Source: Candidatus Collierbacteria bacterium GW2011_GWA2_42_17 (GTDB lineage Bacteria; Patescibacteriota; Microgenomatia; UBA1400; MFAQ01). Taken from it: a DNA stretch of 64,000 bases. Shown piece after piece: positions 1 to 64,000 of this stretch. The stretch is from the NCBI GenBank assembly GCA_000998275.1, contig LCDA01000003.1, positions 1,596-65,595 on the forward strand, given 5' to 3'. The notes beneath the pieces were generated by a model, which had not been told where the DNA came from, did no database searches, and saw nothing but the letters and a program-made list of their open reading frames with translations. A program made the position numbers and the translations under genes. Each line of letters opens with the position of its first letter. Within the stretch, counting starts at the first letter, position 1.

Positions 1-1
1 C

Positions 2-442
2 GAGGCTTTGGAAATTAACGATAGCAAACCTTGGGGAGCATACTGGAAAATTGATGATGAAAGAATCGAGATGTTTGTGGACATCTTTTTTCCGGAAATA
101 AAAAGCAAACTTTTGAAAAGTAAATTTAACTTGAGCCCCAAATTTTTGTTGGTGGCTCCGGGTGAGAAACTATCTTGGCAGTATCATCATCGAAGAGCCG
201 AAAACTGGAGGGTGGTGGCAGGAACAGTGGGTATTAAAGTGAGTGACACTGATATTGAGCCGGAAGGATTTGGAAAATATAAAGCAGGAGAGAGTATTAG
301 CTTTGACAGGGGAACACGCCATAGATTGATTGGGCTGGATGGATGGGGATTGGTAGCGGAGATTTGGAAACATACCGATTTGAATGAACCTTCCAATGAA
401 GAGGATATTGTGAGATTGAAGGATGATTATGCGAGGATTTAG
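2..442 (+). CDS. Cupin-domain protein (mannose-6-phosphate isomerase type II C-terminal-like), 5' partial at window edge
   Basis: ORF runs from the window start. Motif WQYHHRRAENWRVVAGT plus a downstream G..H...G match the cupin fold of phosphomannose-isomerase-type cupins. Confidence 0.5.
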   Translation, partial: EALEINDSKPWGAYWKIDDERIEMFVDIFFPEIKSKLLKSKFNLSPKFLLVAPGEKLSWQYHHRRAENWRVVAGTVGIKVSDTDIEPEGFGKYKAGESISFDRGTRHRLIGLDGWGLVAEIWKHTDLNEPSNEEDIVRLKDDYARI

Positions 443-446
443 GAAA

Positions 447-477
447 TAAAAAGCCCGCCGAGGTGGCGGGCAAAAAC
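447..477. terminator. Bidirectional intrinsic terminator between convergent genes
   Basis: Stem gcccgcc / loop gaggt / ggcgggc, flanked by A-runs on both sides (aaaaagcccgccgaggtggcgggcaaaaa). Confidence 0.6.
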
Positions 478-490
478 TGATCAGTCATCG

Positions 491-961
491 TCAGTCAAAG
501 AAGAAAGAACCTACAAGGAAAAAGGCAACTCCCCAGGCAAAAATGGTAACGACTAAGTACAGTAGCGAAAAAATGATCGCTTCTTCAAAACCACCACGAA
601 CAGTGATTTTGGTTGGTGTTTCCGAGTAAAAATCGGCCGAGGCTTTCAGGAGAAGGTATTTCCCTGGAGGGGGATTCTTGATATTAAAATGAGTGTTGGT
701 TTCTCCAATAGCTGGGGGAATAACTTCTGGGAGAGTAATCTCTTTGGAAACAAGGTCTTGAATTTCAAAGTAGTTTTGGCCGGTGATGGTGATGTTGGAC
801 TCAGGTATGGTTACTGTGCTCTGGCTGGAGACAGAAGCGATTTTGTGAGGTCCAACCTCAACGGTGTTGATGTTCCAAAGATCAATAGTAATCTTTATGG
901 AAACAAACAAGGTCAGAAGAACAATAATAGCCCAAATAACTAATCCAACTGCGGTTTTCAT
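491..961 (-). CDS. Hypothetical membrane-anchored protein (N- and C-terminal hydrophobic segments)
   Basis: 156-aa ORF with an N-terminal TM/signal (VGLVIWAIIVLLTLFV) and a C-terminal TM (IIFSLLYLVVTIFAWGVAFFLVG). No recognisable catalytic motif. Confidence 0.45.
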   Translation of the reverse strand: MKTAVGLVIWAIIVLLTLFVSIKITIDLWNINTVEVGPHKIASVSSQSTVTIPESNITITGQNYFEIQDLVSKEITLPEVIPPAIGETNTHFNIKNPPPGKYLLLKASADFYSETPTKITVRGGFEEAIIFSLLYLVVTIFAWGVAFFLVGSFFFD

Positions 962-1098
962 GGTGCCTCCTTTGGCATTTTAAGGTTCTCGAGTATGTTA
1001 CCAATATTATAGGCAATAGTCAAGTGAACGAGCCTAGAAGAAGGCGTTTTGTGGTACAATATGTGAGTCGAAAAGACAGGAAAGGAATTTTTATTAAA

Positions 1099-2229
1099 AT
1101 GAGCAAAGCTCAAACAGAAGTTATTACTAAACAGTCAATGTCCGTTATGGACAAGCTAATGGAGGGTGCCAGCGCGTTCCCAGGAGCCTTAAAAAAGGGC
1201 CAAAAGGTGGAAGGTGTGGTTTCCTCGATTGGGAAAAAGATGGTCCTCGTGGACATTGGAGCCAAGACGGAGGGTGTCGTGACCGGTGAAGACTTGGTAG
1301 AGGCCTATGACGTACTAGCCGACCTTAAAGTTGGAGACAGAACCGAAGCCTATGTCAAGTTCCCAGAAAACGATCAGGGACAGATAATTCTCTCTCTTAA
1401 ACAGGCTGCCGATGAAAACCGCTGGTCTCGTTTCAAGAAACTGATGGAAGAGGAAAAAGAAGTGGAAGTTACTGGGGTTGAGGTTAATAAAGGTGGTATG
1501 GTGGTCAAGGTGGGCGAGATTCGCGGATTTGTACCAACGTCACAGTTTGGGGAGAAGTTCCTCGGCAACATGGAGGAGCTATTGAACAAGACCTTCAAAG
1601 TGCGGGTGATTGAAGTTGATAAAGATCAAAACAGATTAATTTTCTCCGAGAAGATGGTATCCGATTCCGAGTCACTTGCCAAAAAGGGTGAAGCTTTGGA
1701 ACTTGTTACCGTGGGTGACAAACTTGAAGGAACCGTGTCCGGAATCATGCCTTTTGGTGTGTTTGTGACCGTCAATGTTCCAATGAAGGATAAAGAGAAA
1801 GAAGGTGAGATGGCAAGGGTTGAAGGTCTCATTCATATTTCTGAGATTTCATGGGAGAAAGTGGAAGATCCAAACGAAATGTTTAAAGTGGGTAAAGACG
1901 TTAAGGTTCAGGTTATCGGAATTGATAAAGGAGCCGGAAAACTTAACCTATCCATTAAGCAGATGACCGATGATCCATGGAAAGAAATCGAAAAGAACTA
2001 TGCTGTGGGTACCAAACATACAGGTAAGGTGGTGCGCATTGCTCCTTACGGTATCTTCGTAAACTTCGAAAAAGGTGTCGATGGTTTGATTCATATTTCC
2101 AAGAAACCAGCAGACAAAGAGTTTGCTATGGGCGATAAAGTGGAAGCTTTTGTGGAAATGATTGATGTCAAAGCTCGAAGAATGTCTCTTGGAGTAGTCT
2201 TGACCGAGGTTCCGGTTGCGTACAAATAA
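1099..2229 (+). CDS. rpsA: 30S ribosomal protein S1 (four S1 domains)
   Basis: Four S1 RNA-binding repeats (G.KVEGVV..., VEVTGVEV..G.VVKV, LEGTVSGIMPFGVFV...GLIHISE, GTKHTGKVVRIAPYGIFV...GLIHISK). The ATG at 1099 (MSKAQTE) is the more plausible start than the upstream alternative start at 1024. Confidence 0.9.
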   Translation: MSKAQTEVITKQSMSVMDKLMEGASAFPGALKKGQKVEGVVSSIGKKMVLVDIGAKTEGVVTGEDLVEAYDVLADLKVGDRTEAYVKFPENDQGQIILSLKQAADENRWSRFKKLMEEEKEVEVTGVEVNKGGMVVKVGEIRGFVPTSQFGEKFLGNMEELLNKTFKVRVIEVDKDQNRLIFSEKMVSDSESLAKKGEALELVTVGDKLEGTVSGIMPFGVFVTVNVPMKDKEKEGEMARVEGLIHISEISWEKVEDPNEMFKVGKDVKVQVIGIDKGAGKLNLSIKQMTDDPWKEIEKNYAVGTKHTGKVVRIAPYGIFVNFEKGVDGLIHISKKPADKEFAMGDKVEAFVEMIDVKARRMSLGVVLTEVPVAYK

Positions 2230-2239
2230 GTCTTATAAA

Positions 2240-2263
2240 GAAGCGAGCCTGTTGGCTCGCTTC
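2240..2263 (+). terminator. Hairpin downstream of rpsA (weak terminator, no clear U-tract)
   Basis: 10-bp stem gaagcgagcc / tgtt / ggctcgcttc immediately after the rpsA stop. Confidence 0.3.
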
Positions 2264-2303
2264 TGGTAAGATGAGTTATTAAATAAAACAATTTAAACTA
2301 AAA

Positions 2304-2456
2304 TGGCAAAAACTAAAATGATTGTAAAAGAGGATCAAATCCTCGTAGATGTGGAAACTATCTTCAAAGAAATTGAGGCGGCTGGTGGTGACTGGAAGAA
2401 AGTTTGGGAGGAGTTCAAAAGCTATCTAAAAGACGTCAAAGGCGAGGGTAAGTAAG
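2304..2456 (+). CDS. Small hypothetical protein (50 aa)
   Basis: ORF MAKTKMIVKEDQILVDVETIFKEIEAAGGDWKKVWEEFKSYLKDVKGEGK, too short for the ORF track. No obvious SD. Protein-like composition. Confidence 0.25.
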
Positions 2457-2462
2457 TCTTTC

Positions 2463-2708
2463 CTATTCCGGTTGGTAGCCAAGATTAGTGATGACCTTCT
2501 TGATGGAGTTGAGATCTGTTTTTTCCGGATCAAAAGTAATTTTGGCTACGGATTTTTGGTAGCTAGTGTCGGATGAAGAAACCCCCGGTGTATCCTCGAG
2601 AGCGAGATCAATGTTGGCGGCACAGGAGGTGCAGTGGAGACCAGAAAGTTTTAGAGTAGTAGTTTGGAGGTGATCATTTTTGGTTTTGGATTTAAGAAAA
2701 TTGAACAT
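2463..2708 (-). CDS. HMA-domain metallochaperone (CopZ-like, CxxC variant GLHCTSC)
   Basis: 81 aa. LSGLHCTSCAANIDLAL carries the CxxC of the heavy-metal-associated ferredoxin-like fold. It lies 9 bp downstream of the DsbD_2-like gene on the same strand. Confidence 0.75.
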   Translation of the reverse strand: MFNFLKSKTKNDHLQTTTLKLSGLHCTSCAANIDLALEDTPGVSSSDTSYQKSVAKITFDPEKTDLNSIKKVITNLGYQPE

Positions 2709-2717
2709 AAGTATTGA

Positions 2718-3740
2718 TTAATTAATAATATTGAAACGGCCGGTGTACATACCCATGGAGCAGGAGAAGACAAGAGCACCGAGTTTTTTGGGGGTGAACT
2801 CGATGATGGTTTCTCCGGTTTCGGGGAGAAGTTTTTGAATGTTTAAGGCAGGGATAGTGAAGGAACGAGAGCAAGACTGAACATTGATAGTCCTAAGAGT
2901 GAGGCGGACAGGAATGTCTTTTTTTAGGGTAAGGGAGTTAGGAGAGTAACCACTATTGTTGACGGTGATAGAGATGTTTTGAATACCGTTTTTAACTGAA
3001 ACATTGGTATCGTCGGTACTCGCTGAAAGAACCGAAGGGTTGACGGCAGCTCGATAGAAGTTCTGGATGGTGTAAACAGAACCAGTTAAACCGACGCCGT
3101 TGTTTACGGAGTAAATGGACATACCGATAAGGGCGGCAGCGGCAATTTGGGGAAAATACTTTTGAAAAGCTTTGGCACCGGAGCTAAGGAGGAAACCAAA
3201 AAGCAGGAAGGTAGGCGAGGTGCCTACAATAAAGGCAAACATAATAGCGGCGCCGTATAAAGGATTGCCGGTACCAATGGCGATAACCTCAGTAGCCTGG
3301 GTGACAGCGCAAGGAAGAAAGACTGTTGATAAACCCAGAAGAAAAGGAGCAAAAAGAGACTGACTTTGAGACTCATTTTTGGCCAGACGGACTAGAAATT
3401 TGGGGGGTTTGATGACGAAGTAACGGAAAAGGGGGTGGAGGTTAAGAAGGTTACCGGCGATACCCAAAAGATAAATGCCGATGATGATCTGAATCCAACC
3501 TCGAGTGATAGGAGAAAGGACGAGGGTTTGGCCGAGAGCACCAAGAAGGAAGCCGAGGAGAGTATGAATTAAGAGTTTACCGGTGAGGAAGGAGACGATG
3601 GGGAGGGCCTTGTTGGTTTTGATCAGACTGTTTTCCTGATGGGCGATTACCGAAGTAAGAAGTCCTCCCTGGATGGCAAGGCAGGTGAGTCCGCCGGTAG
3701 TTAAGCCGGTGAGGAAGATGAAGAAGAGATTAGTGTTCAT
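2718..3740 (-). CDS. DsbD_2-like polytopic membrane protein fused to a C-terminal cupredoxin-like domain
   Basis: Multiple TM helices with an LPC motif (FLPCAVTQATE) and GNPLYGAAIMFAF, as in the second family member at 5153-6691. The C-terminal roughly 100 aa (PNSLTLKKDIPVRLTLRTINVQSC...FSCSMGMYTGRFNI) is a cupredoxin-like beta-sandwich signature. Start set at the internal ATG (MNTNLFF). Confidence 0.65.
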   Translation of the reverse strand: MNTNLFFIFLTGLTTGGLTCLAIQGGLLTSVIAHQENSLIKTNKALPIVSFLTGKLLIHTLLGFLLGALGQTLVLSPITRGWIQIIIGIYLLGIAGNLLNLHPLFRYFVIKPPKFLVRLAKNESQSQSLFAPFLLGLSTVFLPCAVTQATEVIAIGTGNPLYGAAIMFAFIVGTSPTFLLFGFLLSSGAKAFQKYFPQIAAAALIGMSIYSVNNGVGLTGSVYTIQNFYRAAVNPSVLSASTDDTNVSVKNGIQNISITVNNSGYSPNSLTLKKDIPVRLTLRTINVQSCSRSFTIPALNIQKLLPETGETIIEFTPKKLGALVFSCSMGMYTGRFNIIN

Positions 3741-3773
3741 AAATCGGTATTTATTACTATACCAGCTTTGCGT

Positions 3774-3788
3774 GCTACAATACGTAGT
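3774..3788. promoter_or_regulatory. Candidate BlaI/CopY-type operator (GCTAC-N5-GTAGT) abutting the repressor start codon
   Basis: gctacaatacgtagt, with GTAGTAT directly before ATG 3791. Related to the dyads at 5138-5152 and 13316-13330. Confidence 0.4.
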
Positions 3789-3790
3789 AT

Positions 3791-4165
3791 ATGGAATCAA
3801 AATTGTTTGGTTGCTTGGAACAACAGATTATAGATGTTCTTTGGCAAGAAAAGAAACCCTTAAAGCCATTGGATGTCTTGAAACAGCTTAAAGGGGATTA
3901 TGCCTACACGACAGTGATGACGGTTTTGAAGAGAATGTCAGATAAAAAGGTATTAACCAGAGAAATGGTTGGTAAAGCATATGTCTACTCTCCAGTTTCG
4001 AACAAAGAGGTCTATATTAAGAAGAGCTTGAAAAACCTGTATGGTAATTTGATGGATACTTATGGCGAACTTGCGATATCTCAGTTCGTAGACATGGTAA
4101 AAAACGACCGAGAGGATATGAACCTTCTTAAACGGTTTATTGATTCTTCCAAAAAAGCTAAATGA
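3791..4165 (+). CDS. BlaI/MecI/CopY-family winged-helix transcriptional repressor
   Basis: LEQQIIDVLWQEKKPLKPLDVLKQL...YAYTTVMTVLKRMSDKKVL matches the penicillinase-repressor family N-terminal wHTH. There is no C-terminal CxC...CxC copper motif. ATGA overlap with the next gene. Confidence 0.85.
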   Translation: MESKLFGCLEQQIIDVLWQEKKPLKPLDVLKQLKGDYAYTTVMTVLKRMSDKKVLTREMVGKAYVYSPVSNKEVYIKKSLKNLYGNLMDTYGELAISQFVDMVKNDREDMNLLKRFIDSSKKAK

Positions 4166-5109
4166 ATTATAGAAAGTTAAATTCTTTTTCTAATCTTTTT
4201 TTCGTGTTTTTGGTGTTTGTGGGTTTGATTTATACGGTGTTCCTTTTTAAATTATTTTTGGATACGTCTCCCGGGTTGGTGATGTTGTTGATTTTTTTGA
4301 TGGATGCGATTCGGTATGGATACAGTATGGTTTCGATCCAGTCTTTGGGTGTACTACTTGTCTCTTCCCTGATTAGTATTACCACTCAAGTTCTGATATA
4401 CAGATACATCAAAGCGTTGTTGATGACATTAAAGATTGTGGGTGGCACCCGTCATTTTACGAAGAGTCTCGAACTGGTTTCAATAAAGGATAAAATAGTT
4501 ACCTTTAGTTCCAGTTCTATCAGAGCTTTCACTTCTGGACTGTTACATCCAAGAATTCATCTCCCTAAAAACCTTAAGGAAACGAATTCTAGTCTGGAAG
4601 TAAAAGCGATAATGCTCCACGAGAAACAACACACTTTGGCTTTCGATCCGTTTAAGAGCTGGGTCGTTGGTGGAATTAAGGAGATATTACCGGGATTTCC
4701 TTTCAAAAAATGGATATTTGGACACTATGATGTCTTGGTGGAGTTAACGGCCGATGCATACGCCGAAAAAATATTAAACAAAAGACTGCCAATAATTTCT
4801 GCCTTATATAAACAGTATGAAGGCAGCGGCAAAAATATTATTCCAGCGGTCGGTTTTTCGAATAGCCAATCAGAAAGGATTCATATCTTGGTGGGGAAGG
4901 AACGAGTCAAAATAAAAGGACCTTTGGTGGTATCGTCTGTTGTGGTAATGACATTATTTGTTGGTACATTGCTGACGAGGAACAAAGACTTATTTTATAG
5001 CTGCCCACACTTAGATTCGTGTATTTTAAATGTCATTGCCCAAAAAACAAGTAACTTTGGGGTGTCGGAAATAGAAGCCGCCCAGTCAGTATTAGGTAGC
5101 CATCAATGA
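4162..5109 (+). CDS. BlaR1/MecR1-like M56 family membrane metallopeptidase (signal transducer without a penicillin-binding sensor domain)
   Basis: N-terminal TM helices, then AFTSGLLHPRIHLPKNL and the zinc motif HEKQH (HExxH) typical of M56. Translationally coupled to the BlaI-like gene. Confidence 0.8.
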   Translation: MNYRKLNSFSNLFFVFLVFVGLIYTVFLFKLFLDTSPGLVMLLIFLMDAIRYGYSMVSIQSLGVLLVSSLISITTQVLIYRYIKALLMTLKIVGGTRHFTKSLELVSIKDKIVTFSSSSIRAFTSGLLHPRIHLPKNLKETNSSLEVKAIMLHEKQHTLAFDPFKSWVVGGIKEILPGFPFKKWIFGHYDVLVELTADAYAEKILNKRLPIISALYKQYEGSGKNIIPAVGFSNSQSERIHILVGKERVKIKGPLVVSSVVVMTLFVGTLLTRNKDLFYSCPHLDSCILNVIAQKTSNFGVSEIEAAQSVLGSHQ

Positions 5110-5134
5110 ACTTCTCCTTGACAATTAATGAAAA

Positions 5135-5155
5135 CATACTACACTATGTAGTATG
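5135..5155. promoter_or_regulatory. Perfect 9/3/9 palindrome operator CATACTACA-cta-TGTAGTATG overlapping the start codon; TTGACA -35 at 5118-5123
   Basis: The palindrome is read directly. Its right arm ends in ATG 5153. Core ACTAC-N5-GTAGT. The -35-like TTGACA lies 30 nt upstream of the ATG, suggesting a leaderless or very short leader. Confidence 0.55.
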
Positions 5156-6691
5156 TTGAATTATAATCAGGAGCGGACAGGCTTAAAATTTTATATAAGG
5201 GGGATGCACTGTGCTTCTTGCGAGATGATTATTGAGAAGAAGTTGCGCAAAGAAAAGGGAGTTTTGCTGGTTGAGGTTGACTTGAATAAAGGATTGGTGG
5301 AGATAGCAACATCTGGAAATAGCCATCTTTCGGAAGATTATCTAAATTATCTTTTTAAAGATGACGGCTATACCTTTTTTAGTAAACCGATCGATAAATC
5401 GATACAGGTCAAGGGAAAAACCGAGTGCGAAACTGCCTGCGAGAATAAGCCCAGCGGAGAAATAAACTACACGCCTTATATGATAGCGGCCTTGTTTTTG
5501 GCTGGTTTTTATATCTTGCAAAAAACAGGCTTTGCTTCATTGGTTTCCGTTAATTCCCAGTCCTCACTACCGGTATTTTTCTTGTTTGGCATACTGGCCG
5601 GACTATCAAGCTGTGCGGCTTTGGTGGGAGGAATCATTCTTTCGTTAAGTAAACAATGGCTGTCTATTTATGATAAAAATGATTCTTCGCTAAAAAAATC
5701 CGAACCGCATATTCTTTTTAACGTCGGTCGGGTTTTGGGATACGGAGTTTTTGGGGGTTTGTTGGGGTTTTTGGGAAATGTATTTAGAGTTTCCCCGGCT
5801 TTTTCGGCATCTTTAGTAATTGGGGTTTCGATTTTGATGATACTTCTTGGTTTGCAAATGCTTGGAGTTAAGGCTTTAGCTAAGTACCAGCTACGCTTCC
5901 CAAAATCTATCACTGGTAAATTTTCTAACGAAGAAAACTTTCAGGGTAGGTTTGGGCCATTTTTGATGGGAGCACTTACTTTCTTTCTACCTTGTGGATT
6001 CACAATCACTGTTCAGGCGCTGGCCCTAGCTTCGGGAAATCCGCTACAAGGAGCTTTGATAATGGCGGTTTTTGCCTTAGGTACAATTCCCGGTTTGTTG
6101 GTGATTGGACTGAGTAGTGTGAAACTATTTAGTAATCCCGAAATAGCGAAACAATTTTCGATTGTGGCAGGAATCTTGGTTCTATTTTTTGCCGCTTTTA
6201 ATATTAACGCTCAGATGTCCGTCTTGGGATTATCAAATATTAGTGATGTCTTGGCGGCGACAACTTCGGCGGGATCTTCGGATAAAAGCCGCGACACTTC
6301 CTTGGTGCCTGTCGTGTCCGGAAAACAAATTATCAAGATGAATGCCTCGTCAAGAAGTTATACCCCGAACCGATTTAAGATTAAAGTCGGTCAGCCGGTA
6401 CGATTGGAGGTTACTGATGTGGGAACGAGCGGCTGTACCAATGCCATAATTTCTAAACTGTGGAATGGTCAAATATCATTAACTCAGGGTAAGACATCCG
6501 TAAAAGAGTTTACTCCCTCAAAGGTGGGTCTTTATAAATTTTCTTGCTGGATGGGTATGGTTTCCGGAACAATTGAAGTGGTTGACGGAACGGGTTCTTC
6601 AGGGACAACGACAAGTACCAAACCAATCGAGTCCGGCGCCAAAGGATGCGGTTGTGGTGGGGGTAGTGGTTCCTGCGGAGGTTCTAAGTAA
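5153..6691 (+). CDS. HMA domain + DsbD_2-like membrane domain + cupredoxin-like domain fusion protein with a Cys/Gly-rich C-terminal tail
   Basis: N-terminal GMHCASCE (HMA), polytopic core with FFLPCGFTITVQALALASGNPLQGALIMAVFALG, C-terminal PNRFKIKVGQPVRLEVTDVGTSGC...FSCWMGMVSGTIEV cupredoxin-like module, and a GCGCGGGSGSCGGSK tail. Confidence 0.7.
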   Translation: MLNYNQERTGLKFYIRGMHCASCEMIIEKKLRKEKGVLLVEVDLNKGLVEIATSGNSHLSEDYLNYLFKDDGYTFFSKPIDKSIQVKGKTECETACENKPSGEINYTPYMIAALFLAGFYILQKTGFASLVSVNSQSSLPVFFLFGILAGLSSCAALVGGIILSLSKQWLSIYDKNDSSLKKSEPHILFNVGRVLGYGVFGGLLGFLGNVFRVSPAFSASLVIGVSILMILLGLQMLGVKALAKYQLRFPKSITGKFSNEENFQGRFGPFLMGALTFFLPCGFTITVQALALASGNPLQGALIMAVFALGTIPGLLVIGLSSVKLFSNPEIAKQFSIVAGILVLFFAAFNINAQMSVLGLSNISDVLAATTSAGSSDKSRDTSLVPVVSGKQIIKMNASSRSYTPNRFKIKVGQPVRLEVTDVGTSGCTNAIISKLWNGQISLTQGKTSVKEFTPSKVGLYKFSCWMGMVSGTIEVVDGTGSSGTTTSTKPIESGAKGCGCGGGSGSCGGSK

Positions 6692-6709
6692 TTACAAATT
6701 ATAAAAAAT

Positions 6710-6928
6710 ATGAAGATAAACAATCTTTCCTTTCTAATAAATGACATGCACTGTAAATCATGTATTAAAATAATTGAAGCTACCCTTTCAGAGATCCCGG
6801 GTGTAAAAATAACCGACTCGGATTTTAAGAAAAAAACTGTAAGTATTACTTACAACATTGATACGACGACCCCGGAAATATTAATAAATACCATAAAAGA
6901 AATCGGTTATAAAGCTGAGATCGTCTAA
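6710..6928 (+). CDS. copZ: Copper chaperone CopZ (HMA domain)
   Basis: 72 aa with [14 protein letters not shown] (CxxC) and a ferredoxin-like HMA layout, immediately upstream of the Cu-ATPase. Confidence 0.85.
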
Positions 6929-6933
6929 AACTT

Positions 6934-9315
6934 ATGAGCGTCACCAACAATGAGGTAAAAGACAGCACTTCCCAGGTAGCCTATCTGGAAATTTCCGGTA
7001 TGCATTGCAGTAGTTGTGCGAGTCTGATTGAAAGGTCTCTTACAAAAACAAAGGGAGTTCAGGAGGCAAATGTTAATTTTGCGACGAGTAAAGCCAGAGT
7101 CAAGTTTGATACAAAACTGGCAACTTTGAAAAACCTCAAGGAAGCCGTTAAATCCGCCGGTTACAGAGCGGAGGTTCCTTCAGAAACAAGTTCCAAGTCG
7201 GAAACCGAAAAAAGATCGCTCGAAATTAAGTATTGGTTTACCAAGTTTATTGCCGGCTTGGTGTTAAGTTTACCGATGCTGTTCTTTATGGTGTATGACT
7301 TTGTCCCCAATCTTCCCTTCGCCAGAACAATCATGCCTATCTCCGGATTGATTTCTTTAATTCTTGCCACGCCGGTTCAGTTCTGGGTCGGTAATAACTT
7401 TATTCAAGGGGCGATCTCTGCCTTTAAGATGAAAACCTTTAGCATGGATTCGCTAATTGCCATTGGTACACTGACGGCCTTTGTTTATAGTACCTTTGAG
7501 TATGTAGCGTACATTGTGAATACCGGCTCAGTTTTTGGTTTAGATGGAATGAAAATAGGGAATCTATATTATGAAGTAGCGTCTCTTTTGATTACGTTTG
7601 TGGCTTTGGGAAAATGGCTCGAAGCTAAAGCTAAAGGAAAGACTTCACAGGCAATCGAAAAACTGGTCGGGTTGGCACCGAAAACGGCCAGAGTAATGAG
7701 AGATGGTTCTCCGGTTGACCTTCCCGTTGGAGAGGTGATTGTCGGAGACATTGTCGTTGTTCGTCCAGGAGAGCGAATTCCCGTGGATGGAGTAATTGTT
7801 TCAGGGTCGAGCTCGGTAGATGAGTCAGCTCTTACCGGAGAGTCGATTCCCGTAGAAAAAGTGGTTGGAGCGAAAGTGTTTACAGCGACGATTAATAAAA
7901 CCGGAAGTTTTGAGTTTGAGGTACAAAAAGTGGGTGATGATACAGTATTGTCGCAGATAGTTAAATTGATTGAGGATGCTCAAGGAACCAAGGCTCCAAT
8001 TCAAGGATTTGCCGACAAAATATCTTCGATTTTTGTGCCTACAGTTATCGTGATAGCGATACTGACTTTCCTACTTTGGTACTTTATTCTGGGAGCCTCC
8101 TTTGAGTTTGCTATTTTGGCCTTTGTCTCGGTAATTGTGATTGCCTGTCCGTGTGCTTTGGGACTTGCTACCCCTACTGCGATCATGGTGGCGACAGGTA
8201 AGGGTGCCGAACAAGGAATCCTGATTAAGGGTGGAGAGCCATTGGAAACTGCCTGCAAGATTGAGACTATTGTTTTCGACAAAACAGGGACACTCACTAA
8301 AGGCCAACCGGAAGTGACGGATATCGTGAACTACTCAGACAAATCGGAGCAGGAAATACTAGCGATTCTTTATGCTTTGGAGTCAAAATCCGAGCACCCC
8401 TTGGCGGCGGCCATTGTTGATTACTGCAAGAGTCGAGTTTCGACAAAAGACAGGCAGACTGCAACGGCGGACTTTAAAGCAGTTCCTGGTCATGGAGTTG
8501 AGGGCAAGATTAACGGAAAAACGTATTTTGTGGGTAATCGCCGCTTGATGGAGTTGAAGAATATTCACTCATACTCACTTGTGGATTTGGAGAAACTGGA
8601 AGAGGGTGGTAAAACGGCGATGCTAATTGCTTCGACGAAAAAAGTATTGGGTATCGTAGCCGTGGCTGATCGAGTGAAAGAAACAACGGCCAAGGTAGTA
8701 AAAAAACTGCAGGATCAGGGAATTGAAGTTTATATGATCACCGGCGACAACCAGAGGACGGCCAACGCGATTGCTAAACAAGTTGGCATTACCAAGGTAC
8801 TGGCTGAAGTACTGCCACAGAATAAGGCGGAGGAGGTCAAGAAGTTACAAGCACAGGGAAAGATTGTGGCCATGGTAGGGGACGGTATTAACGACTCTCC
8901 GGCATTAGTTCAATCCGACCTGGGAATTGTGATGGCATCTGGTGCCGACGTGGCTTTGGAGTCCGGAAGTATCATCATTATGAATAATGATCTGGAAGGG
9001 ATACTAACAGCGATCAAATTGAGTAAAGAGACGGTTGGAAAGATTAAACAAAATATGTTTTTTGCTCTCTTTTACAATGTTTTGGGTATCCCGGTAGCGG
9101 CTCGAGCTTTTGTCTCGTTTGGTTTGGTTCTTAAACCAGAACTGGCCGGACTAGCGATGGCTTTGTCTTCGGTCTCGGTGGTAAGCAACTCATTACTACT
9201 TAAAGGATTTAATCCAAAACGGTTTAATCTCATTTCCCGTCTGGCTCCCATTGTAATGACCGTGGGTTTCCTTTTTATCTTTTGGCAGTTTGCTTCTGTC
9301 TCATCAATGAAGTGA
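6934..9315 (+). CDS. copA: Copper-translocating P1B-type ATPase
   Basis: N-terminal HMA (GMHCSSCAS), TM4 [17 protein letters not shown] phosphorylation site, [10 protein letters not shown] hinge, TM5 YN and TM6 MALSS Cu(I) signature. Confidence 0.95.
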
Positions 9316-9327
9316 GACGGGAGATCG

Positions 9328-10443
9328 TTATCTAATTGATTTGTAACCGCCAAGAACTCCTCTTTTGGACAAGACGATTTGCCAGAGCTGAATATTCCTG
9401 GATCTAAACGATCCGGCAGAGGAGAGGAGATAGTATCGCCACATGCGATAAAATTTTTCGTCGTAGTTTGATCTTATTAACTTCCAGTTTTTTTCAAAAT
9501 TACTATGCCAAGCCATTAATGTCTTGTCGTAATTAACTCCGAGATTATGCCAGTCTTCCATGACAAATAGTCCTTCTATGGACTGACCTAACTGTTTAAT
9601 CGAGGGCAGCATAGAGTTGGGAAAGATATATTTACCGGTCCAGGGATCAGTTCCCGTCACTGAGATGTTGCCACCAATGGTGTGGAGCAAAAACAAACCA
9701 TCATCCTTAAGGACTTTGTGGGCGACTTTCATAAAAGTTCGATAATTTTTGTAGCCTACGTGTTCAATCATGCCGAGAGACACGATGTGGTCATAGCTAC
9801 CTTTGATATCACGGTAATCTTGAAGCAGAGTTTCAACAGGAAGACCTTTGTAAAGTGAGTCGGCAAGTATTTTCTGTTCTTTAGAGACAGTGATCCCTTT
9901 GGTTTTTGCACCATATTTTTCGGCAGCGAAACCAAGAAAACTACCCCAACCGGAACCAATGTCTAGGACTCTTTGTCCAGGTTTAAGACTAATCTTCCGA
10001 CAAATGAGGTCTAGCTTGGCTTCTTGGGCGTCATCAAGATTGGTGGAGTTTTCCCAGTATCCGCAGGTATAGGTGAGGCGTTTGTCTAGCATGGCCCGAT
10101 ACAAGTCATTGCCGATGTCGTAGTGTTTACGGCCAATTTCAAAAGCTTTTGATTTTCTACCCGCATTTAAGACGACGTTTAAAGTGAGTCTGGCGGCTAG
10201 GGCTAGATTATTTTTGACCTTACGGTCCAGACTAGCAGAAAGAATCTTGTCAAAAAACTGGTCGAGTTTTTTACAGTCCCACCAACCGTCCATGTAGGCT
10301 TCGCCAAGACCCAGTGATCCATGTTTGAGTACTCGTCCATAAAAATCTTCGTTGTGTATTTGGGGGTCGTACGGACGACTACCATTTATGGTGACACCTG
10401 TTCCGGAAAGCAATGCTTTGATAATCGCTTTATCCTTGGTCAT
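9328..10443 (-). CDS. cfa: Cyclopropane-fatty-acyl-phospholipid synthase family SAM-dependent methyltransferase
   Basis: VLDIGSGWGSFLGFAAEKYGAKTKGITVSKEQ (motif I), HVGYKNYRTF, and a length of about 370 aa typical of CFA synthases. Confidence 0.85.
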   Translation of the reverse strand: MTKDKAIIKALLSGTGVTINGSRPYDPQIHNEDFYGRVLKHGSLGLGEAYMDGWWDCKKLDQFFDKILSASLDRKVKNNLALAARLTLNVVLNAGRKSKAFEIGRKHYDIGNDLYRAMLDKRLTYTCGYWENSTNLDDAQEAKLDLICRKISLKPGQRVLDIGSGWGSFLGFAAEKYGAKTKGITVSKEQKILADSLYKGLPVETLLQDYRDIKGSYDHIVSLGMIEHVGYKNYRTFMKVAHKVLKDDGLFLLHTIGGNISVTGTDPWTGKYIFPNSMLPSIKQLGQSIEGLFVMEDWHNLGVNYDKTLMAWHSNFEKNWKLIRSNYDEKFYRMWRYYLLSSAGSFRSRNIQLWQIVLSKRGVLGGYKSIR

Positions 10444-10496
10444 ATGCTTTTATGATACGCCAAGTGAAAGATTTTTCACAGTTTTTAATTTAATAT

Positions 10497-10694
10497 TTAG
10501 TGACAATTTTTTTTGGAATTATCACCACTATTATCATGGCTCATGTTTTTCATCATAAAGATATGCATAACCGGACAGATGAGAAAAATACCATATGGTA
10601 GCAGAATATTCCAGGGAACTTTGAGGACATAGACAACAATAAAAGAGAGAGTAACTAAGACAAGAGATATTTTAAAGGTATTGTTTATTTTCAT
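10497..10694 (-). CDS. Small membrane protein, DUF2933-like (CP.MH..MM motif)
   Basis: Taken from the internal Met MKINNTFK... It has one TM plus LICPVMHIFMMKNMSHD, resembling the metal-island-associated DUF2933 signature. Start is uncertain. Confidence 0.4.
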   Translation of the reverse strand: MKINNTFKISLVLVTLSFIVVYVLKVPWNILLPYGIFLICPVMHIFMMKNMSHDNSGDNSKKNCH

Positions 10695-10696
10695 GT

Positions 10697-11008
10697 TCAA
10701 GGTAAAAGAGGTCCGCCGTTGTATCCCGGTATCCACCAGGGAATAAATAAATAAACGATAAAGATGTAGCTTGTGATTGAATAGATGGCGACAAGCAAAA
10801 GTGCTTTTAACAGGCCCGTTTTTTGTCTGCGGAGTTGCCACCAAGCAAGAAATAACAGGAGCAAACTAGGAATTAATAAATATTTATTTTGGCTCTCATT
10901 GGTGAGTTTCAATAAATATCCCGAGCTGATGAGGAAGATGAGAATACCGCCACAACAAATGAAGTGAATTATGATGAAGGGAATTGCGCCTCCAATTAAT
11001 TTTTTCAT
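10697..11008 (-). CDS. MerT-like small membrane protein with a vicinal Cys pair in TM1
   Basis: 103 aa, three predicted TMs. IHFICCGGILIFL recalls the MerT CC motif. Lies within the metal island. Confidence 0.4.
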   Translation of the reverse strand: MKKLIGGAIPFIIIHFICCGGILIFLISSGYLLKLTNESQNKYLLIPSLLLLFLAWWQLRRQKTGLLKALLLVAIYSITSYIFIVYLFIPWWIPGYNGGPLLP

Positions 11009-11035
11009 GGTTGTGGCAGCACTTGGATATTTTAT

Positions 11036-11980
11036 TTAAACTCCACAACCGCCACCGCCCTGCTTGGGTGGTTGTTCAATGATGCCTTCACTGCTTAGCC
11101 ATTGCTTGGCTGCCTGCCAGCCGGAGGATGAAGAGAACTCTCGACCAAGGAGTGTTTTGGCATCGATGTCGGCGAAGTTTTTACTTTCTTTATTTTTGAA
11201 ATACAAGGCTAGGTCATAGTAGTTACCTGGGAACCAAAAAGCGCTGAAATATTTACCTGCCTCGTACATTTCTTTTTCACTGGCTCCGTTTGAGGCCATT
11301 AACTCTAAGACAGCGAGTAAGGCCATGCCATGATTACAGTCGGGGAAAGCGGTAGAGTTGTTGCAGCAAGGACGGAAAATATTTGAAGCAACTTCTTTTA
11401 CCAGTTTCTCTTGTGCCGGGGTGAGTTTGATGAAGTTTGCTTTGGAGTAGTATTTCATGGCATCACCTTTTGCCAGAGTCCAACCACCGGTAGAAGCAAA
11501 TCTAGCGGCACCTTTAAGCCCGCCGTCTTTTACCATGTCTCCCGCGTCCAAGATGGATGATTTGTTGGACAACCCAAGTGCCCAGAAGAAGTTCAGGAGA
11601 AATTTGCTGTTTAATGAGGTAATTTTTACAGGAGTGTTGCTACCTTTGGTGAGGATATCAAGCTGTTCCTGATCGAGGTCTTGTCCGGAAGCACTGTATG
11701 CCGCTTTAAATTTTTCCAAGTCGATAACACCGAGAGCGATCATTTTTGGACCCAGATCACCAAAAGCGGCGTTTATTTCATATCCTTGATCAGGATTGAC
11801 CTCTTCAAGGGAGACAGTTTCCCCTTTGTTTGTTTGACTCTGTGTGGTTTGTTCTTGGTTGGCGGTTCCGCCACTATTAATTTTCACAATATAGAAGCCT
11901 TGGCCTATATTCACTCCAAAACTGGCGAGTAAAAGTAGGGGAATAACTTTACTTCGGAAATTAGTCGTCTTTTCTTTCAT
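11036..11980 (-). CDS. Secreted hypothetical protein with Cys-rich segment and GGGGCGV C-terminus
   Basis: Signal peptide (VIPLLLLASFGVNIG), RPCCNNSTAFPDCNHGMA cluster, C-terminal QPPKQGGGGCGV. Overlaps the upstream gene by 20 nt, consistent with an operon. Confidence 0.55.
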   Translation of the reverse strand: MKEKTTNFRSKVIPLLLLASFGVNIGQGFYIVKINSGGTANQEQTTQSQTNKGETVSLEEVNPDQGYEINAAFGDLGPKMIALGVIDLEKFKAAYSASGQDLDQEQLDILTKGSNTPVKITSLNSKFLLNFFWALGLSNKSSILDAGDMVKDGGLKGAARFASTGGWTLAKGDAMKYYSKANFIKLTPAQEKLVKEVASNIFRPCCNNSTAFPDCNHGMALLAVLELMASNGASEKEMYEAGKYFSAFWFPGNYYDLALYFKNKESKNFADIDAKTLLGREFSSSSGWQAAKQWLSSEGIIEQPPKQGGGGCGV

Positions 11981-12800
11981 AGTTTTTAAATTTAATAATT
12001 AATTTATAAAATAAAAATAAGATGAGGGAAAAAACTAAGAGATCGACAATTCGATTTTGGAAATACTTTGATATATTAAAGACGATATTCCTGATCACTT
12101 GACCATAGACATCTTTTTCTGAACTCATTTGGATTTTGTCGAAGTAGTTTAAAATCGTAATGGTGATGCCGGACAAGAAAAAAATGCCTACTCCAAGAAA
12201 CTGGAATATTTTGTATATTTTGGCTCTATTTTTGCCGATGAGGCCGGTCACCTTTGAGTAAGACATGGAGATGAGCATGAGAGGAAACACGATTCCCAGC
12301 ACATAAGCGATAGAGACTAGTAGGGCTTGGAACATAGTGGGTGAGAGAGAGGTCAGTGTAACCGCGGCAAAAAGAACCGGGGCGCAACAGGCTGAGGTGA
12401 GGCCGGACATCAAACCGAGAACGAACACCGACCAAGTGTTGGTTTTTTGACCAACCCGGGGGTTGACATGGAAAATTTGGGGGAGATGAAATACAGGCCA
12501 GATGGTCATTAGCCCCATAAATACCATAAAGGCGCCACCTAAGTAGTAGACTTCTTTGTGGTAAGCATCCAAAAAGAAAATGAAAAAGCGGAAACCTAAG
12601 GATATCGGAATAAGAATGAAGGAGAGACCCAAAGCAAAAAGCAGGGTATAGAGCAGAACCCTTTTGCGATCTTTGAAGATAGTACCGAAGTAAGAAGGCA
12701 AGAGAAAGGTAATGCAGCAGGGGGCAAAGAGAGCCAAGACTCCGGCGATGAAAGAAGCGGTGAGAGAGACTCCCAGGAAAAGATTTGGATCTAAGTTCAT
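11961..12800 (-). CDS. CcdA/DsbD-family-like polytopic membrane protein with two CC motifs
   Basis: About 7 TM helices. FAPCCITF in TM1 and TSACCAPVLF in a later TM. Resembles cytochrome-c-biogenesis CcdA / thiol:disulfide or metal transfer proteins. Confidence 0.6.
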   Translation of the reverse strand: MNLDPNLFLGVSLTASFIAGVLALFAPCCITFLLPSYFGTIFKDRKRVLLYTLLFALGLSFILIPISLGFRFFIFFLDAYHKEVYYLGGAFMVFMGLMTIWPVFHLPQIFHVNPRVGQKTNTWSVFVLGLMSGLTSACCAPVLFAAVTLTSLSPTMFQALLVSIAYVLGIVFPLMLISMSYSKVTGLIGKNRAKIYKIFQFLGVGIFFLSGITITILNYFDKIQMSSEKDVYGQVIRNIVFNISKYFQNRIVDLLVFSLILFLFYKLIIKFKNYERKDD

Positions 12801-13315
12801 TTGGTAATGTTGGCTTTCATTCTTAATATGATCTTTGAGAAATCGGGGTCGTTGGTGTCGATGTATACCTCACGGATGATGACACCATAAACCGGCATGG
12901 TGAAGGGGCGATAGATGACTCTAATGGTTGCTTCAGCTCCAGGAGCTATGTTGACTACCTCGAGAGATCGCTTGCTCATACCATATTCTTTGGTTTCTTG
13001 GTCTCCGCTAATTATTTTGGCTGAGGTACAACCGCAACTGGAATTAATATTTCTAAGCTGAAGTGTTTTTTCACCAATATTTTTGACAATAAAGTCTCTC
13101 GTAATGGTGTCTTTTAATTTCGAGATTCCCGTGTCGACAAAGTTTTCGGGTAATTCAACTTTGGGTTTTTGGGTATCTGTCTGGGTGTAAGAGGTGGTAG
13201 GGGAGCTTGAGGTTTTTTTACTGAGGAGACTGATGGCAAACAGCGAAAGTATCGCTACTAAAGCTGTGCCGAAGACGATCATAATGATTGTTTTGATGCT
13301 GGTAGTATTCAACAT
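12797..13315 (-). CDS. DUF1573-family membrane-anchored protein (SCGCT motif)
   Basis: N-terminal TM, then an Ig-like region with NINSSCGCTSAKI, characteristic of DUF1573. Start is probably the ATG at 13315 (the track's longer ORF starts at an alternative codon at 13351). Confidence 0.55.
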   Translation of the reverse strand: MLNTTSIKTIIMIVFGTALVAILSLFAISLLSKKTSSSPTTSYTQTDTQKPKVELPENFVDTGISKLKDTITRDFIVKNIGEKTLQLRNINSSCGCTSAKIISGDQETKEYGMSKRSLEVVNIAPGAEATIRVIYRPFTMPVYGVIIREVYIDTNDPDFSKIILRMKANITK

Positions 13316-13333
13316 ACTACCTAGTGTAGTAGA
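13313..13333. promoter_or_regulatory. Second ACTAC-N5-GTAGT dyad operator in the divergent promoter region; -10 TATAAT at 13340-13345
   Basis: catACTACctagtGTAGTag. On the minus strand this reads CTACTACA-ctag-GTAGTATG, ending in the ATG of the DUF1573 gene. A perfect TATAAT sits 9 nt before ATG 13354. Confidence 0.5.
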
Positions 13334-13353
13334 ATATTTTATAATAGTCAACT

Positions 13354-13806
13354 ATGAAAATATTAGCCGTCTTTCTTACCATTGCAGTTATCGTCGTTGG
13401 TGTCGTGATATTCAAATCATCACGAGCGAAACCATTGATTGTTTACGATGATCAAGAAATAACCAGATACGTGGCTCCGACAATAGAGCCACGAGTCGAG
13501 CCGAAACCCACTTCGACATCAAGTCAAAAAGCAGTTCAAGTGATTAGAGCCACTTACAATATTGAGGATGGTCTTAGCCCAAGCCGATTTAAAGTGAAAG
13601 CCGGTGTTCCGGTTAGACTGGAAGTTAAGGCCATTGTTGATGGTCTGGGTTGTATGGGAAGTATTACAATTCCTGAGCTAACGGATGAGGTTTATGGATT
13701 TGAGAAGGATGTAACTAATGTATTCGAAGTAACACCACCCTCTCCAGGAGAGTACGTGATTACCTGTGCTATGGGAATTCCACACGGAGTAATTATTGCC
13801 GAGTAA
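13354..13806 (+). CDS. Membrane-anchored cupredoxin-like domain protein
   Basis: N-terminal TM, then SPSRFKVKAGVPVRLEVKAIVDGLGCMGSITIPEL...GEYVITCAMGIPHGVII. Same module as the C-termini of the two DsbD_2 fusions. Confidence 0.6.
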   Translation: MKILAVFLTIAVIVVGVVIFKSSRAKPLIVYDDQEITRYVAPTIEPRVEPKPTSTSSQKAVQVIRATYNIEDGLSPSRFKVKAGVPVRLEVKAIVDGLGCMGSITIPELTDEVYGFEKDVTNVFEVTPPSPGEYVITCAMGIPHGVIIAE

Positions 13807-14287
13807 CAAAGTTTTTACGGACGCTGGTGATCATTTGTTTGACACACCATTGGGCATACATATATCCAAAAAGGAAGCCAAGTAGTCGAGCTGCTCCTCT
13901 GGGTAACTCGTAGTCGATAAAGACAACCAATCGAGACCCTTTCTCTTGAGGTGTAATTTCAAAACCCATGCGGTAATTGCCAATCACATAAAGTTTGGGG
14001 TAGGCAACCGTTTCCCATGATTTTAATTTGGGTGGTTCGTGTTGGGTGACCACTTCGTCGAGATAGATGTTTAGTCCAAAAGCTTTGCCTTTGAGCTGAA
14101 TATGAGAACCAACTTTTTGACCTAAATCATTGTCAATTTCAGTGACCATACTGCCTCCTCCCATCATCAGGGAAGACCGTCCCATGTGAGACGAAAGATT
14201 GGCGTGGTTGTCAACAAAAGAAAAGAGCGCTTGGGGGGAGGCGGAGACGATTAAAGATTCAGCATAATGGTAGGGTAGTTTAAACAT
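13793..14287 (-). CDS. SRPBCC (START/polyketide-cyclase-like) superfamily protein
   Basis: 164 aa. Spacing of hydrophobic beta-strands and a C-terminal helix (ARLLGFLFGYMYAQWCVKQM) is consistent with Polyketide_cyc2-like folds. Confidence 0.5.
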   Translation of the reverse strand: MFKLPYHYAESLIVSASPQALFSFVDNHANLSSHMGRSSLMMGGGSMVTEIDNDLGQKVGSHIQLKGKAFGLNIYLDEVVTQHEPPKLKSWETVAYPKLYVIGNYRMGFEITPQEKGSRLVVFIDYELPRGAARLLGFLFGYMYAQWCVKQMITSVRKNFVTRQ

Positions 14288-14299
14288 ATTATTGATCGT

Positions 14300-16552
14300 T
14301 TATGAAATAAGATCTTTTTCAACCCTTTTAAGTAAGACGGCGTTGACGGCGACGATAATTGATGAGATAGACATGAGCAAGGCAGAAAATTCAGGACGAA
14401 GAGTAATGCCAAATCGTGGGTAAAGTACTCCGGCGGCAATGGGGATGGCCAGTAGGTTGTAAACACTAGCCCAAGCCAGGTTTTCTTTCATCTTTCTGAC
14501 GGTAGCCTTACTTAATTTTATGGCTCTAAGAATATCAAGGGGGTCTGATTTCATCAAAACAACATTGGCCGTTTCGATAGCGACGTCTGTGCCAGCACCA
14601 ATGGCGATACCAATGTTGGACTGGGCCAAGGCCGGCGCGTCGTTGACGCCGTCACCAACCATGGCGACAAATTTCCCCTCATCTTGGAGTTTTTTGACAT
14701 ACCGAGCTTTGTCTCCTGGAAGAACATCGGCGAAAATGCGGTCTATTCCCAGCTGTTTTCCGATGGTTTCGGCGGTTTTACTGTTGTCTCCGGTAATCAT
14801 AGCGATTTCGAGACCGAGATGCTTCATTCGTTCGACGGCGACTTTGGCGGTTGGCTTAATGGGATCTTGGGCGGCAGCCACTCCAGCAATTTTTCCATCA
14901 ACTGCTAAGATCATGATTGTTTTTCCTTCCGAAAGTAATCTATCGATATCCAATTTAAGGGGAGAAATGTCTACCTTTCGATCAGACATGAGCTTAATCG
15001 TCCCGACCAAGATGTGTTTTTGAGAAACAATTGCTTCCACTCCATGGCCGGCAATGGAATTAAATTTTTCAATTTTTTCCGGGAACTTAAGACCACGTTT
15101 TTTTGTTTCTTCCAGGATGGCTTTGCTTAAGGGGTGGCCGGACTTTGCTTCTACGGCGCTGTCTAGTATAAGGATTTCATCAGACTTAAAACCCTCGGCG
15201 GCAAGGACATCGGTAATTTTTGGTTTTCCTTCCGTAAGGGTTCCTGTTTTGTCCATGACTATCGTTTGAATCTTGGAGACCTGTTCCAAGGTAGGGGCGT
15301 CTTTAATCAAAATATTATATTTGGCACCCAAGCCGGTACCAACGGCGACGGCAGTTGGAGTGGCAAGACCAAGAGCGTCCGGACAGGCGATGACTACCGT
15401 GGAGATGGCGAAGGTGAGAGCGACCAACAAGGGCTGACCGATGATAAAGAACCAAATAATAAAGGTAAGGAGACCGCCGCCAACGGCTACGACGACCAGA
15501 TATTGAGCAAAGCGGTCAGCTATTTTTTGACCTGGAGCTTTGGAGTTTTGGGCTGTTTCGACCATTTTGACAATCTGCCCCAGAGCAGTGTCGGCGCCAA
15601 TTTTGGTAGCTTTAAACTTGACGGAACCGGAGGTGTTGATAGAACCGCCGATAACTTCCGCACCAATGGTTTTGGATACCGGTATAGATTCTCCCGTAAC
15701 CAAGGATTCGTCGATTGCTGTTTGACCTTCGGTAATTACGCCATCGACAGGCACTTTGTCTCCCGGTTTTAGAATAATAGTGTCACCGACAAGAACTTCA
15801 GCGGTAGAGACGAGTACTTCTTTACCATGACGGAGTACTCTTGTTTGGGGTGGTACCAGATCGAAAAGAGCTTGAAGGGCATCGGTAGTGCCTCTTCTGG
15901 ACTTCATTTCCATCCAGTGACCAAAAAGGACAAAGGTGGTGAGCATGGCAGCCGCTTCGTAAAAAGACTCATTACTACCCAAGAGTGTTAAAGCAATACT
16001 AAAGAAGTAAGCAGCACTGATACCGACAGCGATCAACACGGCCATGTTGAGAGTTTTTTGTTTGAAAATGGCGATGTATGAAGAGTAGAGAAAAATCCAA
16101 CCACAGTAAAAATAAACAGGAGTTGTTAAGAGAAGAAGCAACCAGTTTACGGGGATAGGTGAAGGAAGACTCAGACCAAAGATATTGACGCCCATTTGAG
16201 AGTAGAGGACGATGGGAATGGTGAGAATCAGAGAAACAAAAAATTTGTTTCTAATGTCTTCTTCCATCATTTTGGCCATTTCACGACCAGCGAGTCCAGT
16301 GTGATCCATACCCATAGCCATAGTCATACTCATCTTAAATTTTTCCCAGAAACCCATTTGGGCAACCGGTTTCATGGTATGGCCCTGATGGCTTTCATGT
16401 TTGTTGTCTGAAGAAGGGGTTTCGTGGTGTTCGTGATCACTATGTTTCATCTCTTGGGGAACAAGAGCCATTCCACACTTAGGACAGTTCCCCGGCTTGT
16501 CGGAGGTGACTTCGGGGTGCATAGGGCAGACGTAAGAAGGGGTCATGTTCAT
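14300..16552 (-). CDS. P1B-type heavy-metal ATPase with CPD TM4 motif, N-terminal CxxxxC...CPxCG metal-binding module, and His- and Met-rich linker
   Basis: YVCPMHPEVTSDKPGNCPKCGMAL (HMBD-type N-terminus), HSDHEHHETPSSDNKHESHQGH, MSMTMAMGMDH. TM4 reads IACPDALGLATP (checked on the DNA). DKTGTLT, GDGVNDAPAL, TM5 YN, TM6 MSISS. Start at ATG 16552 (MNMTPSY); the upstream extension in the track is unlikely to be coding. Confidence 0.9.
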   Translation of the reverse strand: MNMTPSYVCPMHPEVTSDKPGNCPKCGMALVPQEMKHSDHEHHETPSSDNKHESHQGHTMKPVAQMGFWEKFKMSMTMAMGMDHTGLAGREMAKMMEEDIRNKFFVSLILTIPIVLYSQMGVNIFGLSLPSPIPVNWLLLLLTTPVYFYCGWIFLYSSYIAIFKQKTLNMAVLIAVGISAAYFFSIALTLLGSNESFYEAAAMLTTFVLFGHWMEMKSRRGTTDALQALFDLVPPQTRVLRHGKEVLVSTAEVLVGDTIILKPGDKVPVDGVITEGQTAIDESLVTGESIPVSKTIGAEVIGGSINTSGSVKFKATKIGADTALGQIVKMVETAQNSKAPGQKIADRFAQYLVVVAVGGGLLTFIIWFFIIGQPLLVALTFAISTVVIACPDALGLATPTAVAVGTGLGAKYNILIKDAPTLEQVSKIQTIVMDKTGTLTEGKPKITDVLAAEGFKSDEILILDSAVEAKSGHPLSKAILEETKKRGLKFPEKIEKFNSIAGHGVEAIVSQKHILVGTIKLMSDRKVDISPLKLDIDRLLSEGKTIMILAVDGKIAGVAAAQDPIKPTAKVAVERMKHLGLEIAMITGDNSKTAETIGKQLGIDRIFADVLPGDKARYVKKLQDEGKFVAMVGDGVNDAPALAQSNIGIAIGAGTDVAIETANVVLMKSDPLDILRAIKLSKATVRKMKENLAWASVYNLLAIPIAAGVLYPRFGITLRPEFSALLMSISSIIVAVNAVLLKRVEKDLIS

Positions 16553-16624
16553 ACATTTAGTATAAGCATTTTTTTTGATAAATATTTTTTCGGCCTTGAT
16601 TTGGGAATGATGTAGAATCGAGTT

Positions 16625-17104
16625 ATGAACGAAAAAATAAAGCCAGTACCGACTGATTTTAATTCGGAAAAAATGGAGATTGTTATGAGGGCAAACGACG
16701 AAGGTCCACTGGGGGAGATAGAGAGTTGGAAGGAAGCTTTTCCGGAGGTTGAGTTTATGGATGTTGATGAAGCGTTTAGCGGTGACAAGATCGATTGGGA
16801 TCAAAGGACAGTAGTGGAGAAGGCGCTGTTTGTTGCTTTTATGAAAGATCCTCAGTCGACAAGTGTTAGATATGAAATGAAGCTGGACAATATTTACCTG
16901 TCCAAGACAGTTACCGACTCCGAAAGAGTCTGGTGGATGTGGATGGCAGGCTGTTTTTCCGGTGGGGAGCTTGATGAAAAAGCAATAAAAACGTTTTTAT
17001 GGTATGTGGATGAGAGTATTTTAGCGAGACGATTTACCAGGGATATAGATCTGGAAAGGGTAAAAAACATCAAGTACAAAATAAAAGTGGCGCCTTTGGA
17101 ATAA
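16625..17104 (+). CDS. Hypothetical protein
   Basis: 159-aa ORF, acidic N-terminal half and W-rich segment (RVWWMWMAGCFSGG). No known motif. Confidence 0.45.
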   Translation: MNEKIKPVPTDFNSEKMEIVMRANDEGPLGEIESWKEAFPEVEFMDVDEAFSGDKIDWDQRTVVEKALFVAFMKDPQSTSVRYEMKLDNIYLSKTVTDSERVWWMWMAGCFSGGELDEKAIKTFLWYVDESILARRFTRDIDLERVKNIKYKIKVAPLE

Positions 17105-17225
17105 CAAAGAACCTCCTTGCGGAGGCTCCTTGCGAAAATCACTTGCGTAACTTTCTGACTTAATGATTGCTCATTAAGCTATTTATAACTGTAATGTATA
17201 TTACAGATTTTGTCAAGGGGGTAGT
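17105..17225 (+). repeat. Structured repeat element copy A (three hairpins)
   Basis: Hairpin 1 is cctcc-ttgc-ggagg, hairpin 2 is cttaatga-ttgc-tcattaag, hairpin 3 is ctgtaat-gtat-attacag. Ends in TGTCAAG...ATATAAAAA. Confidence 0.45.
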
Positions 17226-17235
17226 TGGATATAAA

Positions 17236-17330
17236 AAGAGACCTCCTTGCGGAAGTCTCTAGCTTACAACCTGCATTGTAGAGCTGGTTCTTTGTAACAT
17301 ATATTACAAAATGTGTCAAGTTATAAAAAT
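17236..17330 (+). repeat. Structured repeat element copy B (same three-hairpin architecture with compensatory substitutions)
   Basis: Hairpin 1 is gagacctcc-ttgc-ggaagtctc, hairpin 2 is ctacaa-cctgca-ttgtag, hairpin 3 is ttgtaa-catata-ttacaa. Ends in TGTCAAGTTATAAAAATAG. Confidence 0.45.
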
Positions 17331-17331
17331 A

Positions 17332-17358
17332 GGCCCCGGGGTTAGCGGGGCCTTTTTC
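17332..17358. terminator. Intrinsic terminator (GC-rich stem + T-tract), usable in both orientations
   Basis: ggccccg-gggttag-cggggcc followed by tttttctt. An A-run precedes it on the other side. Confidence 0.7.
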
Positions 17359-18150
17359 TTAGTGAGGAAGGCTAAGGTTGGTGCACTTTTTAATCTCGTA
17401 GCGGAAGGTGGTTTCCCCTCCGAGGTCAACGAGATCGTCCTTCTCCCATTCAAGCAGGTCGCCGGTCTGCATAATGCGCAGGCCGAGATGATGATTGAAG
17501 GGAACGGCCTTCCAGTGAAGGCGGGCATCGAAGCCCGGCTTAAAAGCTACGGTCCCTACTCCGCGGAGCAGGGAGAAAGAGACAACCATGCCTTCAGGGA
17601 GGTTCTCAGGTGAAGGCGAGTATTCTTCGGTGACGAAGAAAAAACGCCCGTTCTGATTGGCAATACCGATATTGTAGGTATTGCCAGGAACCTCCAAACA
17701 GACCATGTTGGCCGGCCAGCGGGCAATTTGCCCGGTGCCGGTGGAGCAGTCGATGGTAAAGTTTTTCGTATACCCCCCGAGTTCATTTTTAGCCTTGGGG
17801 ACCTTCTGTAACCCTTGGGGGTTGAGAGTGAAGCAGGTGTGTTCACCTTTAACACTCAGGTGGAGGGCGATTTTGGTTCCATGGCGGAAAACGCCGAGGA
17901 AACCATTACCCTCATCCGGGGTAATGATGCGACCAGACTGGTCAAAAAGCACGATCGAAATATTGGGAAGAGCTTTGGGGGAAAACAGGAACTTTTGCAT
18001 GAGAAATCTCCTCGAACGGACGATATGGATAGATTTAAGGAGCAAGCCCATCATTGGGCTGAGAATGAGTCCTATAGTATCATAAGGAGGCTGAAAAGTC
18101 AAGTATTTGCCATAAAAAAAGGCAGGGGTTAGCCTGCCTAATGTGGTCAA
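17359..18150 (-). CDS. Hypothetical protein (locally GC-rich gene)
   Basis: 263-aa ORF (alternative start; a likely ATG start exists further in at MQKFLFSP). No recognisable domain. GC content is noticeably higher than the flanks. Confidence 0.45.
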   Translation of the reverse strand: MTTLGRLTPAFFYGKYLTFQPPYDTIGLILSPMMGLLLKSIHIVRSRRFLMQKFLFSPKALPNISIVLFDQSGRIITPDEGNGFLGVFRHGTKIALHLSVKGEHTCFTLNPQGLQKVPKAKNELGGYTKNFTIDCSTGTGQIARWPANMVCLEVPGNTYNIGIANQNGRFFFVTEEYSPSPENLPEGMVVSFSLLRGVGTVAFKPGFDARLHWKAVPFNHHLGLRIMQTGDLLEWEKDDLVDLGGETTFRYEIKKCTNLSLPH

Positions 18151-18710
18151 GGGAAGGATTTTCCAATGAGCCTTTTTGCAACTTCAAAGCTGATTTCTGG
18201 AAAGATGTTGGAGGCAAATTCGTGTCCCGTGTCAAAGTAATCGTCTCTGGTAAATGGTCTTTCTAATAGATATCTTAAAATCAGCCTCCCGGTGATGTCT
18301 CTTAACAGTAGATCCTTCGTAATATCCAGATGCTCTCTAACGTGTTGGATATAAAGAAGGATTCCTGGGTTCGAATCTGGCAAAAAGAGATCTTTTACGG
18401 CTTCGTCTTTTGAGTTGGTGACGAGGTACGCCCCAGTAGCCAGTATGGTATCAAAGAGATATCGGTAACCCAGGATTAGGAGTTTGAGATCAACCATGGT
18501 GGTGCCAAAGTTACTAACGATTTTCGATTGTTCGGGCACGAGATTGTTTTCGATATGGAACGCCATCATGTGGATCGTTTCAAGACAAACAGCTATTGTA
18601 GGAGGAATACCTTTGTTGATGTCTCCCATAACGCTGTCACTAATACTCTCAACATCGTAAAAGGGGATAAAAGGGGAACCAGTGTAATAGTACTTGGCTG
18701 TGGGTGACAT
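18147..18710 (-). CDS. Hypothetical protein
   Basis: 187-aa ORF overlapping the next gene by 4 nt (operon). No recognisable motif. Confidence 0.45.
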   Translation of the reverse strand: MSPTAKYYYTGSPFIPFYDVESISDSVMGDINKGIPPTIAVCLETIHMMAFHIENNLVPEQSKIVSNFGTTMVDLKLLILGYRYLFDTILATGAYLVTNSKDEAVKDLFLPDSNPGILLYIQHVREHLDITKDLLLRDITGRLILRYLLERPFTRDDYFDTGHEFASNIFPEISFEVAKRLIGKSFP

Positions 18711-18799
18711 TTACCTCTCCTTGAAACCAGGATTGTGAAAGTACTTTAGTGGATTATAAGCTGAGAGATTCCTCGTGTAAAGGGGACTCAGGCAGGAGG

Positions 18800-20146
18800 C
18801 TAATCAATTCTTTTCTTTTTAGAAAAAGAAATAGCGCGAATGGTTTTATGTGTGCCTGGAGAGAAAATTTTGTCGTAACCTAAGGATTTGGCTTCTTTGA
18901 GCATTTTATCGGAGAAACCAACCTTGCGAATCTCTCCCAGTAGCCCAAGCTCGCCAAAGCAAATGGAGTTTTCGGGGAGAGGGGTGTCTTTGGCTGAAGA
19001 GATGATGGCAAGGGCGATACCGAGGTCAGCTCCAGGGTCTTTGATGTCTAGACCCCCGGTGACGTTGACAAAAACATCTTTTTCACCGATGGGAAGGTGA
19101 AGATGCTTGGTGAGAATGGCGCAGATAAGCTGGAGACGGTTGGTGGAGATACCTTTGGCAATTCGGCGGGGAATGGGGAGGGGAGAAGAGACGACAAGAG
19201 CTTGTATCTCAACAGTAAGAGGTCTGGTTCCTTCCATAATCATGGTGAGACAGGATCCTGGAGCATTTTTAATGCGACCTTCCAGAAGAATTGCCCCCGG
19301 ATCTTTGACTTCTTCTAGGCCACTGCCGGTCATTTGAAAGATACCGGTTTCATCGGTTGGGCCAAAGCGGTTTTTTATAGTCCTAAGCAAGCGCAAAAGG
19401 TGCTGTCTATCGCCATTTAATTCAAGAACTGTATCAACCATGTGTTCAAGCATTTTTGGTCCGGCAATGTTGCCATCTTTGGTAACATGACCAACTATTA
19501 TGAGGGGAGTTGAGTGTTCTTTAGCGGTTTGGATGAGTAATGAAGCGCTATCTCTTATTTGGGACGGAGATCCGGGAGTAGTGACGTTTTGGTTGGTGTA
19601 AACAGACTGAATGGAGTCAATAATAATGAGGGAGTTGGGGTTTTTGGCGATGGTTTCGCAGACACTATCGACAAGGGAGGTATTTAAAAGGTGAATATGG
19701 GGAGTTTCTTTCTTGCTGAGACGTTTGATTCTGGTAGCGACTTGAGCCGGGTTTTCTTCCGAACAGACGTAGTAAACATCATTGGGAACAGAGATGGCTA
19801 GTTGGGTCAGCAGAGTAGATTTGCCGATACCAGGTTGACCGGCAAGCAGGTAGACACCACCACGGGTGATTCCGGGACCAAGAACGCGGTCAAACTCGCT
19901 AATTCCAGTAGAGAGGGTGTAACCTTCTTGGGAAGTGAGAGCGTCTTTGACCGAGAAAGACTCGACGGATTTGGTGGAGATTTTTTTGGCACCGCCCCTT
20001 GGGGTCTTTAAGAAAGGGGTGGCCTCGACAAGAGTGTTCCACTCATGGCAAGTGGGGCACTGACCAGACCACTTGGCAAACTCGTTGCCGCAGCTATTAC
20101 AGAAAAAAACGGTAGTGGACTTGGACATTCTATCTTTAATATACAC
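18800..20146 (-). CDS. radA: DNA repair protein RadA/Sms
   Basis: N-terminal C4 zinc finger (FFCNSCGNEFAKWSGQCPTCHEWNT), Walker A LAGQPGIGKST, the KNRFG motif, and a Lon-protease-like C-terminal domain. Confidence 0.95.
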   Translation of the reverse strand: MYIKDRMSKSTTVFFCNSCGNEFAKWSGQCPTCHEWNTLVEATPFLKTPRGGAKKISTKSVESFSVKDALTSQEGYTLSTGISEFDRVLGPGITRGGVYLLAGQPGIGKSTLLTQLAISVPNDVYYVCSEENPAQVATRIKRLSKKETPHIHLLNTSLVDSVCETIAKNPNSLIIIDSIQSVYTNQNVTTPGSPSQIRDSASLLIQTAKEHSTPLIIVGHVTKDGNIAGPKMLEHMVDTVLELNGDRQHLLRLLRTIKNRFGPTDETGIFQMTGSGLEEVKDPGAILLEGRIKNAPGSCLTMIMEGTRPLTVEIQALVVSSPLPIPRRIAKGISTNRLQLICAILTKHLHLPIGEKDVFVNVTGGLDIKDPGADLGIALAIISSAKDTPLPENSICFGELGLLGEIRKVGFSDKMLKEAKSLGYDKIFSPGTHKTIRAISFSKKKRID

Positions 20147-20257
20147 GACAAAGGGGGAGACCTGTAGGGGGTATATTTGAGGCTAAAAATAGTATAGGGT
20201 ATGGTTAAAATCGGCTATAGGTTGATATGCTTGACAGAGTGTGATATATTTTCAGAT

Positions 20258-20537
20258 AGATCCAGTAAATTTAAAAACTAATGATAAATCTGCTCATCAA
20301 ATTAGTGAACTCTCGTAAAAAATCGGTTCGTGTTAACCGTAGTTTTGGCCGTAGAGCCGTGTCTTTTCAGATTGCCAAAATGGGTAGAATGGGCCAGCAG
20401 TTGGTGGTGGCCAGCCGATAAAACCGGATAAACCTTAAAATTTTGAACTTTGGATAAGTGAGTTTTTTTAGCCTTAAATCGAGGCAAGAAAAAAGCATTA
20501 CTACCGTAGCCTAACTCGAATAGCAATGCTTTTTTGC
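20258..20537 (+). ncRNA. Candidate small RNA or structured leader, unclassified
   Basis: Extended -10-like TGaTATATT at 20242-20250. There is no credible ORF (the 89-aa ORF on the opposite strand has poor composition). It ends in a 15-bp stem hairpin at 20489-20535 with U-tracts on both sides. A second large hairpin + T-tract lies at 20617-20682. Confidence 0.25.
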
Positions 20538-20715
20538 AGTGGTTAATGAAAGGACAGTTTCCATCAACCACCTACAGATTAACACTACAAAAATTTACTG
20601 TCAACTAGAACAAAAGGCCTCAGAGTTGGGAGTGATGACGAGTTGGGCAGGCACGTCATCACCCCAGTTGTGAGGCTTTTTGTTGACTAGTTAATTTTGT
20701 TTGAGGAGGAAATAA

Positions 20716-20937
20716 ATGGACAATAAGTGGTGGAAGTATTTGGTTTTTGAGGTTTTCGCTGGTAAGGTAATAAGGGCTCAAAGTACAGATGCGGTTTTAA
20801 ACCAAAGGTTAATAGAGCTGCCGGCTTTTGAGGCGATGACTTGTGTTGGTATTTGTGGTTGGGAGTTGGTAAGTGTGTTGCCTATCGATGGACATCCTGA
20901 TCAGTATGGGATGTATTACTTTAAGAGTTTGGATTGA
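20716..20937 (+). CDS. DUF4177-like small protein
   Basis: 73 aa with a strong SD (gaggagg, 7 nt upstream). W-KY-VFEV...GWELVSVLP...YYFK pattern typical of DUF4177. Confidence 0.5.
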   Translation: MDNKWWKYLVFEVFAGKVIRAQSTDAVLNQRLIELPAFEAMTCVGICGWELVSVLPIDGHPDQYGMYYFKSLD

Positions 20938-20946
20938 GAGGTTTAC

Positions 20947-20972
20947 CCCCGGTATTTTACCGGGGTTTTTAT
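20947..20972 (+). terminator. Intrinsic terminator
   Basis: ccccggt-atttt-accgggg followed by ttttt. Confidence 0.65.
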
Positions 20973-20975
20973 TAT

Positions 20976-23900
20976 CTACTCGTCTTTGGTTTGGTAGCGA
21001 TTGAGGGTGAGGAAAATGACGAGAGCAATGATAGGGGCGAGAACTAAAAGGGTGAGGCCAAAGAACTCAAGATACTGAGGAAGGTAGACAAGAATAAGGT
21101 TGGAGTTACCCTCCGGCAGATTCCAGGAGTTGTGCCACGAAGATGTACTGGTTGGGTCGAGTTTGGGTAAGAAAGGGGAGACAAAGGGAACGATGAGGGA
21201 AAGTAACCATGAGGGTGTTTGGGTGTCTGTTGGGGATACCTGGATGGCCTTCCAGGAGAACGATTGGGTCTGGTAGAGACTAAGTGAGCCTTGGCCACCT
21301 TCAATATTTGCGGTGTAAAGAAAAGGATAGGGATGGGTGGAGTTGGTGATTGTCGGTGAGGAGTCGGTGCTGAGAGAAGAGAGCGAGATGTCTTGGAGGA
21401 ACTGAAGAGGAATGGGACGAAGAGAGATGGACTTGATGAGATTTGAGGTAATACGATTGCCAAAAGACTGGTTATATATATGGAGAGTAAAGCCGGGAGC
21501 TTCGGAGAGGTTGGCGATGGGCTGGATGAGAGACTGGATTTGGTTGGTTTTGAGAAGACGCTCGTGGATGTCACAACGACGGGAGGAGTGATTTTCAAGA
21601 CAGACAGTCGGAGTGAGACCTTTTTGGAAACGGTAATCGAAGGAGATTAAATAGTTGAGGGAGTGAGGCAGATGACGAAGATTTAGAATATCGCATTCTG
21701 AGGCATTTTGACTTTGGTAGAGGAAACCATCTTTGGTCACTTGTTTGATCGTTTTACCATTGTTCCATTGATCACAGTTAAGACTTTCGGGAAAAAGACT
21801 GTTGGAATTTGGAGTCTCATTCATATCGAGTTCGGTGTCTGTTTGGAGAAGGGAAACCTGAAGGCGTTCAATCTTATTTTTAAGAACAATATTTTTCTGG
21901 GTGATGAGGGGGAGAGAGGCAGTAGAGGAGTAGATGAGGGGAAGAACACTGATCTCGATATTGTCGTAGTTGATTTCTTTGACGGTTCTGGTTTCTCCAG
22001 CTTCAAGAAGGAGATTGACCTGTTGGAGGGTTCCGGTTGAAGGGGTGAAGATGCGGGCACGGGAGGGTTTTTCTTTGGTTTCTAGGGGTTGGGGAAGACT
22101 TTGGGCGGAGAGATCCGACCCTGAGATATTGACACTAGCCAAGGTGAGAGTGGGTGAGGAGTAAGTAAAGGCGAGAGAGATGAGGTTACCTCGAGTGGTG
22201 TACGGAAGAGTGGCCGAGAGACAGCCAACAACGTCAGTGCCGATTAAAGAGATACCATTCTGGGTAGTGATTTTTTCGACTTTGCGATTTGGTCTTATTC
22301 TGTAACACTGCTCGGGGGTAGCTTCACCAAGTCTGTCGGTGAGGTCGTATGAGCCGATTTCGGAACTAGAGAAGAGAGAAACGGAGAAGGCATTGTGACT
22401 GGGGAGATAGACGGTAGTGAGGGGATAGAAATCGGAGAAACTATCAATCTCGGCCGGGAGCTGGAGTTCGAAGTAGTTTTTGTCCAACTCGAGAATGAAA
22501 CCGGTGCCGGTAGTTCCCGGGATGGTGAGGGTAAGGGGCTGGGTTTGGAGATCTATTTGGCTGTTGTCCAGGAAAATTGTGGGGATGATGGGGGTAAGAC
22601 GAAGATTGAGACTAGTGCCCAGTTTTTGGTACTCGATGCGGATGGGGAGAAGAGTTTCGGAAGTCGTAAGAGAGGGAATGATGAGAGTATCACCTTCGTT
22701 ACCGACTGCTGGTGAAGCGATGTTTAGGTATTCTCCCTTTTTGGTCCAGTCGGTATTGGGGCGAAGAGAGAGGGAGGCAAAAGGATGAGTGATGCCAACA
22801 GGGCTTTGAAGAGAGATGAAGTTTTGGGGTTTATCTTTCAAAGCAACTTGGTAGAGAGAGATTTTGTTGCCGAATTTTTGGTCCAGAGAAAATTTGGGAG
22901 AGCCGGTGACGTATTTTTTAAGGGTAAGCAGACCGGAGTCGGTAGCGTTTTCGGGAAGGGTTAAGTGTTCGTCAATGAGAATCCAGTTGATCGAGTATTT
23001 ATCGAGGATATTTTCAAAAGCGTTTTGGTTGTCGGAGTAGAGAGCGGTACTCATTTCCTCGTAGTATTTTTCGCTGTTTTTGTCCCAGGCGTCGAAGGCG
23101 CGATCCATCAGAGGTTGGCGAAGTCCATACCAAAGGAAGCCTGAACCACGATATCCCCAGTCATAACTTTCCCAACCCCAAAAGGAGAATTGGGGAAAGT
23201 TGGCCACACGAGTGGCTGTGTCTTGGGTTTTCATGTAGGCAAAAAGCTCAAAGTATTCCTGAGGTATTGGTTGGCGCATTGAGGGAGAGATGAGGTTACC
23301 GGAGAAGGCCGGAGACATAAAGAGAACGAGAGAAAAAGCGACGGTAAAGAGGGTAAGGTAGTAGGTTAGTCGGGTGTGAAGAAAAGAAAAAAGATCCAGT
23401 AGGAAGATGGTGCCGATGGAGAAGAAAAAGGAGTAAGCAAGAGAAAGAGGAATGGAAAACTTAGTGAAGGGAGAGCGGAAAAGTTCACCGATGAGGGGGA
23501 TTTTGTTGTTTACTAATAGACCACCTCCGAGAAGGAAAAAGAGACAGAGAACGAGAAGGGCAACAAAGGACTTGGTCCAGGCAAAACGCTTTTTAAAAGA
23601 GTAGTAGAGACCGGTAAGAACAAGAACGAAGGAGAGAAAACCAAGAAGACTGACGATGGAAATATCAAGATGACTGCGCCAGACGGAGAGGAGATAGGTG
23701 TATTTGTTGTCTTGGCCGAGGTCGAGGTAGTTGAAGAGATATCCCTTCATAAGGGCGGTGTCTTTGAGAGTGGCAAACTGGAGATTTCGGGCGTAGGTTT
23801 CGGGAGAAGAGAGAAGATTGTTTTTGGCTTGCTCGGGAACAGTGCCATTGGTGATGACAAAAAAAGCAACGGGAAGGAGCCAGAAGAGGTGAGGAATGAC

Positions 23901-24665
23901 GAGGGTAAAAAGGGAGAGAAGGGAGGTCTTGAGGTGTTGGGCTTTGTGTTTTTGTTGCTTTAAAAACTCGACAAAGAAAGGAAGAACGGCGACAAAGAAA
24001 ACCAGAAAAATGGTCTCGACATAAAAGGAGGGGGCGGAGAAAAAAGAGATTAAAAAGAGAACAAAGAGATTAATTTTGGTGGGTTTTTGAAGGTAGGTGA
24101 TGATGAAATACAAAAGCCAAGGAAGGGCACCGTAGAACCAAGTGAAAGTTTCGAAAGGGACGAAGAAAGTCTGGAGAGTGTTGAGATTAAGAAGATAGTA
24201 GAGGGCACCGAGAAAGGAAGCAAACTGAATGGTTTTGGCATCAAGTTTGCTTTTAAAAAGATGATTGTAGAAAAGAAGGTAAACCCCAAGAGGACCGAGA
24301 ACCAGGGGGAGGAAGGTGGTGATGTAGCGGATTAGGTCTGGGGTAAGTTTGGCGGCAAGAAGTAGGGCAGCAAACAAAACTCTGGGGAGATCGGCAGCGT
24401 GAGCCATGCCACCGAGAAGTCCGGGTCCGCGGTATTCCTGCCAGACGGAGAAGAGGGCTCTTTTAAGATTCTCGTCGATATCAAACTCGGGATGGAGATT
24501 GTCCCAGCCGGTGAGAAAAGTATTCGGCTCGAAGTTGAGAAAAATGAGGAGACCGGTAACAAAGAGGAGAGCGATGACGGGCCAGAGACGGGTGAGGAGC
24601 TTGCCCAGGTGACGAAGCTCTCGAAGGGGGAAGCGGTGTTTTGCTTTGGTAATATTCTTGGCCAC
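20976..24665 (-). CDS. Large polytopic membrane protein with extracytoplasmic C-terminal domain (GT-C-like glycosyltransferase or YfhO-like, tentative)
   Basis: 1229 aa. More than 12 N-terminal TM helices with an acidic first-loop motif (WDNLHPEFDIDEN). A long non-membrane domain of about 700 aa, then a C-terminal TM (LLVLAPIIALVIFLTL). The many S/P-rich ORFs in other frames are ignored. Confidence 0.55.
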   Translation of the reverse strand: MAKNITKAKHRFPLRELRHLGKLLTRLWPVIALLFVTGLLIFLNFEPNTFLTGWDNLHPEFDIDENLKRALFSVWQEYRGPGLLGGMAHAADLPRVLFAALLLAAKLTPDLIRYITTFLPLVLGPLGVYLLFYNHLFKSKLDAKTIQFASFLGALYYLLNLNTLQTFFVPFETFTWFYGALPWLLYFIITYLQKPTKINLFVLFLISFFSAPSFYVETIFLVFFVAVLPFFVEFLKQQKHKAQHLKTSLLSLFTLVIPHLFWLLPVAFFVITNGTVPEQAKNNLLSSPETYARNLQFATLKDTALMKGYLFNYLDLGQDNKYTYLLSVWRSHLDISIVSLLGFLSFVLVLTGLYYSFKKRFAWTKSFVALLVLCLFFLLGGGLLVNNKIPLIGELFRSPFTKFSIPLSLAYSFFFSIGTIFLLDLFSFLHTRLTYYLTLFTVAFSLVLFMSPAFSGNLISPSMRQPIPQEYFELFAYMKTQDTATRVANFPQFSFWGWESYDWGYRGSGFLWYGLRQPLMDRAFDAWDKNSEKYYEEMSTALYSDNQNAFENILDKYSINWILIDEHLTLPENATDSGLLTLKKYVTGSPKFSLDQKFGNKISLYQVALKDKPQNFISLQSPVGITHPFASLSLRPNTDWTKKGEYLNIASPAVGNEGDTLIIPSLTTSETLLPIRIEYQKLGTSLNLRLTPIIPTIFLDNSQIDLQTQPLTLTIPGTTGTGFILELDKNYFELQLPAEIDSFSDFYPLTTVYLPSHNAFSVSLFSSSEIGSYDLTDRLGEATPEQCYRIRPNRKVEKITTQNGISLIGTDVVGCLSATLPYTTRGNLISLAFTYSSPTLTLASVNISGSDLSAQSLPQPLETKEKPSRARIFTPSTGTLQQVNLLLEAGETRTVKEINYDNIEISVLPLIYSSTASLPLITQKNIVLKNKIERLQVSLLQTDTELDMNETPNSNSLFPESLNCDQWNNGKTIKQVTKDGFLYQSQNASECDILNLRHLPHSLNYLISFDYRFQKGLTPTVCLENHSSRRCDIHERLLKTNQIQSLIQPIANLSEAPGFTLHIYNQSFGNRITSNLIKSISLRPIPLQFLQDISLSSLSTDSSPTITNSTHPYPFLYTANIEGGQGSLSLYQTQSFSWKAIQVSPTDTQTPSWLLSLIVPFVSPFLPKLDPTSTSSWHNSWNLPEGNSNLILVYLPQYLEFFGLTLLVLAPIIALVIFLTLNRYQTKDE

Positions 24666-24772
24666 AAATTAGTTTAACATTTTCAATATATTCTTAGGCT
24701 CATTATCTTATAGATTGACATTACAGGTAGTTAGACCCCTTCCTTTTTTATGAGTTAGAATATATTTACAAA

Positions 24773-26029
24773 ATGATTGATGATGGTCAAATTAAAGTTG
24801 AACAAATTGCACACGAATATGAAAGTGTGTATCGGGAAAATAACTTAACCGACTCACTTGGGGATATTGTTTTTATTGCTGAAGAAGAGAGACGGAGTGC
24901 AATTGAGAGATATGGAAAACTTCCAAGTCCAAAAATAGCATCTCTAAAAGCCTATGTGGTTTATTGTATTCGAAAAAAAATAATTACCGATATTGGGGAA
25001 AAAACAATTGAAAAAGTTTCTATAGATAGTAGTAATCCTGTTTCGGCATCTTTAGCAGAATTGTTACAATCGACTCCAAAAAGTTTACTGGAGAATACAG
25101 CTGAAGAATTGTTTGTAAAATTGCCTTTTAGTGAGCGGAAAAAATATTGGAAAACTAAGGAACATTTGTTTGCAGACTTTGAGAAGAAATATTTGAAGGT
25201 GGTCGACTCGAAAAATATTATGGCAATAAAAAAAGGCTATAGAGACTTTGTTGAGTTTAATTTAATAAATGACAAAATTCCTAAGAAAGCCTTTCAGTTT
25301 TTTTTGGCCAATTTAGATAAATACATTGAGTATTGTAACGAGCAAGTGAAAGAAATTGTGGTAAAGAAAGATGAATTTTTTAGTGAGTATTCTTCGGCAC
25401 CTTGTTATATTTGTGCTCAGGAATTTTTGAAAGTTAACTCCGCAGATGAACTATTGGAGTTGATGGCTGTTGATTATCCAGTGTTGAGAAAGAACAAAAA
25501 GAAAATACAAGTTTCTTTGGGAGATGGAGCAGCGACGAAGTATATAACGGAGACAGATTCTTTTTTGGTGACAGTTCGAAAGAAGGTTAATTCAAGGCAT
25601 CAAATTTTGGATTTAATACATGAATTCAGTCATGTAATTTTAATGATGGAGGGCATGAATAAAGGTGCTGATTATTTAGGACAGGGAAGATATCTTCAGG
25701 AAAAGAGTGTGTCGGAAATTGTGTTGAGATTATTGAAAAAATATTCTCTAAAAGTCTACAAGGCATATTTGGGAAACAAACTGATTGATTTACAGATTGC
25801 TCTGTTTGAGTTGGAAGTTTACCGTAATACCCAAAAAAAATTACCGGAGCTGAGTGCGGAGATTTTTAACAAGTGTTTTCTTGGTGCTAACCAAGAGGAA
25901 AACCCCCTATTTATGCTGAATACTTACCTACTATTTGGACCCCTAAAATCTTTATTGTATGCGGTTGTGGATGTCGAAACAGTAATGTCCTCAGCCAACA
26001 AATTGGCACCTCTAGCGCTGAAAGTATAG
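24773..26029 (+). CDS. Hypothetical protein with HExxH motif (possible zincin-like metallopeptidase)
   Basis: 418 aa. DLIHEFSHVILMMEG contains HEFSH with a downstream Glu-rich segment. Ends at TAG 26027-26029, with an in-frame open continuation (see findings). Confidence 0.5.
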   Translation: MIDDGQIKVEQIAHEYESVYRENNLTDSLGDIVFIAEEERRSAIERYGKLPSPKIASLKAYVVYCIRKKIITDIGEKTIEKVSIDSSNPVSASLAELLQSTPKSLLENTAEELFVKLPFSERKKYWKTKEHLFADFEKKYLKVVDSKNIMAIKKGYRDFVEFNLINDKIPKKAFQFFLANLDKYIEYCNEQVKEIVVKKDEFFSEYSSAPCYICAQEFLKVNSADELLELMAVDYPVLRKNKKKIQVSLGDGAATKYITETDSFLVTVRKKVNSRHQILDLIHEFSHVILMMEGMNKGADYLGQGRYLQEKSVSEIVLRLLKKYSLKVYKAYLGNKLIDLQIALFELEVYRNTQKKLPELSAEIFNKCFLGANQEENPLFMLNTYLLFGPLKSLLYAVVDVETVMSSANKLAPLALKV

Positions 26030-26290
26030 GCAGCACTAGTTCGTTGTATCGATGACAAGATAGTGGTTATTCCTGTTGGAGAAACTATTACCGATGAAGA
26101 GATCGAGAAGTTAACGGAGTTTCAGGAGAAGTGGTTTAAACACGAGATTGTGAGATAAGTTTTGAATTATGACTTCATGGTGGAAATGAGGGGTTCTTTG
26201 GTGGTGATTATTTGAAGAGCATCCCGAAACCTTTTTCCGAGAAATCATTAATTGAAATATAAAATTATTACGGAGTGAGTTGGTCTTGAT

Positions 26291-27127
26291 TTGAGGGGGA
26301 ATATACCTAATAATGGAGGGATAGTTTCCAAGAATGAATTTATGAGATTTGCCACATATACAAAGACGGCGGTGTTGGGGTTTTTACAGGTAGCCAATTA
26401 CCGGACTGAGGTATGGTTTCAGGTGTTTGCAAAGATATTGGTTTTTGCCGGAATCGTTTTGTTTTGGAGTGTGGTGGGCACCGGTAATACAGGGCAGACA
26501 TATTATCAGCTGATTGCGTATTTTTTGGTGGCCAATGGAGCACGAGAGCTCATTGATGCATTGTACGGAAAGTTTGGTAGTACGATAATTGATGATATAA
26601 AAGATGGAAAGATTAGTTCTTATTTGTTGCAACCAACACACACCGTAATTTTTATGTACTTTAAACATTTTGGGACAAGAGGTGTAACAATTGTTTTTTC
26701 TATTTTATATATTATCGTGGGAATTGTTCTGGCACCACCAACTTCTCTCGTGGCAGGACTATTATTTTTGGTAGTTGTCGGGTCGGGAGCGATAATTTGT
26801 TTTTCTCAGAGTACGATTGTTGGCTGCGGTGCTTTTTGGATGACTGAGGCTAAGGGAATTAAAAATGTGGTGAACCATATTTCTAAAGTATTTAGTGGAG
26901 CTATGATTCCTTTGACGTTTTTTCCAATTGCCTATCAAACATCGGTGATGCTTTCGCCATTTGCTTCTTACGCTTATCTTCCGGCAACGTTGATGCAAAC
27001 TAAAACTGTTGACTCGTTTGTTTTTTTACAAGTGGGAGTGTCAATTGGTTGGGCAGTGATTTTGCTGTTTTTGAGCAGGCTGGTTTGGAGAAAGGGGGTA
27101 AAACGATATGAAGCGATTGGAATTTAA
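26291..27127 (+). CDS. ABC-2 family transporter permease
   Basis: Six-TM profile and the conserved pattern of ABC-2 (DUF990-type) permeases. TTG start with a GGAG 11 nt upstream; an alternative ATG at 26342. Confidence 0.65.
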   Translation: MRGNIPNNGGIVSKNEFMRFATYTKTAVLGFLQVANYRTEVWFQVFAKILVFAGIVLFWSVVGTGNTGQTYYQLIAYFLVANGARELIDALYGKFGSTIIDDIKDGKISSYLLQPTHTVIFMYFKHFGTRGVTIVFSILYIIVGIVLAPPTSLVAGLLFLVVVGSGAIICFSQSTIVGCGAFWMTEAKGIKNVVNHISKVFSGAMIPLTFFPIAYQTSVMLSPFASYAYLPATLMQTKTVDSFVFLQVGVSIGWAVILLFLSRLVWRKGVKRYEAIGI

Positions 27128-27938
27128 GAAGAGTATAAAACTTCGTTGGAAGATTATTTCTTCTTGTACGATGTTTGGTTTTAAAGAGTCGATGGCTTAT
27201 TCACTAAATAACTGGGGTAATTTATTGTCGATGATCGTTTACATGATTACCTATTTGATTTTCTTAGATGTACTTTTTGGAAGGGTGAAGATGATTGCAG
27301 GTTATGGTTATACGGAAATGCTCTTCTTTACCCTGATTGTTCAAATTAATTACTATCTATTATTTATTATTACTCAAGTTAACACAGAAAGACTTGATAC
27401 CAGTATTAACACCGGTGAGTTAGATCTGTGGCTTGTCAAGCCGGTGCCAGCGTTGTGGTTTGTGTCTTTCAGAAAGATTAATTTGGGTGAGCTATTATTT
27501 GGTGCTTTTCCGGCGACGATTCCATTGTTGGTAATATTGTCCGGAAAATGGAGCGTGTTAAATATGTCATTTGGGGGAGTAATGGCCGGGATTATTTTTA
27601 TCATTTTGGGTCAGATTATCATCCATTGTTTTGTATTTATGATTGCAATGACGGCCTTTTTTACAGGAGAGGGGAAACATGCAAGAAACGTTGGGGTGGA
27701 GCTTTCGATATTTGGAGACTCAATTCCCCTTGAAGGATATCCAAAGTTTTTGAAATATATTGGACTTACAATTGTTCCCTTTTTGGTACATACGGCTTTG
27801 GCAGTATCATTTTTCTTGGGTAAAAACACCAACTATTATTATCTTGTCTATGTCTTTGGTTTGGCAGTATTTTTCTTGTGGTTGAAAACGGTCGCTTGGA
27901 AATTTTCTTTAAAACATTATTCATCAGCATCATCATAA
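27108..27938 (+). CDS. ABC-2 family transporter permease (second subunit)
   Basis: Paralogous polytopic protein. GGGGG SD 8 nt upstream. Overlaps the previous gene by 20 nt. Confidence 0.65.
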   Translation: MKRLEFKKSIKLRWKIISSCTMFGFKESMAYSLNNWGNLLSMIVYMITYLIFLDVLFGRVKMIAGYGYTEMLFFTLIVQINYYLLFIITQVNTERLDTSINTGELDLWLVKPVPALWFVSFRKINLGELLFGAFPATIPLLVILSGKWSVLNMSFGGVMAGIIFIILGQIIIHCFVFMIAMTAFFTGEGKHARNVGVELSIFGDSIPLEGYPKFLKYIGLTIVPFLVHTALAVSFFLGKNTNYYYLVYVFGLAVFFLWLKTVAWKFSLKHYSSASS

Positions 27939-27943
27939 AAAAT

Positions 27944-28909
27944 ATGGAAAAAATAATTGAGGTAAAAAACCTCTCCAAAAAATTTAAGGTACCGGTTAAA
28001 CAGGGATTTGTCCGCAGTATTTTTATTCCGAAAAATAAAGAAATCGTGGCGGTGGATAATATTTCTTTTACGGTCGAGAGAGGGGAAGCGGTGGCCTTTC
28101 TCGGTCCTAATGGTGCCGGGAAAACGACAACCTTGAAAATGCTTACCGGACTGCTGTATCCAACAAGCGGGTCAGTGAAAGTATTGGAAACGATTCCTGT
28201 GGAGAGAAAATACACTTTTTTAAGAAAGATTGCCTTGGTTATGGGTAACAAGAGTGGTTTGTCGTGGGACCTGTCGGCGAGGCAGAGCTTTGACTTATTT
28301 GAGAGTATCTATGACCTTGATCATCAAGAGGCGATGAAAACGGTGGGCTACTTGGCGGAAATTTTAGAGGTATCTAAAAGTTTGGATTTACCGATTCGGA
28401 AGTTGTCACTGGGACAGAGACTAAAAATGGAGCTGATTGGGGCGATCCTGCATAGTCCGGAGATTGTATTTTTGGATGAGCCCACACTAGGACTGGATGT
28501 GGTGGCCAAGAGAAATATTCGAGAGTTTTTGAGAAAAACTAATAAAGAAAAAGGGACAACAATAATATTGACCAGTCATGATATGGCAGATATTGAAAAA
28601 GTGTGCAATCGGGTCATCGTGATTAACCACGGAAAAATTATGTTTGATGATGCGATTGGGAAACTAACAGGGAGATATAGGGGGAGGAAATATTTGACCT
28701 TGATTTTTACGGAGGAAGTCGCGCAGGAAGAGGTAGAAAAGTACGGTAAGGTGATTGATAAAAAGCCACTAACCTATACCATTGAAGTGGCAGGTGACGA
28801 ACAGGCAAAAGTAATTGCAGCAGTGAGCGAGAACCTACCTATTGATGATATTGATATTACCCATGTGCCATTGGACGAAATCATGGCGGATATGTTCGGG
28901 AAGAGGTAA
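27944..28909 (+). CDS. ABC transporter ATP-binding protein
   Basis: Walker A GPNGAGKTTT, signature LSLGQRLKM, Walker B IVFLDEP, H-loop TSHDM. Start taken at MEKIIEVKNLSKKF. Confidence 0.9.
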   Translation: MEKIIEVKNLSKKFKVPVKQGFVRSIFIPKNKEIVAVDNISFTVERGEAVAFLGPNGAGKTTTLKMLTGLLYPTSGSVKVLETIPVERKYTFLRKIALVMGNKSGLSWDLSARQSFDLFESIYDLDHQEAMKTVGYLAEILEVSKSLDLPIRKLSLGQRLKMELIGAILHSPEIVFLDEPTLGLDVVAKRNIREFLRKTNKEKGTTIILTSHDMADIEKVCNRVIVINHGKIMFDDAIGKLTGRYRGRKYLTLIFTEEVAQEEVEKYGKVIDKKPLTYTIEVAGDEQAKVIAAVSENLPIDDIDITHVPLDEIMADMFGKR

Positions 28910-28918
28910 AATTCTGAC

Positions 28919-29692
28919 ATGAGTATTTTTCGATTGAGTATAGTTTTGGGAACTGAAGAAGTGGTGGAGAAAGAACTTTTGTCAAAGTTTCCGAAAGCGG
29001 AAATTGTAGGAAGAACAAAGGGAAAAATAGATTTTCAGGTGGAGGGGAGGGTGCTAGGTGACTTTTCATCGCTGCTTTCGCCTCTTAGAATCCAAGATAC
29101 AAATCGTGGTGACGAGGATTTGTATAAGAGAGGATGGAGGAAAGCGTTTGTACCAGCTGGGATAAATCCTTCTTTGGCCTATGTACTTTGTGATTTGGCT
29201 GAGTTGAATGAAGATGATGTTGTGCTAGATCCATTTTGCGGTGGATCAACTATTCCAATCACAGCCGTTATGTATTTTGGGATTAAGAAAGCGTTTGCTT
29301 CGGATATAAGTGGAAAGGCAGTTGATATTAGCCTTGAAAATTGGAAAGCTTCAGGTGTAAAAAAAGACAAATTTGTTTTGTTTAGAAGTAATGTGTCGAC
29401 ATTGAAGTTGTCACCAAAATCAATCACGAAGGTAATTACCAATATGCCTTTTGGAATTCGGGTTGGGAATCATGAGATGAATAAAAAGCTGTATCGGAAT
29501 TTTGCGTTTAAGTTGAATAGATTGTTGAAAGATGATGGGTCTGCGATTGTGTTGACTCAAGAAAAAGAACTATTTGAGGAAGTGATGAAAAATGATTTTG
29601 AGGTAAGTGTAGAAATGACGCCGGAAGTGGGAGGATTGAGGCCAAATGTATATAAAGTTACTCGAAAAAGTGTAAAATACTTCGTAAAATGA
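28919..29692 (+). CDS. THUMP-domain SAM-dependent RNA methyltransferase (UPF0020 / N2-guanine or N6-adenine family)
   Basis: Motif I VLDPFCGGSTI and motif IV NMPFG (a D/N-PP-F/Y variant). N-terminal THUMP-like region. Confidence 0.7.
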   Translation: MSIFRLSIVLGTEEVVEKELLSKFPKAEIVGRTKGKIDFQVEGRVLGDFSSLLSPLRIQDTNRGDEDLYKRGWRKAFVPAGINPSLAYVLCDLAELNEDDVVLDPFCGGSTIPITAVMYFGIKKAFASDISGKAVDISLENWKASGVKKDKFVLFRSNVSTLKLSPKSITKVITNMPFGIRVGNHEMNKKLYRNFAFKLNRLLKDDGSAIVLTQEKELFEEVMKNDFEVSVEMTPEVGGLRPNVYKVTRKSVKYFVK

Positions 29693-30408
29693 AAACTAAT
29701 AGAATAAAAAGTTCCGTTAACATATCTAAAAAACAATTTAATCCAAATTATCTTCTTGTTGCAATCCCTTCTCGAGGAATGGTCAGTTGTGAGTTTGTAT
29801 CTTCTTTGTTGGCACAAGGTGACCCACTAAATATGTCTATTTCGTATCGTTTTGAAGTTGGCGGAGAAGTAGGGGAATCTCGAAACCGATTGGTTGGACA
29901 CGCACTAAAGATTGGAGCAGAGTATATATTGTTTATTGATGATGATGTAATATTGCCAACGAACTGTTTCAATAAACTTGTTTATTGGGCAAAAAAGGGA
30001 CATGATGTTGTCTCTGGGGTGTATTACAGTAAACAGGTTCCTCCTCAGCCCCTTATTTTTAAAGGTAGAGGCAATGGATATTTAAGTGACTGGAAGGTGG
30101 GTGACATTATCGAAGATGCTGATGGAATTGGAATGGGGATCACACTAATTAAAACAAGTGTTTTTAGAAATATCTCAAAACCATGGTTTAAATCGGTCGT
30201 TAATCAAAAAGAAAAAAATAGAGAAGAATTTATTTCTGTTGATGAGTCACTTTACTTTTGTGATAAGCTCGAGCTGAACGGAATTAAAATATTAATTGAC
30301 ACTTCGATTCAAGGAATTCATTTTGATTCAAATTCAAAAACCTTTTTCTTTAATAGTAATGGTGAACCCGTTGTTGTAAGAGATAATAAAGTAATAAATA
30401 ATATTTAG
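29689..30408 (+). CDS. GT-A fold glycosyltransferase-like protein
   Basis: LLVAIPSRG..., ILFIDDDVILP (DxD), no TM segments. ATGA overlap with the upstream methyltransferase. Confidence 0.45.
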   Translation: MKTNRIKSSVNISKKQFNPNYLLVAIPSRGMVSCEFVSSLLAQGDPLNMSISYRFEVGGEVGESRNRLVGHALKIGAEYILFIDDDVILPTNCFNKLVYWAKKGHDVVSGVYYSKQVPPQPLIFKGRGNGYLSDWKVGDIIEDADGIGMGITLIKTSVFRNISKPWFKSVVNQKEKNREEFISVDESLYFCDKLELNGIKILIDTSIQGIHFDSNSKTFFFNSNGEPVVVRDNKVINNI

Positions 30409-30411
30409 ATC

Positions 30412-31545
30412 ATGTCAATTCATAATTATCTTCCAAACAATATTAGTATCATAGAGAACGATAGGACAACTATTGAGATTGGTAATGTTTCGACGAGGCT
30501 ACTTCAGGAAATAAATTTGTCTGCGTCTAAAAAAATGATTGAGATTTTTTCTCCATCTGGGGTTTTTGGGGTTATTGCTTCTAAACAAAATCCAAAATTG
30601 GAGATATGTGAATTTGTAACTAATATACAAGATAAAAAAACTGTTTCCAAGATTTTTGACATAAATGGTATAAAAAATGGTTGCGTTTTTCCGATAACTG
30701 ACTTGTTTGCATATAAGAATGAGGTTGATGTTGTAGTAATCAGAACAGTATTGGAAAAACGAAAATCTTTGATTATCAAATCAGCTACTTTTGCAGCCTC
30801 TCTACTAAAGGGGAATGGGCAACTCTTTCTTGTGGGTGCTAAAAATGAGGGGGTTCAATCTATTGCAAAACAATTGTCAAAAATATTTTTGATTAATTCG
30901 GAAACAGTACAGTATAAACAAGGGGTTCACTTAATTAAATTTAGTTTCCCCTTAGGTTTTAAAAGAAAAATCGACGGGGAAGAGGAAGATGATGTCCAGG
31001 AATACGATATCAATGGCGTTTCTTTAAAACTAATTACTGACGAAAATGTGTTTGCAAAAGGGAAGCTCGATTCAGCAACAAAACTATTACTGGAAAATCT
31101 GATAATAAATGATAGCGATAAAATCTTAGATTTGGGGTGTGGGTCGGGTGTTATTGGATTATTCGCTTCGAAAAAAGCGAAAGATGTAAGGGTGACCCTT
31201 GTTGATGATGACTATATCTCTATTAAAACTGCTGAAAGAAATTTGATTCTAAATAAGGTTAATAACTACCAATTATTTGTTAGTGATGGGCTGAGTGAAA
31301 TGAAAGAAGGGTTGTTTAATTGTATTATTTCAAACCCACCATTTCATCAGGGAAGAGAAATATCTCATTTAGTCGCCGAGCGATTTATTAGAGAAAGCTA
31401 TAAGTATCTGCTTCCCGGAGGGAAATTGTATATAGTTTGTAATATATTTTTAGCTTACGAGAAAATTTTCAAAGAGATATATAATGATTCGAAGATTATC
31501 GCCAAAAATAAATCCTTCAAAGTGATTCTGGGTGTCAAGAAATAA
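30412..31545 (+). CDS. RsmC/RlmG-like two-domain rRNA (guanine-N2) methyltransferase
   Basis: C-terminal active domain with ILDLGCGSGVIG (motif I) and NPPFH (motif IV). N-terminal degenerate MTase-like domain. The length of 377 aa matches RlmG. Confidence 0.65.
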   Translation: MSIHNYLPNNISIIENDRTTIEIGNVSTRLLQEINLSASKKMIEIFSPSGVFGVIASKQNPKLEICEFVTNIQDKKTVSKIFDINGIKNGCVFPITDLFAYKNEVDVVVIRTVLEKRKSLIIKSATFAASLLKGNGQLFLVGAKNEGVQSIAKQLSKIFLINSETVQYKQGVHLIKFSFPLGFKRKIDGEEEDDVQEYDINGVSLKLITDENVFAKGKLDSATKLLLENLIINDSDKILDLGCGSGVIGLFASKKAKDVRVTLVDDDYISIKTAERNLILNKVNNYQLFVSDGLSEMKEGLFNCIISNPPFHQGREISHLVAERFIRESYKYLLPGGKLYIVCNIFLAYEKIFKEIYNDSKIIAKNKSFKVILGVKK

Positions 31546-31822
31546 GCAATGTTTTTGGAATTAAATTCAAGTAGTATCTTTTTATTTCCTCAATAACGTC
31601 AGATATGGGGTATCCCAGGGCATTTTCAATTTCTTTTTGTAATTGATTATTATCTATAGTTTTGTGATGATTTAATAAAACAAATCCTGTTATTTTGTCC
31701 AAGAAAAAGAACCTCATAGCCTTGACGGAATAGAAGCAGTATCCGTGCCCTTCGATCCTATAAAGTAATTTTCCTTCAGATGTTCGTAATGAAAATAAAT
31801 TATTTTTCATTTTCTTGAGCAT
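31535..31822 (-). CDS. PqqD-like small protein (possible RiPP recognition element) coupled to the radical SAM gene
   Basis: 95 aa. YSVKAMRFFFLDKITGF ... ISDVIEEIKRYYLNL resembles the YxLNetAaxIWellDG ... DVxxFlxeL pattern of PqqD/RRE proteins. Its start overlaps the end of the rSAM gene by 23 nt. Confidence 0.4.
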   Translation of the reverse strand: MLKKMKNNLFSLRTSEGKLLYRIEGHGYCFYSVKAMRFFFLDKITGFVLLNHHKTIDNNQLQKEIENALGYPISDVIEEIKRYYLNLIPKTLLIS

Positions 31823-32897
31823 AAAAACAATGAGTATCTGATGCGTTTATCTTGTTTGAATCATAATATGCGGCAGCTCTGCATCCACCACCACACCACT
31901 TATTTTTGCATGTCGAACAAGGACCAATTAATGATTTTTTTGATAGATTTCTAAATTCTGCAAAGAGCTTGGAAGATTTCCAAATATTGCTAAATTCATT
32001 CTTCCTCACATTACCGGCACTCATTGTCGGGTTAGAGACAAACATTTCACAAGGATAGACGGAACCGTCTTCCCCAATTGAGCAAACAGAAATTCCAGCC
32101 ACACAGGATATATCAGAGCGATTCTTTGTATTTTGTTCCCAAACATCTTTCAGTAGATTTAGCTTGTTGAGTTTTTTTAATGGATAATAGTATTCCCAAA
32201 ATACTGGACCTTCATTGGTGACATTTAGGTTTATTTTTGGAAATTTGTTTGTATTTTGATAATTGATTAGGTCGTTTACAAACTTTATGTACCTTTTTCT
32301 TTCAGGTATGAAATCCATATTTTTTGATAGTCTTCCTGCAGGGCATAATACCTGTATCCCAACAATATCGATATCCATTGGCCTGACTAAATCGATTGTG
32401 TCAAAAACACAATCGATATTGTAAGAGTTTAAAGTTAGACCAATTGCTGTGTTTAACTTGTGTTTCTTAAGTAGTTTAATTGCTTTGAGTGCTTTTTCAA
32501 AAGATTGTCCACCCTTAATTTTGTCATGTAATTCAGCATTGTTAGCCTCTAAAGATACGGTAATCAGCTCAAAGTTGCATTTAGAAAGCTTAATACAAAT
32601 TTCTTCAGTTAAAAAATACCCCGTCGTATTTAACGATAGGGAAAAATCATATTTCTTTGTTATTGAAAGAATATCTAAAAAATCACTTCTCATTAACGGT
32701 TCGCCGCCTGCAAGTTGAACACGAAAAACGCCAATTTTTTGAAACTCAGAAAATAACTTGTCAAGTTCATCAATGGTTAACTCTTTGGAAGTGTTAGTAG
32801 CTTCATTTGCTGAGGCATAACAATACTTACAATTTAGGTGACATCGATTAGTCAAATTCAAATCAACTCTCAAGGGAGCCGATAAAAAATCTCTCAT
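31800..32897 (-). CDS. Radical SAM enzyme with C-terminal SPASM domain (peptide/protein-modifying maturase type)
   Basis: CHLNCKYC (CxxxCxxC), GGEPLM. C-terminal Cys clusters CVAGISVCSIGEDGSVYPC and CSTCKNKWCGGGCRAAAY typical of SPASM auxiliary Fe-S sites. Confidence 0.9.
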   Translation of the reverse strand: MRDFLSAPLRVDLNLTNRCHLNCKYCYASANEATNTSKELTIDELDKLFSEFQKIGVFRVQLAGGEPLMRSDFLDILSITKKYDFSLSLNTTGYFLTEEICIKLSKCNFELITVSLEANNAELHDKIKGGQSFEKALKAIKLLKKHKLNTAIGLTLNSYNIDCVFDTIDLVRPMDIDIVGIQVLCPAGRLSKNMDFIPERKRYIKFVNDLINYQNTNKFPKINLNVTNEGPVFWEYYYPLKKLNKLNLLKDVWEQNTKNRSDISCVAGISVCSIGEDGSVYPCEMFVSNPTMSAGNVRKNEFSNIWKSSKLFAEFRNLSKKSLIGPCSTCKNKWCGGGCRAAAYYDSNKINASDTHCFYAQENEK

Positions 32898-33129
32898 TAT
32901 TTGTGAATTATATCTGATTACGCAGCTCTGCCCCAGGTTTTATAGATGACTACCTTAGGATTAAGCCTATTTTTTAAATCTGATATAACTTTTTGTATTC
33001 TTTTCTTACTCAATTGACTCACCCCCAATCATGTTTAGTGATAATGTACTAATAATAACATCTGTGTTTCTGGTTAGTGAGCGCAGTTTATTCTTAACGA
33101 TACACAAACAAGGAATTTTTTTGAAGTGA

Positions 33130-33903
33130 TTATATTTTTTGTGCGATAACACCGATGATGGGATCGTTATTTTTGAATGAGACAATGCCATGTTTGTTAT
33201 CATAAGAACCATACATCAATTTAGTGCGTAAACCGAAACTTTCAATAAGTTTGGTTACTTGGTCTAGCGTGTATAGATACATTTTGTTATTGCTGGTATT
33301 TTTATCAAGTTTCCCATCGATGATGACCGACTGATTTATTTCAAGAGTTTGGTCCTGCTTGTTTAGTTTTTGTTTTGTCCTTCTAGATAGACGATGTAGT
33401 TTATCTGACTTAAATTCTTTTTCAATAAAATACTTATTATCAAATTCAAAAGTTTTGACATTTTCAAAGTTTATGACGTCGAAACATATTATTCCATCGC
33501 TTTTTATTGAATCAATCATATTTTTGATTACTATGGAAAAGTCATGATAATTAATATCACCAATCACATTGTAAAGGCAAATTGCTGCATCAAATTTTTC
33601 TGTAATTACATCTCTAATGTCGGACAATATGAGGTTTGGTTTAAGCTTATTTTTTATAATTTTTCTCTTTGCAATTTTTAGCATGTCAGCACTTATATCG
33701 ATTCCTAATAAATCAAAACCTTGTTTGGCAAGAGGAATATAAAAATTACCAGTACCACACCCGAGGTCGACTATGGTTTTGACATTATTTTTTCTAAATA
33801 TTTTTGTTAGTGTGTCTGCTATCGCATCGTATGGTATTCCATCAGCATCAATTTGATCGTAATATTTTGCATTGTATTTGTACCAATTAAAGTTTTTATT
33901 CAT
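33130..33903 (-). CDS. Class I SAM-dependent methyltransferase
   Basis: IVDLGCGTGNF (motif I), DLLGIDIS, LYNVIGDINY. Length 257 aa. Confidence 0.8.
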   Translation of the reverse strand: MNKNFNWYKYNAKYYDQIDADGIPYDAIADTLTKIFRKNNVKTIVDLGCGTGNFYIPLAKQGFDLLGIDISADMLKIAKRKIIKNKLKPNLILSDIRDVITEKFDAAICLYNVIGDINYHDFSIVIKNMIDSIKSDGIICFDVINFENVKTFEFDNKYFIEKEFKSDKLHRLSRRTKQKLNKQDQTLEINQSVIIDGKLDKNTSNNKMYLYTLDQVTKLIESFGLRTKLMYGSYDNKHGIVSFKNNDPIIGVIAQKI

Positions 33904-34017
33904 GTAATTTATTGAATGATTGTGACACGACTTGTTTCAAGAGGTGGTGGCTAGTTTTGTTATTATGTGACAATTATAGATTGTGTTGTGTGAGAATTGA
34001 TAAGGTTGGAGAAGCAT

Positions 34018-34041
34018 TGGAGAGTATCTGTCTAGATAGAT
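34018..34041. promoter_or_regulatory. Near-perfect 24-bp palindrome in the divergent methyltransferase/GNAT promoter region
   Basis: GAGTATCT-gtctagat-AGATACTC (8-bp perfect arms around a TCTAGA core), 27 nt upstream of the GNAT ATG. Confidence 0.35.
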
Positions 34042-34067
34042 ACTCCTTTGTATTATAAAATGCAGAG

Positions 34068-34526
34068 ATGATTATCAGAAATGCGAGGATTGAAGATGTT
34101 TCTCGATTGAGAGAAGTTAAACCTGTTTTAGATATTGAGAAAATAAATAGACGGCTTGAGGAACAAGATGGGGGTAGGGCGAATTTTTTGATTGTGGAAG
34201 AAAATGGTGAAATAGTAAGTTTTGTTTACTTGAAGTTTTTTGGAAGCGATATTCATCCGGACTATCCAGATATTGAGGACCTTTTCACCAAAGAAAGTGA
34301 GAGAGGGAGGGGTTTTGCATCTATGTTAATTAGAGAGTGTGAAAAATTGGCAAAAGAGAGAGGTTTTAAAAAGATAGGGTTGGCCGTAAATCCCGATCTT
34401 AATAATTCTGCAAGAAAATTATACGAATATTTAGGTTTTCATAATGTCGGAGAGAAACCTTATGTTGATGCAGTTTACGACGGAGTAAAAGACTGGTGCA
34501 TCGATATGGTAAAAAGATTGAGTTGA
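34068..34526 (+). CDS. GNAT family N-acetyltransferase
   Basis: FLIVEENGEIVSFVYL, motif A RGRGFASMLIRECEKLAKERGFKKIGLAV, YEYLGF. Confidence 0.85.
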   Translation: MIIRNARIEDVSRLREVKPVLDIEKINRRLEEQDGGRANFLIVEENGEIVSFVYLKFFGSDIHPDYPDIEDLFTKESERGRGFASMLIRECEKLAKERGFKKIGLAVNPDLNNSARKLYEYLGFHNVGEKPYVDAVYDGVKDWCIDMVKRLS

Positions 34527-34612
34527 TGAGTGAAGAACTATACCGACGATGATGTCGAAATTACGTATGTTCAATTGGACGAGATTGTGGCGGATATGTT
34601 CGGGAAGAGGTA
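34527..34612 (+). pseudogene. Remnant of an ABC ATPase 3' end (duplicate of the end of the gene at 27944-28909)
   Basis: Encodes VKNYTDDDVEITYVQLDEIVADMFGKR*, versus the ATPase C-terminus ...DDIDITHVPLDEIMADMFGKR*. The DNA is near-identical over ggcggatatgttcgggaagaggtaaaatt, including the downstream spacer up to the next ATG. Confidence 0.6.
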
Positions 34613-34641
34613 AAATTATTTCATGAAAGGGGGTGAGTTCG

Positions 34642-34749
34642 GATGAATGAAGTTGAAACAATAAAAAAAGCTGAAGAAATAGATATTGAAGAGGTGATAA
34701 ATCAAGAAAAAACCAAAAAAGAAGTGATTTTTATGGAGGCAGAGTGTAA
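34642..34749 (+). CDS. Small acidic peptide ORF (35 aa), candidate precursor or leader peptide
   Basis: MNEVETIKKAEEIDIEEVINQEKNQKRSDFYGGRV. GGGGGTG SD 10 nt upstream. Lies between the ABC-fragment remnant and the Asn-synthetase-like gene. Confidence 0.35.
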
Positions 34750-34811
34750 TAGAAAAAGTAGTCGTTATCCCGAAGGACGACGACCTCATTATTAATAGCG
34801 AAATATGAATT

Positions 34812-36395
34812 ATGGTTTTTCCTAAAATAACCATCAAAAAGATTGCTGGTGGACTGGGTTTGGAGGTGGTTTGGCCTGAAAGGGAGCTGCCTGAAAAAGT
34901 AGTTTATGAAGATGACGATTACAAAGCCTGGGGGTATCAGGTTGATTACGATGGGGTATCCTTTGAGGAAAAAGTGAAGTTGATGATAGCCGGGAAAGAG
35001 AAAGAGATTGTTTTGATCGACGGAGATTTGTTAATGGTACTTTGGAATAAAAAGAAAAATGAGGTGAAGGCAATGGTGGGTATGTCGGGTATGTTTCCAT
35101 TATATTTTGCCAGAGAAGGTGACGTGTTTTACCTTTCTCCGGATTTTTACGAGGTTTTTAAAGAAATAAAAAAACCAAAGATTAATAAAGATGAAGTATT
35201 GGATTATCTTTTGCAAGAATATTTTATTTATCAGACGGATAAAACTTTTATTGATGGCGTTTCCAGATTACCTGCCGGGTGTTTGCTGACCATAACGAGT
35301 GATTTGAAATATCAGGCTGAAGAATTGGTTGATCTTAAAGAAATAATTGCAAATCCCGGAAAGGATCTGAGTGCCGTTGAAGCCACAAAAGAAATTGAAA
35401 ATACTTTAACGACAGCGATCAAGAAGAGGTTGGAATATTTTAAAGACAAACCACTCGTTTGTGATTTTTCGAGCGGGTTTGATTGCATGATGGTAGGTTA
35501 TCTGATGAAAAATTTGGGGGCGGATTTTACCGGGTATAGTTGGTATACAAAAGAAAACAATGATGACAGCGATCCGAGTATCGTGGCAAAATGGTCGGAG
35601 GTCAATGGAGTAAACTGCAAATTTTCTGACGTAACAAATATTTTATTTTTTCATGATGAGGCAGACTTGAAATGGAATGCGACTCATTTTTTCCCCGCCT
35701 GGCACTCATTATCACTGGCTTTGGCTAACGAGAAAGATAAAGTAAAATTGTTTGGGAAAAACGTGGTGACTTTTACAGGTGAAGGGGGAGATGAATTTTT
35801 ACACGCGAGTGACCTTTTGGGGTATTTGAACGACATTAATAAGAATGAACATGAATTTATCAAGGAATATGCCGAGGGAGGTGCCGAAAGTATTTATACA
35901 AAAACGGCCTATGATCGATTGGTGAGTGAGGATAGAGCAAACTCTACAAAGTTTTATGGTAATAGATATGGTTCGGCGGTTGGGGAACAGTGCTATTTTG
36001 CAATTTATTGGGAAACGGGAACATGGATGAGCAATCCTTATGATACCTTACCAATGCTAAAGCTTTCCCAAAGACTGCCAAAAGACGAAAGGGGAAATAC
36101 AATCAACAAGCAGAAAATATATTTTGGAAATACAAAAGCTTTCATTCCAGAGCAGTATCGGGTGAAACTGCCCTATCATGAACAAGTTTATCGATTCTTG
36201 GATGAGAAAAAAGATATTTTGATTAATATTTTAGAAAACTCGGTACTGGGGAAATTGGGGATTGTTCAGTCAGAAGAGTTACTGAAGGCCTTACGCGAGG
36301 GGAGTATTAAAGGGGTAGTTAAAGAACACTATCTTTGTTTTGGAAATTTATGTCGTTTGGAAGTGTTTTTGCAGGCAAATGGGGTAAGAGGATGA
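34812..36395 (+). CDS. Asparagine-synthetase-family protein lacking the N-terminal catalytic Cys (lasso-cyclase-like or amidotransferase-like)
   Basis: 527 aa. N-terminus MVFPK (no Cys2), so no glutaminase activity. The central region LVCDFSSGFDCMMVGYLM is a degenerate PP-loop (SGGxDS). Overall Asn_synthase domain organisation. Confidence 0.6.
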   Translation: MVFPKITIKKIAGGLGLEVVWPERELPEKVVYEDDDYKAWGYQVDYDGVSFEEKVKLMIAGKEKEIVLIDGDLLMVLWNKKKNEVKAMVGMSGMFPLYFAREGDVFYLSPDFYEVFKEIKKPKINKDEVLDYLLQEYFIYQTDKTFIDGVSRLPAGCLLTITSDLKYQAEELVDLKEIIANPGKDLSAVEATKEIENTLTTAIKKRLEYFKDKPLVCDFSSGFDCMMVGYLMKNLGADFTGYSWYTKENNDDSDPSIVAKWSEVNGVNCKFSDVTNILFFHDEADLKWNATHFFPAWHSLSLALANEKDKVKLFGKNVVTFTGEGGDEFLHASDLLGYLNDINKNEHEFIKEYAEGGAESIYTKTAYDRLVSEDRANSTKFYGNRYGSAVGEQCYFAIYWETGTWMSNPYDTLPMLKLSQRLPKDERGNTINKQKIYFGNTKAFIPEQYRVKLPYHEQVYRFLDEKKDILINILENSVLGKLGIVQSEELLKALREGSIKGVVKEHYLCFGNLCRLEVFLQANGVRG

Positions 36396-36826
36396 TTAAT
36401 TTTTTTGATGACGTACTTTGTATCGTTTATCGCGTATAGATACCCAGTTTTTTGACCACTAATTATTTTTGCGAGGGGTGCGTGTTCGCCAAGGAGAATA
36501 ATATCGTCGATTTTTTTACCACCTAAGCCTTCAGGAACAATAAGAAAGTTATTTCTTTGTTTACTATCGACATTTTCAGTTTCGACGAACGAACCAATTG
36601 TTGCATAATCTACTGATTTGGTCTGATGATTTACGTTTATTTTAATAGCTAATAGCTCTGCTTTGTTTTTTTGGAGAGCTTGAACAAGTTGATCTGCGTG
36701 TTGTCTTGTTTGATCGTGTTGTGATTCCATGGGGGTGGCGGCTTCATCTCTTTGTTTTTTGGCGTTATCGATGGCTTTGTTAATCGATTCGATTTCTTGG
36801 TTAATAATATTTTCGATACTTATCAT
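36329..36826 (-). CDS. Hypothetical protein (166 aa from the internal ATG)
   Basis: The track ORF extends to 37000, but its first 58 codons are an lpxC 3' remnant. The likely real start is MISIENIINQ. 67-bp convergent overlap with the preceding gene. Confidence 0.35.
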   Translation of the reverse strand: MISIENIINQEIESINKAIDNAKKQRDEAATPMESQHDQTRQHADQLVQALQKNKAELLAIKINVNHQTKSVDYATIGSFVETENVDSKQRNNFLIVPEGLGGKKIDDIILLGEHAPLAKIISGQKTGYLYAINDTKYVIKKINHPLTPFACKNTSKRHKFPKQR

Positions 36827-37000
36827 AGGCGAAATTATATACTTTAAAACTTGCGGAATTTTATGACTCAGAGTATTCCGATTTACAAAAGATAATTGAC
36901 GGATGTGTTTAGGGGAAAGTGACCTAAGATTTTTGAAGTGGAGACGGTAACCAACTAGGGCGAGATCACCAATTATATCGGGGAGTTTGTGAGAGGGCAC
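36827..37000 (-). pseudogene. Remnant of an lpxC 3' end fused in-frame to the downstream ORF
   Basis: Encodes HKLPDIIGDLALVGYRLHFK...HIRQLSF, versus the LpxC C-terminus RHKLLDLIGDLALIGFHLQAK...KIRQSLF at 40690-40800. About 70% DNA identity. Confidence 0.5.
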
Positions 37001-37234
37001 CTTGAATGGAAGTCGTAGTTATAGATTGAGTTGACATGGTATTATTTATGTGTGCTGGAAAATGATAATTCGTGCGCTAGTTGCGAGAATAATTGTTGTA
37101 AAAAATTTAGACTATATCAGTCGGGAGTTGTAGAGACTATCCAAACGACAGACCACCATTTTGTGAAAAAACCGGAGTAAAAAATAGACCAGCGGCAAAC
37201 TGTAAATTAAACGATTTAGTTAAAAAAGAAAAAA

Positions 37235-38392
37235 ATGACTAATAACAGATTAAAGGTAATGGTTGTTTATGGCGGAGTAAGTCCGGAACATGAGGTAGCA
37301 ATTGTGACTGCCTTACAGGTAATGAACGCTTTGGAAGAGGCAGATTTTGAAGTTTTACCGATATATATTTCCAAGGAAGGAAACTGGTATATGGGGGATA
37401 GTAGCTTCTTGAAACCGGAAGCATACAAAGATTTACGATCATTGTTAAAAAAAGGTAAACAGGTGATTTGGTCGGCAGATCCAAATTTTGGATTGCTTGA
37501 GAAAAGTTGGTGGGGTTTTGTAGCGACAGGGAAACAGCCAGACGTGGTGTTTCCGGTGATTCATGGTCGTGGGGGTGAAGATGGGACCTTGCAGGGATTA
37601 CTTGAAATGGCCGGTACTCCTTATGTTGGATGTTCGGTAACAGCGAGTGCGGTCAAAATTGATAAGTATATCGCGAAAAAGATTGCACAAGCCTGTGGAT
37701 TGGAAGTATTGAAAGACAGATTGGTGATTAAGGGTGAAAAGATAAGTGCAACTGAAAAGGAGGCGATTAAATATCCGGTGATGGTAAAACCAGTCGGTTT
37801 GGGGTCAAGTATTGGTCTGACGAAGGTGAAAAATAAGAGGGATTTAGATGATGCCTTGGAGTTGGCTTTTTGCTACGACAGACGGGTAATTGTTGAAGAG
37901 GCGCTAGATGATTTCTCCGAGGTAAATATTTCTGTATTGGGAAATAATCCTTATGAAGTGTCGGTAACTGAGGAGCCAAAATCCAGCGGAGAGATGTTGA
38001 GTTTTGAAGATAAGTATGAGAGGCAGGAGAAGTCTAGAGGAATGGCAGGATCAAAAAGATCGATTCCGGCAAAACAAAAATTAGAGGTAATCAAAAAAAT
38101 TGAAAAAGGGGCGATAGATTTTTTCAGGTCGATTGGAGGAAAGGGAATCGCAAGGGTTGATTTTATGGTAGATAAGAAAGGAAAGGTTTATTTTAATGAG
38201 ATAAATACAATGCCTGGTTCTTTAGCGTTTTATCTTTGGGAAGCAAGTGGTTTGTCGTTTAAAAAGTTGGTGGGGAGGTTGGTTGATTTAGCTTTAGAAG
38301 AAGGTAAGGAAAAAGATTCATTAATTAAGACTTTTGAGAGTAATATTCTGACAGGTTTTTCTCGCAACGGTCTTAAGGGAAGCAAGTTTTAA
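37235..38392 (+). CDS. ddl: D-alanine--D-alanine ligase
   Basis: VMVVYGGVSPEHEVAIVTA, HGRGGEDGTLQGLLEMAGTPYVG, ATP-grasp region, EINTMPG. Confidence 0.9.
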   Translation: MTNNRLKVMVVYGGVSPEHEVAIVTALQVMNALEEADFEVLPIYISKEGNWYMGDSSFLKPEAYKDLRSLLKKGKQVIWSADPNFGLLEKSWWGFVATGKQPDVVFPVIHGRGGEDGTLQGLLEMAGTPYVGCSVTASAVKIDKYIAKKIAQACGLEVLKDRLVIKGEKISATEKEAIKYPVMVKPVGLGSSIGLTKVKNKRDLDDALELAFCYDRRVIVEEALDDFSEVNISVLGNNPYEVSVTEEPKSSGEMLSFEDKYERQEKSRGMAGSKRSIPAKQKLEVIKKIEKGAIDFFRSIGGKGIARVDFMVDKKGKVYFNEINTMPGSLAFYLWEASGLSFKKLVGRLVDLALEEGKEKDSLIKTFESNILTGFSRNGLKGSKF

Positions 38393-39861
38393 CAGTTGTC
38401 GGGGAGGTCGTTTTCCAGAAGTATCCAGTCGTATTTTTTTGAAAGGTCTTGAATGATTGGCCAAAGATTGGTGGCATTGTTGAGGTAGCTTATTTTTTGT
38501 GTATTTCCAACGCCAATCTCAAAATTTTTTGTTCTTTCTGATTGTCCGACGAGGATGATATGGTCGAAGACTGGGGCAGCTAACTGTCCCAGTTTTTGGT
38601 GTACACTAGCCATTTTTGGACCAAGTTCAATTATCCCGGGTGTGAGAAGGACTTTCTTACCCTTAAGATTTTTAAGATCGTTGAGAATGGCGGTAAACCC
38701 TTCTTCGTTTGAACTAAAGGCGTTGTCTATAAGGGTGGCCCGGTTTATCCTTTTAAGGTCAAGCCGATGGGGTGAGGGTTTGAGAGAGGCGACAGACCCC
38801 TTTATTTTTTCCAGGGGTACTTTTAGAAGGAGACTCATAGAAATTGCGGCAACAAGATTATAGAGATTGCTGGTGCCGAAAAGAGGTGAGACGAAGTCGA
38901 GGGGTTTCCCCCGATAGACAAGGCGGAATCGGATACCTTTTGGGGTGAGGGTATATTTTTCGACGAAAAAATCAGCTTTGGGGTCGGTAAGAGAGTAAGT
39001 TTTTACTTTTCGGTATTGAGGAAGAGTGAGATGAGCTTTGATCAAGGGATTGTCAAGATTGACTAGGGCATTCTGGGGTTGGACAACATCAACTAGCTCA
39101 AACTTAGCCAGGGTGGTATTTTCTAGGGTTTTAAAGCGTTCTAGGTGTTGAGAACCGACTGAGGTGAGGATGGCATACTGGGGATCAACCATGTGGCAGA
39201 TTTCTGCGATTTCTCCACGAGTATATGCGCCCATTTCGCAAATGAAGCGACGTGTTTTTTGAAATATTTCCATTTTTACAACTTTGGCGATGCCAAAGAT
39301 GGTGTTGTAGCTTTCCGGGGTTTTAACGGTTTGTTGATAACTGGTGAGAATGGAGTAAAGAAAATCTTTGACTGAGGTCTTGCCGAAAGAACCGGTGACG
39401 CCAATAACGCTTAAGTGGTGGTAACTACGAATAAGGGTATTTATTTGTTTAATCGTTTTTTTACGATTGATTTTTTCATAAGGAGTAATGAGGGTGATTG
39501 CAAGAAAAAGATAGAGATAGGGGGTGAAGAAAAAAGAGAGCATCAGGATGATGGTGAGGGGGATCTGTTTTAGAACTAGCAAAAAAAGAAAGAGTGCGGC
39601 AAAAGAAGTGTAAGACAGTAGGGTGAGAAGGCGGGCCTTAGGAGTAAGATCCAGGGGTTTTTTTGAAGAAATAGTAAAAGTGACAGGATGAGAAAGCCAC
39701 CAAGTAAAAAAGCGAGTGACGGAGTAGCCTTCCTGTTGAAAAATGGTGAGGTGAGTTTTAAATGGTTTGATGAACATGGTTTTCGATAATGGTGTTAAGA
39801 AGAAAAATAAACTTCGGGAAAAAGGTAACGTGTGGACTATGGTCCGCTCCGTAAAGTACAT
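38389..39861 (-). CDS. murF: UDP-N-acetylmuramoyl-tripeptide--D-alanyl-D-alanine ligase (Mur ligase; MurF by context)
   Basis: VIGVTGSFGKTSVKDF (Mur ligase P-loop), central and C-terminal Mur ligase domains, N-terminal hydrophobic extension. The start is uncertain because it overlaps the next gene. Confidence 0.75.
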   Translation of the reverse strand: MYFTERTIVHTLPFSRSLFFFLTPLSKTMFIKPFKTHLTIFQQEGYSVTRFFTWWLSHPVTFTISSKKPLDLTPKARLLTLLSYTSFAALFLFLLVLKQIPLTIILMLSFFFTPYLYLFLAITLITPYEKINRKKTIKQINTLIRSYHHLSVIGVTGSFGKTSVKDFLYSILTSYQQTVKTPESYNTIFGIAKVVKMEIFQKTRRFICEMGAYTRGEIAEICHMVDPQYAILTSVGSQHLERFKTLENTTLAKFELVDVVQPQNALVNLDNPLIKAHLTLPQYRKVKTYSLTDPKADFFVEKYTLTPKGIRFRLVYRGKPLDFVSPLFGTSNLYNLVAAISMSLLLKVPLEKIKGSVASLKPSPHRLDLKRINRATLIDNAFSSNEEGFTAILNDLKNLKGKKVLLTPGIIELGPKMASVHQKLGQLAAPVFDHIILVGQSERTKNFEIGVGNTQKISYLNNATNLWPIIQDLSKKYDWILLENDLPDNC

Positions 39862-40516
39862 GGAGATGGGAATTGGGAATTTTTGCGGCGAGTAACTTAC
39901 CGGAGTAAGGAATGGTGGTGTCTTTTTCGCCCCAGATAATGGAGGTGGGGATAGAAATATCTTTTATTTTTGAGGAGTAGTCTTGGTAGAGAATTTTGTT
40001 TAGGATCTCTCTTTGGGTAGGGGTGGATTTGAGATAGTTCTCCGAGGCAATCCTTTTAAAGATATGGTCGTAGAGCCCGGGTGTGAGAACTTTCAGAAGA
40101 GGTTTGGCGGCTTTAGCCAGTTGTGATTTTTTGCCCGGGTGTAACTTACGGATACAAGCAGGTGAGACAAGAATGAGGTGGCTGATCAATTTGGGAAAGC
40201 GGAGGGAAAAGTCAACGGCGATCTGTCCGCCGAAAGAGTGGCCAAGAAGAGTGACATTTTTAAGTTTTTGTTTGTCGATGAAACTTTTGACAAAGTTGGA
40301 GTATTCGGGTACACCGGGGTTGTTCGGAAGAGGTTGGGTTCCACCAAAAGAGGGAAGGTCCAGGGCGATGCCGGTAATTCCAGGCGGGAGGTTGTCTAAA
40401 GTATTTTGCCAATTTAGGGAAGACTGTCCCCAGCCATGCAGTATCAGAAGAGTGTGTTTTTCTTGTGGGTGGACAATCTGGTAGTTCGTAAGAATGTCGT
40501 TGATGACCTTTTGCAT
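39758..40516 (-). CDS. Alpha/beta hydrolase fold protein
   Basis: HGWGQS (oxyanion), GHSFGG nucleophile elbow, and a C-terminal His. Confidence 0.75.
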   Translation of the reverse strand: MQKVINDILTNYQIVHPQEKHTLLILHGWGQSSLNWQNTLDNLPPGITGIALDLPSFGGTQPLPNNPGVPEYSNFVKSFIDKQKLKNVTLLGHSFGGQIAVDFSLRFPKLISHLILVSPACIRKLHPGKKSQLAKAAKPLLKVLTPGLYDHIFKRIASENYLKSTPTQREILNKILYQDYSSKIKDISIPTSIIWGEKDTTIPYSGKLLAAKIPNSHLHVLYGADHSPHVTFFPKFIFLLNTIIENHVHQTI

Positions 40517-40689
40517 TTGTGAAGATTATTATACGATTTGGTGAGTCAATAAGCCCAGCGGGTAAAAAACAAAGTCCTCTCATTCCTAATATGTGGGTGA
40601 TGCGTACATTGACTTGGTGGCGCGTTGAAAGTATTACAAACCTATGGAAAAACCCTTAGGCAGGCTTAAGAGGTGGTAATTGAAATATT

Positions 40690-41571
40690 TTAATTGTTAA
40701 AAAGTGATTGACGAATTTTTTTAGCAATGAGATGCGTAAATTTGTGGCCAGGTTCGTTGATATCAATTTTTGCTTGCAGATGAAACCCTATCAAGGCTAA
40801 ATCACCGATCAAATCTAAAAGTTTGTGTCGTGCAGGCTCGTTATTTTTTTTGAGTGGAGTAAGAAATTCTTTTTCGGTGAATGTAATAATTGGCGATTGA
40901 CGAGGATCTTCCGGAAGAGATCTAAAGACTGAACGAATTCCTTGCCATTTAGAGAGATCCTGGAGATCTAAAGGAGATCGAAGAAAAGTTCTTGCCCAAG
41001 ATATGTCTTGAGAAAATGCTTTTGAGTCTTCTTCAAAAACAACAGTATGTTCTCCAATTGGCTGGGGAAATGGGGCAATACAATTGATGTACAGCTTTGG
41101 AAATGGGGCAAATTTTGCAAAACGATTGGGGAATTCTGGCTGAGTAATAATGCTGGAATCGTTGACAACGATAACTTTTTTAAAAGCATTTTGTTTTATG
41201 ATACCTGCTTTAAGAAGCGCTTTGACATAAGGTTCGGCAGAGCCGTCTTTGGCGGGAATGACGCTATTAGAAAGAACAATTTTTAAATTGTCGATGTTTA
41301 GTCCCCAGATGGCTGCCAATAAATGCTCTACTGTGGAGACATCAACGCCATCCTTACTTAGGACAGTGGTGTGGATATCGGTTTGTTTGATATATTCTGC
41401 AAGGGCGGGGATGCAGATTCCATGAAGATAAAAATTGATTCCGGTGTTTATTTCAGCAGGTTCAATCTTCATTGAAAGCAATTCACCAGAAAATAGAGAG
41501 TAGCCATTAAATTTGATAGCTTTTTTAATGGTTGTTTGATGATTTGTTGTTACTTTGGTGAATGCTTGCAT
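40690..41571 (-). CDS. lpxC: UDP-3-O-acyl-N-acetylglucosamine deacetylase
   Basis: STVEHLLAAIWGLNIDN, DGSAEPYV, ISWARTF, RHKLLDLIGDLALIG, GHKF. All conserved LpxC blocks are present. Confidence 0.85.
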   Translation of the reverse strand: MQAFTKVTTNHQTTIKKAIKFNGYSLFSGELLSMKIEPAEINTGINFYLHGICIPALAEYIKQTDIHTTVLSKDGVDVSTVEHLLAAIWGLNIDNLKIVLSNSVIPAKDGSAEPYVKALLKAGIIKQNAFKKVIVVNDSSIITQPEFPNRFAKFAPFPKLYINCIAPFPQPIGEHTVVFEEDSKAFSQDISWARTFLRSPLDLQDLSKWQGIRSVFRSLPEDPRQSPIITFTEKEFLTPLKKNNEPARHKLLDLIGDLALIGFHLQAKIDINEPGHKFTHLIAKKIRQSLFNN

Positions 41572-41842
41572 ATATACGGATGTGTCAATTATAAACCGTG
41601 ACCAAATTTACACTTGGACATTATTCTACTGAGGGACATTGGGGAATCTGCATCTGATGGATCATATTCGGTGATTGTAGGTGGAAATTTTCGACTCTGT
41701 CCACTTGGAACAAGAGTGGTTACCAGGGGAATATTGGATGTTACGGCAATTGTGGATACTGTAGGAATTAGACTTGTTCACCCAGACCCAAAATATTTGA
41801 TGGTTGATTGACTTGAGGGTGGAATAAAAGTATTATAAGTTT

Positions 41843-43366
41843 ATGGAAAACAGAATTGAGAGTTCGTCAGAAAAGAAAGTATATTCACATACATATGATA
41901 GTTTGGTACGAGAACTGGCTTCGACGATGGAGGTAGACAATACGAAGCTATTCCCTAAAACAGAAGGAGAGTTCAATCATGAAGACATAGCAAGCTGGAT
42001 TGGGACAGTGGAGTTTAAAGGAGGGAAAGCCCCAGATATTCAAGCAAGTCTGTCCTCGGATAGAGGAAGAAATATCTTGAAGTTTGAGGTGGCAGAGCAG
42101 AAGACGGTTGAGGGGGGTGATGTACCGGCCACTAAAGAAGAGTTGATCTACTCGATGGCTTTAACCGAGGCAAAGATGAAGGTAGTCTCGGATATCGCCG
42201 AGGACACATACCCAGCAGTAGCTTTTCAGATTAAAGATTACCGGAAAGAGATGGAGGGGGTGCGGGAGGAGATTTTGGGAAATAACAGGGAAAAGGTAAG
42301 TTTAAATGAAGTTGTTCACGGAGTGCTGTCCAGAAAGAATGTGGCAGCAGCGGTGATAGTTGGAGGAATGATACTTTCGGCTTGTGGCTTTAGCGTGGAG
42401 ATTGTGACACCCAACGCAACAGCAACGGAGACACAACCAAGAGTGACGGAGACGGTGGAGTTAGGCGCAACTGAGACACCATTCCAGCCGGGAGTGACGG
42501 AGACGATGGAGTTGGGCGCAACTGAGACACCAACCTTGGAAGTGACACCAACGGCAACAGAAGTGGCACCTACACCAACAGAAGTAGTAGTCAGAACAGA
42601 GTTTGCAAGAGGTGAGGTGATGACCCCTGAGGAAATTAAAGTAAATGTGGATTGGTATTACAACCTTACCGATGAAGAACTAAATCAACTAACGGAGGGT
42701 AATTTATGGAGTTTTTCGGAGTATAAGGGTGATGGTAGACCGAGAGATATCAATGGAAACATACTGAGTGAGACACAGGATTTGGGATATCTAAATGTTT
42801 ATGACGAAAAGATTGAAAATCTTGGCTTGACAGATAGGATAGAGCATTATAATGCTCTATTTTTGGGGTTAACTAAAGTAAGGGGCGAAAATGGAGTAGA
42901 GTACTTTGTGGGGGCGTTTGGGATGAAAGATGCTAAGGGGGAGAGAATGGTGGTTTATGGAGCACCAGATGTAGTTGGTTATAGTTCAATGTCTGGGGCA
43001 GTCTTTCACTCAGGTCTTTATGATGGAGTGAGATTTTTTGGAAAAAGATCTGCTGAACCAGTTAACGAAAATGAATATGTTCAGAAGTTGCTAAATACAC
43101 AACTTAAGGGCATTGTTCTTTTAGAAATGGGGCAGTTTATTGAAATGGGTACATTCAGACCGTCTGGACAAATAGCCTTACTTGAAAAATTGAAGGGAGG
43201 TGAGGTCCTCTTTGAGATGTTAAAGAGTCAGTATTCAGGAGGAGTGGAGTCACCCAAAGCATATTTTGAGGAGATATTGACTGCGGAGGGTACTTTACCG
43301 TTGGAGTATACCGAAGAAAGCATTGCTAAATTAATGAGAATATATATGATAGGAATTAATGAGTAG
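41843..43366 (+). CDS. Hypothetical membrane protein with internal TM/lipobox-like segment and tandem TETxELGATETP repeats
   Basis: 507 aa. VAAAVIVGGMILSACG hydrophobic segment. A roughly 90-bp tandem DNA repeat at 42441-42531 encodes PRVTETVELGATETP / PGVTETMELGATETP. Confidence 0.5.
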   Translation: MENRIESSSEKKVYSHTYDSLVRELASTMEVDNTKLFPKTEGEFNHEDIASWIGTVEFKGGKAPDIQASLSSDRGRNILKFEVAEQKTVEGGDVPATKEELIYSMALTEAKMKVVSDIAEDTYPAVAFQIKDYRKEMEGVREEILGNNREKVSLNEVVHGVLSRKNVAAAVIVGGMILSACGFSVEIVTPNATATETQPRVTETVELGATETPFQPGVTETMELGATETPTLEVTPTATEVAPTPTEVVVRTEFARGEVMTPEEIKVNVDWYYNLTDEELNQLTEGNLWSFSEYKGDGRPRDINGNILSETQDLGYLNVYDEKIENLGLTDRIEHYNALFLGLTKVRGENGVEYFVGAFGMKDAKGERMVVYGAPDVVGYSSMSGAVFHSGLYDGVRFFGKRSAEPVNENEYVQKLLNTQLKGIVLLEMGQFIEMGTFRPSGQIALLEKLKGGEVLFEMLKSQYSGGVESPKAYFEEILTAEGTLPLEYTEESIAKLMRIYMIGINE

Positions 43367-43395
43367 TACTAGGGTGATTTTGATATACTGAAAGA

Positions 43396-43983
43396 GTGAG
43401 GAAAACAGCTTTATGGGGAACGTTTTTTGTAGTTCTATTTTTATTGGTAGTTGGAGGGGTTTTGATTTTAAATTTGGGATGGATAAAATGTAGCAGTTTT
43501 ATAATGAAGGATACCGGGGAGAAAGCCAGTTGCGGTGTGTGGAGATTTGATGCTACCGGGCTAGATTCAAATAATGGGGAAAAGTATGTAGGGTACGGAA
43601 GAGTGGTGGGCATACAGTCCGTCGGCCAGAATGTAATACTTAGGGCCAGAATCGGCTTGGGGGGTAGATTTTTCTATATTCAAAATTTTCGTCTGTCTCC
43701 GAGAGATGATGGGAAGTTTGAGATATCTGAGGAGAGAAGAAAGTGGATAGGGTATTTTGATAACAGCAGGATGATAAGATTTGGTATGGAAGAAGTGCCA
43801 ACAATGCAAAAAGAATTAAGGGGAAAAGAAGTAATGCTGACATATGTTTCCTCGGGTGATGATAAAGGTATTGCTTGGAAGAGGGCAGTGGAAATGGGGA
43901 GTAATGTTTGGGAAAAGATAATATTGATGTTTAAGGGATTATTAAATATAAATACTCTAGATGCGACTCAAGCTGGCTATTAG
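43396..43983 (+). CDS. Hypothetical membrane-anchored protein
   Basis: 195 aa with an N-terminal TM (ALWGTFFVVLFLLVVGGVLIL). No known motif. Confidence 0.45.
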   Translation: MRKTALWGTFFVVLFLLVVGGVLILNLGWIKCSSFIMKDTGEKASCGVWRFDATGLDSNNGEKYVGYGRVVGIQSVGQNVILRARIGLGGRFFYIQNFRLSPRDDGKFEISEERRKWIGYFDNSRMIRFGMEEVPTMQKELRGKEVMLTYVSSGDDKGIAWKRAVEMGSNVWEKIILMFKGLLNINTLDATQAGY

Positions 43984-46486
43984 TTCATCCTTGTTGTTTT
44001 TAGGATTTCTTTTTTTGGGGACGATTTCCCCGGCCAAGGCAGCCCTTGAGTGTCACGGAAGCGGGCCAGCATCGATTATCAGTAGCTCGTGTGACTATTT
44101 TTCTGGAACAGGTACCTATAGCTGTGGTACGTCAACATCCAATTACACCTCTACTTGTAGTTTTTCCGGAGGATGTAGGAGAATGGGATTGGGGAGTACA
44201 GATGATACTGGGTGTAGTATTAGTTTTGATGAAAAATCTTGTGATGTAAACCCTGGTGGTCTAGCCGTGTACACGACTAGTGGTTGTTGGACGTGTGATA
44301 ACGCTGTGTGGAGTGCTTGCTCTGCTTCTTGTGATGGTGGTACTCAAACAAATCAGTGTGGTGGCACTCAATCGTGTAATACACAACCGTGTTGTTCTTC
44401 AAGTGGTCCGGATACACCAACCTTGTCCAGCCCGGCTAATGGGGCGAGTCTCAAGGGAACTGCAGTTACTTTGATCTGGAACGGTATAAGTAACTGGGGT
44501 ACGGAGTGTAGCAGTTCGGTTCCTAGAGACTATCAAATCTGTGCCGGTACAAACGCCGGCGACCCTTGTAGTGGTGGTTCTAGTTTTACTGTGGGTAGCG
44601 GAACTACCTCCCAAGTGTATACACTTCCCGATTCATTCCCCAGAACATACTACTGGAAAGTGAAGGCAGACAATACGAATCCTTCGGCTTCCGGTTGGTC
44701 GACGATTTGGAGCTTTAATGTGACTAATAACGCTCCTACGATTGTTTCGACATCTCCGGCAACAATTCCATCTAGTGGTAATGCAAGCTTAACGATAGTG
44801 ACAAGTGATGCCGATGGGGCGACCGACTTGCGAAGAGTCTTTTTCGCGTTTAATAACTGTAGTGTTGATCCGGGTGATGCAAACTGGAGTAATTTTGAGC
44901 ATAATAATGCCAATTATTTCGGGGCATTTACGTATGGTGGGGCAAATATCAATGTAGCAAATAACAATACTAGTGCGGCTTGTACAGGAGTATCGGCCAG
45001 TCCACCCACTCCGTGGGGTACAGTAGCGCCGTTTACGAACGCTTTGGGAACATTGAGGATTAACAGTGTCACTGATACTCGGGCGGGGAATAACTGGACT
45101 TCGGCATTTAACGTAACGACGACCAATTTTCCCGGGGGAACCTACAACTATTACGCAATGGTACAGGATAATGAGCTACTATGGCACACGGGAGGACCGA
45201 GTTGGAAGAAAATGGGAACAGTGTGTGTGGAAAGTGGAGCAGTCCTTGGAGCATGGGCGTCTTGTGATGGCAACCATAAACGAACTCGAACATGTACGGA
45301 AAGTTGTGGAACAGATGACTGTACGGCAGCCGGAGCCGTGGCCGGAGTAATTACCGAAGATTGTATCGGCACGATTCAAGGAACCTTGTTTGATGCTTCA
45401 GATCTTTCTTCTTGCCCGGCAAATATAGGGACGGATGCGGGGTATGCTTCTTTGAGACTAGGAAGTGCGGCCTTTGGTATTCTTGGTATGTGGCCAGCGA
45501 TTACAGCACCGGTTAGTACCGATGCCAACGGAAACTACTCAGAGCAGGTTTATGCCTCGACGACAAACGGAACGTACTCTTTTGATTATGCCGATCTGAT
45601 CTCCTCTGGAAGAGCGTCCGGAGTCAAGCTTCAGTGCCAGGGGGCTTCGGCTTCGGTAACGACCCAAGGGCAGGTGGTGACAAAAGATACCGGTTTTTGG
45701 AGAGTGTATAGCGGATGGTGGCAAGGGGTTGGCGGAAGTGTCTATGCAAGAAGCGGAGTCAGAAGCTATATACCGGCGAGTGTGGTTCCGGCAACCAATC
45801 AGAAATTGATTTTGGCAAACGCAGGCGGAAGAGTGGGAGTGCTGAGCCATGGATTTGTCTGGCAAGGGACGGAGCTGGGAACAAATCCCAACGCAGGAGT
45901 AAGTAGTTCTTTGTGGAGGATCCAGAGTCTTTATGAAGGACTGCGCTATGACTTTGATTTTTACAAGACGAGAATGGATGTGTTTCCTTTTACGGCGTGG
46001 GATGGGGGGGCTATCAACTACGATGATGGGGGAAGAGGATACCAGATATTCAAACACACGGGAGATGTGACTTTAAATTACAGCGGACCAACAGGAACAC
46101 AGAAGGCTATTTTGTTAGTAGATGGAAACGTAACGGTGAGTAACAACGTCGTTGTCCCAAGCGGGGCGTTCTTGGGAGTGATTGCCAAGGGTAATATTAT
46201 CTTTAATGCAAATTTGACCACGGCACAGGGTTGGTTTGTAGCGGAGAATCTTAGTGTTCCTTGTGTTGACACGGTGGCTCCCTTGGGTACTTGTGACAAG
46301 ACAGACGTCCAGTTTGATGGCCAGGGGTCGTTTGTGGGATGGACAGGGATAGCCTTGGCTAGAGATATGGGGGCGGGAAATAACACGACTCCGTCTGAGA
46401 AATTTACGTACAGGGTAGATATGGCGCTAAATGCACCAACACCAATAAAAGTATTCGCGAAAAAGTTTTCCCCCTTTATTCCTTAG
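43961..46486 (+). CDS. Large secreted Cys-rich protein with thrombospondin-type-1-like modules
   Basis: Signal peptide (SSLLFLGFLFLGTISPAKA). WSACSASCDGGTQTNQCGGTQSCNTQPC and WASCDGNHKRTRTCTESCGTDDC resemble TSP1 repeats. Many further Cys pairs. 841 aa. Confidence 0.65.
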   Translation: MRLKLAISSSLLFLGFLFLGTISPAKAALECHGSGPASIISSSCDYFSGTGTYSCGTSTSNYTSTCSFSGGCRRMGLGSTDDTGCSISFDEKSCDVNPGGLAVYTTSGCWTCDNAVWSACSASCDGGTQTNQCGGTQSCNTQPCCSSSGPDTPTLSSPANGASLKGTAVTLIWNGISNWGTECSSSVPRDYQICAGTNAGDPCSGGSSFTVGSGTTSQVYTLPDSFPRTYYWKVKADNTNPSASGWSTIWSFNVTNNAPTIVSTSPATIPSSGNASLTIVTSDADGATDLRRVFFAFNNCSVDPGDANWSNFEHNNANYFGAFTYGGANINVANNNTSAACTGVSASPPTPWGTVAPFTNALGTLRINSVTDTRAGNNWTSAFNVTTTNFPGGTYNYYAMVQDNELLWHTGGPSWKKMGTVCVESGAVLGAWASCDGNHKRTRTCTESCGTDDCTAAGAVAGVITEDCIGTIQGTLFDASDLSSCPANIGTDAGYASLRLGSAAFGILGMWPAITAPVSTDANGNYSEQVYASTTNGTYSFDYADLISSGRASGVKLQCQGASASVTTQGQVVTKDTGFWRVYSGWWQGVGGSVYARSGVRSYIPASVVPATNQKLILANAGGRVGVLSHGFVWQGTELGTNPNAGVSSSLWRIQSLYEGLRYDFDFYKTRMDVFPFTAWDGGAINYDDGGRGYQIFKHTGDVTLNYSGPTGTQKAILLVDGNVTVSNNVVVPSGAFLGVIAKGNIIFNANLTTAQGWFVAENLSVPCVDTVAPLGTCDKTDVQFDGQGSFVGWTGIALARDMGAGNNTTPSEKFTYRVDMALNAPTPIKVFAKKFSPFIP

Positions 46487-46504
46487 TTTGAGGCTAAATT
46501 ATTG

Positions 46505-46561
46505 TTTTGACTATCCGAAATAGCGCTACTTGCGCTAGTAGACTCTCCGAAATAGCGCTAC
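46505..46561 (+). repeat. Two copies of a 25-bp direct repeat, each a hairpin (tagcgc-tactt-gcgcta)
   Basis: ccgaaatagcgctacttgcgctagt occurs twice, 7 bp apart, between the big secreted-protein gene and the M16 peptidase gene. Confidence 0.5.
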
Positions 46562-46595
46562 TTGCGCTAGTTATAATCCTAGTAAAATAACAAGT

Positions 46596-47837
46596 ATGGA
46601 TACAAATTTTCGTCAAATAAATATTAACGGAGCGTTAGTTGCCTTGTATAAAACAAATTCATTAAAAACGATTAGCCTTGATGTAAGAATTAAAGCTGGA
46701 TCTTGGTATGAAGATAGTGAAAAGTGGGGGAAGGCACATTTGCTTGAACATATGATGTTTCAAGGTACTGAGATGTTTTCCGATAGTAAGGCAATGGAGA
46801 TTTACAAAGAAGAAAACGGGATTTGGAGTAATGCGTCGACGAGTGGTCAAAGGATTGAATTGATAATGAAGATGCCAAGTGAATCAATTATCGCCGGATT
46901 AAGACTAATGGAGGAAATGTTGTTTAAGACGAAAATCTCTGAGGATAAACTGGCAAAAGAAAAAAAGGTTGTATTACAGGAGTATGAAGATAAATGGTCT
47001 AGGTCCGGAGTAAGGTTTTCAAAAAAAGTAGATCAACAATATTTTGGAAAAAACCATCTCTACACAAGAGATGGTCTGGGCGATAAAGAATACCTGAATA
47101 CTGTTTCAATGGCAGATTTAATTGAGTATCAGAAAGAAATGTTTGTGCCTGCAAATATGGTAATTGGAATAGCGGGAAATATCGATTTTGAATCGATTGA
47201 AAAAGAACTACGGAAGATGCTTATCCTATCGGGAAATGTAATTGAAAAGAAATTTAACAAAGTACAACCACAAACAGAAAGACTGATTCATTATGAGTCG
47301 GGAATGTCGACAGTGATTATTGATGTCGGTTGGACGATTGGGGGTATTGCAGAGACTACCTTTGAGGATCGATTAAAAATGGGAATTGCGGCATACATTC
47401 TTGGAGGGAGTCCGAGGTCATTATTACATTCAAAAGTTCGTGAGGAGTTAGCTTTGGCTTACAGTATTTCGATGGTTTTTGGATACTATCAAGTTGCGGG
47501 ATGGATTAGTGTGAAATCTTCAGTAAAACCGGAAAATCTGGAAGAAGTACTGAAAGAGATAGATTCTGTGATTGAAACATTCGTAGACCATCCAATTAAA
47601 GCCGATCTTTTTAATAGGGCAAAAAAATATTTAGGAATGAGTGAACAAATGAAGTTTGAATCGACAATGAATATTGCAGGAAATCTTTGTGGTTATTTAT
47701 TTTGGGAGGGTAGGGTTGTTCTTCCTGAAGAATACGAAGCAATTTTGGAAAAAATAACAGAAGATCAAGTAAGAATGGTTCTAAAGGAGGCAATTGATGG
47801 AAAGAAGCCATTGATATCAATAATGAAGTCAGAGTAG
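46596..47837 (+). CDS. M16 (pitrilysin/insulinase) family zinc peptidase
   Basis: Inverted zinc motif HLLEHMMF (HxxEH) at the N-terminus, a downstream Glu, and an overall length of about 410 aa. Confidence 0.8.
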   Translation: MDTNFRQININGALVALYKTNSLKTISLDVRIKAGSWYEDSEKWGKAHLLEHMMFQGTEMFSDSKAMEIYKEENGIWSNASTSGQRIELIMKMPSESIIAGLRLMEEMLFKTKISEDKLAKEKKVVLQEYEDKWSRSGVRFSKKVDQQYFGKNHLYTRDGLGDKEYLNTVSMADLIEYQKEMFVPANMVIGIAGNIDFESIEKELRKMLILSGNVIEKKFNKVQPQTERLIHYESGMSTVIIDVGWTIGGIAETTFEDRLKMGIAAYILGGSPRSLLHSKVREELALAYSISMVFGYYQVAGWISVKSSVKPENLEEVLKEIDSVIETFVDHPIKADLFNRAKKYLGMSEQMKFESTMNIAGNLCGYLFWEGRVVLPEEYEAILEKITEDQVRMVLKEAIDGKKPLISIMKSE

Positions 47838-47852
47838 GAGGAAAAATGGATA

Positions 47853-48731
47853 TTATGAGGCTAGGCGGAGATTGAGGTTTTCAAGCTTTTCTTTGATTTT
47901 GGTGCCTCTAAGGAAGGTGTAGAGAGGAAAAACGAGAACACTGGGAATAACAGAGAGGATGAGGGACTGGGCTCCGGCTAAAAGCCTGGACTTTAAGCTT
48001 GGTTTGTAGCCATATTTACTGACGGCAAGACGACGAACTCTTTGAGTAACGTTGAAAGTATGCTTGGGATCTCTAAAGGTTTCGGAGTCACCGTGCTGGC
48101 GGTACATGAGGGTAGTGGTCTTGAGATTGGCGTAAAGACCGAACTTGCCTAAACGAAAGTAGAGATCGAGGTCTTCGGCGGGAGTGAGATGGGGATTGTA
48201 CCAAACGAAGTCCTGGGGTAACAATCTTCGGTTGATCATGATGCCGGGGTGCTGGAGGGGATTGGCGGTGAACATAAGCTCATGAATGGCGATGTGATTT
48301 ACAGGGAAGAGCTTTTTACCTGTTATATGGCTATCTTTGTCCATGGTTAGACATTGGCCTCCAACGATAACGACACCGGGATGTTTGGTGAGGAAATTGA
48401 CCTGTTTTTGGAAACGGCTAGGTAAGGCGATGTCATCGGCGTCCATACGGGCTATTAGATGACCCTTGGCCTTGGTGAGGCCGAAATTGAGGGTGTTGGC
48501 GATTCTGAGGTTAGTTTTATTGTGATATACCTTGAAACGAGAGTCTATTTGGGTATAGTTTCTGAGAATCTTGTAAGAATCGTCCGTAGAAGCATCGTCA
48601 ATGGCGATTACTTCGAAGTAGGGATAGGTTTGGTAGCGAAGGCTTTCAAGAGCCTCCACAAGATACTTTCCGGCGTTGTAGACCGGAAGAATGACGGAGA
48701 TGAGAGGATTTTGAGTAATAGTATGTCTCAT
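47853..48731 (-). CDS. Family 2 glycosyltransferase
   Basis: ISVILPVYNAGKYLVEALESL, AIDDASTDDS (DxD), C-terminal TM. Confidence 0.85.
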   Translation of the reverse strand: MRHTITQNPLISVILPVYNAGKYLVEALESLRYQTYPYFEVIAIDDASTDDSYKILRNYTQIDSRFKVYHNKTNLRIANTLNFGLTKAKGHLIARMDADDIALPSRFQKQVNFLTKHPGVVIVGGQCLTMDKDSHITGKKLFPVNHIAIHELMFTANPLQHPGIMINRRLLPQDFVWYNPHLTPAEDLDLYFRLGKFGLYANLKTTTLMYRQHGDSETFRDPKHTFNVTQRVRRLAVSKYGYKPSLKSRLLAGAQSLILSVIPSVLVFPLYTFLRGTKIKEKLENLNLRLAS

Positions 48732-48876
48732 AGTGATATATACAGGATAGTACGTGAATATCCGTTTGTCAAGTACTACAGGGGAAAAGAGATTATTTGT
48801 GCCTATATTGAGTAAAAAATGCCCCGACGGGTTAGGTCGGGGCTTAGCAAAGGAGGAGGAACCTTTGAGTGTTGTC

Positions 48877-49044
48877 TTATTTTTTCATTTTAGTGCTGAA
48901 TGCGAGGGTTATTAGTCCCAGAACTACAAGAACTAGTCCAGGGAGGGAAAGATGGGCTTGGGGATCGGTAGCATGGAGAAAAAGAAGGATTGATCCCAGG
49001 GCAAGGCTAATAAAGCCGCCAAAGACGACAAAGTTTTTTTCCAT
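48877..49044 (-). CDS. Small two-TM membrane protein (55 aa)
   Basis: MEKNFVVFGGFISLALGSILLFLHATDPQAHLSLPGLVLVVLGLITLAFSTKMKK. AAGGAG SD 6 nt upstream. Not in the ORF track (under 60 aa). Confidence 0.45.
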   Translation of the reverse strand: MEKNFVVFGGFISLALGSILLFLHATDPQAHLSLPGLVLVVLGLITLAFSTKMKK

Positions 49045-49153
49045 TTCAGACTCCTTTTTTTTGAATGAGCATTGAGTTTTCTTTTAAGGTCGAGTTTCAG
49101 CCTCAAGAGAAAACTCCCCTGAGCTAGGCTCAGGGGATAGTTGTACTTGGAAA

Positions 49154-49645
49154 CTATTTGAGAAATTCGGCCGGAGGCGGAACAACCAGTTGGTTGTAGG
49201 TTTTGCCCTCATGCTGGGGCTTGGCTCCGTAGTTGCCTACGTGCAAATCCCAGGCACAGTCCAGCCCTGCTTGATTGGGGAGGGTCCACCAATGGCCTTT
49301 GACGCCATGAATGGTGATTTTTTCCCCAACATCAACACGTTGGACACCCTCGTTTGAGCCACCTGTCCACCATTCGTAAATGGCGGGACCTTCAATAGTG
49401 GTGACAACATAGGGGTCGAGCTCGCCCATATCATTGAATGGAACAGAGCTCGGGTCGCAAACGGCGACCGGGGCCACGGGTACGGGAACGGGGTCGCAGG
49501 TTTGCACGGCGACCGGGATTGGGGCAGAGTTTAATAACAGCTGCTGGTATATACCAAACAGCGCCTTGCCCACAAAGATACTGGCAATACAAAACAAAAT
49601 CAATGCAAGTATTGCAATTACAATCCACAAACCTCTTTTAGTCAT
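49154..49645 (-). CDS. Hypothetical N-terminally anchored secreted protein
   Basis: 163 aa. Signal/TM LWIVIAILALILFCIASIFVG. Pro/Val-rich linker (PVPVPVAPVAV). W-rich globular part. Confidence 0.45.
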   Translation of the reverse strand: MTKRGLWIVIAILALILFCIASIFVGKALFGIYQQLLLNSAPIPVAVQTCDPVPVPVAPVAVCDPSSVPFNDMGELDPYVVTTIEGPAIYEWWTGGSNEGVQRVDVGEKITIHGVKGHWWTLPNQAGLDCAWDLHVGNYGAKPQHEGKTYNQLVVPPPAEFLK

Positions 49646-49783
49646 TTCATTCCTCCTTTGGAATGGTTATTTTCCGCTTACGCGGTTTTTTTAGCTTCCA
49701 ATTTTAAAGTACGTAGACTTTTGAGATCTACTCTCCGTCCTCTAGTTAGGCTCGAGGACAGAGGTAAGTTTCAAAAGTTAGAG

Positions 49784-50236
49784 TTAGTGTTTTAAAGTCT
49801 TGGCTTTGACGAAGGAGAGAAGGCCGCCAAGGTAAGCAATGCCGGCAAAGTTGAAGAAGGCAGCACTATCGGCACCAGTATCAACGGTAACGTGCTCGGT
49901 GCAGGTGTCGGCTGAGCCGTAGACCGGAGTACAAATAGTAGTTTTGGTGACGATGGTTGAAGCGGCAACTGACTGTCCGCCTTTGGTGGTTACTTTGTCG
50001 GTAACTTTAGGCATAGCGGTAGGGGTAACCGAGGGGATAGGAGTAATTATTACCGTAGGACTGGGTGTAGGAGTTAGGGTGCTATCGTTTTCGATCTCGT
50101 TGGCCGGAACGCCGATACTATCGACTGGTTTTTGAGGGGTAATTCTTTTGGCCAGAGAATAGGTGACCGCGCCGGTGAGGACGAGAATGACGAAGATAAT
50201 AGGCAAAATTGATTTCATATGGGCGAATGATAACAT
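49784..50236 (-). CDS. Secreted protein with C-terminal sorting-signal-like tail (candidate sortase substrate)
   Basis: N-terminal signal. T/P-rich linker. The C-terminus VDTGADSAAFFNFAGIAYLGGLLSFVKAKTLKH is a hydrophobic helix with a basic tail. Lies immediately downstream of the sortase gene. Confidence 0.45.
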   Translation of the reverse strand: MLSFAHMKSILPIIFVILVLTGAVTYSLAKRITPQKPVDSIGVPANEIENDSTLTPTPSPTVIITPIPSVTPTAMPKVTDKVTTKGGQSVAASTIVTKTTICTPVYGSADTCTEHVTVDTGADSAAFFNFAGIAYLGGLLSFVKAKTLKH

Positions 50237-50283
50237 GGCGAAGGCCTAATGTCAACCTATAGTGAAAGGAAGGCGGTAACTAT

Positions 50284-50976
50284 TTATATCCTGTTGGCGT
50301 AGACAAAGAACCTCACAGGACTGTTCCATAACTGACACGTGTAGAGAATTAGGTCCGTGCTGTAATCGGTTATTTTCGTGCCTGAAGATACAGAGTAAAT
50401 TTTATATTCATATTGACGCTGATTCCAGATTATTTTGATAGTATCACCGGCCACCAGGTCCGGAAGACTGTAAAAGGAGTTGAGTTTTCGGAAAGCGGCG
50501 GACCAGTTGAGATAGCCCCAACGATGGGCGGCGAGAATAACGGGGCGAGAGTTGTCTTCCGGGGTACCAAAGTCGGGAACCCTCCAGACACCTTGTTTGA
50601 GGATTTCTTCCCAGTCGGAGCCTTCGTGTATTTCTCCTTTAACCCCAATTTTGTCGATGAGGAGACCATTTTCTTTGGGGAGTGAGGGGTCAATGTCTGG
50701 GAGGGGAGGGATGACGGCCGGGGTGGGGGTTGGTGATGGTAAAGATGTAGGAGTTGCGTCGACAGAGACGGTTGAGGCGATTGTGGAGGCAAGTATGCCT
50801 GAAGTCTGCGGGAAAAGACGGTAGTAGAGGTGGGGCCAGGAAGGAAGCAAGGCTAAAATGGTGGCGGAAAGCCAAAAAGTAACTCCGATGGTGACAAAGG
50901 ATCTTTTGGTAAATCGCATATACTTAAGTTTAGCAGTAGTTTGGAGCAAACTACTCTTGCATGTAATCAGTAACAA
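50284..50976 (-). CDS. Sortase family transpeptidase
   Basis: PVILAAHR (active-site His), LILYTC (TLxTC Cys), downstream conserved Arg (SPVRFF), N-terminal TM anchor. The start may be the internal MRF at 50917. Confidence 0.75.
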   Translation of the reverse strand: MLLITCKSSLLQTTAKLKYMRFTKRSFVTIGVTFWLSATILALLPSWPHLYYRLFPQTSGILASTIASTVSVDATPTSLPSPTPTPAVIPPLPDIDPSLPKENGLLIDKIGVKGEIHEGSDWEEILKQGVWRVPDFGTPEDNSRPVILAAHRWGYLNWSAAFRKLNSFYSLPDLVAGDTIKIIWNQRQYEYKIYSVSSGTKITDYSTDLILYTCQLWNSPVRFFVYANRI

Positions 50977-51235
50977 TACTGATTATTTTTCTAATCTTTT
51001 CATTACAGTCTTTAAAAGAAATTCTATCTAATATGGAGTTTCCGTATTTTCTAAACAGATCACTTATGAGTGCGTGTATGAATGATTGAGTTGCTGCCTC
51101 AACCCCTTTAAAATTCAAGATAATATCTTCACCATTTTCTAACATGGGAATTAACTCGTTTAATCTGATGTTTCGTGCGATATCTTTGTTTTCAGCAAAA
51201 TTTCCTGTTTTTGGTAATAAGATTATTTCTGTCAT
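50951..51235 (-). CDS. STAS-like small protein (DUF4325/SiaC-like), partner of the adjacent GHKL ATPase
   Basis: 94 aa. The alpha/beta pattern (DIILNFKGVEAATQSFIHALISDLF) is reminiscent of anti-sigma-antagonist-like STAS folds. ATGA overlap with the ATPase gene. Confidence 0.45.
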   Translation of the reverse strand: MTEIILLPKTGNFAENKDIARNIRLNELIPMLENGEDIILNFKGVEAATQSFIHALISDLFRKYGNSILDRISFKDCNEKIRKIISIVTDYMQE

Positions 51236-52194
51236 ATGAATTTTGCTTCTTTATGCCTAATTCTTTTTCTTTCCGTGAGACCTTCTGAATAGGCTTTTCT
51301 GATAAGGTCGAGTAGTTTCGTGAAGTCGTTGTTTTGATTGAGCGTGATATCAATACCAACAACCGTTCCTTGCCAGCTAGGTAAATCTGTATTTTCTGAG
51401 TGGCCGTCTTTATTTGGGTCAGCGAACAAACGGACGTTTTTGTTAACAGGTGTTCTTAGTAGTTTAAATAATGAGTGGCCGCTATAAATCATAAAAAAGT
51501 CTCTACTGACTTTGGCGATTGACTTGATAAAAAACAATCCTGCCCCCGCATTTGTTTCCGTTCCGCCAATTTTGGTTGTTGTTCCGGTAATTCCCGGAAC
51601 AAGTGCGAGCTTGATCGCGGTCATGTCGTCTTCGACACTATATGACTGTCTCATTGAGTTTTTTATGCCGATACCGGTATCGGCGATTCCTATTCGAATT
51701 CTGTTTACATCTGGGTAGTACTGAGCACACAAAATGGCTCCGTATGGTGATTCGGAGTGTTCAAAAACATTTCTAGCTAGTTCCGAGATGACATATTTAA
51801 TGGGTTCAGCCTGAACTGGATCCAGGTGGAGAAGGGGAATGACTTCGGTAATAAAATAGGTTAGTTCATCCGAGTTTCTAATTATTGTTAAGGGGATAAA
51901 ACGCCCAGCGGCTTCATGTTCATGTATTTTTATACCAGAGTCAATGCCAAGTATTTTGAACATACCCATTCTCTCAAAATAATTTTTTGATTTTGCTTCA
52001 AATGGTTCGCAGTAAATGTTGTCTTTGCCGATTGTAAGACCCAAAGAAGCAACCATTGAAAGAACAACGGGGTGTACTGAAATCCAGTTTTTATTTGCGG
52101 TGATTTCTAGTCTTGACCTGTCGGAAAAATCGATAGAACGTAGAAAAGAGTCGATGTTTCCAATAAAAGCACTGTTTGGTAAGTGAATCTTCAT
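51232..52194 (-). CDS. GHKL/HATPase_c-type ATP-binding protein with a 120-aa N-terminal domain of unknown function
   Basis: N-box ISELARNVFEHS, G1 IGIADTGIGI, G2 NAGAGLFFIKSIA (Bergerat fold). No HisKA/DHp domain recognisable. Confidence 0.65.
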   Translation of the reverse strand: MKIHLPNSAFIGNIDSFLRSIDFSDRSRLEITANKNWISVHPVVLSMVASLGLTIGKDNIYCEPFEAKSKNYFERMGMFKILGIDSGIKIHEHEAAGRFIPLTIIRNSDELTYFITEVIPLLHLDPVQAEPIKYVISELARNVFEHSESPYGAILCAQYYPDVNRIRIGIADTGIGIKNSMRQSYSVEDDMTAIKLALVPGITGTTTKIGGTETNAGAGLFFIKSIAKVSRDFFMIYSGHSLFKLLRTPVNKNVRLFADPNKDGHSENTDLPSWQGTVVGIDITLNQNNDFTKLLDLIRKAYSEGLTERKRIRHKEAKFI

Positions 52195-52204
52195 AGACGT
52201 ATTT

Positions 52205-52276
52205 TACCGGGATTCCCGGTATTTGTCAAGATTACCGGGATTCCCGGCATTTTATGGATTATTCAGGATTCCTGGA
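52205..52276. repeat. Three copies of a quasi-palindromic motif (ACCGGGATTCCCGG x2, TCAGGATTCCTGGA) in the divergent region upstream of the ATPase operon and rho
   Basis: Read directly at 52205-52219, 52232-52246 and 52263-52276, 28-31 bp apart. Confidence 0.4.
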
Positions 52277-52381
52277 ACATTTTGCCGATTAAAGCGAGAT
52301 CCATCGCTGAAAAAGGCAGGAGAGAATGGTGATGCTGTAATTGATAGATTGATATACTTGAGTAGACCTATATAACACGGG

Positions 52382-52410
52382 TTGACAAAGTTAGGTTCAG
52401 ATGATATACT
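52382..52410 (+). promoter_or_regulatory. Sigma-70-type promoter for rho with a leader of about 370 nt
   Basis: TTGACA, a 17-nt spacer, then TATACT. The rho ATG is at 52797. Confidence 0.5.
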
Positions 52411-52796
52411 GCCTCTTAGTTTGACATACTTTTGATTCGATTGAAGGTGAAATGGGTTTGGTTCGCAGTACCAACCTTAAAACCTGGCGCTGCAGCTAAG
52501 GCCTTACGCGTTTCACCCTTAATCGACTTAATTGATTTCGAACTAACCTCCCTTCCGTTGATTCTAAAAATATCCTCGAAATGTCGAGGATGATACATGT
52601 TTGTATTTATCCAGAGTGGGGTTTTGACTACGAGCTCCGCCTCATGGTGGTGAGTTGTAGTCACATTTAGCTTACCGGACTTGACAGCGAGTCTATCCGT
52701 TGTAGAATTGAGATGTTCCTATCTAATTTCCCTCCAATCGCAGATGATTTTTTCTAGTTTCCAAAATTTTACTAATAAAACCTAATTTCCTATCTT

Positions 52797-54200
52797 ATGG
52801 CAGAAAAAGCCAAGACCCGTGTTAAAAAAACTGTTGCCGTTGCAGAGTCTCCGGTAACTCCTATTGCTGAACCTGTAGCTTTGTCGACCGCTCCCTCAAA
52901 AGAGGAAACTCCTGTAGCTACTCCCGTGGCTCCCGTATCCCGACCTGTCGTTCCCGGCAACCAACTACCGCCGCAGTATCAAGGCAGACCTTACGTGAGG
53001 CCACAGTATCAGCAACGTCCGATGATGCGACCTTCATTTGTACGCGCACCACAAGAACCGGTAATTACCGAAGAGGTAACCGGCATTGTGGATGTTTTTG
53101 GATCCGATGGCCGAGCAATGGCTCGTGCCGAGTACCGACCAGGAGAGAATGACGTATTTATTACCTCACAGATGGTGAGAGCCTCCAAACTTCGTCCCGG
53201 GGATGTGGTAGTTGGCCTTGCCAGACGTCCTAAAGAGAACGAGCCTTACTGGAATATGGTACAGATCACCAAGATTAACGGAGTGGATGCAACCACGGTT
53301 ACCGAAAGGCTGCGATTTGAAAAAGGTGTCCCAATTTACCCTTACGAGAAGCTAAAACTGGAAACGGGCAAAGAAATATTGTCGACCCGTTTGATTGATC
53401 TTTGTGCTCCGATTGGCCGAGGACAGAGAGGTATTATTGTGTCTCCTCCTAAAGCCGGTAAAACAACCATCATTAAAGAAATTGCGTCTGGAATTGCGGC
53501 CAACTATCCCGAGATTCACATCATTGCCGTTCTTGTGGGTGAGCGCCCCGAAGAAGTGACCGATATTTCTCGACATATTAAAGCCATTACCAAAGACTCG
53601 GACATGTTGGGTGAGACAGCTGCCAGCAACTTTGACGAAAAAGCCGAGGAACAAACCAAAGTAGCAGAGATCGCTCTGGAACGGGCGAAGCGCTTAGTGG
53701 AGCAGGGAAAAGACGTAGTGATACTTTTGGACTCCGTTACTCGTCTTGCCCGTGCCTACAACTTGGCTATTCCAACATCCGGTCGTACGTTGTCCGGTGG
53801 ATTTGATCCGGCAGCTTTGTATCCTCCTAAGAAATTCTTTGGTGCGGCACGTAAAATCGAGGGTGGCGGAAGTTTGACCATTATTGGTACCGCACTAATC
53901 GATACCGGCTCACGTATGGATGATCTCGTTTACGAAGAGTTTAAGGGTACCGGCAACATGGAGCTTCACTTGGATCGCCATTTGGCAGAGAGACGCATCT
54001 ACCCATCTATTGACGTGATGAGAAGTGGTACTCGTCGCGACGACTTGCTTTTTGACAACGTGGAGTACCAGAGCATCATCCTGATGCGTAGAATGCTGGA
54101 CATGTTGGGTGACAATGAGAGAACGGAAGTACTCTTGTCCCGTTTGCAAAAGACAAAATCAAATAAGGAGTTCTTGGCCTCACTGAAAGACGGCGGGTAA
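52797..54200 (+). CDS. rho: Transcription termination factor Rho (with low-complexity N-terminal insertion)
   Basis: P-loop GQRGIIVSPPKAGKTT, Q/R loops, CSD-like RNA-binding region, N-terminal P/Q/R-rich extension. Confidence 0.95.
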   Translation: MAEKAKTRVKKTVAVAESPVTPIAEPVALSTAPSKEETPVATPVAPVSRPVVPGNQLPPQYQGRPYVRPQYQQRPMMRPSFVRAPQEPVITEEVTGIVDVFGSDGRAMARAEYRPGENDVFITSQMVRASKLRPGDVVVGLARRPKENEPYWNMVQITKINGVDATTVTERLRFEKGVPIYPYEKLKLETGKEILSTRLIDLCAPIGRGQRGIIVSPPKAGKTTIIKEIASGIAANYPEIHIIAVLVGERPEEVTDISRHIKAITKDSDMLGETAASNFDEKAEEQTKVAEIALERAKRLVEQGKDVVILLDSVTRLARAYNLAIPTSGRTLSGGFDPAALYPPKKFFGAARKIEGGGSLTIIGTALIDTGSRMDDLVYEEFKGTGNMELHLDRHLAERRIYPSIDVMRSGTRRDDLLFDNVEYQSIILMRRMLDMLGDNERTEVLLSRLQKTKSNKEFLASLKDGG

Positions 54201-54205
54201 TCCCC

Positions 54206-55231
54206 CTATATATTACTAATGAAGAGACCGAAGATGACGAGGATTGTTGTGGCTAGCCAAGCCCGTTGAGTTAGTTGAGATTCTTTCCAACCTTTTTTCA
54301 AAAACAAATAATGGATCGGGGCAACGGGCAAAATTGGTCTTTTGATGATAGCTTTGGCGGACAGTTGTATAAAGCTGGATAAGAACTCTACGAAAAAAAG
54401 GAGTCCAAAAATGAAGATGATGAATACTTTGCCGCTTAGAAGAGCGATGGTGGCCAGTGTGGCTCCAAATGAAAGGGAACCAACGTCACCCAAAAAAACA
54501 TTAGCGGGATAAACATTGAAATAGAGGAAAGCAACAATGGTACCAATCCAGATACCAATAAAAGTAGAGAGGGGTGTGTCGATAATATTAACGCTGATGA
54601 TCAAATAACCAAACAAACAAATTAAAAGAATTCCCATACTTAGACCATCGACACCGTCTGTAAAATTAACCGCGTTGGAAAAGATGATGATGACAAGTGC
54701 GGCAAAGATTATAAAGATAGGACCAAGATGGAGTATACCGATTATGGGGAAGTTGATGAAGTTTATTCCTAACCCAAAATACATAAATGAGGAGATGGCC
54801 GTAGCGAGCAACACCTGAATTAAAAGTTTGGTCTTGGTTTTTATTCCAGAAAATCCTCTATCTTGTTGAAGCTCAAAAAACTTGACGATATCATCGTATA
54901 GTCCGAGTAGCCCGAACGATATAAGGCTAAAGATGATAATGCCGATTTCTTTGACAATCGGGAAGTTTGAGGTGATATTGCCATTAACGCTGTGAAAAAG
55001 CGTAAAAATCGAGAGAAAGAGAAAAATAATGACGATAATTAATAACAGACCTGCTCCTTCGGGGGTTCTTGATTTGCTTTTTAGGTGAGTAATGGCGGCG
55101 TTTTTGTTTAGTGAAGTGATAGCAGTTTTCTTTTTGAAAAATTTTAGTTTATAGAGAAAATTTATAAAAGGAACTATCAAAACGGCAGTGATGAAAAATG
55201 AAGTGATGATGGTTGTGAGGGCTATAAACAT
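54206..55231 (-). CDS. mraY: Phospho-N-acetylmuramoyl-pentapeptide transferase
   Basis: 10-TM profile. NAVNFTDGVDGL and DVGSLSFGATLATIA motifs of MraY/WecA-family transferases. Length 341 aa. Confidence 0.9.
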   Translation of the reverse strand: MFIALTTIITSFFITAVLIVPFINFLYKLKFFKKKTAITSLNKNAAITHLKSKSRTPEGAGLLLIIVIIFLFLSIFTLFHSVNGNITSNFPIVKEIGIIIFSLISFGLLGLYDDIVKFFELQQDRGFSGIKTKTKLLIQVLLATAISSFMYFGLGINFINFPIIGILHLGPIFIIFAALVIIIFSNAVNFTDGVDGLSMGILLICLFGYLIISVNIIDTPLSTFIGIWIGTIVAFLYFNVYPANVFLGDVGSLSFGATLATIALLSGKVFIIFIFGLLFFVEFLSSFIQLSAKAIIKRPILPVAPIHYLFLKKGWKESQLTQRAWLATTILVIFGLFISNI

Positions 55232-55298
55232 ACTGATACTATTACTATTTCTAGGTTATAGAATGTTAAAAACAAGTGAATTTTTTGGTTTGGAGGCA

Positions 55299-55571
55299 CT
55301 ATTCAAAGACATCAAAAAATACTTTTTGATTGTTACTATCTAATACGTTAACCAAAGATTCAAGATGAGTTTTTTGACATTGGTCGAGTCCATTAATCGC
55401 ACTTTGCATGATGCGAACGAAAGAAGAGTCGGTGAGAAGTTTTAATTGGTCTTCTGAACTTGCCTGCTTAAGCATTGTTAGACCTATACCAAATGATTCG
55501 TGTGCTGTTTTTGCAGTATACAGAGGGAGAATGTCTTCAGAGATACCCTTGCCGTAAACATTTTCGACCAT
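55299..55571 (-). CDS. Hypothetical protein
   Basis: 90-aa ORF, no motif. Confidence 0.35.
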   Translation of the reverse strand: MVENVYGKGISEDILPLYTAKTAHESFGIGLTMLKQASSEDQLKLLTDSSFVRIMQSAINGLDQCQKTHLESLVNVLDSNNQKVFFDVFE

Positions 55572-55590
55572 ACGTGTATTATATAGTATA

Positions 55591-56787
55591 GTGTCAAGAA
55601 AATTTCTTAAAACATATCACTTTTTGAGATCGGTGGTGGCATTGATATTTTACAGATTTCCGTCTCGAAAATTAAAAGTAATTGGGGTAACGGGGACAGA
55701 CGGTAAGACCACAACAGTGACAATGATCTATAAAATTCTCAAAGCTGCCGGAAAGAGAGTCTCGATGGTGTCTACCGTAGATGCGGTAATCGGATCGAAG
55801 AAAATCAGGACAGGACTGCACACAACGACTCCGGATCCATTTTTGATGCAAAAATTACTACGAAGAATGGTTGACGAAGGAGATGAGTATGCTGTTTTGG
55901 AGGTTAGTTCTCACGGGATTGATCAGTTTAGGGTTTTTGGTGTGAATTTTTTAGTGGGCGTGTTGACTAATATCACGAGGGAACATCTCGATTATCATGG
56001 GAGCTTTGACAGTTACCTGTCGACAAAAGCTATTTTTTTGAAGTCGGTTAAGACGGCGGTACTTAATAAAAGTGATGGATCTTATAAGGCTGTAAGAAAA
56101 ATAGTCGCTTCCGGAAATAAAATTGTCGAGTACCCCATATCCAGTCTGTCAGAAAGTCTCAAGAAAGGAGTAGAAAAATTCTCCGAACCATACAATCAGC
56201 TCAATGCTCAGGCAGCCATCATGGCAACTAAAGCAGTGGGGATAGCAGAAACAGAGATCGTTCAAGGACTTGCTTCGTTCAAGAGTATTGAGGGAAGGAT
56301 GGAGGAAGTTAAAAATGAGCGGGGAATTAGAATAATTGTGGACTTTGCTCATACGCCAAACGCATTGACAAATGTGTTGTCTATTCTAAGAAAAAAAGCC
56401 AAGAAAAGGGTGATCTGTGTTTTTGGTTGTGCCGGGGAGAGGGATCGTGAAAAGAGGCCGGTAATGGGTGAAATTGCAACCAGACTGGCTGATATAGCGA
56501 TCTTTACGGCAGAAGACCCTAGGAATGAGAGTATTAATGACATCATTAACTCGATGGAAAAAGGGGCATTAAAAGGAAAAAAGATCTATAAAATCCCAGA
56601 AAGGGGGGAGGCAATCAGATTTGCGATCAATGAAGTGGCTAAAAAAGATGATTTTGTGGTAATTTGCGGTAAAGGACATGAGAGGTCGATGGCATATGGA
56701 AAGGTCGAGTATCCTTGGTCGGATGCGGAAGCGGTGAAAAAAGCCTTGAAGAACAGAGTTATGCTTGTAAAAAGACCTGGTGTGTGA
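55591..56787 (+). CDS. Mur ligase family protein (MurE-like, short form lacking the N-terminal domain)
   Basis: VIGVTGTDGKTTT P-loop, central domain motifs (EVSSHG, NITREHLDYHG), C-terminal domain. 398 aa. Confidence 0.75.
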   Translation: MSRKFLKTYHFLRSVVALIFYRFPSRKLKVIGVTGTDGKTTTVTMIYKILKAAGKRVSMVSTVDAVIGSKKIRTGLHTTTPDPFLMQKLLRRMVDEGDEYAVLEVSSHGIDQFRVFGVNFLVGVLTNITREHLDYHGSFDSYLSTKAIFLKSVKTAVLNKSDGSYKAVRKIVASGNKIVEYPISSLSESLKKGVEKFSEPYNQLNAQAAIMATKAVGIAETEIVQGLASFKSIEGRMEEVKNERGIRIIVDFAHTPNALTNVLSILRKKAKKRVICVFGCAGERDREKRPVMGEIATRLADIAIFTAEDPRNESINDIINSMEKGALKGKKIYKIPERGEAIRFAINEVAKKDDFVVICGKGHERSMAYGKVEYPWSDAEAVKKALKNRVMLVKRPGV

Positions 56788-56867
56788 TGCCACGTTGACT
56801 TTAGACATTCCGTCACGGGATCAGCTCGAGTACGCGATTCGCAGTGACGAGGTAGTATGATTGAAAT

Positions 56868-57587
56868 ATGGATAAAAGGGGAAAATTGATTTATGCTTTC
56901 GTGGATGCGGCGAATATGTTTTATGGCGGTGAGCGAAGTTTGCACTGGAGAGTCGATTACGAAAAGTTGATAGCATATTTACGGGAGAAGTTCATGGTGT
57001 CCAGGGTTTTTTACTACTCAGGAATCGACGTAGATCAGTACAAAGAGGAGGGAAAAGAAGTCGATCTGGAAAAACTAGTAGCGTATTACAAAGGTGAGCT
57101 TTTGAATAAGGAAAAAACCGAAGAAGAAAAAGTGCTTTTGGGAAAACACCTGGAAAAAGCAAAGTTTTATCGAGATCTGGACAAATTTGGATATGAATTG
57201 AGAATAAAACCAACAAAAGTATTTACCAGCACCGAAGGCACAACTACCACCAAGGCTAACTGTGATGTGGATCTCACATTTGACATGATGAGATATATGT
57301 CGCAGTACAGCGAAGCGGTGGTGTTGTCCGGAGACGGGGACTTTGCCCCCATTTTGGAGTACCTGAAGAGAAAAAAGAAAAAGATTAGGGTGCTGGCGCG
57401 ATCCGAGCGGACGGCGAGGGAGATGAGAGAATTGGCGGGAGAGGATTTTGTGGATTTTAAATCAATCCGAGAAGAGGTTGAAGCCGACAAGGTGGAAAAG
57501 AAAACGGAAATAAAAAAGGAAATTGCGGTTACTGGCAAGAGAAAAGCTTTTGAGAGGAAGGTTCCAGTGTTTCGAAAAGGGTTTTAG
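56868..57587 (+). CDS. NYN-domain (LabA-like, PIN-related) protein
   Basis: YAFVDAANMFY, NCDVDLTFDMM, VVLSGDGDFAPIL acidic motifs. Lys/Glu-rich C-terminal tail. Confidence 0.7.
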   Translation: MDKRGKLIYAFVDAANMFYGGERSLHWRVDYEKLIAYLREKFMVSRVFYYSGIDVDQYKEEGKEVDLEKLVAYYKGELLNKEKTEEEKVLLGKHLEKAKFYRDLDKFGYELRIKPTKVFTSTEGTTTTKANCDVDLTFDMMRYMSQYSEAVVLSGDGDFAPILEYLKRKKKKIRVLARSERTAREMRELAGEDFVDFKSIREEVEADKVEKKTEIKKEIAVTGKRKAFERKVPVFRKGF

Positions 57588-58882
57588 TTTTCAACCTTGA
57601 AGTCGTTTTCGAGGTTGGTGGAGAGAGTCTGATTGTCGATATTGATTGTTTGAGGTGAGGAAACAAGGCCGTGTTGTTTAAGAATGGTTAGGGAGTAGTT
57701 ATCACCGGAGATGGGGAGAGTGTAGGAAAGAGTGACTTGGGTCTGATTTTGAGCGGGAGTAGTTAACCAGAAGCCAATCTCGGTGAGACCGTATTTTTGA
57801 ATAATGGACGCGGGTTTGAAAACAGCAGTTTCTTTGTTGGCAATCTCCGGTATTTCGCGGTCGATGTTTATATTTTCGGCATTGGCGGGAAGATAGAAAC
57901 GAAGATAGGCGATGTAGTCACCACCATAATGGAAGGGAGGATTGGGGCTGGCTTCAACTGAGGCGTTATGAAATTTGACGGTGATTTTGTGGGTAACCAG
58001 ATTGTTTTGGAGGGAAATGATATGGCTGGTTTTCCGTTGGATATAGGCGTTGGCTTTGTTGGCGCCAAGGTTGGTTTCGATCAATAAATAGGTATCCGGG
58101 CTAGAGGAAACCAGTTGGCCGGCGAAGTTTTTCTTTTCCAGGAAGTTTTGGAAGTTTTCATCGGTAGAGTTTATGACGATGTTTTGATTGACTAGGTCCT
58201 GATACATGATTTTGGAGACCTTGACCTTTTTGTTTAGAGGAAGATTGAGGATTTCTTTTTTGAAAGATAGACCGACAGCCGTAAGGGTGTCTTTTTTTTG
58301 AGTGGAGCCAGGGAAAAAGTTCATTTCAGTCTTACCTTGGAGAAAGAGATAGAGATTGTCGGGGGTAATTTGGGCATCGTACTCGGGGACAGTAAAAGTG
58401 CCGACAACATCGAGAACTTTCTTGATGGTCGTTAGGTTGAGAATGAGGAGATTGTCGGGATTGATCTCTCCCCCTTTTTCCATAAACCAACGGAGAGTGG
58501 TGGCCGTGGTGGGGAAGTCCGGTTCCCAGTCGGCGTTGGCGAGCTCCCAGGAGCCGTGTTTGAAAGCTTCCTGAATGGGAGCGGGAGGGGTGACGTAACC
58601 TTTGAGCTGACCGTTGGGGACGTAGATATCCTGAAAGGAGAGCTCAAATTTGGGGTAGTTGGCGATGAGCTTGGCGTAGGATCCGGCAAAACCACCGTTG
58701 GCGCGCATCTCGGCGTCGTTTCCGAGAAGGATGAGGTAGGAGACGGGTTTGTTGATACCTAGAAGGTAGTTGGTGAAGGGAAGGTAGGGCTTGATAAAAC
58801 GGGTGAGAGGAAGGGAAATGATGATAAAAAGGCTGAGGATGAGGGATAAGATGAGAAAGAAAGACGGTGATGTCCGACGCAT
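57584..58882 (-). CDS. DUF4012 domain membrane-anchored protein
   Basis: N-terminal TM, then LLLGNDAEMRANGGFAGSYA, diagnostic for DUF4012. Confidence 0.6.
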   Translation of the reverse strand: MRRTSPSFFLILSLILSLFIIISLPLTRFIKPYLPFTNYLLGINKPVSYLILLGNDAEMRANGGFAGSYAKLIANYPKFELSFQDIYVPNGQLKGYVTPPAPIQEAFKHGSWELANADWEPDFPTTATTLRWFMEKGGEINPDNLLILNLTTIKKVLDVVGTFTVPEYDAQITPDNLYLFLQGKTEMNFFPGSTQKKDTLTAVGLSFKKEILNLPLNKKVKVSKIMYQDLVNQNIVINSTDENFQNFLEKKNFAGQLVSSSPDTYLLIETNLGANKANAYIQRKTSHIISLQNNLVTHKITVKFHNASVEASPNPPFHYGGDYIAYLRFYLPANAENINIDREIPEIANKETAVFKPASIIQKYGLTEIGFWLTTPAQNQTQVTLSYTLPISGDNYSLTILKQHGLVSSPQTINIDNQTLSTNLENDFKVEN

Positions 58883-58884
58883 AA

Positions 58885-59229
58885 CTAATTAAAAACTGCA
58901 GATTCTAGACGATCAATTCTTTTGTCTTGTTTTTCGATACGCTGTCTGAAGGAAGAGTTTATTTCGGTTTCTTGGCGGAGCTCTTTAATTTCGGTGATGA
59001 TAGCATCCTTAAAGTCGAGAAGATCGTTGCGAAGTTCGTGTCTTAAGTCCTCACCGTCTTGTTTGGTAAATAAATCTGATTTTTCTACAAGAAACTCTTT
59101 CTTAGTGAGGAGGTCTTTCTTTGCATCAAGAAACTCTTTCTTAGTGAGGAGGTCTTTCTTTGCATCAAGAAACTCTTTCTTAGTGAGAAAGTGCTTTTCC
59201 ATCAACTCAATGTCTTTTGGGGTTAACAT
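58885..59229 (-). CDS. Coiled-coil protein with internal LTKKEFLDAKKDL repeats
   Basis: 114 aa. A 39-bp DNA tandem repeat (59089-59195) encodes 2.5 copies. C-terminal heptad region. Confidence 0.45.
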   Translation of the reverse strand: MLTPKDIELMEKHFLTKKEFLDAKKDLLTKKEFLDAKKDLLTKKEFLVEKSDLFTKQDGEDLRHELRNDLLDFKDAIITEIKELRQETEINSSFRQRIEKQDKRIDRLESAVFN

Positions 59230-59258
59230 ACTATCAGTATATCAATTAAAATAGAGGG

Positions 59259-59945
59259 ATGACACTTAGAGAGAGGTTATTACTATCACCCCTTTATGAT
59301 TGGTTTGGGAAGCGATCCTATGCTCAGTCAGGGGAGGATATTATTGCCGATCTGGAGTTAGGCAGAAAAGGTAAAGGAGTATATATAGATGTAGGAGCTT
59401 TTCACCCTAAACTGTTTTCGAACACCTATTTGTTTTATAAACGGGGATGGAGTGGAGTATGTATTGAGCCGAGACCGGAAGCAAAAGAGTGGTTTTTGAA
59501 GGTAAGAAACCGTGATAAGTTTGTGGGGATGGGAGTAGGAGCCAAAAAAGATGTTTTGGAGTACTTTGAGTTTGATGATAGTGCTACAAATACTTTTTTG
59601 AAAGATCAAGTAGAAAAAAATATCAAAGAAGCGGGGAGGAAACTAAAACGAAAAATAAATGTGGCAGTGATGCCCCTAGCCGATATTTTGGCGAGTAGTG
59701 GGTTGGGGAATGCCCCTATTGATTTGATGTCTGTGGACGTTGAAGGGATGGATTTGGAAGTTTTGGCTTCAAATGACTGGAAAAAATATAGACCAAAACT
59801 GGTTATCTGTGAGGATTTGGAGTATGATTTTGAGAGTCCGAAGTCGTCTGGAACAGTAAAATATCTTTTGGGTCTAGGATATGGGTTGGTTGCCAAGACG
59901 CCTTACAGTTTGATATTTAAGGATAAAAATACTAGAGAAGAGTGA
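59259..59945 (+). CDS. FkbM family methyltransferase
   Basis: YIDVGAFHPKLFSNT...GVCIEPRPEA matches the FkbM motif (DVGA..G, ..EP.P). Confidence 0.65.
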   Translation: MTLRERLLLSPLYDWFGKRSYAQSGEDIIADLELGRKGKGVYIDVGAFHPKLFSNTYLFYKRGWSGVCIEPRPEAKEWFLKVRNRDKFVGMGVGAKKDVLEYFEFDDSATNTFLKDQVEKNIKEAGRKLKRKINVAVMPLADILASSGLGNAPIDLMSVDVEGMDLEVLASNDWKKYRPKLVICEDLEYDFESPKSSGTVKYLLGLGYGLVAKTPYSLIFKDKNTREE

Positions 59946-60068
59946 GTTGTAGAAGGATTGGGAAAATTTGGTAAAATTTGTGAGGTTTGATTTGGAGAGC
60001 TTAAAAGGGTTAAAATTATAAGAGAAAAAGAAGTACTGTGCTAAAATATTGGTCGATTAAGTAAACAA

Positions 60069-61220
60069 ATGAAACATTTTTTAAACTACTGGATAAAAGA
60101 CTTTTTTGAATACATAGGGCTGCTTTTTTCTCATTTCGTAAAGTATTACCTTTCACCCAAGTTTGCGGTTTTTGAGTCTTTTAAATCTCTCTTGGTGGGT
60201 AAGATGTATCAGCATCGAGGTAAAAATGCCCAACTTTTTGTGAATGCGGCGATGGTGACGGTGATGGTGGTGGGAATAGCGTTTGGACCTTCTTTGGTGA
60301 CTAACGATTCTCAAACACAAGCAGTTTTGGCCTCTGGTTTTAGGAGTAAATTTGTTTTTGCCGAAGAAGGTACCGGAACTGGGGGAAGCCAAGTTTTGGG
60401 ATTAACTACTGATGCACAAATGACAGTGGATCCTTTGACGCAGGTTTCTGATAAACCTAGAGCGGATGTTTTTGAGTACACGGTGGAGGATGGAGACACA
60501 CTAGCAGCAATTGCCAAAAAGTTTGGCGTGGACACGGACTCAATTAAGTGGTTGAACTCGGGCTTGAACGAGAAAAAAATTAAACCAGGCACGGTAATGA
60601 AGATTCCACCGGTAACGGGTGTGATGCACACGGTAAAGAGTGGCGAGACGGTTTACTCTATTGCTAAACGTTACAATGTGTCTGCTCAGGCGATTGTCGA
60701 CTTCCCCTTTAACGAGTTTAGTAATGACGAAACCTTTGCTTTAGCGATTGGTCAGGAGATTGTGGTTCCTGATGGTGAGATGCCTGAGGAAATAATTACT
60801 TCACCAAGAAGCAACTTGGCTAATACTCTGACACCTAATGCCGGTGCGGTATCGGCTACCGGAAGCTGGATATGGCCGGCAGCGGGGACGATTACTCAGT
60901 GGTACAAAGCATGGCATAAAGGATTGGATATTGCCAACCGTAGTGGGGGAAATATCTTGGCGGCGGATTCCGGAACGGTAATAGTGGCCGGATGGCCGGA
61001 TAACTCGGGTTACGGAAACCGAGTGATGATTGATCATGGAAACGGATATAAAACTTTGTATGCACATATGAGTAAGATTGCGGTGACTGTGGGTCAAACA
61101 GTGAAGAGGGGAAATGTTATTGGCCAAATGGGTTCAACAGGGAGATCAACGGGAACTCACCTCCACTTCGAGATTCGCTCGGATGCGGGGAATAGAGATC
61201 CAATTGGAGTGTTGAAGTAA
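60069..61220 (+). CDS. LysM-domain M23 family metallopeptidase
   Basis: Two LysM repeats (YTVEDGDTLAAIAKKFGV, HTVKSGETVYSIAKRYNV) and an M23 core (HKGLDIA, DHGNGYKTLYAHM, GSTGRSTGTHLHFEIR). N-terminal TM. Confidence 0.85.
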   Translation: MKHFLNYWIKDFFEYIGLLFSHFVKYYLSPKFAVFESFKSLLVGKMYQHRGKNAQLFVNAAMVTVMVVGIAFGPSLVTNDSQTQAVLASGFRSKFVFAEEGTGTGGSQVLGLTTDAQMTVDPLTQVSDKPRADVFEYTVEDGDTLAAIAKKFGVDTDSIKWLNSGLNEKKIKPGTVMKIPPVTGVMHTVKSGETVYSIAKRYNVSAQAIVDFPFNEFSNDETFALAIGQEIVVPDGEMPEEIITSPRSNLANTLTPNAGAVSATGSWIWPAAGTITQWYKAWHKGLDIANRSGGNILAADSGTVIVAGWPDNSGYGNRVMIDHGNGYKTLYAHMSKIAVTVGQTVKRGNVIGQMGSTGRSTGTHLHFEIRSDAGNRDPIGVLK

Positions 61221-61273
61221 CCCGAAACATGGGAAAAGTATCTATGTACGGCGATAAATGTTAGAATACAGGC

Positions 61274-62350
61274 ATGGTTGACCATGTAAATATATTTGTA
61301 CGAGCGGGAAACGGTGGAGCTGGTGCCGTGTCTTTTCGGAGAGAGAAATTTATTCCCAAGGGTGGTCCTGATGGCGGTGACGGGGGTAAGGGTGGAAATG
61401 TGTATTTGGAGACCGATCCAAATCTGTCGACATTACAAGACTTTGCACATAATAAAAAGTTTGCGGCGGGAGATGGAATGAAAGGTGGGGGTAAAAAAAT
61501 GTCCGGTGCCAAGGGTGAGGACATTATCATAAAAGTTCCGGTAGGTACTCTGGTGAAACTGACGCGACTGGCTTTGGAGACGGACGAGGAAAAAGACATC
61601 CGTGTTCGGGGGATGAAACTGGGCGTTTTGGGAAAACTTTTTAGACAGGGACATATTGAGGGAGAAACATGGCAGCACTTGGACATGAGTGAACCCGGAA
61701 TGAGTCTTCGAATTGCCCGCGGAGGTAAGGGAGGAAGAGGTAACGTACATTTTAAAGGCTCGAGTAGAACGACACCCATGATTGCCGAAGATGGACAGAT
61801 GGGAGAGTCTTTTGAAGTAGAGTTGGAACTGAAACTTTTGGCCGATGTGGGCTTGGTGGGTTTGCCAAATGCCGGAAAATCAACTTTATTATCGGTGCTG
61901 TCTAACGCTCGTCCTAAGGTGGCCGATTATGAGTTTACTACCCTGGAGCCAAATCTGGGGGTGTTAAAAGCGGCGGATAAACATCTGGTAATTGCCGATA
62001 TTCCCGGGCTCATTGAAGGGGCTAGCGAGGGTAAGGGACTGGGAATAAAATTCCTCAAACATATTGAACGAACCAGGGTTTTGGTGCATCTCGTACCAAG
62101 TATTGGTGGAACTCCCGAAGAAATTTACGCGAAGTATAAAGTGATTAGAAAAGAACTGAAAGCCTTTGAAGCGGGTTTAGAAGATAAGAAAGAGATTGTA
62201 GTACTTTCGAAAATCGATTTAGTTGATGATGGACTGGTCAAAAAAACGGTTAGTTACTTTAAGAAAAAGAAAATAGCGTTGTTACCAATGTCGGCAGCGA
62301 CGGGCAATGGAGTAAAACAACTGGTGAGTGAGATTCTAAAAAAGAGCTAA
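61274..62350 (+). CDS. obg: GTPase Obg/CgtA
   Basis: Gly-rich Obg fold N-terminus (AGNGGAGAVSFRREK..GGPDGGDGGKGG) and G domain (GLPNAGKSTLLS, DIPGLIEGA). Confidence 0.95.
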   Translation: MVDHVNIFVRAGNGGAGAVSFRREKFIPKGGPDGGDGGKGGNVYLETDPNLSTLQDFAHNKKFAAGDGMKGGGKKMSGAKGEDIIIKVPVGTLVKLTRLALETDEEKDIRVRGMKLGVLGKLFRQGHIEGETWQHLDMSEPGMSLRIARGGKGGRGNVHFKGSSRTTPMIAEDGQMGESFEVELELKLLADVGLVGLPNAGKSTLLSVLSNARPKVADYEFTTLEPNLGVLKAADKHLVIADIPGLIEGASEGKGLGIKFLKHIERTRVLVHLVPSIGGTPEEIYAKYKVIRKELKAFEAGLEDKKEIVVLSKIDLVDDGLVKKTVSYFKKKKIALLPMSAATGNGVKQLVSEILKKS

Positions 62351-63027
62351 AAATCGACACACTCTCTTATATATTCATTCGAGTCAGGGTATTTTGTGCT
62401 GCAGTTGGTGATGGAGCCATCCTGGTTGGTTATCGGACTGCAGTTTGAGGTGCAAAATGACGGACTACAGGCAGGAATTTCGTCTTGGGAAACCACGACA
62501 CAGGCACCATTTTTGCACCCATAATGAATTGGACACAACTGCCGGAAACTACAACCAAAAGAGATATCGGCGTTTAGCATTCCCGGAGAGTTAAAAGCAA
62601 TTGTTTTGGGACAGTAGTCAATGTTGTTTGCTTGGCTGTCGAAAAAGGAGTATATCTGAGCATAGACGGCGTATTGTTGGGGACAAGAGGAGTTTACGGG
62701 TGTGACATAGATGGTGTAGGGTTTTTTAGAGTTGGGATCACAGGGAATGGCGTCAAGGTAGGGTTTGAGAAAGTCGGAGTCGCAAGCGTAACTAGGGCGG
62801 CCTTGAGAGTCTGTTAGAGGAAACTGTGGATAGCAGTCGTGATCGGAGTAGTAGGATTCCAGAGCAATCTTGATTTTGGAAAGGTCGGATTTACGGCGAG
62901 AGTCATATCCTTTAAAGATCTGGGCCATGGGGTTTATGCCGACTAAAAGAGCCATGCCAAGAACGACGATGATGGTAACGACGACCAGAATTTCGCTTAG
63001 GGTGAAGCCTTTGTGTTTGGTGGTCAT
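62347..63027 (-). CDS. Type IV pilin-like protein (prepilin N-terminal methylation motif) with Cys-rich C-terminal domain
   Basis: KGFTLSEILVVVTIIVVLG (GFTLxE class III signal plus hydrophobic helix). Ten Cys in the C-terminal half. Confidence 0.75.
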   Translation of the reverse strand: MTTKHKGFTLSEILVVVTIIVVLGMALLVGINPMAQIFKGYDSRRKSDLSKIKIALESYYSDHDCYPQFPLTDSQGRPSYACDSDFLKPYLDAIPCDPNSKKPYTIYVTPVNSSCPQQYAVYAQIYSFFDSQANNIDYCPKTIAFNSPGMLNADISFGCSFRQLCPIHYGCKNGACVVVSQDEIPACSPSFCTSNCSPITNQDGSITNCSTKYPDSNEYIRECVDF

Positions 63028-63083
63028 AATTTATTGTATTACGAAATTAACTGTTAGTTTGATTAATATTTTGAATTGGCTCA

Positions 63084-64000
63084 TTATTTTGTTTCGACTA
63101 ACCAGAAGTTAAAGGAAATATCAGCGGTTGATTTTTTGGCGATGGCGATGGTGAAGCCCACTCCGCTTTGTTTTGACTTAACATAAAGCACTTCACCACC
63201 AGTGTCGGAGGTGGGAGTGACGTAGATGAGAGTAGTATCGGTAATCTTGGTGTTGAGAATATTTATTTCGGTGGTATTGGCAGTGATAGTGCCTGTGCCG
63301 ATGGTAGCGTTAGTGTTGGTTTGAGTACTGCCGGAGCCGGAGGAAGAATTGTTTCCCGAGGCAATGATTAAACCATCGGTAGTAAGCTCAGTGAATCTAG
63401 CCGATTCGGTGGCGATAGTAGAGGAACCGACGGCGAGAGTACCGGAAACGGTAGCTGTTTGGGTGTCTAAACTCTTGGACAGTAGGTTGCCAGTGACTAA
63501 AAGATCGCCATTAACCACTACTTTGCCATCAGGATCGAGAATCATGAGTTTGTTTGAGATGTACACAAGTTTGTCTCCCGTTGGTTGAATATATAGATCG
63601 GTATCGAAGGCAGAGATTGATTGGGTAAAGATGGCTCCGTTGGCCAGCATGTCATTAGTGATGAGAGTATGCACATTTAGAGAGTTGAGGGCAAGGTCAG
63701 AGGGAATAATGGGAGTAGTTTTGGCAAGTGGAGAAAGCGCGAGGGGATCTCCGGAGATGATAGCTGAGGAAGTAGCACCAAAAAGTGAGGAGTAGGTGGA
63801 GTAACGCGCTTCAAGGTCGGCGAGAATTCCCGAAGCAGTTGAGTATTTTTTGTCGAGGAGATTAATTTCAGTGCGAAGATTATCTACCGTTTCACTTTTA
63901 ATGTTATCGGCGTAAAGGGTACCGGAGATAGTGGCATCAATTGTTTTTAGTTGATCGATGTCGGCTAAGGGCGAAATAAGTTTGGTTTTAACAGTAAGAT
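63084..64000 (-). CDS. Ser/Thr-rich secreted or surface protein, 5' end beyond window
   Basis: The reading frame stays open upstream of the track's GTG start through to the window end (LTVKTKLISPLADIDQLKTIDATISGTLYADNIKSETVDNL...). T/S/G-rich repetitive composition. Confidence 0.45.
   Translation of the reverse strand, partial: LTVKTKLISPLADIDQLKTIDATISGTLYADNIKSETVDNLRTEINLLDKKYSTASGILADLEARYSTYSSLFGATSSAIISGDPLALSPLAKTTPIIPSDLALNSLNVHTLITNDMLANGAIFTQSISAFDTDLYIQPTGDKLVYISNKLMILDPDGKVVVNGDLLVTGNLLSKSLDTQTATVSGTLAVGSSTIATESARFTELTTDGLIIASGNNSSSGSGSTQTNTNATIGTGTITANTTEINILNTKITDTTLIYVTPTSDTGGEVLYVKSKQSGVGFTIAIAKKSTADISFNFWLVETK

Follow-up and report, generated by a model that had tools for sequence, protein, structure and literature searches.

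The spacer at positions 17105-17358 of the window (the whole 64,000-nt stretch of DNA analyzed) lies between two convergent open reading frames, a 159-aa gene on the plus strand (16625-17104) and a minus-strand ORF called as 263 aa (17359-18150). This spacer very probably holds two adjacent, separately transcribed small RNA genes on the minus strand of a Candidatus Collierbacteria (CPR/Microgenomates) chromosome. Unit B encodes a predicted RNA of ~53 nt, RNA B (17232..17285), and unit A, which follows it, a predicted RNA of ~78 nt, RNA A (17101..17180). We regard the pair as a genuine, previously undescribed sRNA family and, at the same time, as a familiar kind of genetic element. OmrA/OmrB of enterobacteria and PrrF1/PrrF2 of Pseudomonas are adjacent paralogous sRNA genes whose promoters share regulatory sites, for OmpR in the case of OmrA/B and as a Fur box overlapping the promoter in the case of PrrF1/2. 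Like these pairs, units A and B follow one another head-to-tail within a single intergenic region, and each is equipped with a promoter and an intrinsic terminator of its own; a similar candidate regulatory site lies in both promoters, and the ends of the units are alike while their bodies differ. Unlike them, the bodies of RNAs A and B are almost fully paired GNRA hairpins with no free seed, they have no similarity to Rfam families, and their host is an uncultured CPR bacterium.

CPR bacteria are uncultured organisms with genomes of ~1 Mb, and in the literature on small RNAs of CPR/Patescibacteria we found no described regulatory or structural small RNA. Reads from groundwater metatranscriptomes can be mapped to the pair as a concrete target, an Rfam-style family can be built from it, and it may give a handle on gene regulation in the CPR lineage. 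Recognizable promoters and terminators, a shared dyad and conservation far above that of the neighboring proteins make the predictions clear.

Anatomy of the two minus-strand units

Unit B opens with a promoter at 17291..17319 of the minus strand, in which a 17-nt spacer separates the -35 element TTGACA (17319-17314) from the -10 element TACAAA (17296-17291), and which is kept in 8 genomes. The predicted transcript starts at AGCU and consists of a body hairpin, AGCU-C-UACAAU-GCAG-GUUGUA-AGCU (17285-17261, minus strand), and a terminator hairpin, AGAGACUUCC-GCAA-GGAGGUCUCU (17260-17237, minus strand), followed by a U-run. This terminator, which a consensus scanner detected on the minus strand, directly precedes the unit A promoter (17188..17216, minus strand; -35 TTGACA at 17216-17211, 17-nt spacer, -10 TACAGT at 17193-17188). 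The unit A promoter gave 10/12 consensus matches on the minus strand, and the same site was detected in the distant homolog L008. RNA A, likewise with AGCU as its predicted start, folds into three hairpins with GNRA loops, all on the minus strand: H1, GCUUAAUGA-GCAA-UCAUUAAGU (17179-17158); H2, GAAAGUUAC-GCAA-GUGAUUUUC (17155-17134); and the terminator helix H3, GCAAGGAGCCUCC-GCAA-GGAGGUUCUUUGU (17133-17104), which is long (13 bp) and very stable and passes into the U-rich tail UCUUUGUU. The ends of both transcripts were placed by consensus motifs only, with 5' ends predicted from the distance to the -10 element and 3' ends from the U-run.

Across 18 homologous promoters the consensus is TTGACA-N3-TtTGTAAtATaT-N-TTACA-N-t, and the promoter ends 5-7 nt before an AGC/AGCU start. 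On consensus and conservation, then, each unit has the promoter of an independent sRNA gene, and each has its own terminator, a stem with a U-run that shows compensatory changes in the stems of both units. In fitting the consensus definitions on the minus strand, both units resemble generic sigma-70 promoters and intrinsic terminators. Unlike generic elements, they have one conserved sequence, YCC-GCAA-GGR, for the loop and upper stem of the terminator in both units and in every genome, and a conserved dyad lies in the promoter spacer.

The dyad, of the form TGTAA-N6-TTACA, is TGTAATATATGTTACA in unit B (17308-17293, minus strand) and TGTAATATACATTACA in unit A (17205-17190, minus strand). An initial annotation of this DNA, made from the sequence alone, had listed these as the third hairpin of each copy. 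They sit upstream of the predicted transcript starts, and among the 18 homologous promoters the inner positions lack compensatory change, with mismatches in L021, L026 and the window itself, which argues against an RNA stem and for an element acting as DNA, either a pair of half-sites or part of the promoter; L028 has no dyad. In the 64-kb window the pattern TGTA-N8-TACA is found at the two sRNA promoters only, and the dyad is absent from 12 other TTGAC-type promoter-like sites. A scan of species genomes, a collection in which the window's own species seems to be missing, returned one related genome and otherwise promoters of unrelated bacteria, and was informative on orientation, not on homologs; it found the full promoter motif in unrelated bacteria ahead of a tRNA gene and protein genes, always in promoter orientation. 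Its placement ahead of genes in unrelated bacteria supports promoter function and does not decide on an operator role for the dyad. We infer that the dyad is a regulator site common to both promoters; as both carry it, RNAs A and B would be co-regulated.

A bidirectional intrinsic terminator lies outside both units at 17331..17353, with an 8-bp stem of which 7 pairs are G-C and a T-run on each strand. On the minus strand it closes the upstream 212-aa gene and stands ahead of the unit B promoter, and a hairpin with a T-run stands at the matching position in the homologs that we read. The strong terminator that had been assigned to the end of the repeat pair is real as a GC stem with a T-tract, but it belongs to the protein gene upstream and to neither unit. 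A common loop, GCTAACCCC, is found in the terminators that follow the 187-aa gene (18120-18139) and the 212-aa gene (17331-17353), and homologous terminators in relatives have similar GC(T)AA-type loops.

Strand, folding and conservation

That there are two units with similar ends, as first described, is confirmed by a repeat finder, which gave direct repeats D4 (17190-17217 / 17293-17320, 82%) and D5 (17101-17123 / 17231-17253, 83%). Their polarity had been read the wrong way round: the supposed conserved 5' end, AGACCTCCTTGCGGARG, corresponds in reverse complement to an intrinsic terminator, and the supposed 3' end, ATATATTACA..TGTCAAG, in the same way to a promoter. The hairpins named in the proposed three-hairpin layout do exist, as I8, I9 and I10 of the repeat finder, and the layout missed one more in unit A, the GAAAGUUAC-GCAA-GUGAUUUUC hairpin. 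Differences between the two copies of the second hairpin had been taken for covariation. Each of these hairpins is nearly invariant among genomes, and they differ from one another because units A and B are different genes; the differences are therefore no covariation inside a single aligned family and do not count as evidence of structure.

Folding agrees with the minus strand. On this strand none of 200 shuffles folded as well as either RNA (RNA A of the window, -39.5 kcal/mol, z = -9.8; RNA B of the window, -24.7 kcal/mol, z = -4.8). On the plus strand the values were -31.5 kcal/mol (z = -2.0) for unit A (132 nt) and -25.1 kcal/mol (z = -3.3) for unit B (94 nt), both taken with the promoter. 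The sense strand also folds better than the antisense strand in L008 (RNA A, -35.4 kcal/mol and z = -8.4 against -17.9 kcal/mol and z = -3.5) and in L026. In an alignment of 11 RNA A sequences, 97.9% of helix cells are paired on the minus strand versus 79.5% on the plus strand, a drop that arises because several invariant G.U pairs turn into A.C mismatches. Such invariant or near-invariant G.U pairs occur, for example, at columns 5-26, 33-46, 35-44, 51-80 and 55-76. The loops, GCAA, GAAA or GCAG, are of the GNRA type on the minus strand only.

Homologs were collected by way of neighbor-protein families, a scan of metagenomes for a 22-mer that is invariant in RNA A, and direct reading of spacers. 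The B-then-A pair is present at the syntenic site in ~10 distinct Candidatus Collierbacteria contigs (the window, L007/L024, L008, L017/L018, L021, L023/L029, L025 and L026/L027). Unit A stands alone in L019, L022 (at the contig end) and L028. The site is empty of RNAs in L009, in a contig whose spacer measures 62 nt, and in L020, where only a remnant of the promoter is left. The pair is apparently confined to one Collierbacteria clade. Flanking proteins share 36-60% identity overall (56-60% among relatives for the upstream 212-aa family, 36-39% for the homologs of the 159-aa gene in L027 and L021), whereas the RNA bodies are nearly invariant. The body of RNA B, GCUCUACAAUGCAG-UUGUAAGCUA, is the same in 9 sequences save for one loop base, and 59/93 columns are invariant in the RNA A alignment. 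The pair is intact in L026/L027 despite a different upstream protein, and it persists whether the downstream gene is convergent or co-directional. Both cassettes are under strong purifying selection on sequence and pairing.

Two contigs show what looks like loss at this site. Six near-identical contigs have an identical region, except L005 (GW2011_GWE2_42_48, LCDW01000009), in which 40 bp are missing at 3922-3923, corresponding to window positions 17189-17228 and exactly to the unit A promoter. The rest of its spacer is identical, and gene calling gives its convergent ORF a length of 139 aa, not 159 aa; the deletion could be a natural variant or an assembly artefact. In L020 (1009-1045) a promoter of the same type, TTGACA-N5-TGTAAGGTATATTACATT, is followed by AGCCCTAC and points straight into the 3' end of a convergent 165-aa gene. 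The sRNA body is gone, and this looks like a deletion remnant.

We also assessed covariation among the homologs. Three pairs of RNA A change on both sides in the 11 sequences: pair 9-22 in H1 (A-U in 6, G-C in 4, G.U in 1) and, in the terminator helix, pairs 56-75 (A-U in 6, G-C in 5) and 59-72 (C-G in 6, U-A in 4, U.G in 1). H2 has one-sided changes only (A-U to G.U, U.G to U-A), and the terminator of RNA B has three pairs changed on both sides. In covariation RNA A scored 0.151 against 0.099 +/- 0.011 for shuffles, none of which scored as high, and with pairing partners shifted by 1-3 columns almost no covariation was left. The sample amounts to ~11 distinct sequences from one clade and to few evolutionary events, mostly in terminator stems, and the support that covariation lends to the structure is real but thin; since the body hairpins are almost invariant, it tells little about them. 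Taken with the conserved homologs and the fold z-scores, the compensatory changes, seen in the terminator stems and at one pair of a body, uphold the earlier suggestion of selection on RNA structure rather than on coding and, among the identities then offered for the units, that of a duplicated sRNA.

The 3' half of RNA A can also be written as three 13-nt repeats, [YYYC-GCAA-GRRR-N]x3 (D1-D3), each with a CGCAAG mini-hairpin. RNA A has three to four C-GCAA-G or A-GNAA-U hairpins. An alternative fold with three mini-hairpins is compatible with the alignment (98.7% paired), and its extra helix carries one-sided changes only. Pair 56-75 speaks for the long terminator helix over this fold. Covariance models of units A and B match one another weakly (27-30 bits), chiefly via the common terminator. 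Both models also gave weak matches in L027, to the terminator that follows a 5S rRNA-like gene (440-556), recognized as such by eye.

Neither RNA could be placed in a known family. Rfam 15 gave no match at gathering thresholds anywhere in the window; in a permissive search the best sub-threshold hits reached 11-21 bits against thresholds of 44-141, most of them driven by the terminator at 17331-17353. As compact, highly structured and conserved RNAs with several similar hairpins and a plausible role as protein ligand or decoy, RNAs A and B resemble CsrB/RsmZ and 6S RNA. Unlike CsrB/RsmZ they have no GGA in their loops, which are GCAA, GAAA or GCAG; their GGA segments lie in stems only and are not conserved, being lost in several homologs, and a CsrA sponge was rejected. 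Unlike 6S RNA they are far smaller (53-78 nt) and have no open-promoter-like bubble. A CRISPR, TIGR or ToxI array was discarded as well, as there are only two non-identical units, each with promoter and terminator, and they are conserved rather than variable among genomes; the neighboring genes scanned encode no Cas, Tas or ToxN-like Pfam domain. The defining motifs of SRP RNA, box C/D or k-turn RNAs and type III antitoxins are absent from the alignments.

Protein recognition and rival readings

How the RNAs act we infer as follows. In each gene, a near-consensus sigma-70 promoter (TTGACA, 17 nt, TACAGT or TACAAA) would drive transcription, which would start at AGCU and stop at the GCAA-capped hairpin and its U-run, and a regulator bound at the shared dyad would govern RNA A and RNA B together. 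The folded hairpins may then be recognized by a conserved protein, as its partner or as a decoy, instead of presenting a single-stranded seed to mRNAs. We favor protein recognition tentatively, as the preferred guess, because nearly all bases are paired and the bodies are almost invariant. In the predicted ensemble everything is paired except the tetraloops, the U-tails, a single bulged C and a 2-nt CA junction, which leaves no seed accessible, and conservation spans entire helices, invariant G.U pairs included. Pairing between RNAs A and B was tried and rejected, as it brought no gain over the separate folds.

Seed-type pairing is a possible reading to which we give somewhat less credence. 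Here the pair would act as classical base-pairing, trans-acting sRNAs that open up or use their loops on mRNAs, for example those of the neighboring copper-homeostasis genes. Independent promoter/terminator units are typical of that class, in most loci the pair borders a copper island with genes for P-type ATPases, DsbD-cupredoxin and HMA, and a CUCC segment could pair with Shine-Dalgarno sequences. However, CUCC is buried in the terminator stem, just tetraloops, the 2-nt junction and tails are unpaired, and whole helices are conserved rather than a short seed. A duplex scan against 57 start regions in the window yielded only long, loop-ridden artefacts. Co-occurrence of the RNAs with copper genes among relatives is frequent and not strict: L022 has RNA A without copper genes, and one contig has copper genes without the RNAs.

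A cis-acting role for the pair or for unit A alone, as 5' leader or attenuator of a downstream DsbD-cupredoxin gene with the terminator as a conditional stop, is improbable. This reading draws on L008, L019 and L025, where the unit A terminator lies ~30-110 nt before the start codon of a co-directional DsbD-cupredoxin gene with no obvious -35 element in between. Yet the gene after unit A is convergent in the window, L007, L017, L021, L023, L027 and L028, where the RNA is equally conserved. Moreover, no alternative anti-terminator pairing is evident, the 13-bp terminator helix is long and very stable, and a separate terminator closes unit B directly ahead of the unit A promoter. Ahead of the DsbD-cupredoxin gene that follows unit A, a TATAAAAT box stands ~10 nt from the ATG in L008 (4985-5006) and in L025 (1040-1067); together with the lack of a Shine-Dalgarno sequence, the box suggests a leaderless or very short-leader mRNA.

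Still harder to sustain is a reading on the plus strand, with the region as a structured 3'UTR of the 159-aa gene, in which two repeats would be closed off by the terminator at 17331-17353. Up to 17331 no T-tract terminator follows that gene, whose transcript therefore probably continues across the region, and the plus-strand units fold somewhat better than shuffles. Against this stand the loss of pairing on the plus strand, where conserved G.U pairs become A.C mismatches, and the fit of the conserved ends to promoter and terminator consensus on the minus strand only. Furthermore, the elements are equally conserved in L008, L019 and L025, where the 159-aa gene is absent. The stop codon of the 159-aa gene (16625..17104, plus strand) lies within the 3' end of unit A, with which it overlaps, and read-through transcripts from this gene would run antisense to RNA A and RNA B.

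An element acting at the DNA level with no RNA product (a MITE- or REP-like repeat, a cruciform or an array of protein-binding sites) is scarcely credible, even though the region is dense in palindromes and the dyad, unique to two sites in the window, resembles a site for a dimeric protein, because strand asymmetry based on G.U pairs is inexplicable in DNA. The suggestion of a MITE fails on distribution: BLAST and the two covariance models found no further copy in the 64-kb window or in 119 kb from 22 related loci, a search that covered part of each genome and gave one syntenic locus per related contig. The element has neither terminal inverted repeats nor target-site duplications, and there was no match in IMG/VR, phage or plasmid collections. 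A single locus per contig, along with the lack of a phage or plasmid match, speaks against a MITE/REP element and against a mobile-element RNA. As a description of whole units the suggested protein-binding array is unlikely, while the promoter dyad TGTAA-N6-TTACA could be a binding site.

The upstream protein and the copper island

If the hairpins are recognized by a protein, the adjacent OB/cold-shock-like protein is one candidate partner, proposed speculatively and from adjacency only. It is a lineage-specific protein of ~212-213 aa encoded on the minus strand at 17359..18000. Gene callers extend the gene to 18150 (263 aa), and the true start is likely the ATG at 18000, which has a ribosome-binding site before it; a promoter-like site lies at 18102-18074 (minus strand). 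The family comprises 12 clusters. The AlphaFold2 model has a pLDDT of 89 and includes one domain with an OB fold like that of cold-shock proteins, and its best PDB matches by Foldseek are cold-shock proteins (target-normalized TM 0.77, probability 1.0, E 0.04), with E-values for this assignment that are weak throughout (0.04-0.5). The family has no Pfam match, cold-shock included, and the aromatic motifs RNP1/RNP2 are not obviously retained. His54, Cys56, Met99, Cys101 and Trp95 are invariant. An OB fold that binds metal would be equally compatible with these residues, in a region rich in copper genes. At its C-terminus, the non-homologous upstream protein of L027 gives a signal for a cold-shock domain, below threshold in Pfam (E 5e-5) and at E 7e-4 by hhalign.

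A more specific picture, in which the RNAs and the OB/cold-shock-like protein would form a CPR-specific ribonucleoprotein for housekeeping or stress (possibly metal stress, in view of the copper island beside them), with a dedicated dyad-binding repressor as the switch, we consider unlikely. To our knowledge no comparable ribonucleoprotein has been described in reduced-genome bacteria. The adjacency may be mere inherited synteny, the order being radA, the 187-aa gene, the 212-aa gene, RNA B, RNA A, the 159-aa gene, copper genes and rpsA.

The RNAs lie at the edge of a copper and redox island that spans window positions 1-17 kb. It contains two heavy-metal P-type ATPases, three DsbD-cupredoxin-type proteins, HMA domains and a BlaI/CopY-family repressor (Penicillinase_R) at 3791-4165 with its M56 partner. 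A dyad, TACTAC-N5-GTAGTA, occurs at 3773-3789, 5137-5153 and 13315-13331 (3 found against 0.01 expected), and these sites overlap promoter-like sites by the BlaI/CopY gene and by the DsbD-cupredoxin/HMA and DUF1573-DsbD operons. TACTAC-N5-GTAGTA is probably the operator of the BlaI/CopY-family repressor, which would define a small copper/redox regulon. The dyad of the sRNA promoters differs from it in half-site arrangement and is ruled out as an operator of this type.

Farther along the window, a 1229-aa ORF with no Pfam domain lies on the minus strand beside radA (20976-24665), and L008 has a 1261-aa ORF with no recorded Pfam match at the corresponding place beside radA. The plus strand has a positive GC skew throughout the window (1-64000), in each 2-kb bin and whatever the gene orientation, with values of up to 0.40, and an AT-rich stretch with a GC content of 0.32 lies at ~30-34 kb.

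Follow-up and report, generated by a model that had tools for sequence, protein, structure and literature searches.

The occurrence of an rSAM/SPASM enzyme gene among methyltransferase, acetyltransferase, glycosyltransferase-like and asparagine synthetase-like genes in an uncultured Collierbacteria (candidate phyla radiation) raised the question of whether these genes act together and, if so, on which substrate. The window, i.e., the whole stretch of DNA that was analysed, is 64,000 nucleotides long. In the first-pass annotation, positions 28919-37000 were regarded as one cassette, possibly RiPP-like, whose class was left open.

The rSAM/SPASM enzyme, its partner and a putative precursor peptide

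Three adjacent genes form the core of the locus:

32918-33013, minus strand: putative precursor peptide gene, 31 residues, product MSKKRIQKVISDLKNRLNPKVVIYKTWGRAA
31800-32897, minus strand: WgkB-like rSAM/SPASM peptide maturase, 365 aa, without an N-terminal RRE domain
31535-31822, minus strand: 95-aa partner, putative RRE-type (WgkC/PqqD-like) leader-binding chaperone, overlapping the rSAM stop

In the rSAM enzyme, C19, C23 and C26 form the CxxxCxxC motif, and seven cysteines of the C-terminal part are invariant; the protein matched the Pfam families Radical_SAM (8e-30) and SPASM (2.4e-12). Its best family by far was NCBIfam NF050035 WgkB, which was matched over the full length with 338.6 bits (E 4e-101), a score below the 650-bit cutoff of that model; AhbD (169 bits) and then NirJ2 were the runner-up families, in the range of 157-169 bits. 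Lachnospiraceae enzymes that were 38-40% identical to the window enzyme scored 580-590 bits on the WgkB model, and they adjoin classical WGK precursors (ending in WGKN/H) and WgkC-type partners.

It had initially been stated that no canonical precursor was present and that the gap at 32898-33129 held only tiny ORFs; one of these ORFs was found to have the properties of a precursor gene. It lies within this 230-bp gap, 20 nt upstream of the WgkB-like gene, is present in a single copy within the window and starts with a TTG at 33013 that follows GGGGGTGAG; with another possible TTG start, at 33028, the product would be 36 aa long. An equivalent ORF was located just 5' of the rSAM gene in each of the seven relatives examined (L006, L008, L009, L176, L010, L014 and L175). 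Across the window and these relatives, residues L13, L17, P19, K25, T26, W27 and R29 were invariant, and the nucleotide differences fell mostly at third positions (47/44/119 by codon position). The leader in the window contains DLKxRLNPK, and the core ends with K-T-W-G-R-A-A. The W-x-R variants of the relatives were W-K-R, W-A-R and W-P-R, the last being found exactly in L010 and L014, and more distant relatives had precursors with TWGK (L011) or NWAK (L013). Because WGK, TWGK and NWAK precursors accompany related enzymes, W-x-[KR] can be taken as the common motif. No match between the precursor and the NCBIfam tryglysin-system models was obtained.

The noted overlap of the rSAM stop with the start of the 95-aa gene was seen in the sequence; the partner would be 91 aa long if started at the ATG at 31810. 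A gene of 91-111 aa followed the rSAM gene in every locus examined and often overlapped its stop. The PqqD-like character ascribed to the partner held at the level of remote profile similarity but not as a direct match: the window protein itself matched no Pfam or NCBIfam model, including those for PqqD and WgkC. A profile of CPR partners only was aligned by hhalign with a WgkC-like profile (95%, E 2.7e-8), and a mixed partner profile matched the lasso PqqD chaperones 9x90_B (5e-5) and TbiB1 (5e-4). The Lachnospiraceae counterpart of the partner scored 98.8 bits on NF050069 WgkC. The AF2 single-sequence model of the partner was poor.

The suggestion that the rSAM/partner pair is a RiPP-like peptide-modification system was thus borne out by WgkB as the top family and the conserved precursor next door, and the class can be identified as tryglysin/WPR-like from the WgkB match and the W-x-R precursor. 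Judged from its sequence, the precursor is a so far uncharacterised relative of tryglysin, an antibiotic of streptococci, with Trp-x-Arg as its motif. It is quite likely that 28919-34526, probably with the adjacent ABC-2 transporter, constitutes a RaS-RiPP biosynthetic cluster built like wgkABC/wprABC.

Candidate tailoring genes and transporter

The following genes surround the core:

26291-28909, plus strand: ABC-2 transporter (Pfam), candidate exporter or immunity pump
28919-29692, plus strand: UPF0020-family N-methyltransferase (NMPF motif), 257 aa, without the N-terminal THUMP part
29689-30408, plus strand: GT-A-fold glycosyltransferase, 239 aa, with a conserved DxD (FIDDDV)
30412-31545, plus strand: RsmC/RlmG-like methyltransferase (MTS_N + MTS, NPPF), convergent with the partner gene
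33130-33903, minus strand: class I SAM methyltransferase (Pfam Methyltransf_25, 1.8e-15), immediately 5' of the precursor gene and in the same orientation
34068-34526, plus strand: GNAT acetyltransferase (Pfam Acetyltransf_1, 3.4e-18), last gene in the repeat-flanked block

The precursor, rSAM and partner trio was found in eight distinct Patescibacteria loci. Its companions are a dedicated GT-A glycosyltransferase and as many as three methyltransferases. The GT-A, RsmC-like, UPF0020 and class I methyltransferase genes recurred beside the core while the outer flanks differed among relatives (pilin and T2SS genes, QueC, Mur ligases). The supposed co-inheritance of the set therefore stood for these four genes but not for the AsnB-like gene, which had a homologue near an rSAM relative in L010 only.

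Family and structure matches confirmed the GT-A fold, the RsmC-like and class I methyltransferases and the GNAT. The gene described as a THUMP methyltransferase had to be renamed: no THUMP domain was detected in the 257-aa protein, which aligned just to the C-terminal methyltransferase part of Trm14 models and matched Pfam UPF0020 (5.6e-30) over residues 71-231; its homologue in the L176 cluster was 75% identical. The RsmC-like protein matched Pfam MTS (4.9e-55) and NCBIfam RsmC (140 bits, cutoff 295), and its gene occupied the same position in L006, L008, L009 and L176 (43-53% identity); in L012, a shorter MTS methyltransferase gene was located behind the partner gene. The class I methyltransferase was 56% identical to its counterpart in the same position in L176 and 60% identical to that of L008, where the gene lies behind the GT-A gene. 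In L014 and L175, GNAT genes of other subfamilies adjoin the rSAM/partner pair; in L008 and L010, such genes are nearby.

Identity of the GT-A protein was 71-79% in L006, L008, L009 and L176 and 53% in L014, L175 and L177. Just 18 homologues were present among 5.8 billion proteins, 8 of them on contigs equal in size to contigs with rSAM homologues, and none was found in the more distant rSAM-related loci compared; by these searches, the GT-A family is small and restricted to these clusters. In its AF2 model (pLDDT 77), the top Foldseek match was STIV A197 (E 2.8e-12), followed by collagen hydroxylysine galactosyltransferases.

The transporter consists of two ABC2_membrane_6 permeases (26291-27127 and 27108-27938) and an ATPase starting at 27878 or 27944 and ending at 28909. 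In L012, a homologous transporter (ATPase 40% identical, two ABC2_membrane_6 permeases) immediately precedes the rSAM homologue; an ABC transporter adjoined the cluster in these two loci only.

If the peptide made by the core trio targeted the ribosome, the RsmC-like and UPF0020 (EmtA/RlmL-like) enzymes might instead provide self-resistance by methylating guanine N2 in the rRNA of the producer. Resistance through rRNA methylation is well established within antibiotic clusters, and EmtA, a 23S rRNA G2470 methyltransferase, is an evernimicin-resistance enzyme. The RsmC-like protein retains the MTS_N + MTS architecture of RsmC/RlmG, i.e., that of a full two-domain rRNA methyltransferase, so it may act on rRNA and not on the peptide; the UPF0020 protein matched EmtA (E 6e-15) and, weakly, AviRa, and both genes travel with the cassette. 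However, the UPF0020 protein is devoid of the THUMP RNA-binding part, all scores were far under the equivalog cutoffs, and the more distant subgroup (L014, L175) carries a GNAT gene where the RsmC-like gene would be, which is a better fit to amine capping of the peptide. A resistance role for these enzymes is consequently regarded as doubtful, and tailoring of the peptide is preferred.

Direct repeats and probable insertion of the block

Two gene ends recur at the locus:

28844-28922, plus strand: direct repeat copy A, in which the final 22 ATPase codons and their stop are followed by the spacer and by ATGA, where the UPF0020 gene starts
34548-34626, plus strand: direct repeat copy B, an orphan ATPase 3' end with spacer right behind the GNAT gene
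36881-36991, minus strand: diverged lpxC remnant (last 45 codons), paired with intact lpxC in a separate rearrangement
40690-41571, minus strand: intact lpxC (Pfam 7.6e-57)

The reported copy of the ABC ATPase gene end proved to be real: 79 nt that are 84% identical, spanning the last 22-25 codons, with 68% amino-acid identity over the last 25. Apart from this pair, no repeats of more than 44 nt were detected in the 16 kb examined. Because both copies were found verbatim in five independent assemblies, the repeat is not an assembly artefact. The pair brackets 28923-34547, a 5.7-kb AT-rich block carrying the radical-SAM RiPP cassette with the RiPP genes and the GNAT gene inside. The G+C content of the cassette genes was 0.30-0.38, versus 0.43 +/- 0.04 elsewhere, and the positive GC skew seen window-wide was missing from the minus-strand genes of the cassette. 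The earlier reading of the remnants as a signature of insertion agrees with the repeats, the low G+C and the differing flanks in relatives: the 5.7-kb block probably entered the locus at the ATPase gene's 3' end, leaving behind the 79-bp direct repeat of the gene end. No empty insertion site was found in the relatives examined.

Alternatively, the orphan ATPase 3' end could be the last trace of a second, deleted ABC transporter operon once located behind the GNAT gene; the homologous ABC-2 transporter beside the rSAM gene in L012 implies that the ancestral cluster could have had its own transporter. Against this history, which appears unlikely, just the last 25 codons and the spacer remain, with no further ATPase or permease fragments detected upstream; the repeat extends through the non-coding spacer to the ATGA behind it, as a duplicated junction would; and the base composition of the intervening block is distinct. 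Insertion of the block thus remains the favoured explanation.

The lpxC 3'-end copy was likewise verified, with 20/45 residues identical to the intact end (E 7e-6, pairwise). The remnant shares its reading frame with the beginning of the GreA-like ORF 36329-37000 and lies at or upstream of the 5' end of this ORF; two of five annotations place the start further downstream, giving 165 aa, and the C-terminal part of the ORF has weak similarity to a GreA_GreB protein of L175 (E 6e-5). Between the two lpxC copies lies a separate block, 36992-40689, with ddl, Mur ligase and hydrolase genes. A single cassette at 28919-37000 bounded by both remnants could not be maintained, since two separate repeat pairs bracket different blocks.

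AsnB-like gene and acidic ORF

Between the ABC and lpxC remnants, outside the repeat-flanked RiPP block, the GreA-like gene is accompanied by two other genes:

34643-34795, plus strand: 50-aa acidic ORF (orf50, previously given as 35 aa), whose link to the cassette is uncertain
34812-36395, plus strand: AsnB-like protein without Cys2, with SSGFD in place of the SGGxDS loop

The absence of the glutaminase Cys from the asparagine synthetase-like protein was confirmed. This protein matched Asn_synthase with E 9.5e-4, under the Pfam cutoff. Two NCBIfam models were matched with scores far under cutoff, namely asn_synth_AEB (3.4e-12) and lasso cyclase (1.3e-7). Its family is narrow, with 58 representative clusters at E<=1e-10 among 1.84 billion. 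The L010 homologue was 28% identical, lay ~5 kb from the rSAM gene and came after a 95-aa ORF with a sub-threshold PqqD match (E 0.007). The link of the AsnB-like gene to the cassette is weak.

It was considered whether the AsnB-like protein, orf50 and the GNAT belong to the same pathway, e.g., by amidating or lactamising the C-terminal carboxylate of the peptide, in which case the cluster would extend over 26291-36395. The narrowness of the family, the missing Cys2 combined with a kept SSGFD loop, as in carboxylate-adenylating lasso cyclases, and the presence of the homologue and two GNAT genes near the rSAM gene in L010 speak for such an extension. However, it seems improbable: the AsnB-like gene is not within the repeat-flanked block, it was absent from L006, L008, L009, L014, L175 and L176 in the DNA compared, the lasso B2 protease is absent, and the L010 homologue comes with a putative RRE of its own, a hint that it serves a different peptide system.

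Proposed pathway and comparison with known systems

A chance mosaic of housekeeping genes (rRNA/tRNA methyltransferases, a RimI-like GNAT, a cell-wall glycosyltransferase), with an AhbD/NirJ or anSME-type cofactor or protein maturase and a small ORF that is not a real gene, is highly improbable and already largely refuted by the comparative data: AhbD and NirJ2 are the second-best rSAM families and several genes bear housekeeping-type names, but the small ORF is conserved at the protein level in eight loci with third-position bias and has a W-x-[KR] C-terminal motif like the WGK precursors of related enzymes, the WgkB score is twice that of AhbD, the gene set stays together despite changing flanks, the tiny GT-A family is confined to these loci, and neither sulfatase nor heme genes are present nearby.

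In the RaS-RiPP cluster proposed here, the partner would act like an RRE and bind the conserved leader (DLKxKLNPK), and the rSAM enzyme would form a C-C cross-link joining the Trp of W-x-R to the Arg two positions further on, yielding a three-residue cyclophane. The product is probably a Trp-Arg cyclophane peptide, by analogy with WgkB, which acts on W-G-K, and WprB, which acts on W-P-R; the invariant Lys two residues before Trp, and not Arg, could also be the cross-link partner. Tailoring of the peptide would then fall to the GT-A protein together with the N-methyltransferases or, in the more distant subgroup, the GNAT; candidate sites are the invariant Thr and Lys ahead of Trp or the new N-terminus. 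A protease, no candidate for which was identified for the cluster, would cleave off the leader, and the ABC-2 transporter may export the product.

WgkB forms a cross-link from Trp to Lys within the WGK motif, and the wgkC product is an RRE (PMC8092268). The wgkABCD genes for tryglysin (Streptococcus ferus, S. mutans) show the same order of precursor, ~365-aa rSAM/SPASM enzyme without an N-terminal RRE and separate ~100-aa chaperone, and both systems have a C-terminal modified motif starting with Trp-Gly and an adjoining transporter gene. However, the third motif residue is Lys in tryglysin and Arg in the window precursor; the window enzyme, ~39% identical to enzymes of the WGK type, stayed below the 650-bit cutoff with 339 bits; the window precursor and partner match neither the tryglysin nor the WgkC models; and the leader (DLKxKLNPK) is a different one. 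The window cluster is also without shp/rgg quorum-sensing genes, adds GT-A and methyltransferase genes, and belongs to Patescibacteria and not Bacillota.

WprB joins Trp-C5 to Arg-Cgamma in WPR and requires the ~100-aa WprC; an uncharacterised precursor family with a single WxR/K motif has already been noted (PMC11851443). The Xenorhabdus WprABC system resembles the window cluster in its W-x-R modified motif, which is exactly W-P-R in L010 and L014, in its three genes and in a ~100-aa chaperone without recognisable PqqD sequence similarity. WprA, however, has three WPR repeats, whereas the window precursor has a single motif, and WprB reportedly has no Aux I cysteines (twitch domain), whereas the seven invariant C-terminal cysteines of the window enzyme indicate a full SPASM domain. 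WprB is reported to be 28% identical to WgkB; the window enzyme is likened to WprB here through its published description.

Streptide enzymes (StrABC/SuiB) are rSAM/SPASM proteins that form a Lys-Trp C-C macrocycle (Lys-Cbeta to Trp-C7), and an invariant Lys is also present near the Trp (K-T-W) of the CPR precursors. However, StrB/SuiB contains an N-terminal RRE domain and acts on K-x-x-x-W, whereas the window has a separate putative RRE and a Lys two residues before Trp, and streptide-type enzymes were not among the top family matches. In the triceptide/3-CyFE and DarE systems, an rSAM/SPASM enzyme likewise links a position-1 aromatic residue to a position-3 side chain in an aromatic-X-X motif, but the enzymes belong to other subfamilies (the DynA model gave only ~95-106 bits on relatives of the window enzyme), and triceptide/darobactin precursors usually have several motifs, unlike the window precursor.

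We infer that the GT-A protein acts on the peptide. It shares the fold and DxD of STIV A197 and the collagen hydroxylysine glycosyltransferases (Foldseek 2.8e-12 to 1e-6; phmmer 4.5e-5) at 10-21% sequence identity.

Precursor peptide and core genes

The first-pass annotation had reported no canonical precursor beside the rSAM/SPASM gene. DNA around rSAM homologues was fetched, and the region upstream of each was translated. Inside the 230-bp gap upstream of the window's rSAM gene, a minus-strand ORF was found at 32918-33028, and a counterpart, stopping at most a few tens of bases before the rSAM start, was present in every locus from the candidate phyla radiation (CPR; Patescibacteria). The earlier claim was not upheld: the gap ORF, read from TTG at 33013 (preceded by GGGGGTGAG; product MSKKRIQKVISDLKNRLNPKVVIYKTWGRAA), is the precursor gene and is present in the window in a single copy. 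The core genes are the following:

32918-33013 (-), precursor peptide
31800-32897 (-), rSAM/SPASM enzyme
31535-31822 (-), 95-aa partner protein

The precursors of the five closest loci, including the window (rSAM enzymes 64-71% identical), ended in ...KTWGRAA, ...KTWKRAA or ...KTWARSA, and those of three more distant loci (46-48% identical) in ...KTWPRP or ...KTWGRP. L13, L17, P19, K25, T26, W27 and R29 were invariant in these eight CPR precursors. When five of the genes were compared, 47, 44 and 119 differences were counted at the first, second and third codon positions, which is the pattern expected for a translated gene under purifying selection. The window precursor did not match NF050036 (tryglysin family peptide), and no precursor was found beside the rSAM homologue of L012, a further locus fetched for comparison.

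In four of the five loci compared (window 32898-32917, L006, L009 and L176), a conserved TATAAT hexamer lies in the short stretch that separates the precursor stop from the rSAM ATG, ending about 7-12 nt before the ATG. It may serve as an internal promoter from which a leaderless rSAM mRNA would be made independently of the precursor. A promoter and terminator scan found no excess over shuffled sequence.

Maturase and partner protein

The HMM comparison with SPASM families proposed in the first-pass annotation gave NF050035 (WgkB, the tryglysin maturase) as the top NCBIfam model, aligned end to end at 338.6 bits (E 4e-101), below its cutoff of 650. This was about twice the score of the second-best family, AhbD (169 bits). 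Identities as anSME (with a sulfatase), QhpD, MftC, sactisynthase or ranthipeptide enzyme were rejected, since all these models scored at most half as high as WgkB. For calibration, Lachnospiraceae enzymes that were 38-40% identical to the window enzyme scored 580-590 bits on NF050035, and the precursors beside them end in ILWGKN, SCWGKH and ISWGKN. Precursors of intermediate relatives read ...MTWGKHK... (L011) and ...CKNWAKAE (L013). The endings of the CPR, intermediate and WGK-type precursors indicate that W-x-[KR] near the C-terminus is common to the enzyme clade and, judging from the aligned peptides, Arg is fixed in its CPR branch.

Pfam recognised radical SAM (PF04055, 8e-30) and SPASM (PF13186, 2.4e-12) domains, as required of a radical SAM/SPASM protein. 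The CxxxCxxC cysteines (C19, C23 and C26) were all invariant, and their position at residues 19-26 means that the enzyme has no N-terminal RRE. Seven further invariant cysteines (C265, C283, C327, C330, C335, C339 and C357) make up a full SPASM domain. A genome scan yielded one close relative, in a Collierbacteria genome; among the matches listed in a metagenome scan with the rSAM alignment, relatives were at most 43% identical and no new CPR loci appeared.

A gene for 91-111 aa directly followed the rSAM gene in every locus examined. The window gene had been described as encoding a 95-aa PqqD-like protein that overlaps the rSAM stop; its position, size and overlap were confirmed, but a direct PqqD match was not, as the protein matched neither Pfam PqqD (PF05402) nor NF050069 (WgkC, the tryglysin chaperone) nor any other Pfam or NCBIfam model. 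A homologue search found only two near-identical proteins, so that the alignment was too shallow for structure prediction, and a single-sequence AF2 model (pLDDT 47) was discarded. Profiles of CPR partners only did not match solved RREs. In profile-profile comparison, however, the CPR profile matched the WgkC-like group with 95% probability (E 2.7e-8), and the combined profile matched the lasso-peptide PqqD chaperones 9x90_B (E 5e-5) and TbiB1 (E 5e-4). One Lachnospiraceae partner, from the WGK-type locus L018, scored 98.8 bits on NF050069. These comparisons suggest that the partner acts as a chaperone.

Comparison with known systems

WgkB builds a fused ring from Trp and Lys within WGK, and the product of wgkC is an RRE (PMC8092268). 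WprB links Trp-C5 to Arg-Cgamma in WPR motifs, requires a partner of about 100 aa without PqqD sequence similarity, and is described as a twitch-domain enzyme without Aux I cysteines (PMC11851443). The gene order of the window, with precursor (33013-32918), rSAM gene (32897-31800) and partner (31822-31535) all on the minus strand, is identical to the tryglysin order of precursor, rSAM gene and chaperone on one strand. There were also differences from tryglysin. The window enzyme, at 338.6 bits, stays below the 650-bit cutoff for WgkB; the tryglysin motif is W-G-K, whereas that of the window is W-G-R, with Arg invariant in eight CPR precursors; and the tetrahydro[5,6]benzindole of tryglysin is formed from Trp and Lys, whereas the window precursor has no Lys at motif position 3. 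In addition, an shp/rgg quorum-sensing pair adjoins the tryglysin genes, whereas no regulator family was among the Pfam matches of the window's neighbouring genes. WprA carries three W-P-R repeats, in contrast to the window core K-T-W-G-R-A-A with its one W-G-R (L010 and L014 have one W-P-R each), and the twitch-type WprB without Aux I cysteines contrasts with the seven C-terminal cysteines and SPASM domain of the window enzyme. A literature search found no paper describing this cluster type.

Co-inherited neighbours

The window proteins were compared with all fetched loci. The other genes of the block are:

28919-29692, UPF0020 methyltransferase
29689-30408, GT-A protein
30412-31545, RsmC-like methyltransferase
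33130-33903, class I methyltransferase
34068-34526, GNAT

Homologues at the fetched loci and their identity to the window protein
GT-A protein; L006, L008, L009 and L176; 71-79%
GT-A protein; L014, L175 and L177; 53%
RsmC-like protein; L006, L008, L009 and L176, in the same convergent position; 43-53%
Shorter MTS methyltransferase; L012, after the partner gene; 32% to the RsmC-like protein
Class I methyltransferase; L176, in the same position; 56%
Class I methyltransferase; L008, relocated to after the GT-A gene; 60%
UPF0020 methyltransferase; L176, the nearest relative whose contig is long enough; 75%

Synteny had been proposed as a check on co-inheritance, and the GT-A and methyltransferase genes were indeed found to recur beside the rSAM gene, while the outer flanks varied between genomes (type II secretion and pilin genes, QueC, Mur ligases). 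Because the gene set is kept while its flanks vary, it may be concluded that these genes move together as one unit. Directly after the partner gene, the RsmC-like gene gives way to a GNAT gene in the more distant subgroup, and in L012 an ABC-2 transporter homologous to that of the window adjoins the rSAM gene.

Conservation was higher for the GT-A protein than for the rSAM enzyme. A search of 5.8 billion proteins yielded a family of only 18, and 8 of these are encoded on contigs equal in length to contigs that carry rSAM homologues. The DxD motif was conserved, and an AF2 model (pLDDT 77) matched STIV A197 (E 2.8e-12), followed by collagen hydroxylysine glycosyltransferases.

The family assignments of the first-pass annotation held in Pfam and NCBIfam, apart from THUMP, PqqD and the size of a small ORF. 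No THUMP domain was detected in the "THUMP" methyltransferase; it matched only UPF0020, over residues 71-231, and Trm14 models aligned only from about model position 183 or 262 onward. The RsmC-like protein combines MTS (4.9e-55) with a weak MTS_N (1e-5) and scored 140.3 bits on NF007023, whose cutoff is 295.

Several relatives carry additional genes. In L176, a second, unrelated rSAM/SPASM gene (4657-5880(-), 407 aa) separates the GT-A gene from the UPF0020 gene. In L012 (1-4537) and L013 (10910-17125), distant rSAM and partner homologues occur within larger clusters with two B12-binding radical SAM genes, an M1-like peptidase, a class I methyltransferase, a U32 peptidase and a PHP-domain gene. 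The L175 cluster is surrounded (105-4444 and 8269-9553) by three GreA_GreB-like paralogues, an S66 peptidase and a second PqqD-rSAM-SPASM fusion gene.

Proposed pathway and significance

With its gene architecture, conserved precursor, family relationship and co-inheritance established, the cluster is real and coherent; it is of the tryglysin/WPR kind, yet lies outside the curated models and in an unusual host. In the proposed pathway, the partner would bind the precursor leader, the rSAM enzyme would join Trp to Arg of W-x-R by a carbon-carbon bond, the peptide may be tailored by the GT-A enzyme together with the N-methyltransferases or the GNAT, and the ABC-2 pump would export the product. 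The two guanine-N2-type methyltransferases may instead protect the producer's own rRNA, which is a serious alternative. A streptide-like Lys-Trp cross-link would fit the Lys and Trp that are invariant in the CPR precursors, but it ranks below the Trp-Arg link because all precursors share W-x-[KR], whereas those of the WGK type and of L011 have no Lys before Trp.

The Trp-Arg reading can be extended to a first defined CPR natural-product class, a glycosylated, N-methylated Trp-Arg cyclophane. The two guanine-N2-type methyltransferases would then either act on the Arg guanidine or an amine of the peptide, in what would be new tailoring chemistry, or protect the ribosome from a ribosome-targeting peptide, and the cassette would spread by gene 3'-end replacement without an integrase of its own; in this complete form, the proposal is speculative and rather unlikely. 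CPR bacteria have tiny genomes and are generally considered to produce hardly any specialised metabolites. The cluster is compact and well delimited, and its core of three genes lends itself to direct testing by co-expression in E. coli, as was done successfully for wgkABC and wprABC. If confirmed, the cluster would extend tryglysin-type enzymes to a Trp-x-Arg substrate and would combine Arg with a full-SPASM enzyme; the one Trp-Arg cross-linker characterised so far is reported as twitch-type. It would also add a dedicated GT-A glycosyltransferase family and N-methyltransferases that may tailor the peptide, and the two 3'-end duplications within 12 kb would be a concrete trace of gene-block insertion in these genomes.

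Duplicated gene ends and probable insertion

The reported duplication of the ABC ATPase 3' end was confirmed at 28844-28922 and 34548-34626 (79 nt, 84% identical). The repeat runs through the final 22-25 codons, stop and spacer to the ATGA that follows; all other repeats in the 16 kb examined were at most 44 nt long. Both copies were present verbatim in five independent assemblies, and therefore the repeat is not an assembly artefact; the contigs matching the window come from separate assemblies of several samples, GCA_003512045.1 (DOTH01000013.1) among them. The lpxC remnant was weaker but real: LpxC residues 249-293 aligned with 36881-36991(-) at 44% identity (E 7e-6), including the conserved HKLxDxIGDLALxG stretch. 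Its description as fused in frame to the ORF 36329-37000 was correct as to frame, but two of five annotations start the gene downstream (165 aa). The C-terminal part of this ORF weakly resembles a GreA_GreB protein of L175.

A single cassette at 28919-37000 bounded by both remnants was not supported, as the two pairs enclose separate blocks. The ABC pair encloses 28923-34547, an interval that coincides exactly with the conserved RiPP genes together with the GNAT gene, whereas the lpxC pair encloses another block with a hydrolase, a Mur ligase and ddl. The orf50, AsnB-like and GreA-like genes lie between the two scars. Genes of the ABC-bracketed block had a G+C content of 0.30-0.38, compared with 0.43 +/- 0.04 elsewhere, and the GC skew of its minus-strand genes was near zero, compared with +0.21 +/- 0.11 for other minus-strand genes. 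Direct repeats of a target-gene 3' end around a compositionally distinct block are among the marks expected of an integrated genomic island. No recombinase or integrase family was found among the block's genes with Pfam and NCBIfam, and Rfam and tRNA scans of the window gave no matches and hence no tRNA attachment site. The repeat, its block's composition and the varied flanks in relatives jointly point to insertion of the block at the 3' end of the ABC ATPase gene.

Genes outside the ABC-bracketed block

The AsnB-like protein lacks Cys2, has SSGFD where the SGGxDS loop is expected and came nowhere near the cutoff of any family model. With 58 representative clusters at E<=1e-10, its full-length family is a narrow one. 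The gene recurred near an rSAM relative only in L010, where a 72-aa ORF, a 95-aa ORF (sub-threshold PqqD, E 0.007) and the AsnB-like homologue follow one another at 285-2458. This arrangement may represent a peptide system of its own, AsnB-like and RRE-dependent, and the window AsnB-like gene is possibly a separate peptide-modifying system as well. Its reading as a lasso cyclase was rejected because NF033535 gave 30.6 bits against a cutoff of 525 and there was no B2 protease; no transglutaminase-type protease was found by Pfam among the region's genes. The acidic ORF, orf50, first given as 35 aa, is 50 aa long.

Directly upstream of the ABC-2 transporter lies orf418 (24773-26029(+), 418 aa), which has no Pfam or NCBIfam match and the lowest G+C content outside the cassette (0.343). 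Its HEFSH sequence is an HExxH motif, and it may encode a metallopeptidase; as a leader peptidase it was rejected for want of a family match and of a homologue in the other loci.

The LpxC homologue itself (40690-41571(-), Pfam 7.6e-57) lies beside Mur ligase and D-Ala-D-Ala ligase genes; lipid A synthesis is not known in Patescibacteria. The window (1-64000) has a strong positive plus-strand GC skew, 0.24 overall, whatever the gene orientation (averages of +0.21 for minus-strand and +0.28 for plus-strand genes), and the minus-strand genes of the RiPP block are among the few near zero. A 1229-aa ORF at 20976-24665(-) has an unusually high G+C content (0.47) and skew (0.41), and its only family match is a faint one to the GT-C protein AftD (E 0.015). 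Some assemblies annotate several short same-strand genes in its place, and two annotate a 1229-aa gene on the opposite strand.

Follow-up and report, generated by a model that had tools for sequence, protein, structure and literature searches.

A two-gene cassette of a GHKL kinase homologue and a STAS-like protein behind a palindromic operator in a Collierbacteria genome, with relatives in bacteria and archaea

The K and S genes and their promoter region

Two overlapping open reading frames, K and S, lie on the minus strand of the window (the whole stretch of 64,000 nucleotides analyzed), downstream of a predicted promoter and several copies of a palindromic element (Table 1). The coordinates and sizes given for the pair in a first-pass annotation were borne out by the sequence, as was the ATGA overlap, which is common to the S start codon ATG (51235..51233) and the K stop codon TGA (51234..51232). 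Judged by their conservation, K and S are far more than chance reading frames, because 2921 homologues of K are found, nearly all of ~320 amino acids and 60–70% identical, and S directly follows K across loci. An Rfam search of positions 50800–52900 returned nothing credible.

Table 1. Features of the K-S cassette, in coordinates of the window
Feature	Coordinates	Strand	Description
K gene	51232..52194	-	320-aa STAS-like + GHKL (SpoIIAB/VapK-type) putative Ser/Thr kinase with basic C-terminal tail
K residues 1-122	51829..52194	-	Predicted degenerate STAS-like N-terminal domain
K residues 123-288	51331..51828	-	GHKL/Bergerat ATP-binding domain: E138, N142, D172xGxG, TGTTxK, NAGAGLFF
K residues 289-320	51235..51330	-	Long C-terminal helix and basic tail, consensus ..ERKKxKYRRPRFI
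S gene	50951..51235	-	94-aa single-domain STAS-like protein (DUF4325), putative substrate/antagonist of K
S Thr49-Gln50-Ser51 codons	51083..51091	-	Candidate phospho-acceptor site: conserved [ST]-[QE]-[ST]-F motif where helix alpha2 begins
ATGA overlap, K stop/S start	51232..51235	-	Read from the sequence; translational coupling
Predicted sigma-70-type promoter	52201..52229	-	-35 TTGACA 52229..52224, 17-nt spacer, -10 TAAAAT 52206..52201
Operator O1	52205..52221	.	Perfect 17-bp palindrome TACCGGGATTCCCGGTA; fills the promoter spacer and overlaps the -10 by 2 nt
Operator O2	52233..52249	.	Second palindrome copy, TACCGGGATTCCCGGCA; lies 28 bp from O1, on the upstream side of the adjoining -35
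Degenerate third copy	52261..52277	.	Core CAGGATTCCTG; another 28 bp upstream of O2

The promoter scan upstream of K gave an 11/12 match. The start codon of K follows the -10 element by 6 nt, and the mRNA is therefore probably leaderless. The palindromic copies form a direct-repeat family (D1) at the K promoter with a spacing of 28 bp, and no operator copy was found downstream of S or elsewhere in the 64-kb window.

The same element accompanies the cassette in other genomes. The 17-bp palindrome TACCGGGAWTCCCGGTA overlaps the cassette promoter in 44 of 53 loci, and its core CCGGGAWTCCCGG stands ≤120 nt upstream of K in 44/53 loci, compared with three other sites in 524 kb. In bacterial-type loci the palindrome is paired with -35/-10 elements (TTGAC layout in 22 of 25), and in archaeal-type loci with a TATA box at about -30 (26 of 28). 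The operator is a narrow palindrome with a 1-bp centre, joined by more distant half-sites at the cassette's own promoter; divergent subfamilies retain the arrangement of operator and promoter with other half-sites. When metagenomes were scanned for the exact palindrome, half of the sites did not adjoin K. These were mostly located inside coding sequence (e.g., AAA+ P-loops) or solitary, and no second gene family recurred beside the operator. Residues of K or S covarying with the operator variants of five loci (L022, L044, L051, L012, and L032) were not found, nor was a recognisable DNA-binding domain in either protein. Because the operator overlaps the promoter of the cassette itself, we infer that the cassette is autoregulated.

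Domain architecture of K and S

K had been annotated as a GHKL ATPase with intact N, G1 and G2 boxes, and the motifs proved to be conserved in 47 diverse homologues, specifically E138/N142/E145/H146 in the N-box, D172-x-G174-x-G176 in G1 and G217-x-G219-L220 in G2. Kinase-type features are kept as well, namely the E138...N142 spacing and the TGTTxK...NAGAGLF motif. The window K matched the Pfam families HATPase_c (E 9e-4) and HATPase_c_2 (E 4e-3), both under the gathering score, while HATPase_c_2 (PF13581) was matched by 43 of the 47 family members with a best E-value of 1.8e-8. A HisKA/DHp region was not found in K, in agreement with the earlier view that histidine-kinase parts are missing; the protein is of the SpoIIAB/RsbW kind. 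The AF2 model of K reached a pLDDT of 91.5 and a pTM of 0.90. A Foldseek search with the GHKL domain placed SpoIIAB at a target TM of 0.65–0.70; the best E-values for K belonged to Topo VI-B (2e-5), but with low TM-scores (0.25). One distant K homologue (locus L057) has no equivalent of Glu138, which we count against reading the pair as a kinase switch.

The first-pass annotation had found no relatives for the first 120 residues, a statement that no longer holds. VapK, a kinase with STAS and GHKL domains, belongs to the VapKSC system published in 2026, in which VapS is a STAS antitoxin and VapC a PIN toxin (Chambers et al., EMBO J 2026, PMC13373217). With VapK and VapS sequences taken from the AlphaFold 3 file of that publication, hhalign aligned K and VapK across both domains (98.4%, E 6e-15, 242 columns, K 22–287). 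The GHKL half of K aligned to the C-terminal half of VapK with E 3e-14, and the N-terminal domain alone to the VapK N-terminus with E 2e-4. As K is homologous to VapK over both domains, its N-terminal part is by comparison a degenerate STAS-like domain. The AF2 model shows alternating beta/alpha order in this domain, which matches the secondary-structure order of the VapK type, and Trp37, conserved in the close subfamily, aligns two residues off VapK F54. Against SpoIIAA, the N-terminal domain gave a weak hhalign match (E 0.01) that is in register. His41-Pro42, of which P42 is invariant, falls on what we take to be the position of the SpoIIAA phospho-serine (S58). Pfam STAS families were not matched in a scan of the 47 K homologues; a lone weak STAS_2 match (E 1.3e-3) occurred in one fused K-S relative. 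Profile comparison found no similarity between the K N-terminal domain and S, and the two STAS-like domains are therefore not recent duplicates.

The alignment with VapK ends at K residue 287, and the basic C-terminal helix and tail of K are absent from VapK. AF2 predicts a helix at residues 291–314. The net charge of the final 22 residues averages +7.3 over 53 homologues (range +4 to +10), and F319 is near-invariant. The calculated pI is 9.3 for K and 6.0 for S. The tail (289–320) is a candidate DNA-binding or dimerisation element.

S matches DUF4325 (PF14213, STAS-like) above the gathering score (E 2.6e-12), and its profile is related to VapS (PDB 9z7o; E 3.7e-5, and E 6.7e-6 by hhalign), so that the earlier description of the small protein as STAS-like is upheld. 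Its AF2 model, made from database proteins, reached a pLDDT of 97.2; Foldseek backed the STAS fold weakly, with STAS hits at E 0.1–1 and macrodomains mixed in. The 94 residues comprise the STAS-like domain only, with neither a wHTH nor a C-terminal inhibitory tail. A tblastn search of plasmids with a VapS fragment, intended to recover VapK, returned only a Leptotrichia DUF4325 fragment.

In CapK/VapK-type modules the phospho-acceptor is a Ser/Thr that is absolutely conserved and stands where STAS helix alpha2 begins (PMC13373217). The corresponding helix of S begins at residue 50 in the AF2 model, with Thr49 as its N-cap. Thr49 is present in 53 of 54 sequences, Gln50 and Ser51 in all 54, and the [ST]-[QE]-[ST]-F motif is retained in S subfamilies at 28–45% identity. 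VapS Ser48 aligns to the invariant Gln50, with the invariant Thr49 and Ser51 on either side. Phosphorylation at Thr49 or Ser51 is an assumption, since Gln50 occupies the position of the proven or proposed phospho-serines (VapS S48, SpoIIAA S58).

Pairing, neighbours and spread

The association of the two genes, which the first-pass annotation had put forward for checking in other genomes, is strict. S directly follows K in 53 of 53 genome loci and in 35 of 37 metagenome loci, the other two ending at a contig edge. At most of the 53 genome loci, and at 25 of 35 metagenome loci, the two genes overlap by the same 4 nt. Furthermore, a K homologue at 28% identity also has a DUF4325 gene after it, and fused K-S proteins of 400–450 amino acids exist.

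The surroundings of the pair are variable. Among the 53 loci, which span many phyla, no conserved neighbour or third gene was found, the best neighbour family reaching 4/53. Downstream of the pair, the following gene shares its strand in 25 loci and is oppositely oriented in 24, where it often converges on the pair within 5–20 nt. Neighbours are mostly housekeeping genes; their annotation contained few defence genes (AbiE, one type I restriction enzyme, integrases, transposases), with no evident defence-island enrichment. A sigma factor or PP2C phosphatase gene is linked to the cassette in none of the 53 loci, and a vapC/PIN partner is not a conserved neighbour in them. A relative at 33% identity comes last in an operon that also encodes a MORC-like HATPase_c_3 protein and a C5 methylase.

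On the tree, copies from CPR bacteria interleave with those of DPANN and other archaea. The CPR and DPANN copies share ~63% identity, archaeal-bacterial identity being 0.63 vs 0.65 within each domain. Additionally, a relative is a moron in a tailed phage contig, where the cassette lies between head and tail genes, and distant K-S pairs occur on plasmids beside IS elements. From this distribution, the cassette is mobile and moves between bacteria, archaea and phages. The cross-domain identity of ~63% for K and S is unusually high and atypical of toxin-antitoxin or defence genes, which counts against interpretation as a conflict module.

Relation to known switches and possible mode of action

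The first-pass annotation had seen in K and S a kinase/antagonist pair resembling partner-switching modules. This is supported by homology to VapK/VapS, and through them to CapK/CapS (PMC13373217). Like VapKSC, the cassette has the kinase gene first and the STAS gene directly after it, K resembling VapK over the STAS-like and GHKL domains and S the STAS domain of VapS. DUF4325 as the partner of an effector in a PIN-linked system is shared with S, but no PIN protein is present at the K-S cassette, which has neither vapC nor another third gene. It differs further in that S lacks the C-terminal inhibitory region of VapS (VapS 94–116) and has Gln50 in place of Ser48, that K carries the additional basic C-terminal helix and tail, and that the cassette has a conserved palindromic operator and is spread over archaea and CPR bacteria.

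CapK/CapS consists of an HTH-STAS-GHKL kinase and a STAS-wHTH repressor upstream of immune operons, and CapS binds narrow and wide sites with the half-site TTAA; the output element of such modules is the wHTH on CapS, or the C-terminal inhibitory helix on VapS together with the VapC toxin gene (PMC13373217). K-S shares with CapK/CapS the kinase/STAS pair and the palindromic operator with a 1-bp centre and distant half-sites on its own promoter. In contrast, K has no N-terminal HTH and S no wHTH, the half-site is TACCGGGA instead of TTAA, and the cassette regulates no downstream operon; it is not set upstream of, and co-directional with, an immune operon (25/24 orientation).

With SpoIIAB/SpoIIAA and RsbW/RsbV the cassette has in common the GHKL Ser-kinase fold and motifs, the STAS antagonist and the adjacency of the genes. 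However, it comes without sigma factor and PP2C phosphatase and occurs also in archaea; moreover, K has its own degenerate STAS-like domain, and S belongs to DUF4325 rather than to the classical STAS family. Small operons of two overlapping genes, with a palindromic operator in their own promoter, insertion at unrelated sites and carriage on phages and plasmids, are also seen in type II toxin-antitoxin modules, among them kinase-toxin systems such as HipBA. K-S resembles these modules in each of the points named and in its patchy, mobile distribution, but has no canonical DNA-binding antitoxin, and its conservation is unusually high. By homology, K-S probably belongs, in minimal form, to the CapK/CapS-VapK/VapS switches, which combine a GHKL kinase with a STAS substrate.

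We consider it fairly probable that K-S is a minimal, autoregulated, mobile kinase-STAS switch cassette, toxin-antitoxin- or defence-like in behaviour. A stand-alone conflict module was the second option of the first-pass annotation, and it fits the data best. The cassette would consist of operator/promoter, K and S, self-contained and mobile. By analogy with its homologues, K may bind S and phosphorylate it where helix alpha2 begins, on Thr49 or Ser51. The trigger may be a stress signal that activates K, perhaps single-stranded DNA, which is the case for CapK. The anatomy of the locus suggests that a cassette protein represses the cassette's own promoter via the palindrome, the likeliest binder being a dimer of K that contacts DNA by its basic tail, with or without S, and that phosphorylation of S would alter the state of repression. 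Since a wHTH, VapC and a regulated downstream operon are all missing, K itself is probably the output and might, speculatively, act on further targets in the cell or in a virus; S would then restrain K in a toxin-antitoxin-like or abortive-infection-like module. More tentatively, and with more doubt than trust, the cassette might be a new minimal conflict/addiction module in bacteria and archaea. In such a module K would be sensor, effector/toxin and tail-mediated autorepressor, and the bare STAS protein a phospho-switchable antagonist, with the operator and leaderless design kept across domains and only the core promoter swapped (-35/-10 for TATA).

Other readings were weighed against this switch cassette. 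The first-pass annotation had suggested, as one option, that surface display may be under the control of the pair, which in this Collierbacteria genome would mean regulation of the neighbouring sortase and surface-protein genes. The downstream gene on the same strand does encode a sortase (PF04203, E 1.2e-9), so the reported co-direction stands; if it starts at the ATG at 50919, it begins ~30 nt past the S stop, no terminator is predicted in between, and transcripts from the cassette promoter could plausibly read through here. The arrangement is identical in all contigs with the identical Rho protein, through which an empty site (rho beside the sortase gene, no cassette) was sought; every contig contained the cassette. 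However, sortase is not a conserved neighbour in the 53 other loci, and the cassette is equally conserved in archaea and present in a phage. Because there is no conserved third gene and the downstream orientation is random, the sortase link looks coincidental, and control of surface display is highly improbable. A damage-responsive transcriptional controller of the CapK/CapS kind, acting on adjoining variable cargo or on distant genes with the same operator, would agree with the homology to the VapK/VapS branch, with a palindrome and half-sites that recall the narrow and wide CapS sites, and with the relative at the tail of the HATPase_c_3 and methylase operon. Its weak points are the missing wHTH of S, convergent downstream genes in half of the loci, the confinement of the operator in the window to the K promoter, the mere three extra sites in 524 kb and the lack of another family recurring beside the operator in the metagenome scan; we regard it as unlikely.

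Classical partner switching of the SpoIIAB/SpoIIAA type, in which K sequesters a host transcription factor and S frees it, draws on the Foldseek proximity of the GHKL domain to SpoIIAB, the HATPase_c_2 matches of the family and the STAS-like nature of S. Yet sigma factor and PP2C genes are linked in no locus, and rapid spread across domains is at odds with reliance on a partner specific to one host. The general target cannot be a sigma factor, given that archaea lack sigma factors and carry copies, conserved to the same degree, behind archaeal promoters. This mechanism is very unlikely. K could also be a DNA-directed GHKL ATPase of the MORC/Topo VI-B/MutL kind, acting at or beyond the palindrome, with S as an allosteric regulator that is never phosphorylated. 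The Topo VI-B E-values, the basic character of K and above all of its tail, the Gln at the canonical acceptor position of S and the MORC-like protein and methylase in the operon of the relative are in its favour, whereas the low TM to Topo VI-B, the missing transducer domain and the invariant Thr and Ser flanking Gln50 are not. Furthermore, the TGTTxK motif, the E...N spacing and the homology over the full length speak for kinship with VapK, a kinase. A DNA-directed ATPase is quite unlikely.

Descriptions of the kinase-STAS switch date from as late as 2026, and in all of them an output is attached, either a repressor domain or a nuclease toxin (PMC13373217). New here is that the switch occurs by itself, in thousands of copies, chiefly among ultrasmall CPR bacteria, DPANN archaea and phages; the main new point is the 17-bp palindrome over the cassette promoter. 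The cassette thereby poses a clean question, namely how the switch functions without an attached output, and with just two genes and a defined 17-bp operator it offers a compact test bed for the switch. One operator behind bacterial and archaeal promoters is a rare, directly testable case of a regulatory cassette adapted to both transcription systems, and the shared operator serves as a marker of recent gene flow between bacteria and archaea.

A single PADLOC DrmA model (PDLC02567) matched K at model positions 75–250 and S at 314–389, which, like the fused K-S proteins, speaks for a physical link between the two. Identity of the pair with DISARM DrmA was rejected, as only these segments of the 1750-position model were matched and the large helicase core is absent. 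Judging from the match, the N-terminal part of some DrmA-like proteins may be a K-S fusion.

Anatomy and homology of the two proteins

The 320-aa GHKL protein (K) and the 94-aa STAS-like protein (S) form, with their own promoter, the cassette listed below. The ATGA by which the first-pass annotation had the K stop overlap the next gene was confirmed. The source organism belongs to the CPR bacteria, and the S sequence is identical to a protein deposited under the Candidatus Collierbacteria name.

Positions of the K and S genes and of the upstream control elements in the window
Feature	Position	Strand	Length	Remark
K	51232-52194	minus	320 aa	ORF
S	50951-51235	minus	94 aa	ORF
ATGA overlap (S start codon and K stop codon)	51232-51235	minus		read from sequence
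Operator copy 1, TACCGGGATTCCCGGTA	52205-52221			directly upstream of K
Operator copy 2	52233-52249			upstream of K
Operator copy 3, degenerate	52261-52277			upstream of K
Predicted sigma-70-type promoter	-35 TTGACA 52229..52224; -10 TAAAAT 52206..52201	minus		

K matched HATPase_c (E 9e-4) and HATPase_c_2 (E 4e-3) below the Pfam cut-offs; HATPase_c_2 was matched by 43 of 47 homologues with identities down to 27%. Within this set, the ATP-binding residues E138, N142, E145, H146, D172-x-G-x-G, and G217-x-G-L were invariant or nearly so. A HisKA/DHp region was absent from K, in line with the initial reading of intact ATP-binding motifs and no histidine-kinase region. The K profile aligned to VapK over both domains (98.4% probability, E 6e-15, 242 columns). 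The N-terminal domain, previously regarded as novel, lost this status; compared by itself, it matched the VapK N-terminus (E 2e-4). VapK and VapS sequences were taken from the AlphaFold 3 file of PMC13373217.

In the AF2 model of K (pLDDT 91.5), residues 1-122 form a domain of alternating beta and alpha elements, residues 126-284 the GHKL domain, and residues 291-314 a long helix at the C-terminus. In Foldseek searches with the GHKL part, Topo VI-B was nearest by E-value and SpoIIAB by TM-score (0.65-0.70 of target). The N-terminal domain aligned weakly (E 0.01), in register, with SpoIIAA, placing His41-Pro42 over Asp57-Ser58 and YFERMGMFKIL over LFDMSGLFKII; this serves as a lead only. The domain is thus STAS-like, though degenerate and non-phosphorylatable. 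At its C-terminus, K carries an extension that is missing from VapK. The consensus of its last 22 residues is ..ERKKxKYRRPRFI (mean net charge +7.3); the pI is 9.3 for K and 6.0 for S.

The STAS-like character first ascribed to S was borne out by a match to the DUF4325 "STAS-like domain" (Pfam, E 2.6e-12) and by homology to VapS (profile search, PDB 9z7o, E 3.7e-5; hhalign, E 6.7e-6). The AF2 model (pLDDT 97.2) is an alpha/beta domain of four strands and three helices, for which Foldseek matches were weak (E 0.1-1), with STAS domains (SULTR4;1, RsbS, prestin, SpoIIAA) mixed with macrodomains. The invariant Gln50 of S occupies the position of VapS S48 and SpoIIAA S58, serines phosphorylated or proposed to be so. 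On one side of it stands Thr49 (53 of 54 sequences), which caps the N-terminus of helix alpha2 in the model; on the other stands the invariant Ser51. The motif [ST]-[QE]-[ST]-F is retained in subfamilies at 28-45% identity.

Of the two known, related systems, one pairs CapK, an HTH-STAS-GHKL kinase that single-stranded DNA activates, with CapS, a STAS-wHTH repressor whose conserved serine is phosphorylated by CapK; the other, VapKSC, consists of VapK (STAS-GHKL), VapS (STAS antitoxin), and VapC (PIN toxin) (Chambers et al., EMBO J 2026, PMC13373217). In contrast, S is a STAS domain alone, lacking the wHTH of CapS and the C-terminal helix of VapS, and the cassette lacks VapC. The pair remains a partner-switch-type kinase/STAS pair, as initially proposed, and the cassette represents the CapKS/VapKSC switch in a minimal form that lacks an effector, spans bacteria and archaea, and has a conserved operator. 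No description of such a cassette was found in a literature search.

Conservation of the pair and its independence from neighbouring genes

K has 2921 database relatives, nearly all of about 320 aa, the best 120 of which share 62-100% identity. They occur in CPR bacteria, Elusimicrobia, Omnitrophica, Nanoarchaeota, Woesearchaeota, and other groups. Scanning one genome per species yielded 54 full loci, 53 of them with DNA available; in all 53, the S gene directly follows K, mostly with the same overlap. Clustering of all flanking ORFs (70 aa or longer, within 6 kb) gave no neighbour family present in more than four of the 53 loci. Downstream of the pair, the next gene is co-directional in 25 loci; in 24 it is encoded on the other strand, frequently convergent at a distance of 5-20 nt. 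The reading as a stand-alone module, one of the options raised at first, is upheld. Housekeeping genes, such as those for gyrase A, glutamine synthetase, ligase, and enolase, make up most of the hundred nearest neighbours; a few neighbours are integrases, transposases, AbiE proteins, and one type I restriction enzyme.

Fused K-S proteins exist. K and S match consecutive parts (profile positions 75-250 and 314-389 of 1750) near the N-terminus of one PADLOC "DrmA" model, PDLC02567, suggesting that some DISARM-like helicases carry a fused module and that the kinase-STAS module can be attached to a helicase.

Operator, promoter, and mobility

The operator copies in the window are spaced by 28 bp. 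Copy 1 takes up the promoter spacer and shares 2 nt with the -10. The K ATG lies only 6 nt past the -10, and the mRNA is therefore probably leaderless. Of the 53 loci, 44 have the operator core CCGGGAWTCCCGG no more than 120 nt before K; in 524 kb of locus DNA, it occurs at only three other sites. The accompanying promoter type follows the host domain: bacterial loci have TTGAC (22/25) and a half-site continuing into the -10 (GGTAnAAT, 22/25), whereas archaeal loci lack TTGAC (0/28) and have a TATA-like box at about -30 (26/28), often with an extra half-site by the start codon. The 17-bp palindrome is retained before the cassette in bacteria and archaea (window 52195-52290; upstream regions of loci L001-L054), while the core promoter switches between -35/-10 boxes and a TATA box. 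The start codon lies very near the promoter in both domains, where the mRNA is probably leaderless.

In phage contigs (45% identity), ATACCCGTAGATCGTAT stands at one side of the -35 and an inverted copy continues into TATAAT; a 28%-identical cassette has the half-sites TACCAGT and ACTGGTA. Such more distant cassettes keep the operator/promoter architecture with different half-sites. The exact 17-mer occurred at no fewer than 126 metagenome sites, at least 64 of them adjoining a K start. Among the metagenome matches listed, those away from K were mostly within coding sequence or solitary, and no second gene family recurred beside the operator. At one locus (L018, 6947-6965), a solitary perfect operator followed by TTGACT, with no K gene, lies 1.4 kb from an intact cassette; at another (L055, 6001-6165), the operator precedes only the first 55 codons of K. 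Both sites are cassette remnants.

The cassette is separated from the divergent rho gene by 600 nt (window 52290-52796), within which lies an imperfect inverted repeat of 26 nt (52432-52457 / 52506-52531). Plus-strand promoters are predicted there at 52382 and 52681. The region had no Rfam match and may be a long rho leader.

Cassettes of archaeal and bacterial type were interleaved in a neighbour-joining tree built from K. Mean K identity was 0.655 among archaeal cassettes, 0.647 among bacterial ones, and 0.632 across the two groups, and 7 of 53 nearest neighbours crossed the domain boundary. A tailed-phage contig (L063, 5938-7250, IMG/VR UViG_3300008278_000028) carries a K-S pair of 45% identity with a promoter of its own, and so do L061 and L062. 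On the IMG/VR contig, the pair is bordered by the portal and capsid-protease genes on one side and by the tape-measure gene on the other, a typical moron position. Distant pairs lie on an Alicyclobacillus plasmid, beside IS elements. At another locus (L060, 1053-5238), an operon of tightly overlapping genes opens with those for a 639-aa HATPase_c_3 protein (MORC-like) and a C5 DNA methylase and ends with those for a 33%-identical K and a DUF4325 protein. The 6.8-kb A. baumannii plasmid p2OC074 (L194, 3321-4352) encodes a lone 343-aa distant K-like protein (STAS-like and GHKL) without an S gene, adjoining a BrnT/BrnA toxin-antitoxin pair.

Proposed mechanism and alternatives

By homology, activated K would bind S and phosphorylate Thr49 or Ser51; the activating signal is possibly single-stranded DNA. 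The operator position is most simply read as autorepression, with the palindrome bound by a cassette protein; our best guess for this binder is K, through its basic tail. As no effector is attached to the cassette, K itself could, speculatively, be the output, acting on other targets. Equally speculatively, S would be its antagonist in a toxin-antitoxin-like or abortive-infection-like module. Several points count against this mechanism, the likeliest of those considered: S has a Gln in place of the canonical acceptor, neither protein has a recognizable DNA-binding fold, conservation of the cassette is very high, and no defence-island context is evident.

The first-pass annotation had linked the pair to the sortase and surface display. 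The sortase is genuine (PF04203, E 1.2e-9) and starts about 30 nt past S, provided that the ATG at 50919 is its start. However, no sortase adjoined the cassette at the other loci examined; the link was dropped, and control of the adjacent sortase by the cassette is improbable. We consider it similarly unlikely that the cassette regulates cargo or distant genes in the manner of CapKS, or that it acts on a host factor by classical partner switching, and the probability that K is a non-kinase DNA ATPase is likewise small.

Two small proteins with N-terminal membrane segments are encoded past the sortase (49784-50236 and 49154-49645, both minus strand) and are possible sortase substrates. At the C-terminus of the 150-aa protein (49784-50236), VDTGA precedes a hydrophobic stretch and a basic tail, an arrangement resembling a sorting signal. 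Elsewhere in the window (43961-46486, plus strand), an 841-aa secreted Cys-rich protein without a Pfam match at E<0.001 has motifs resembling thrombospondin type-1 repeats (WSACSASCDGGTQT..CNTQPCC), which is unusual for a CPR bacterium.
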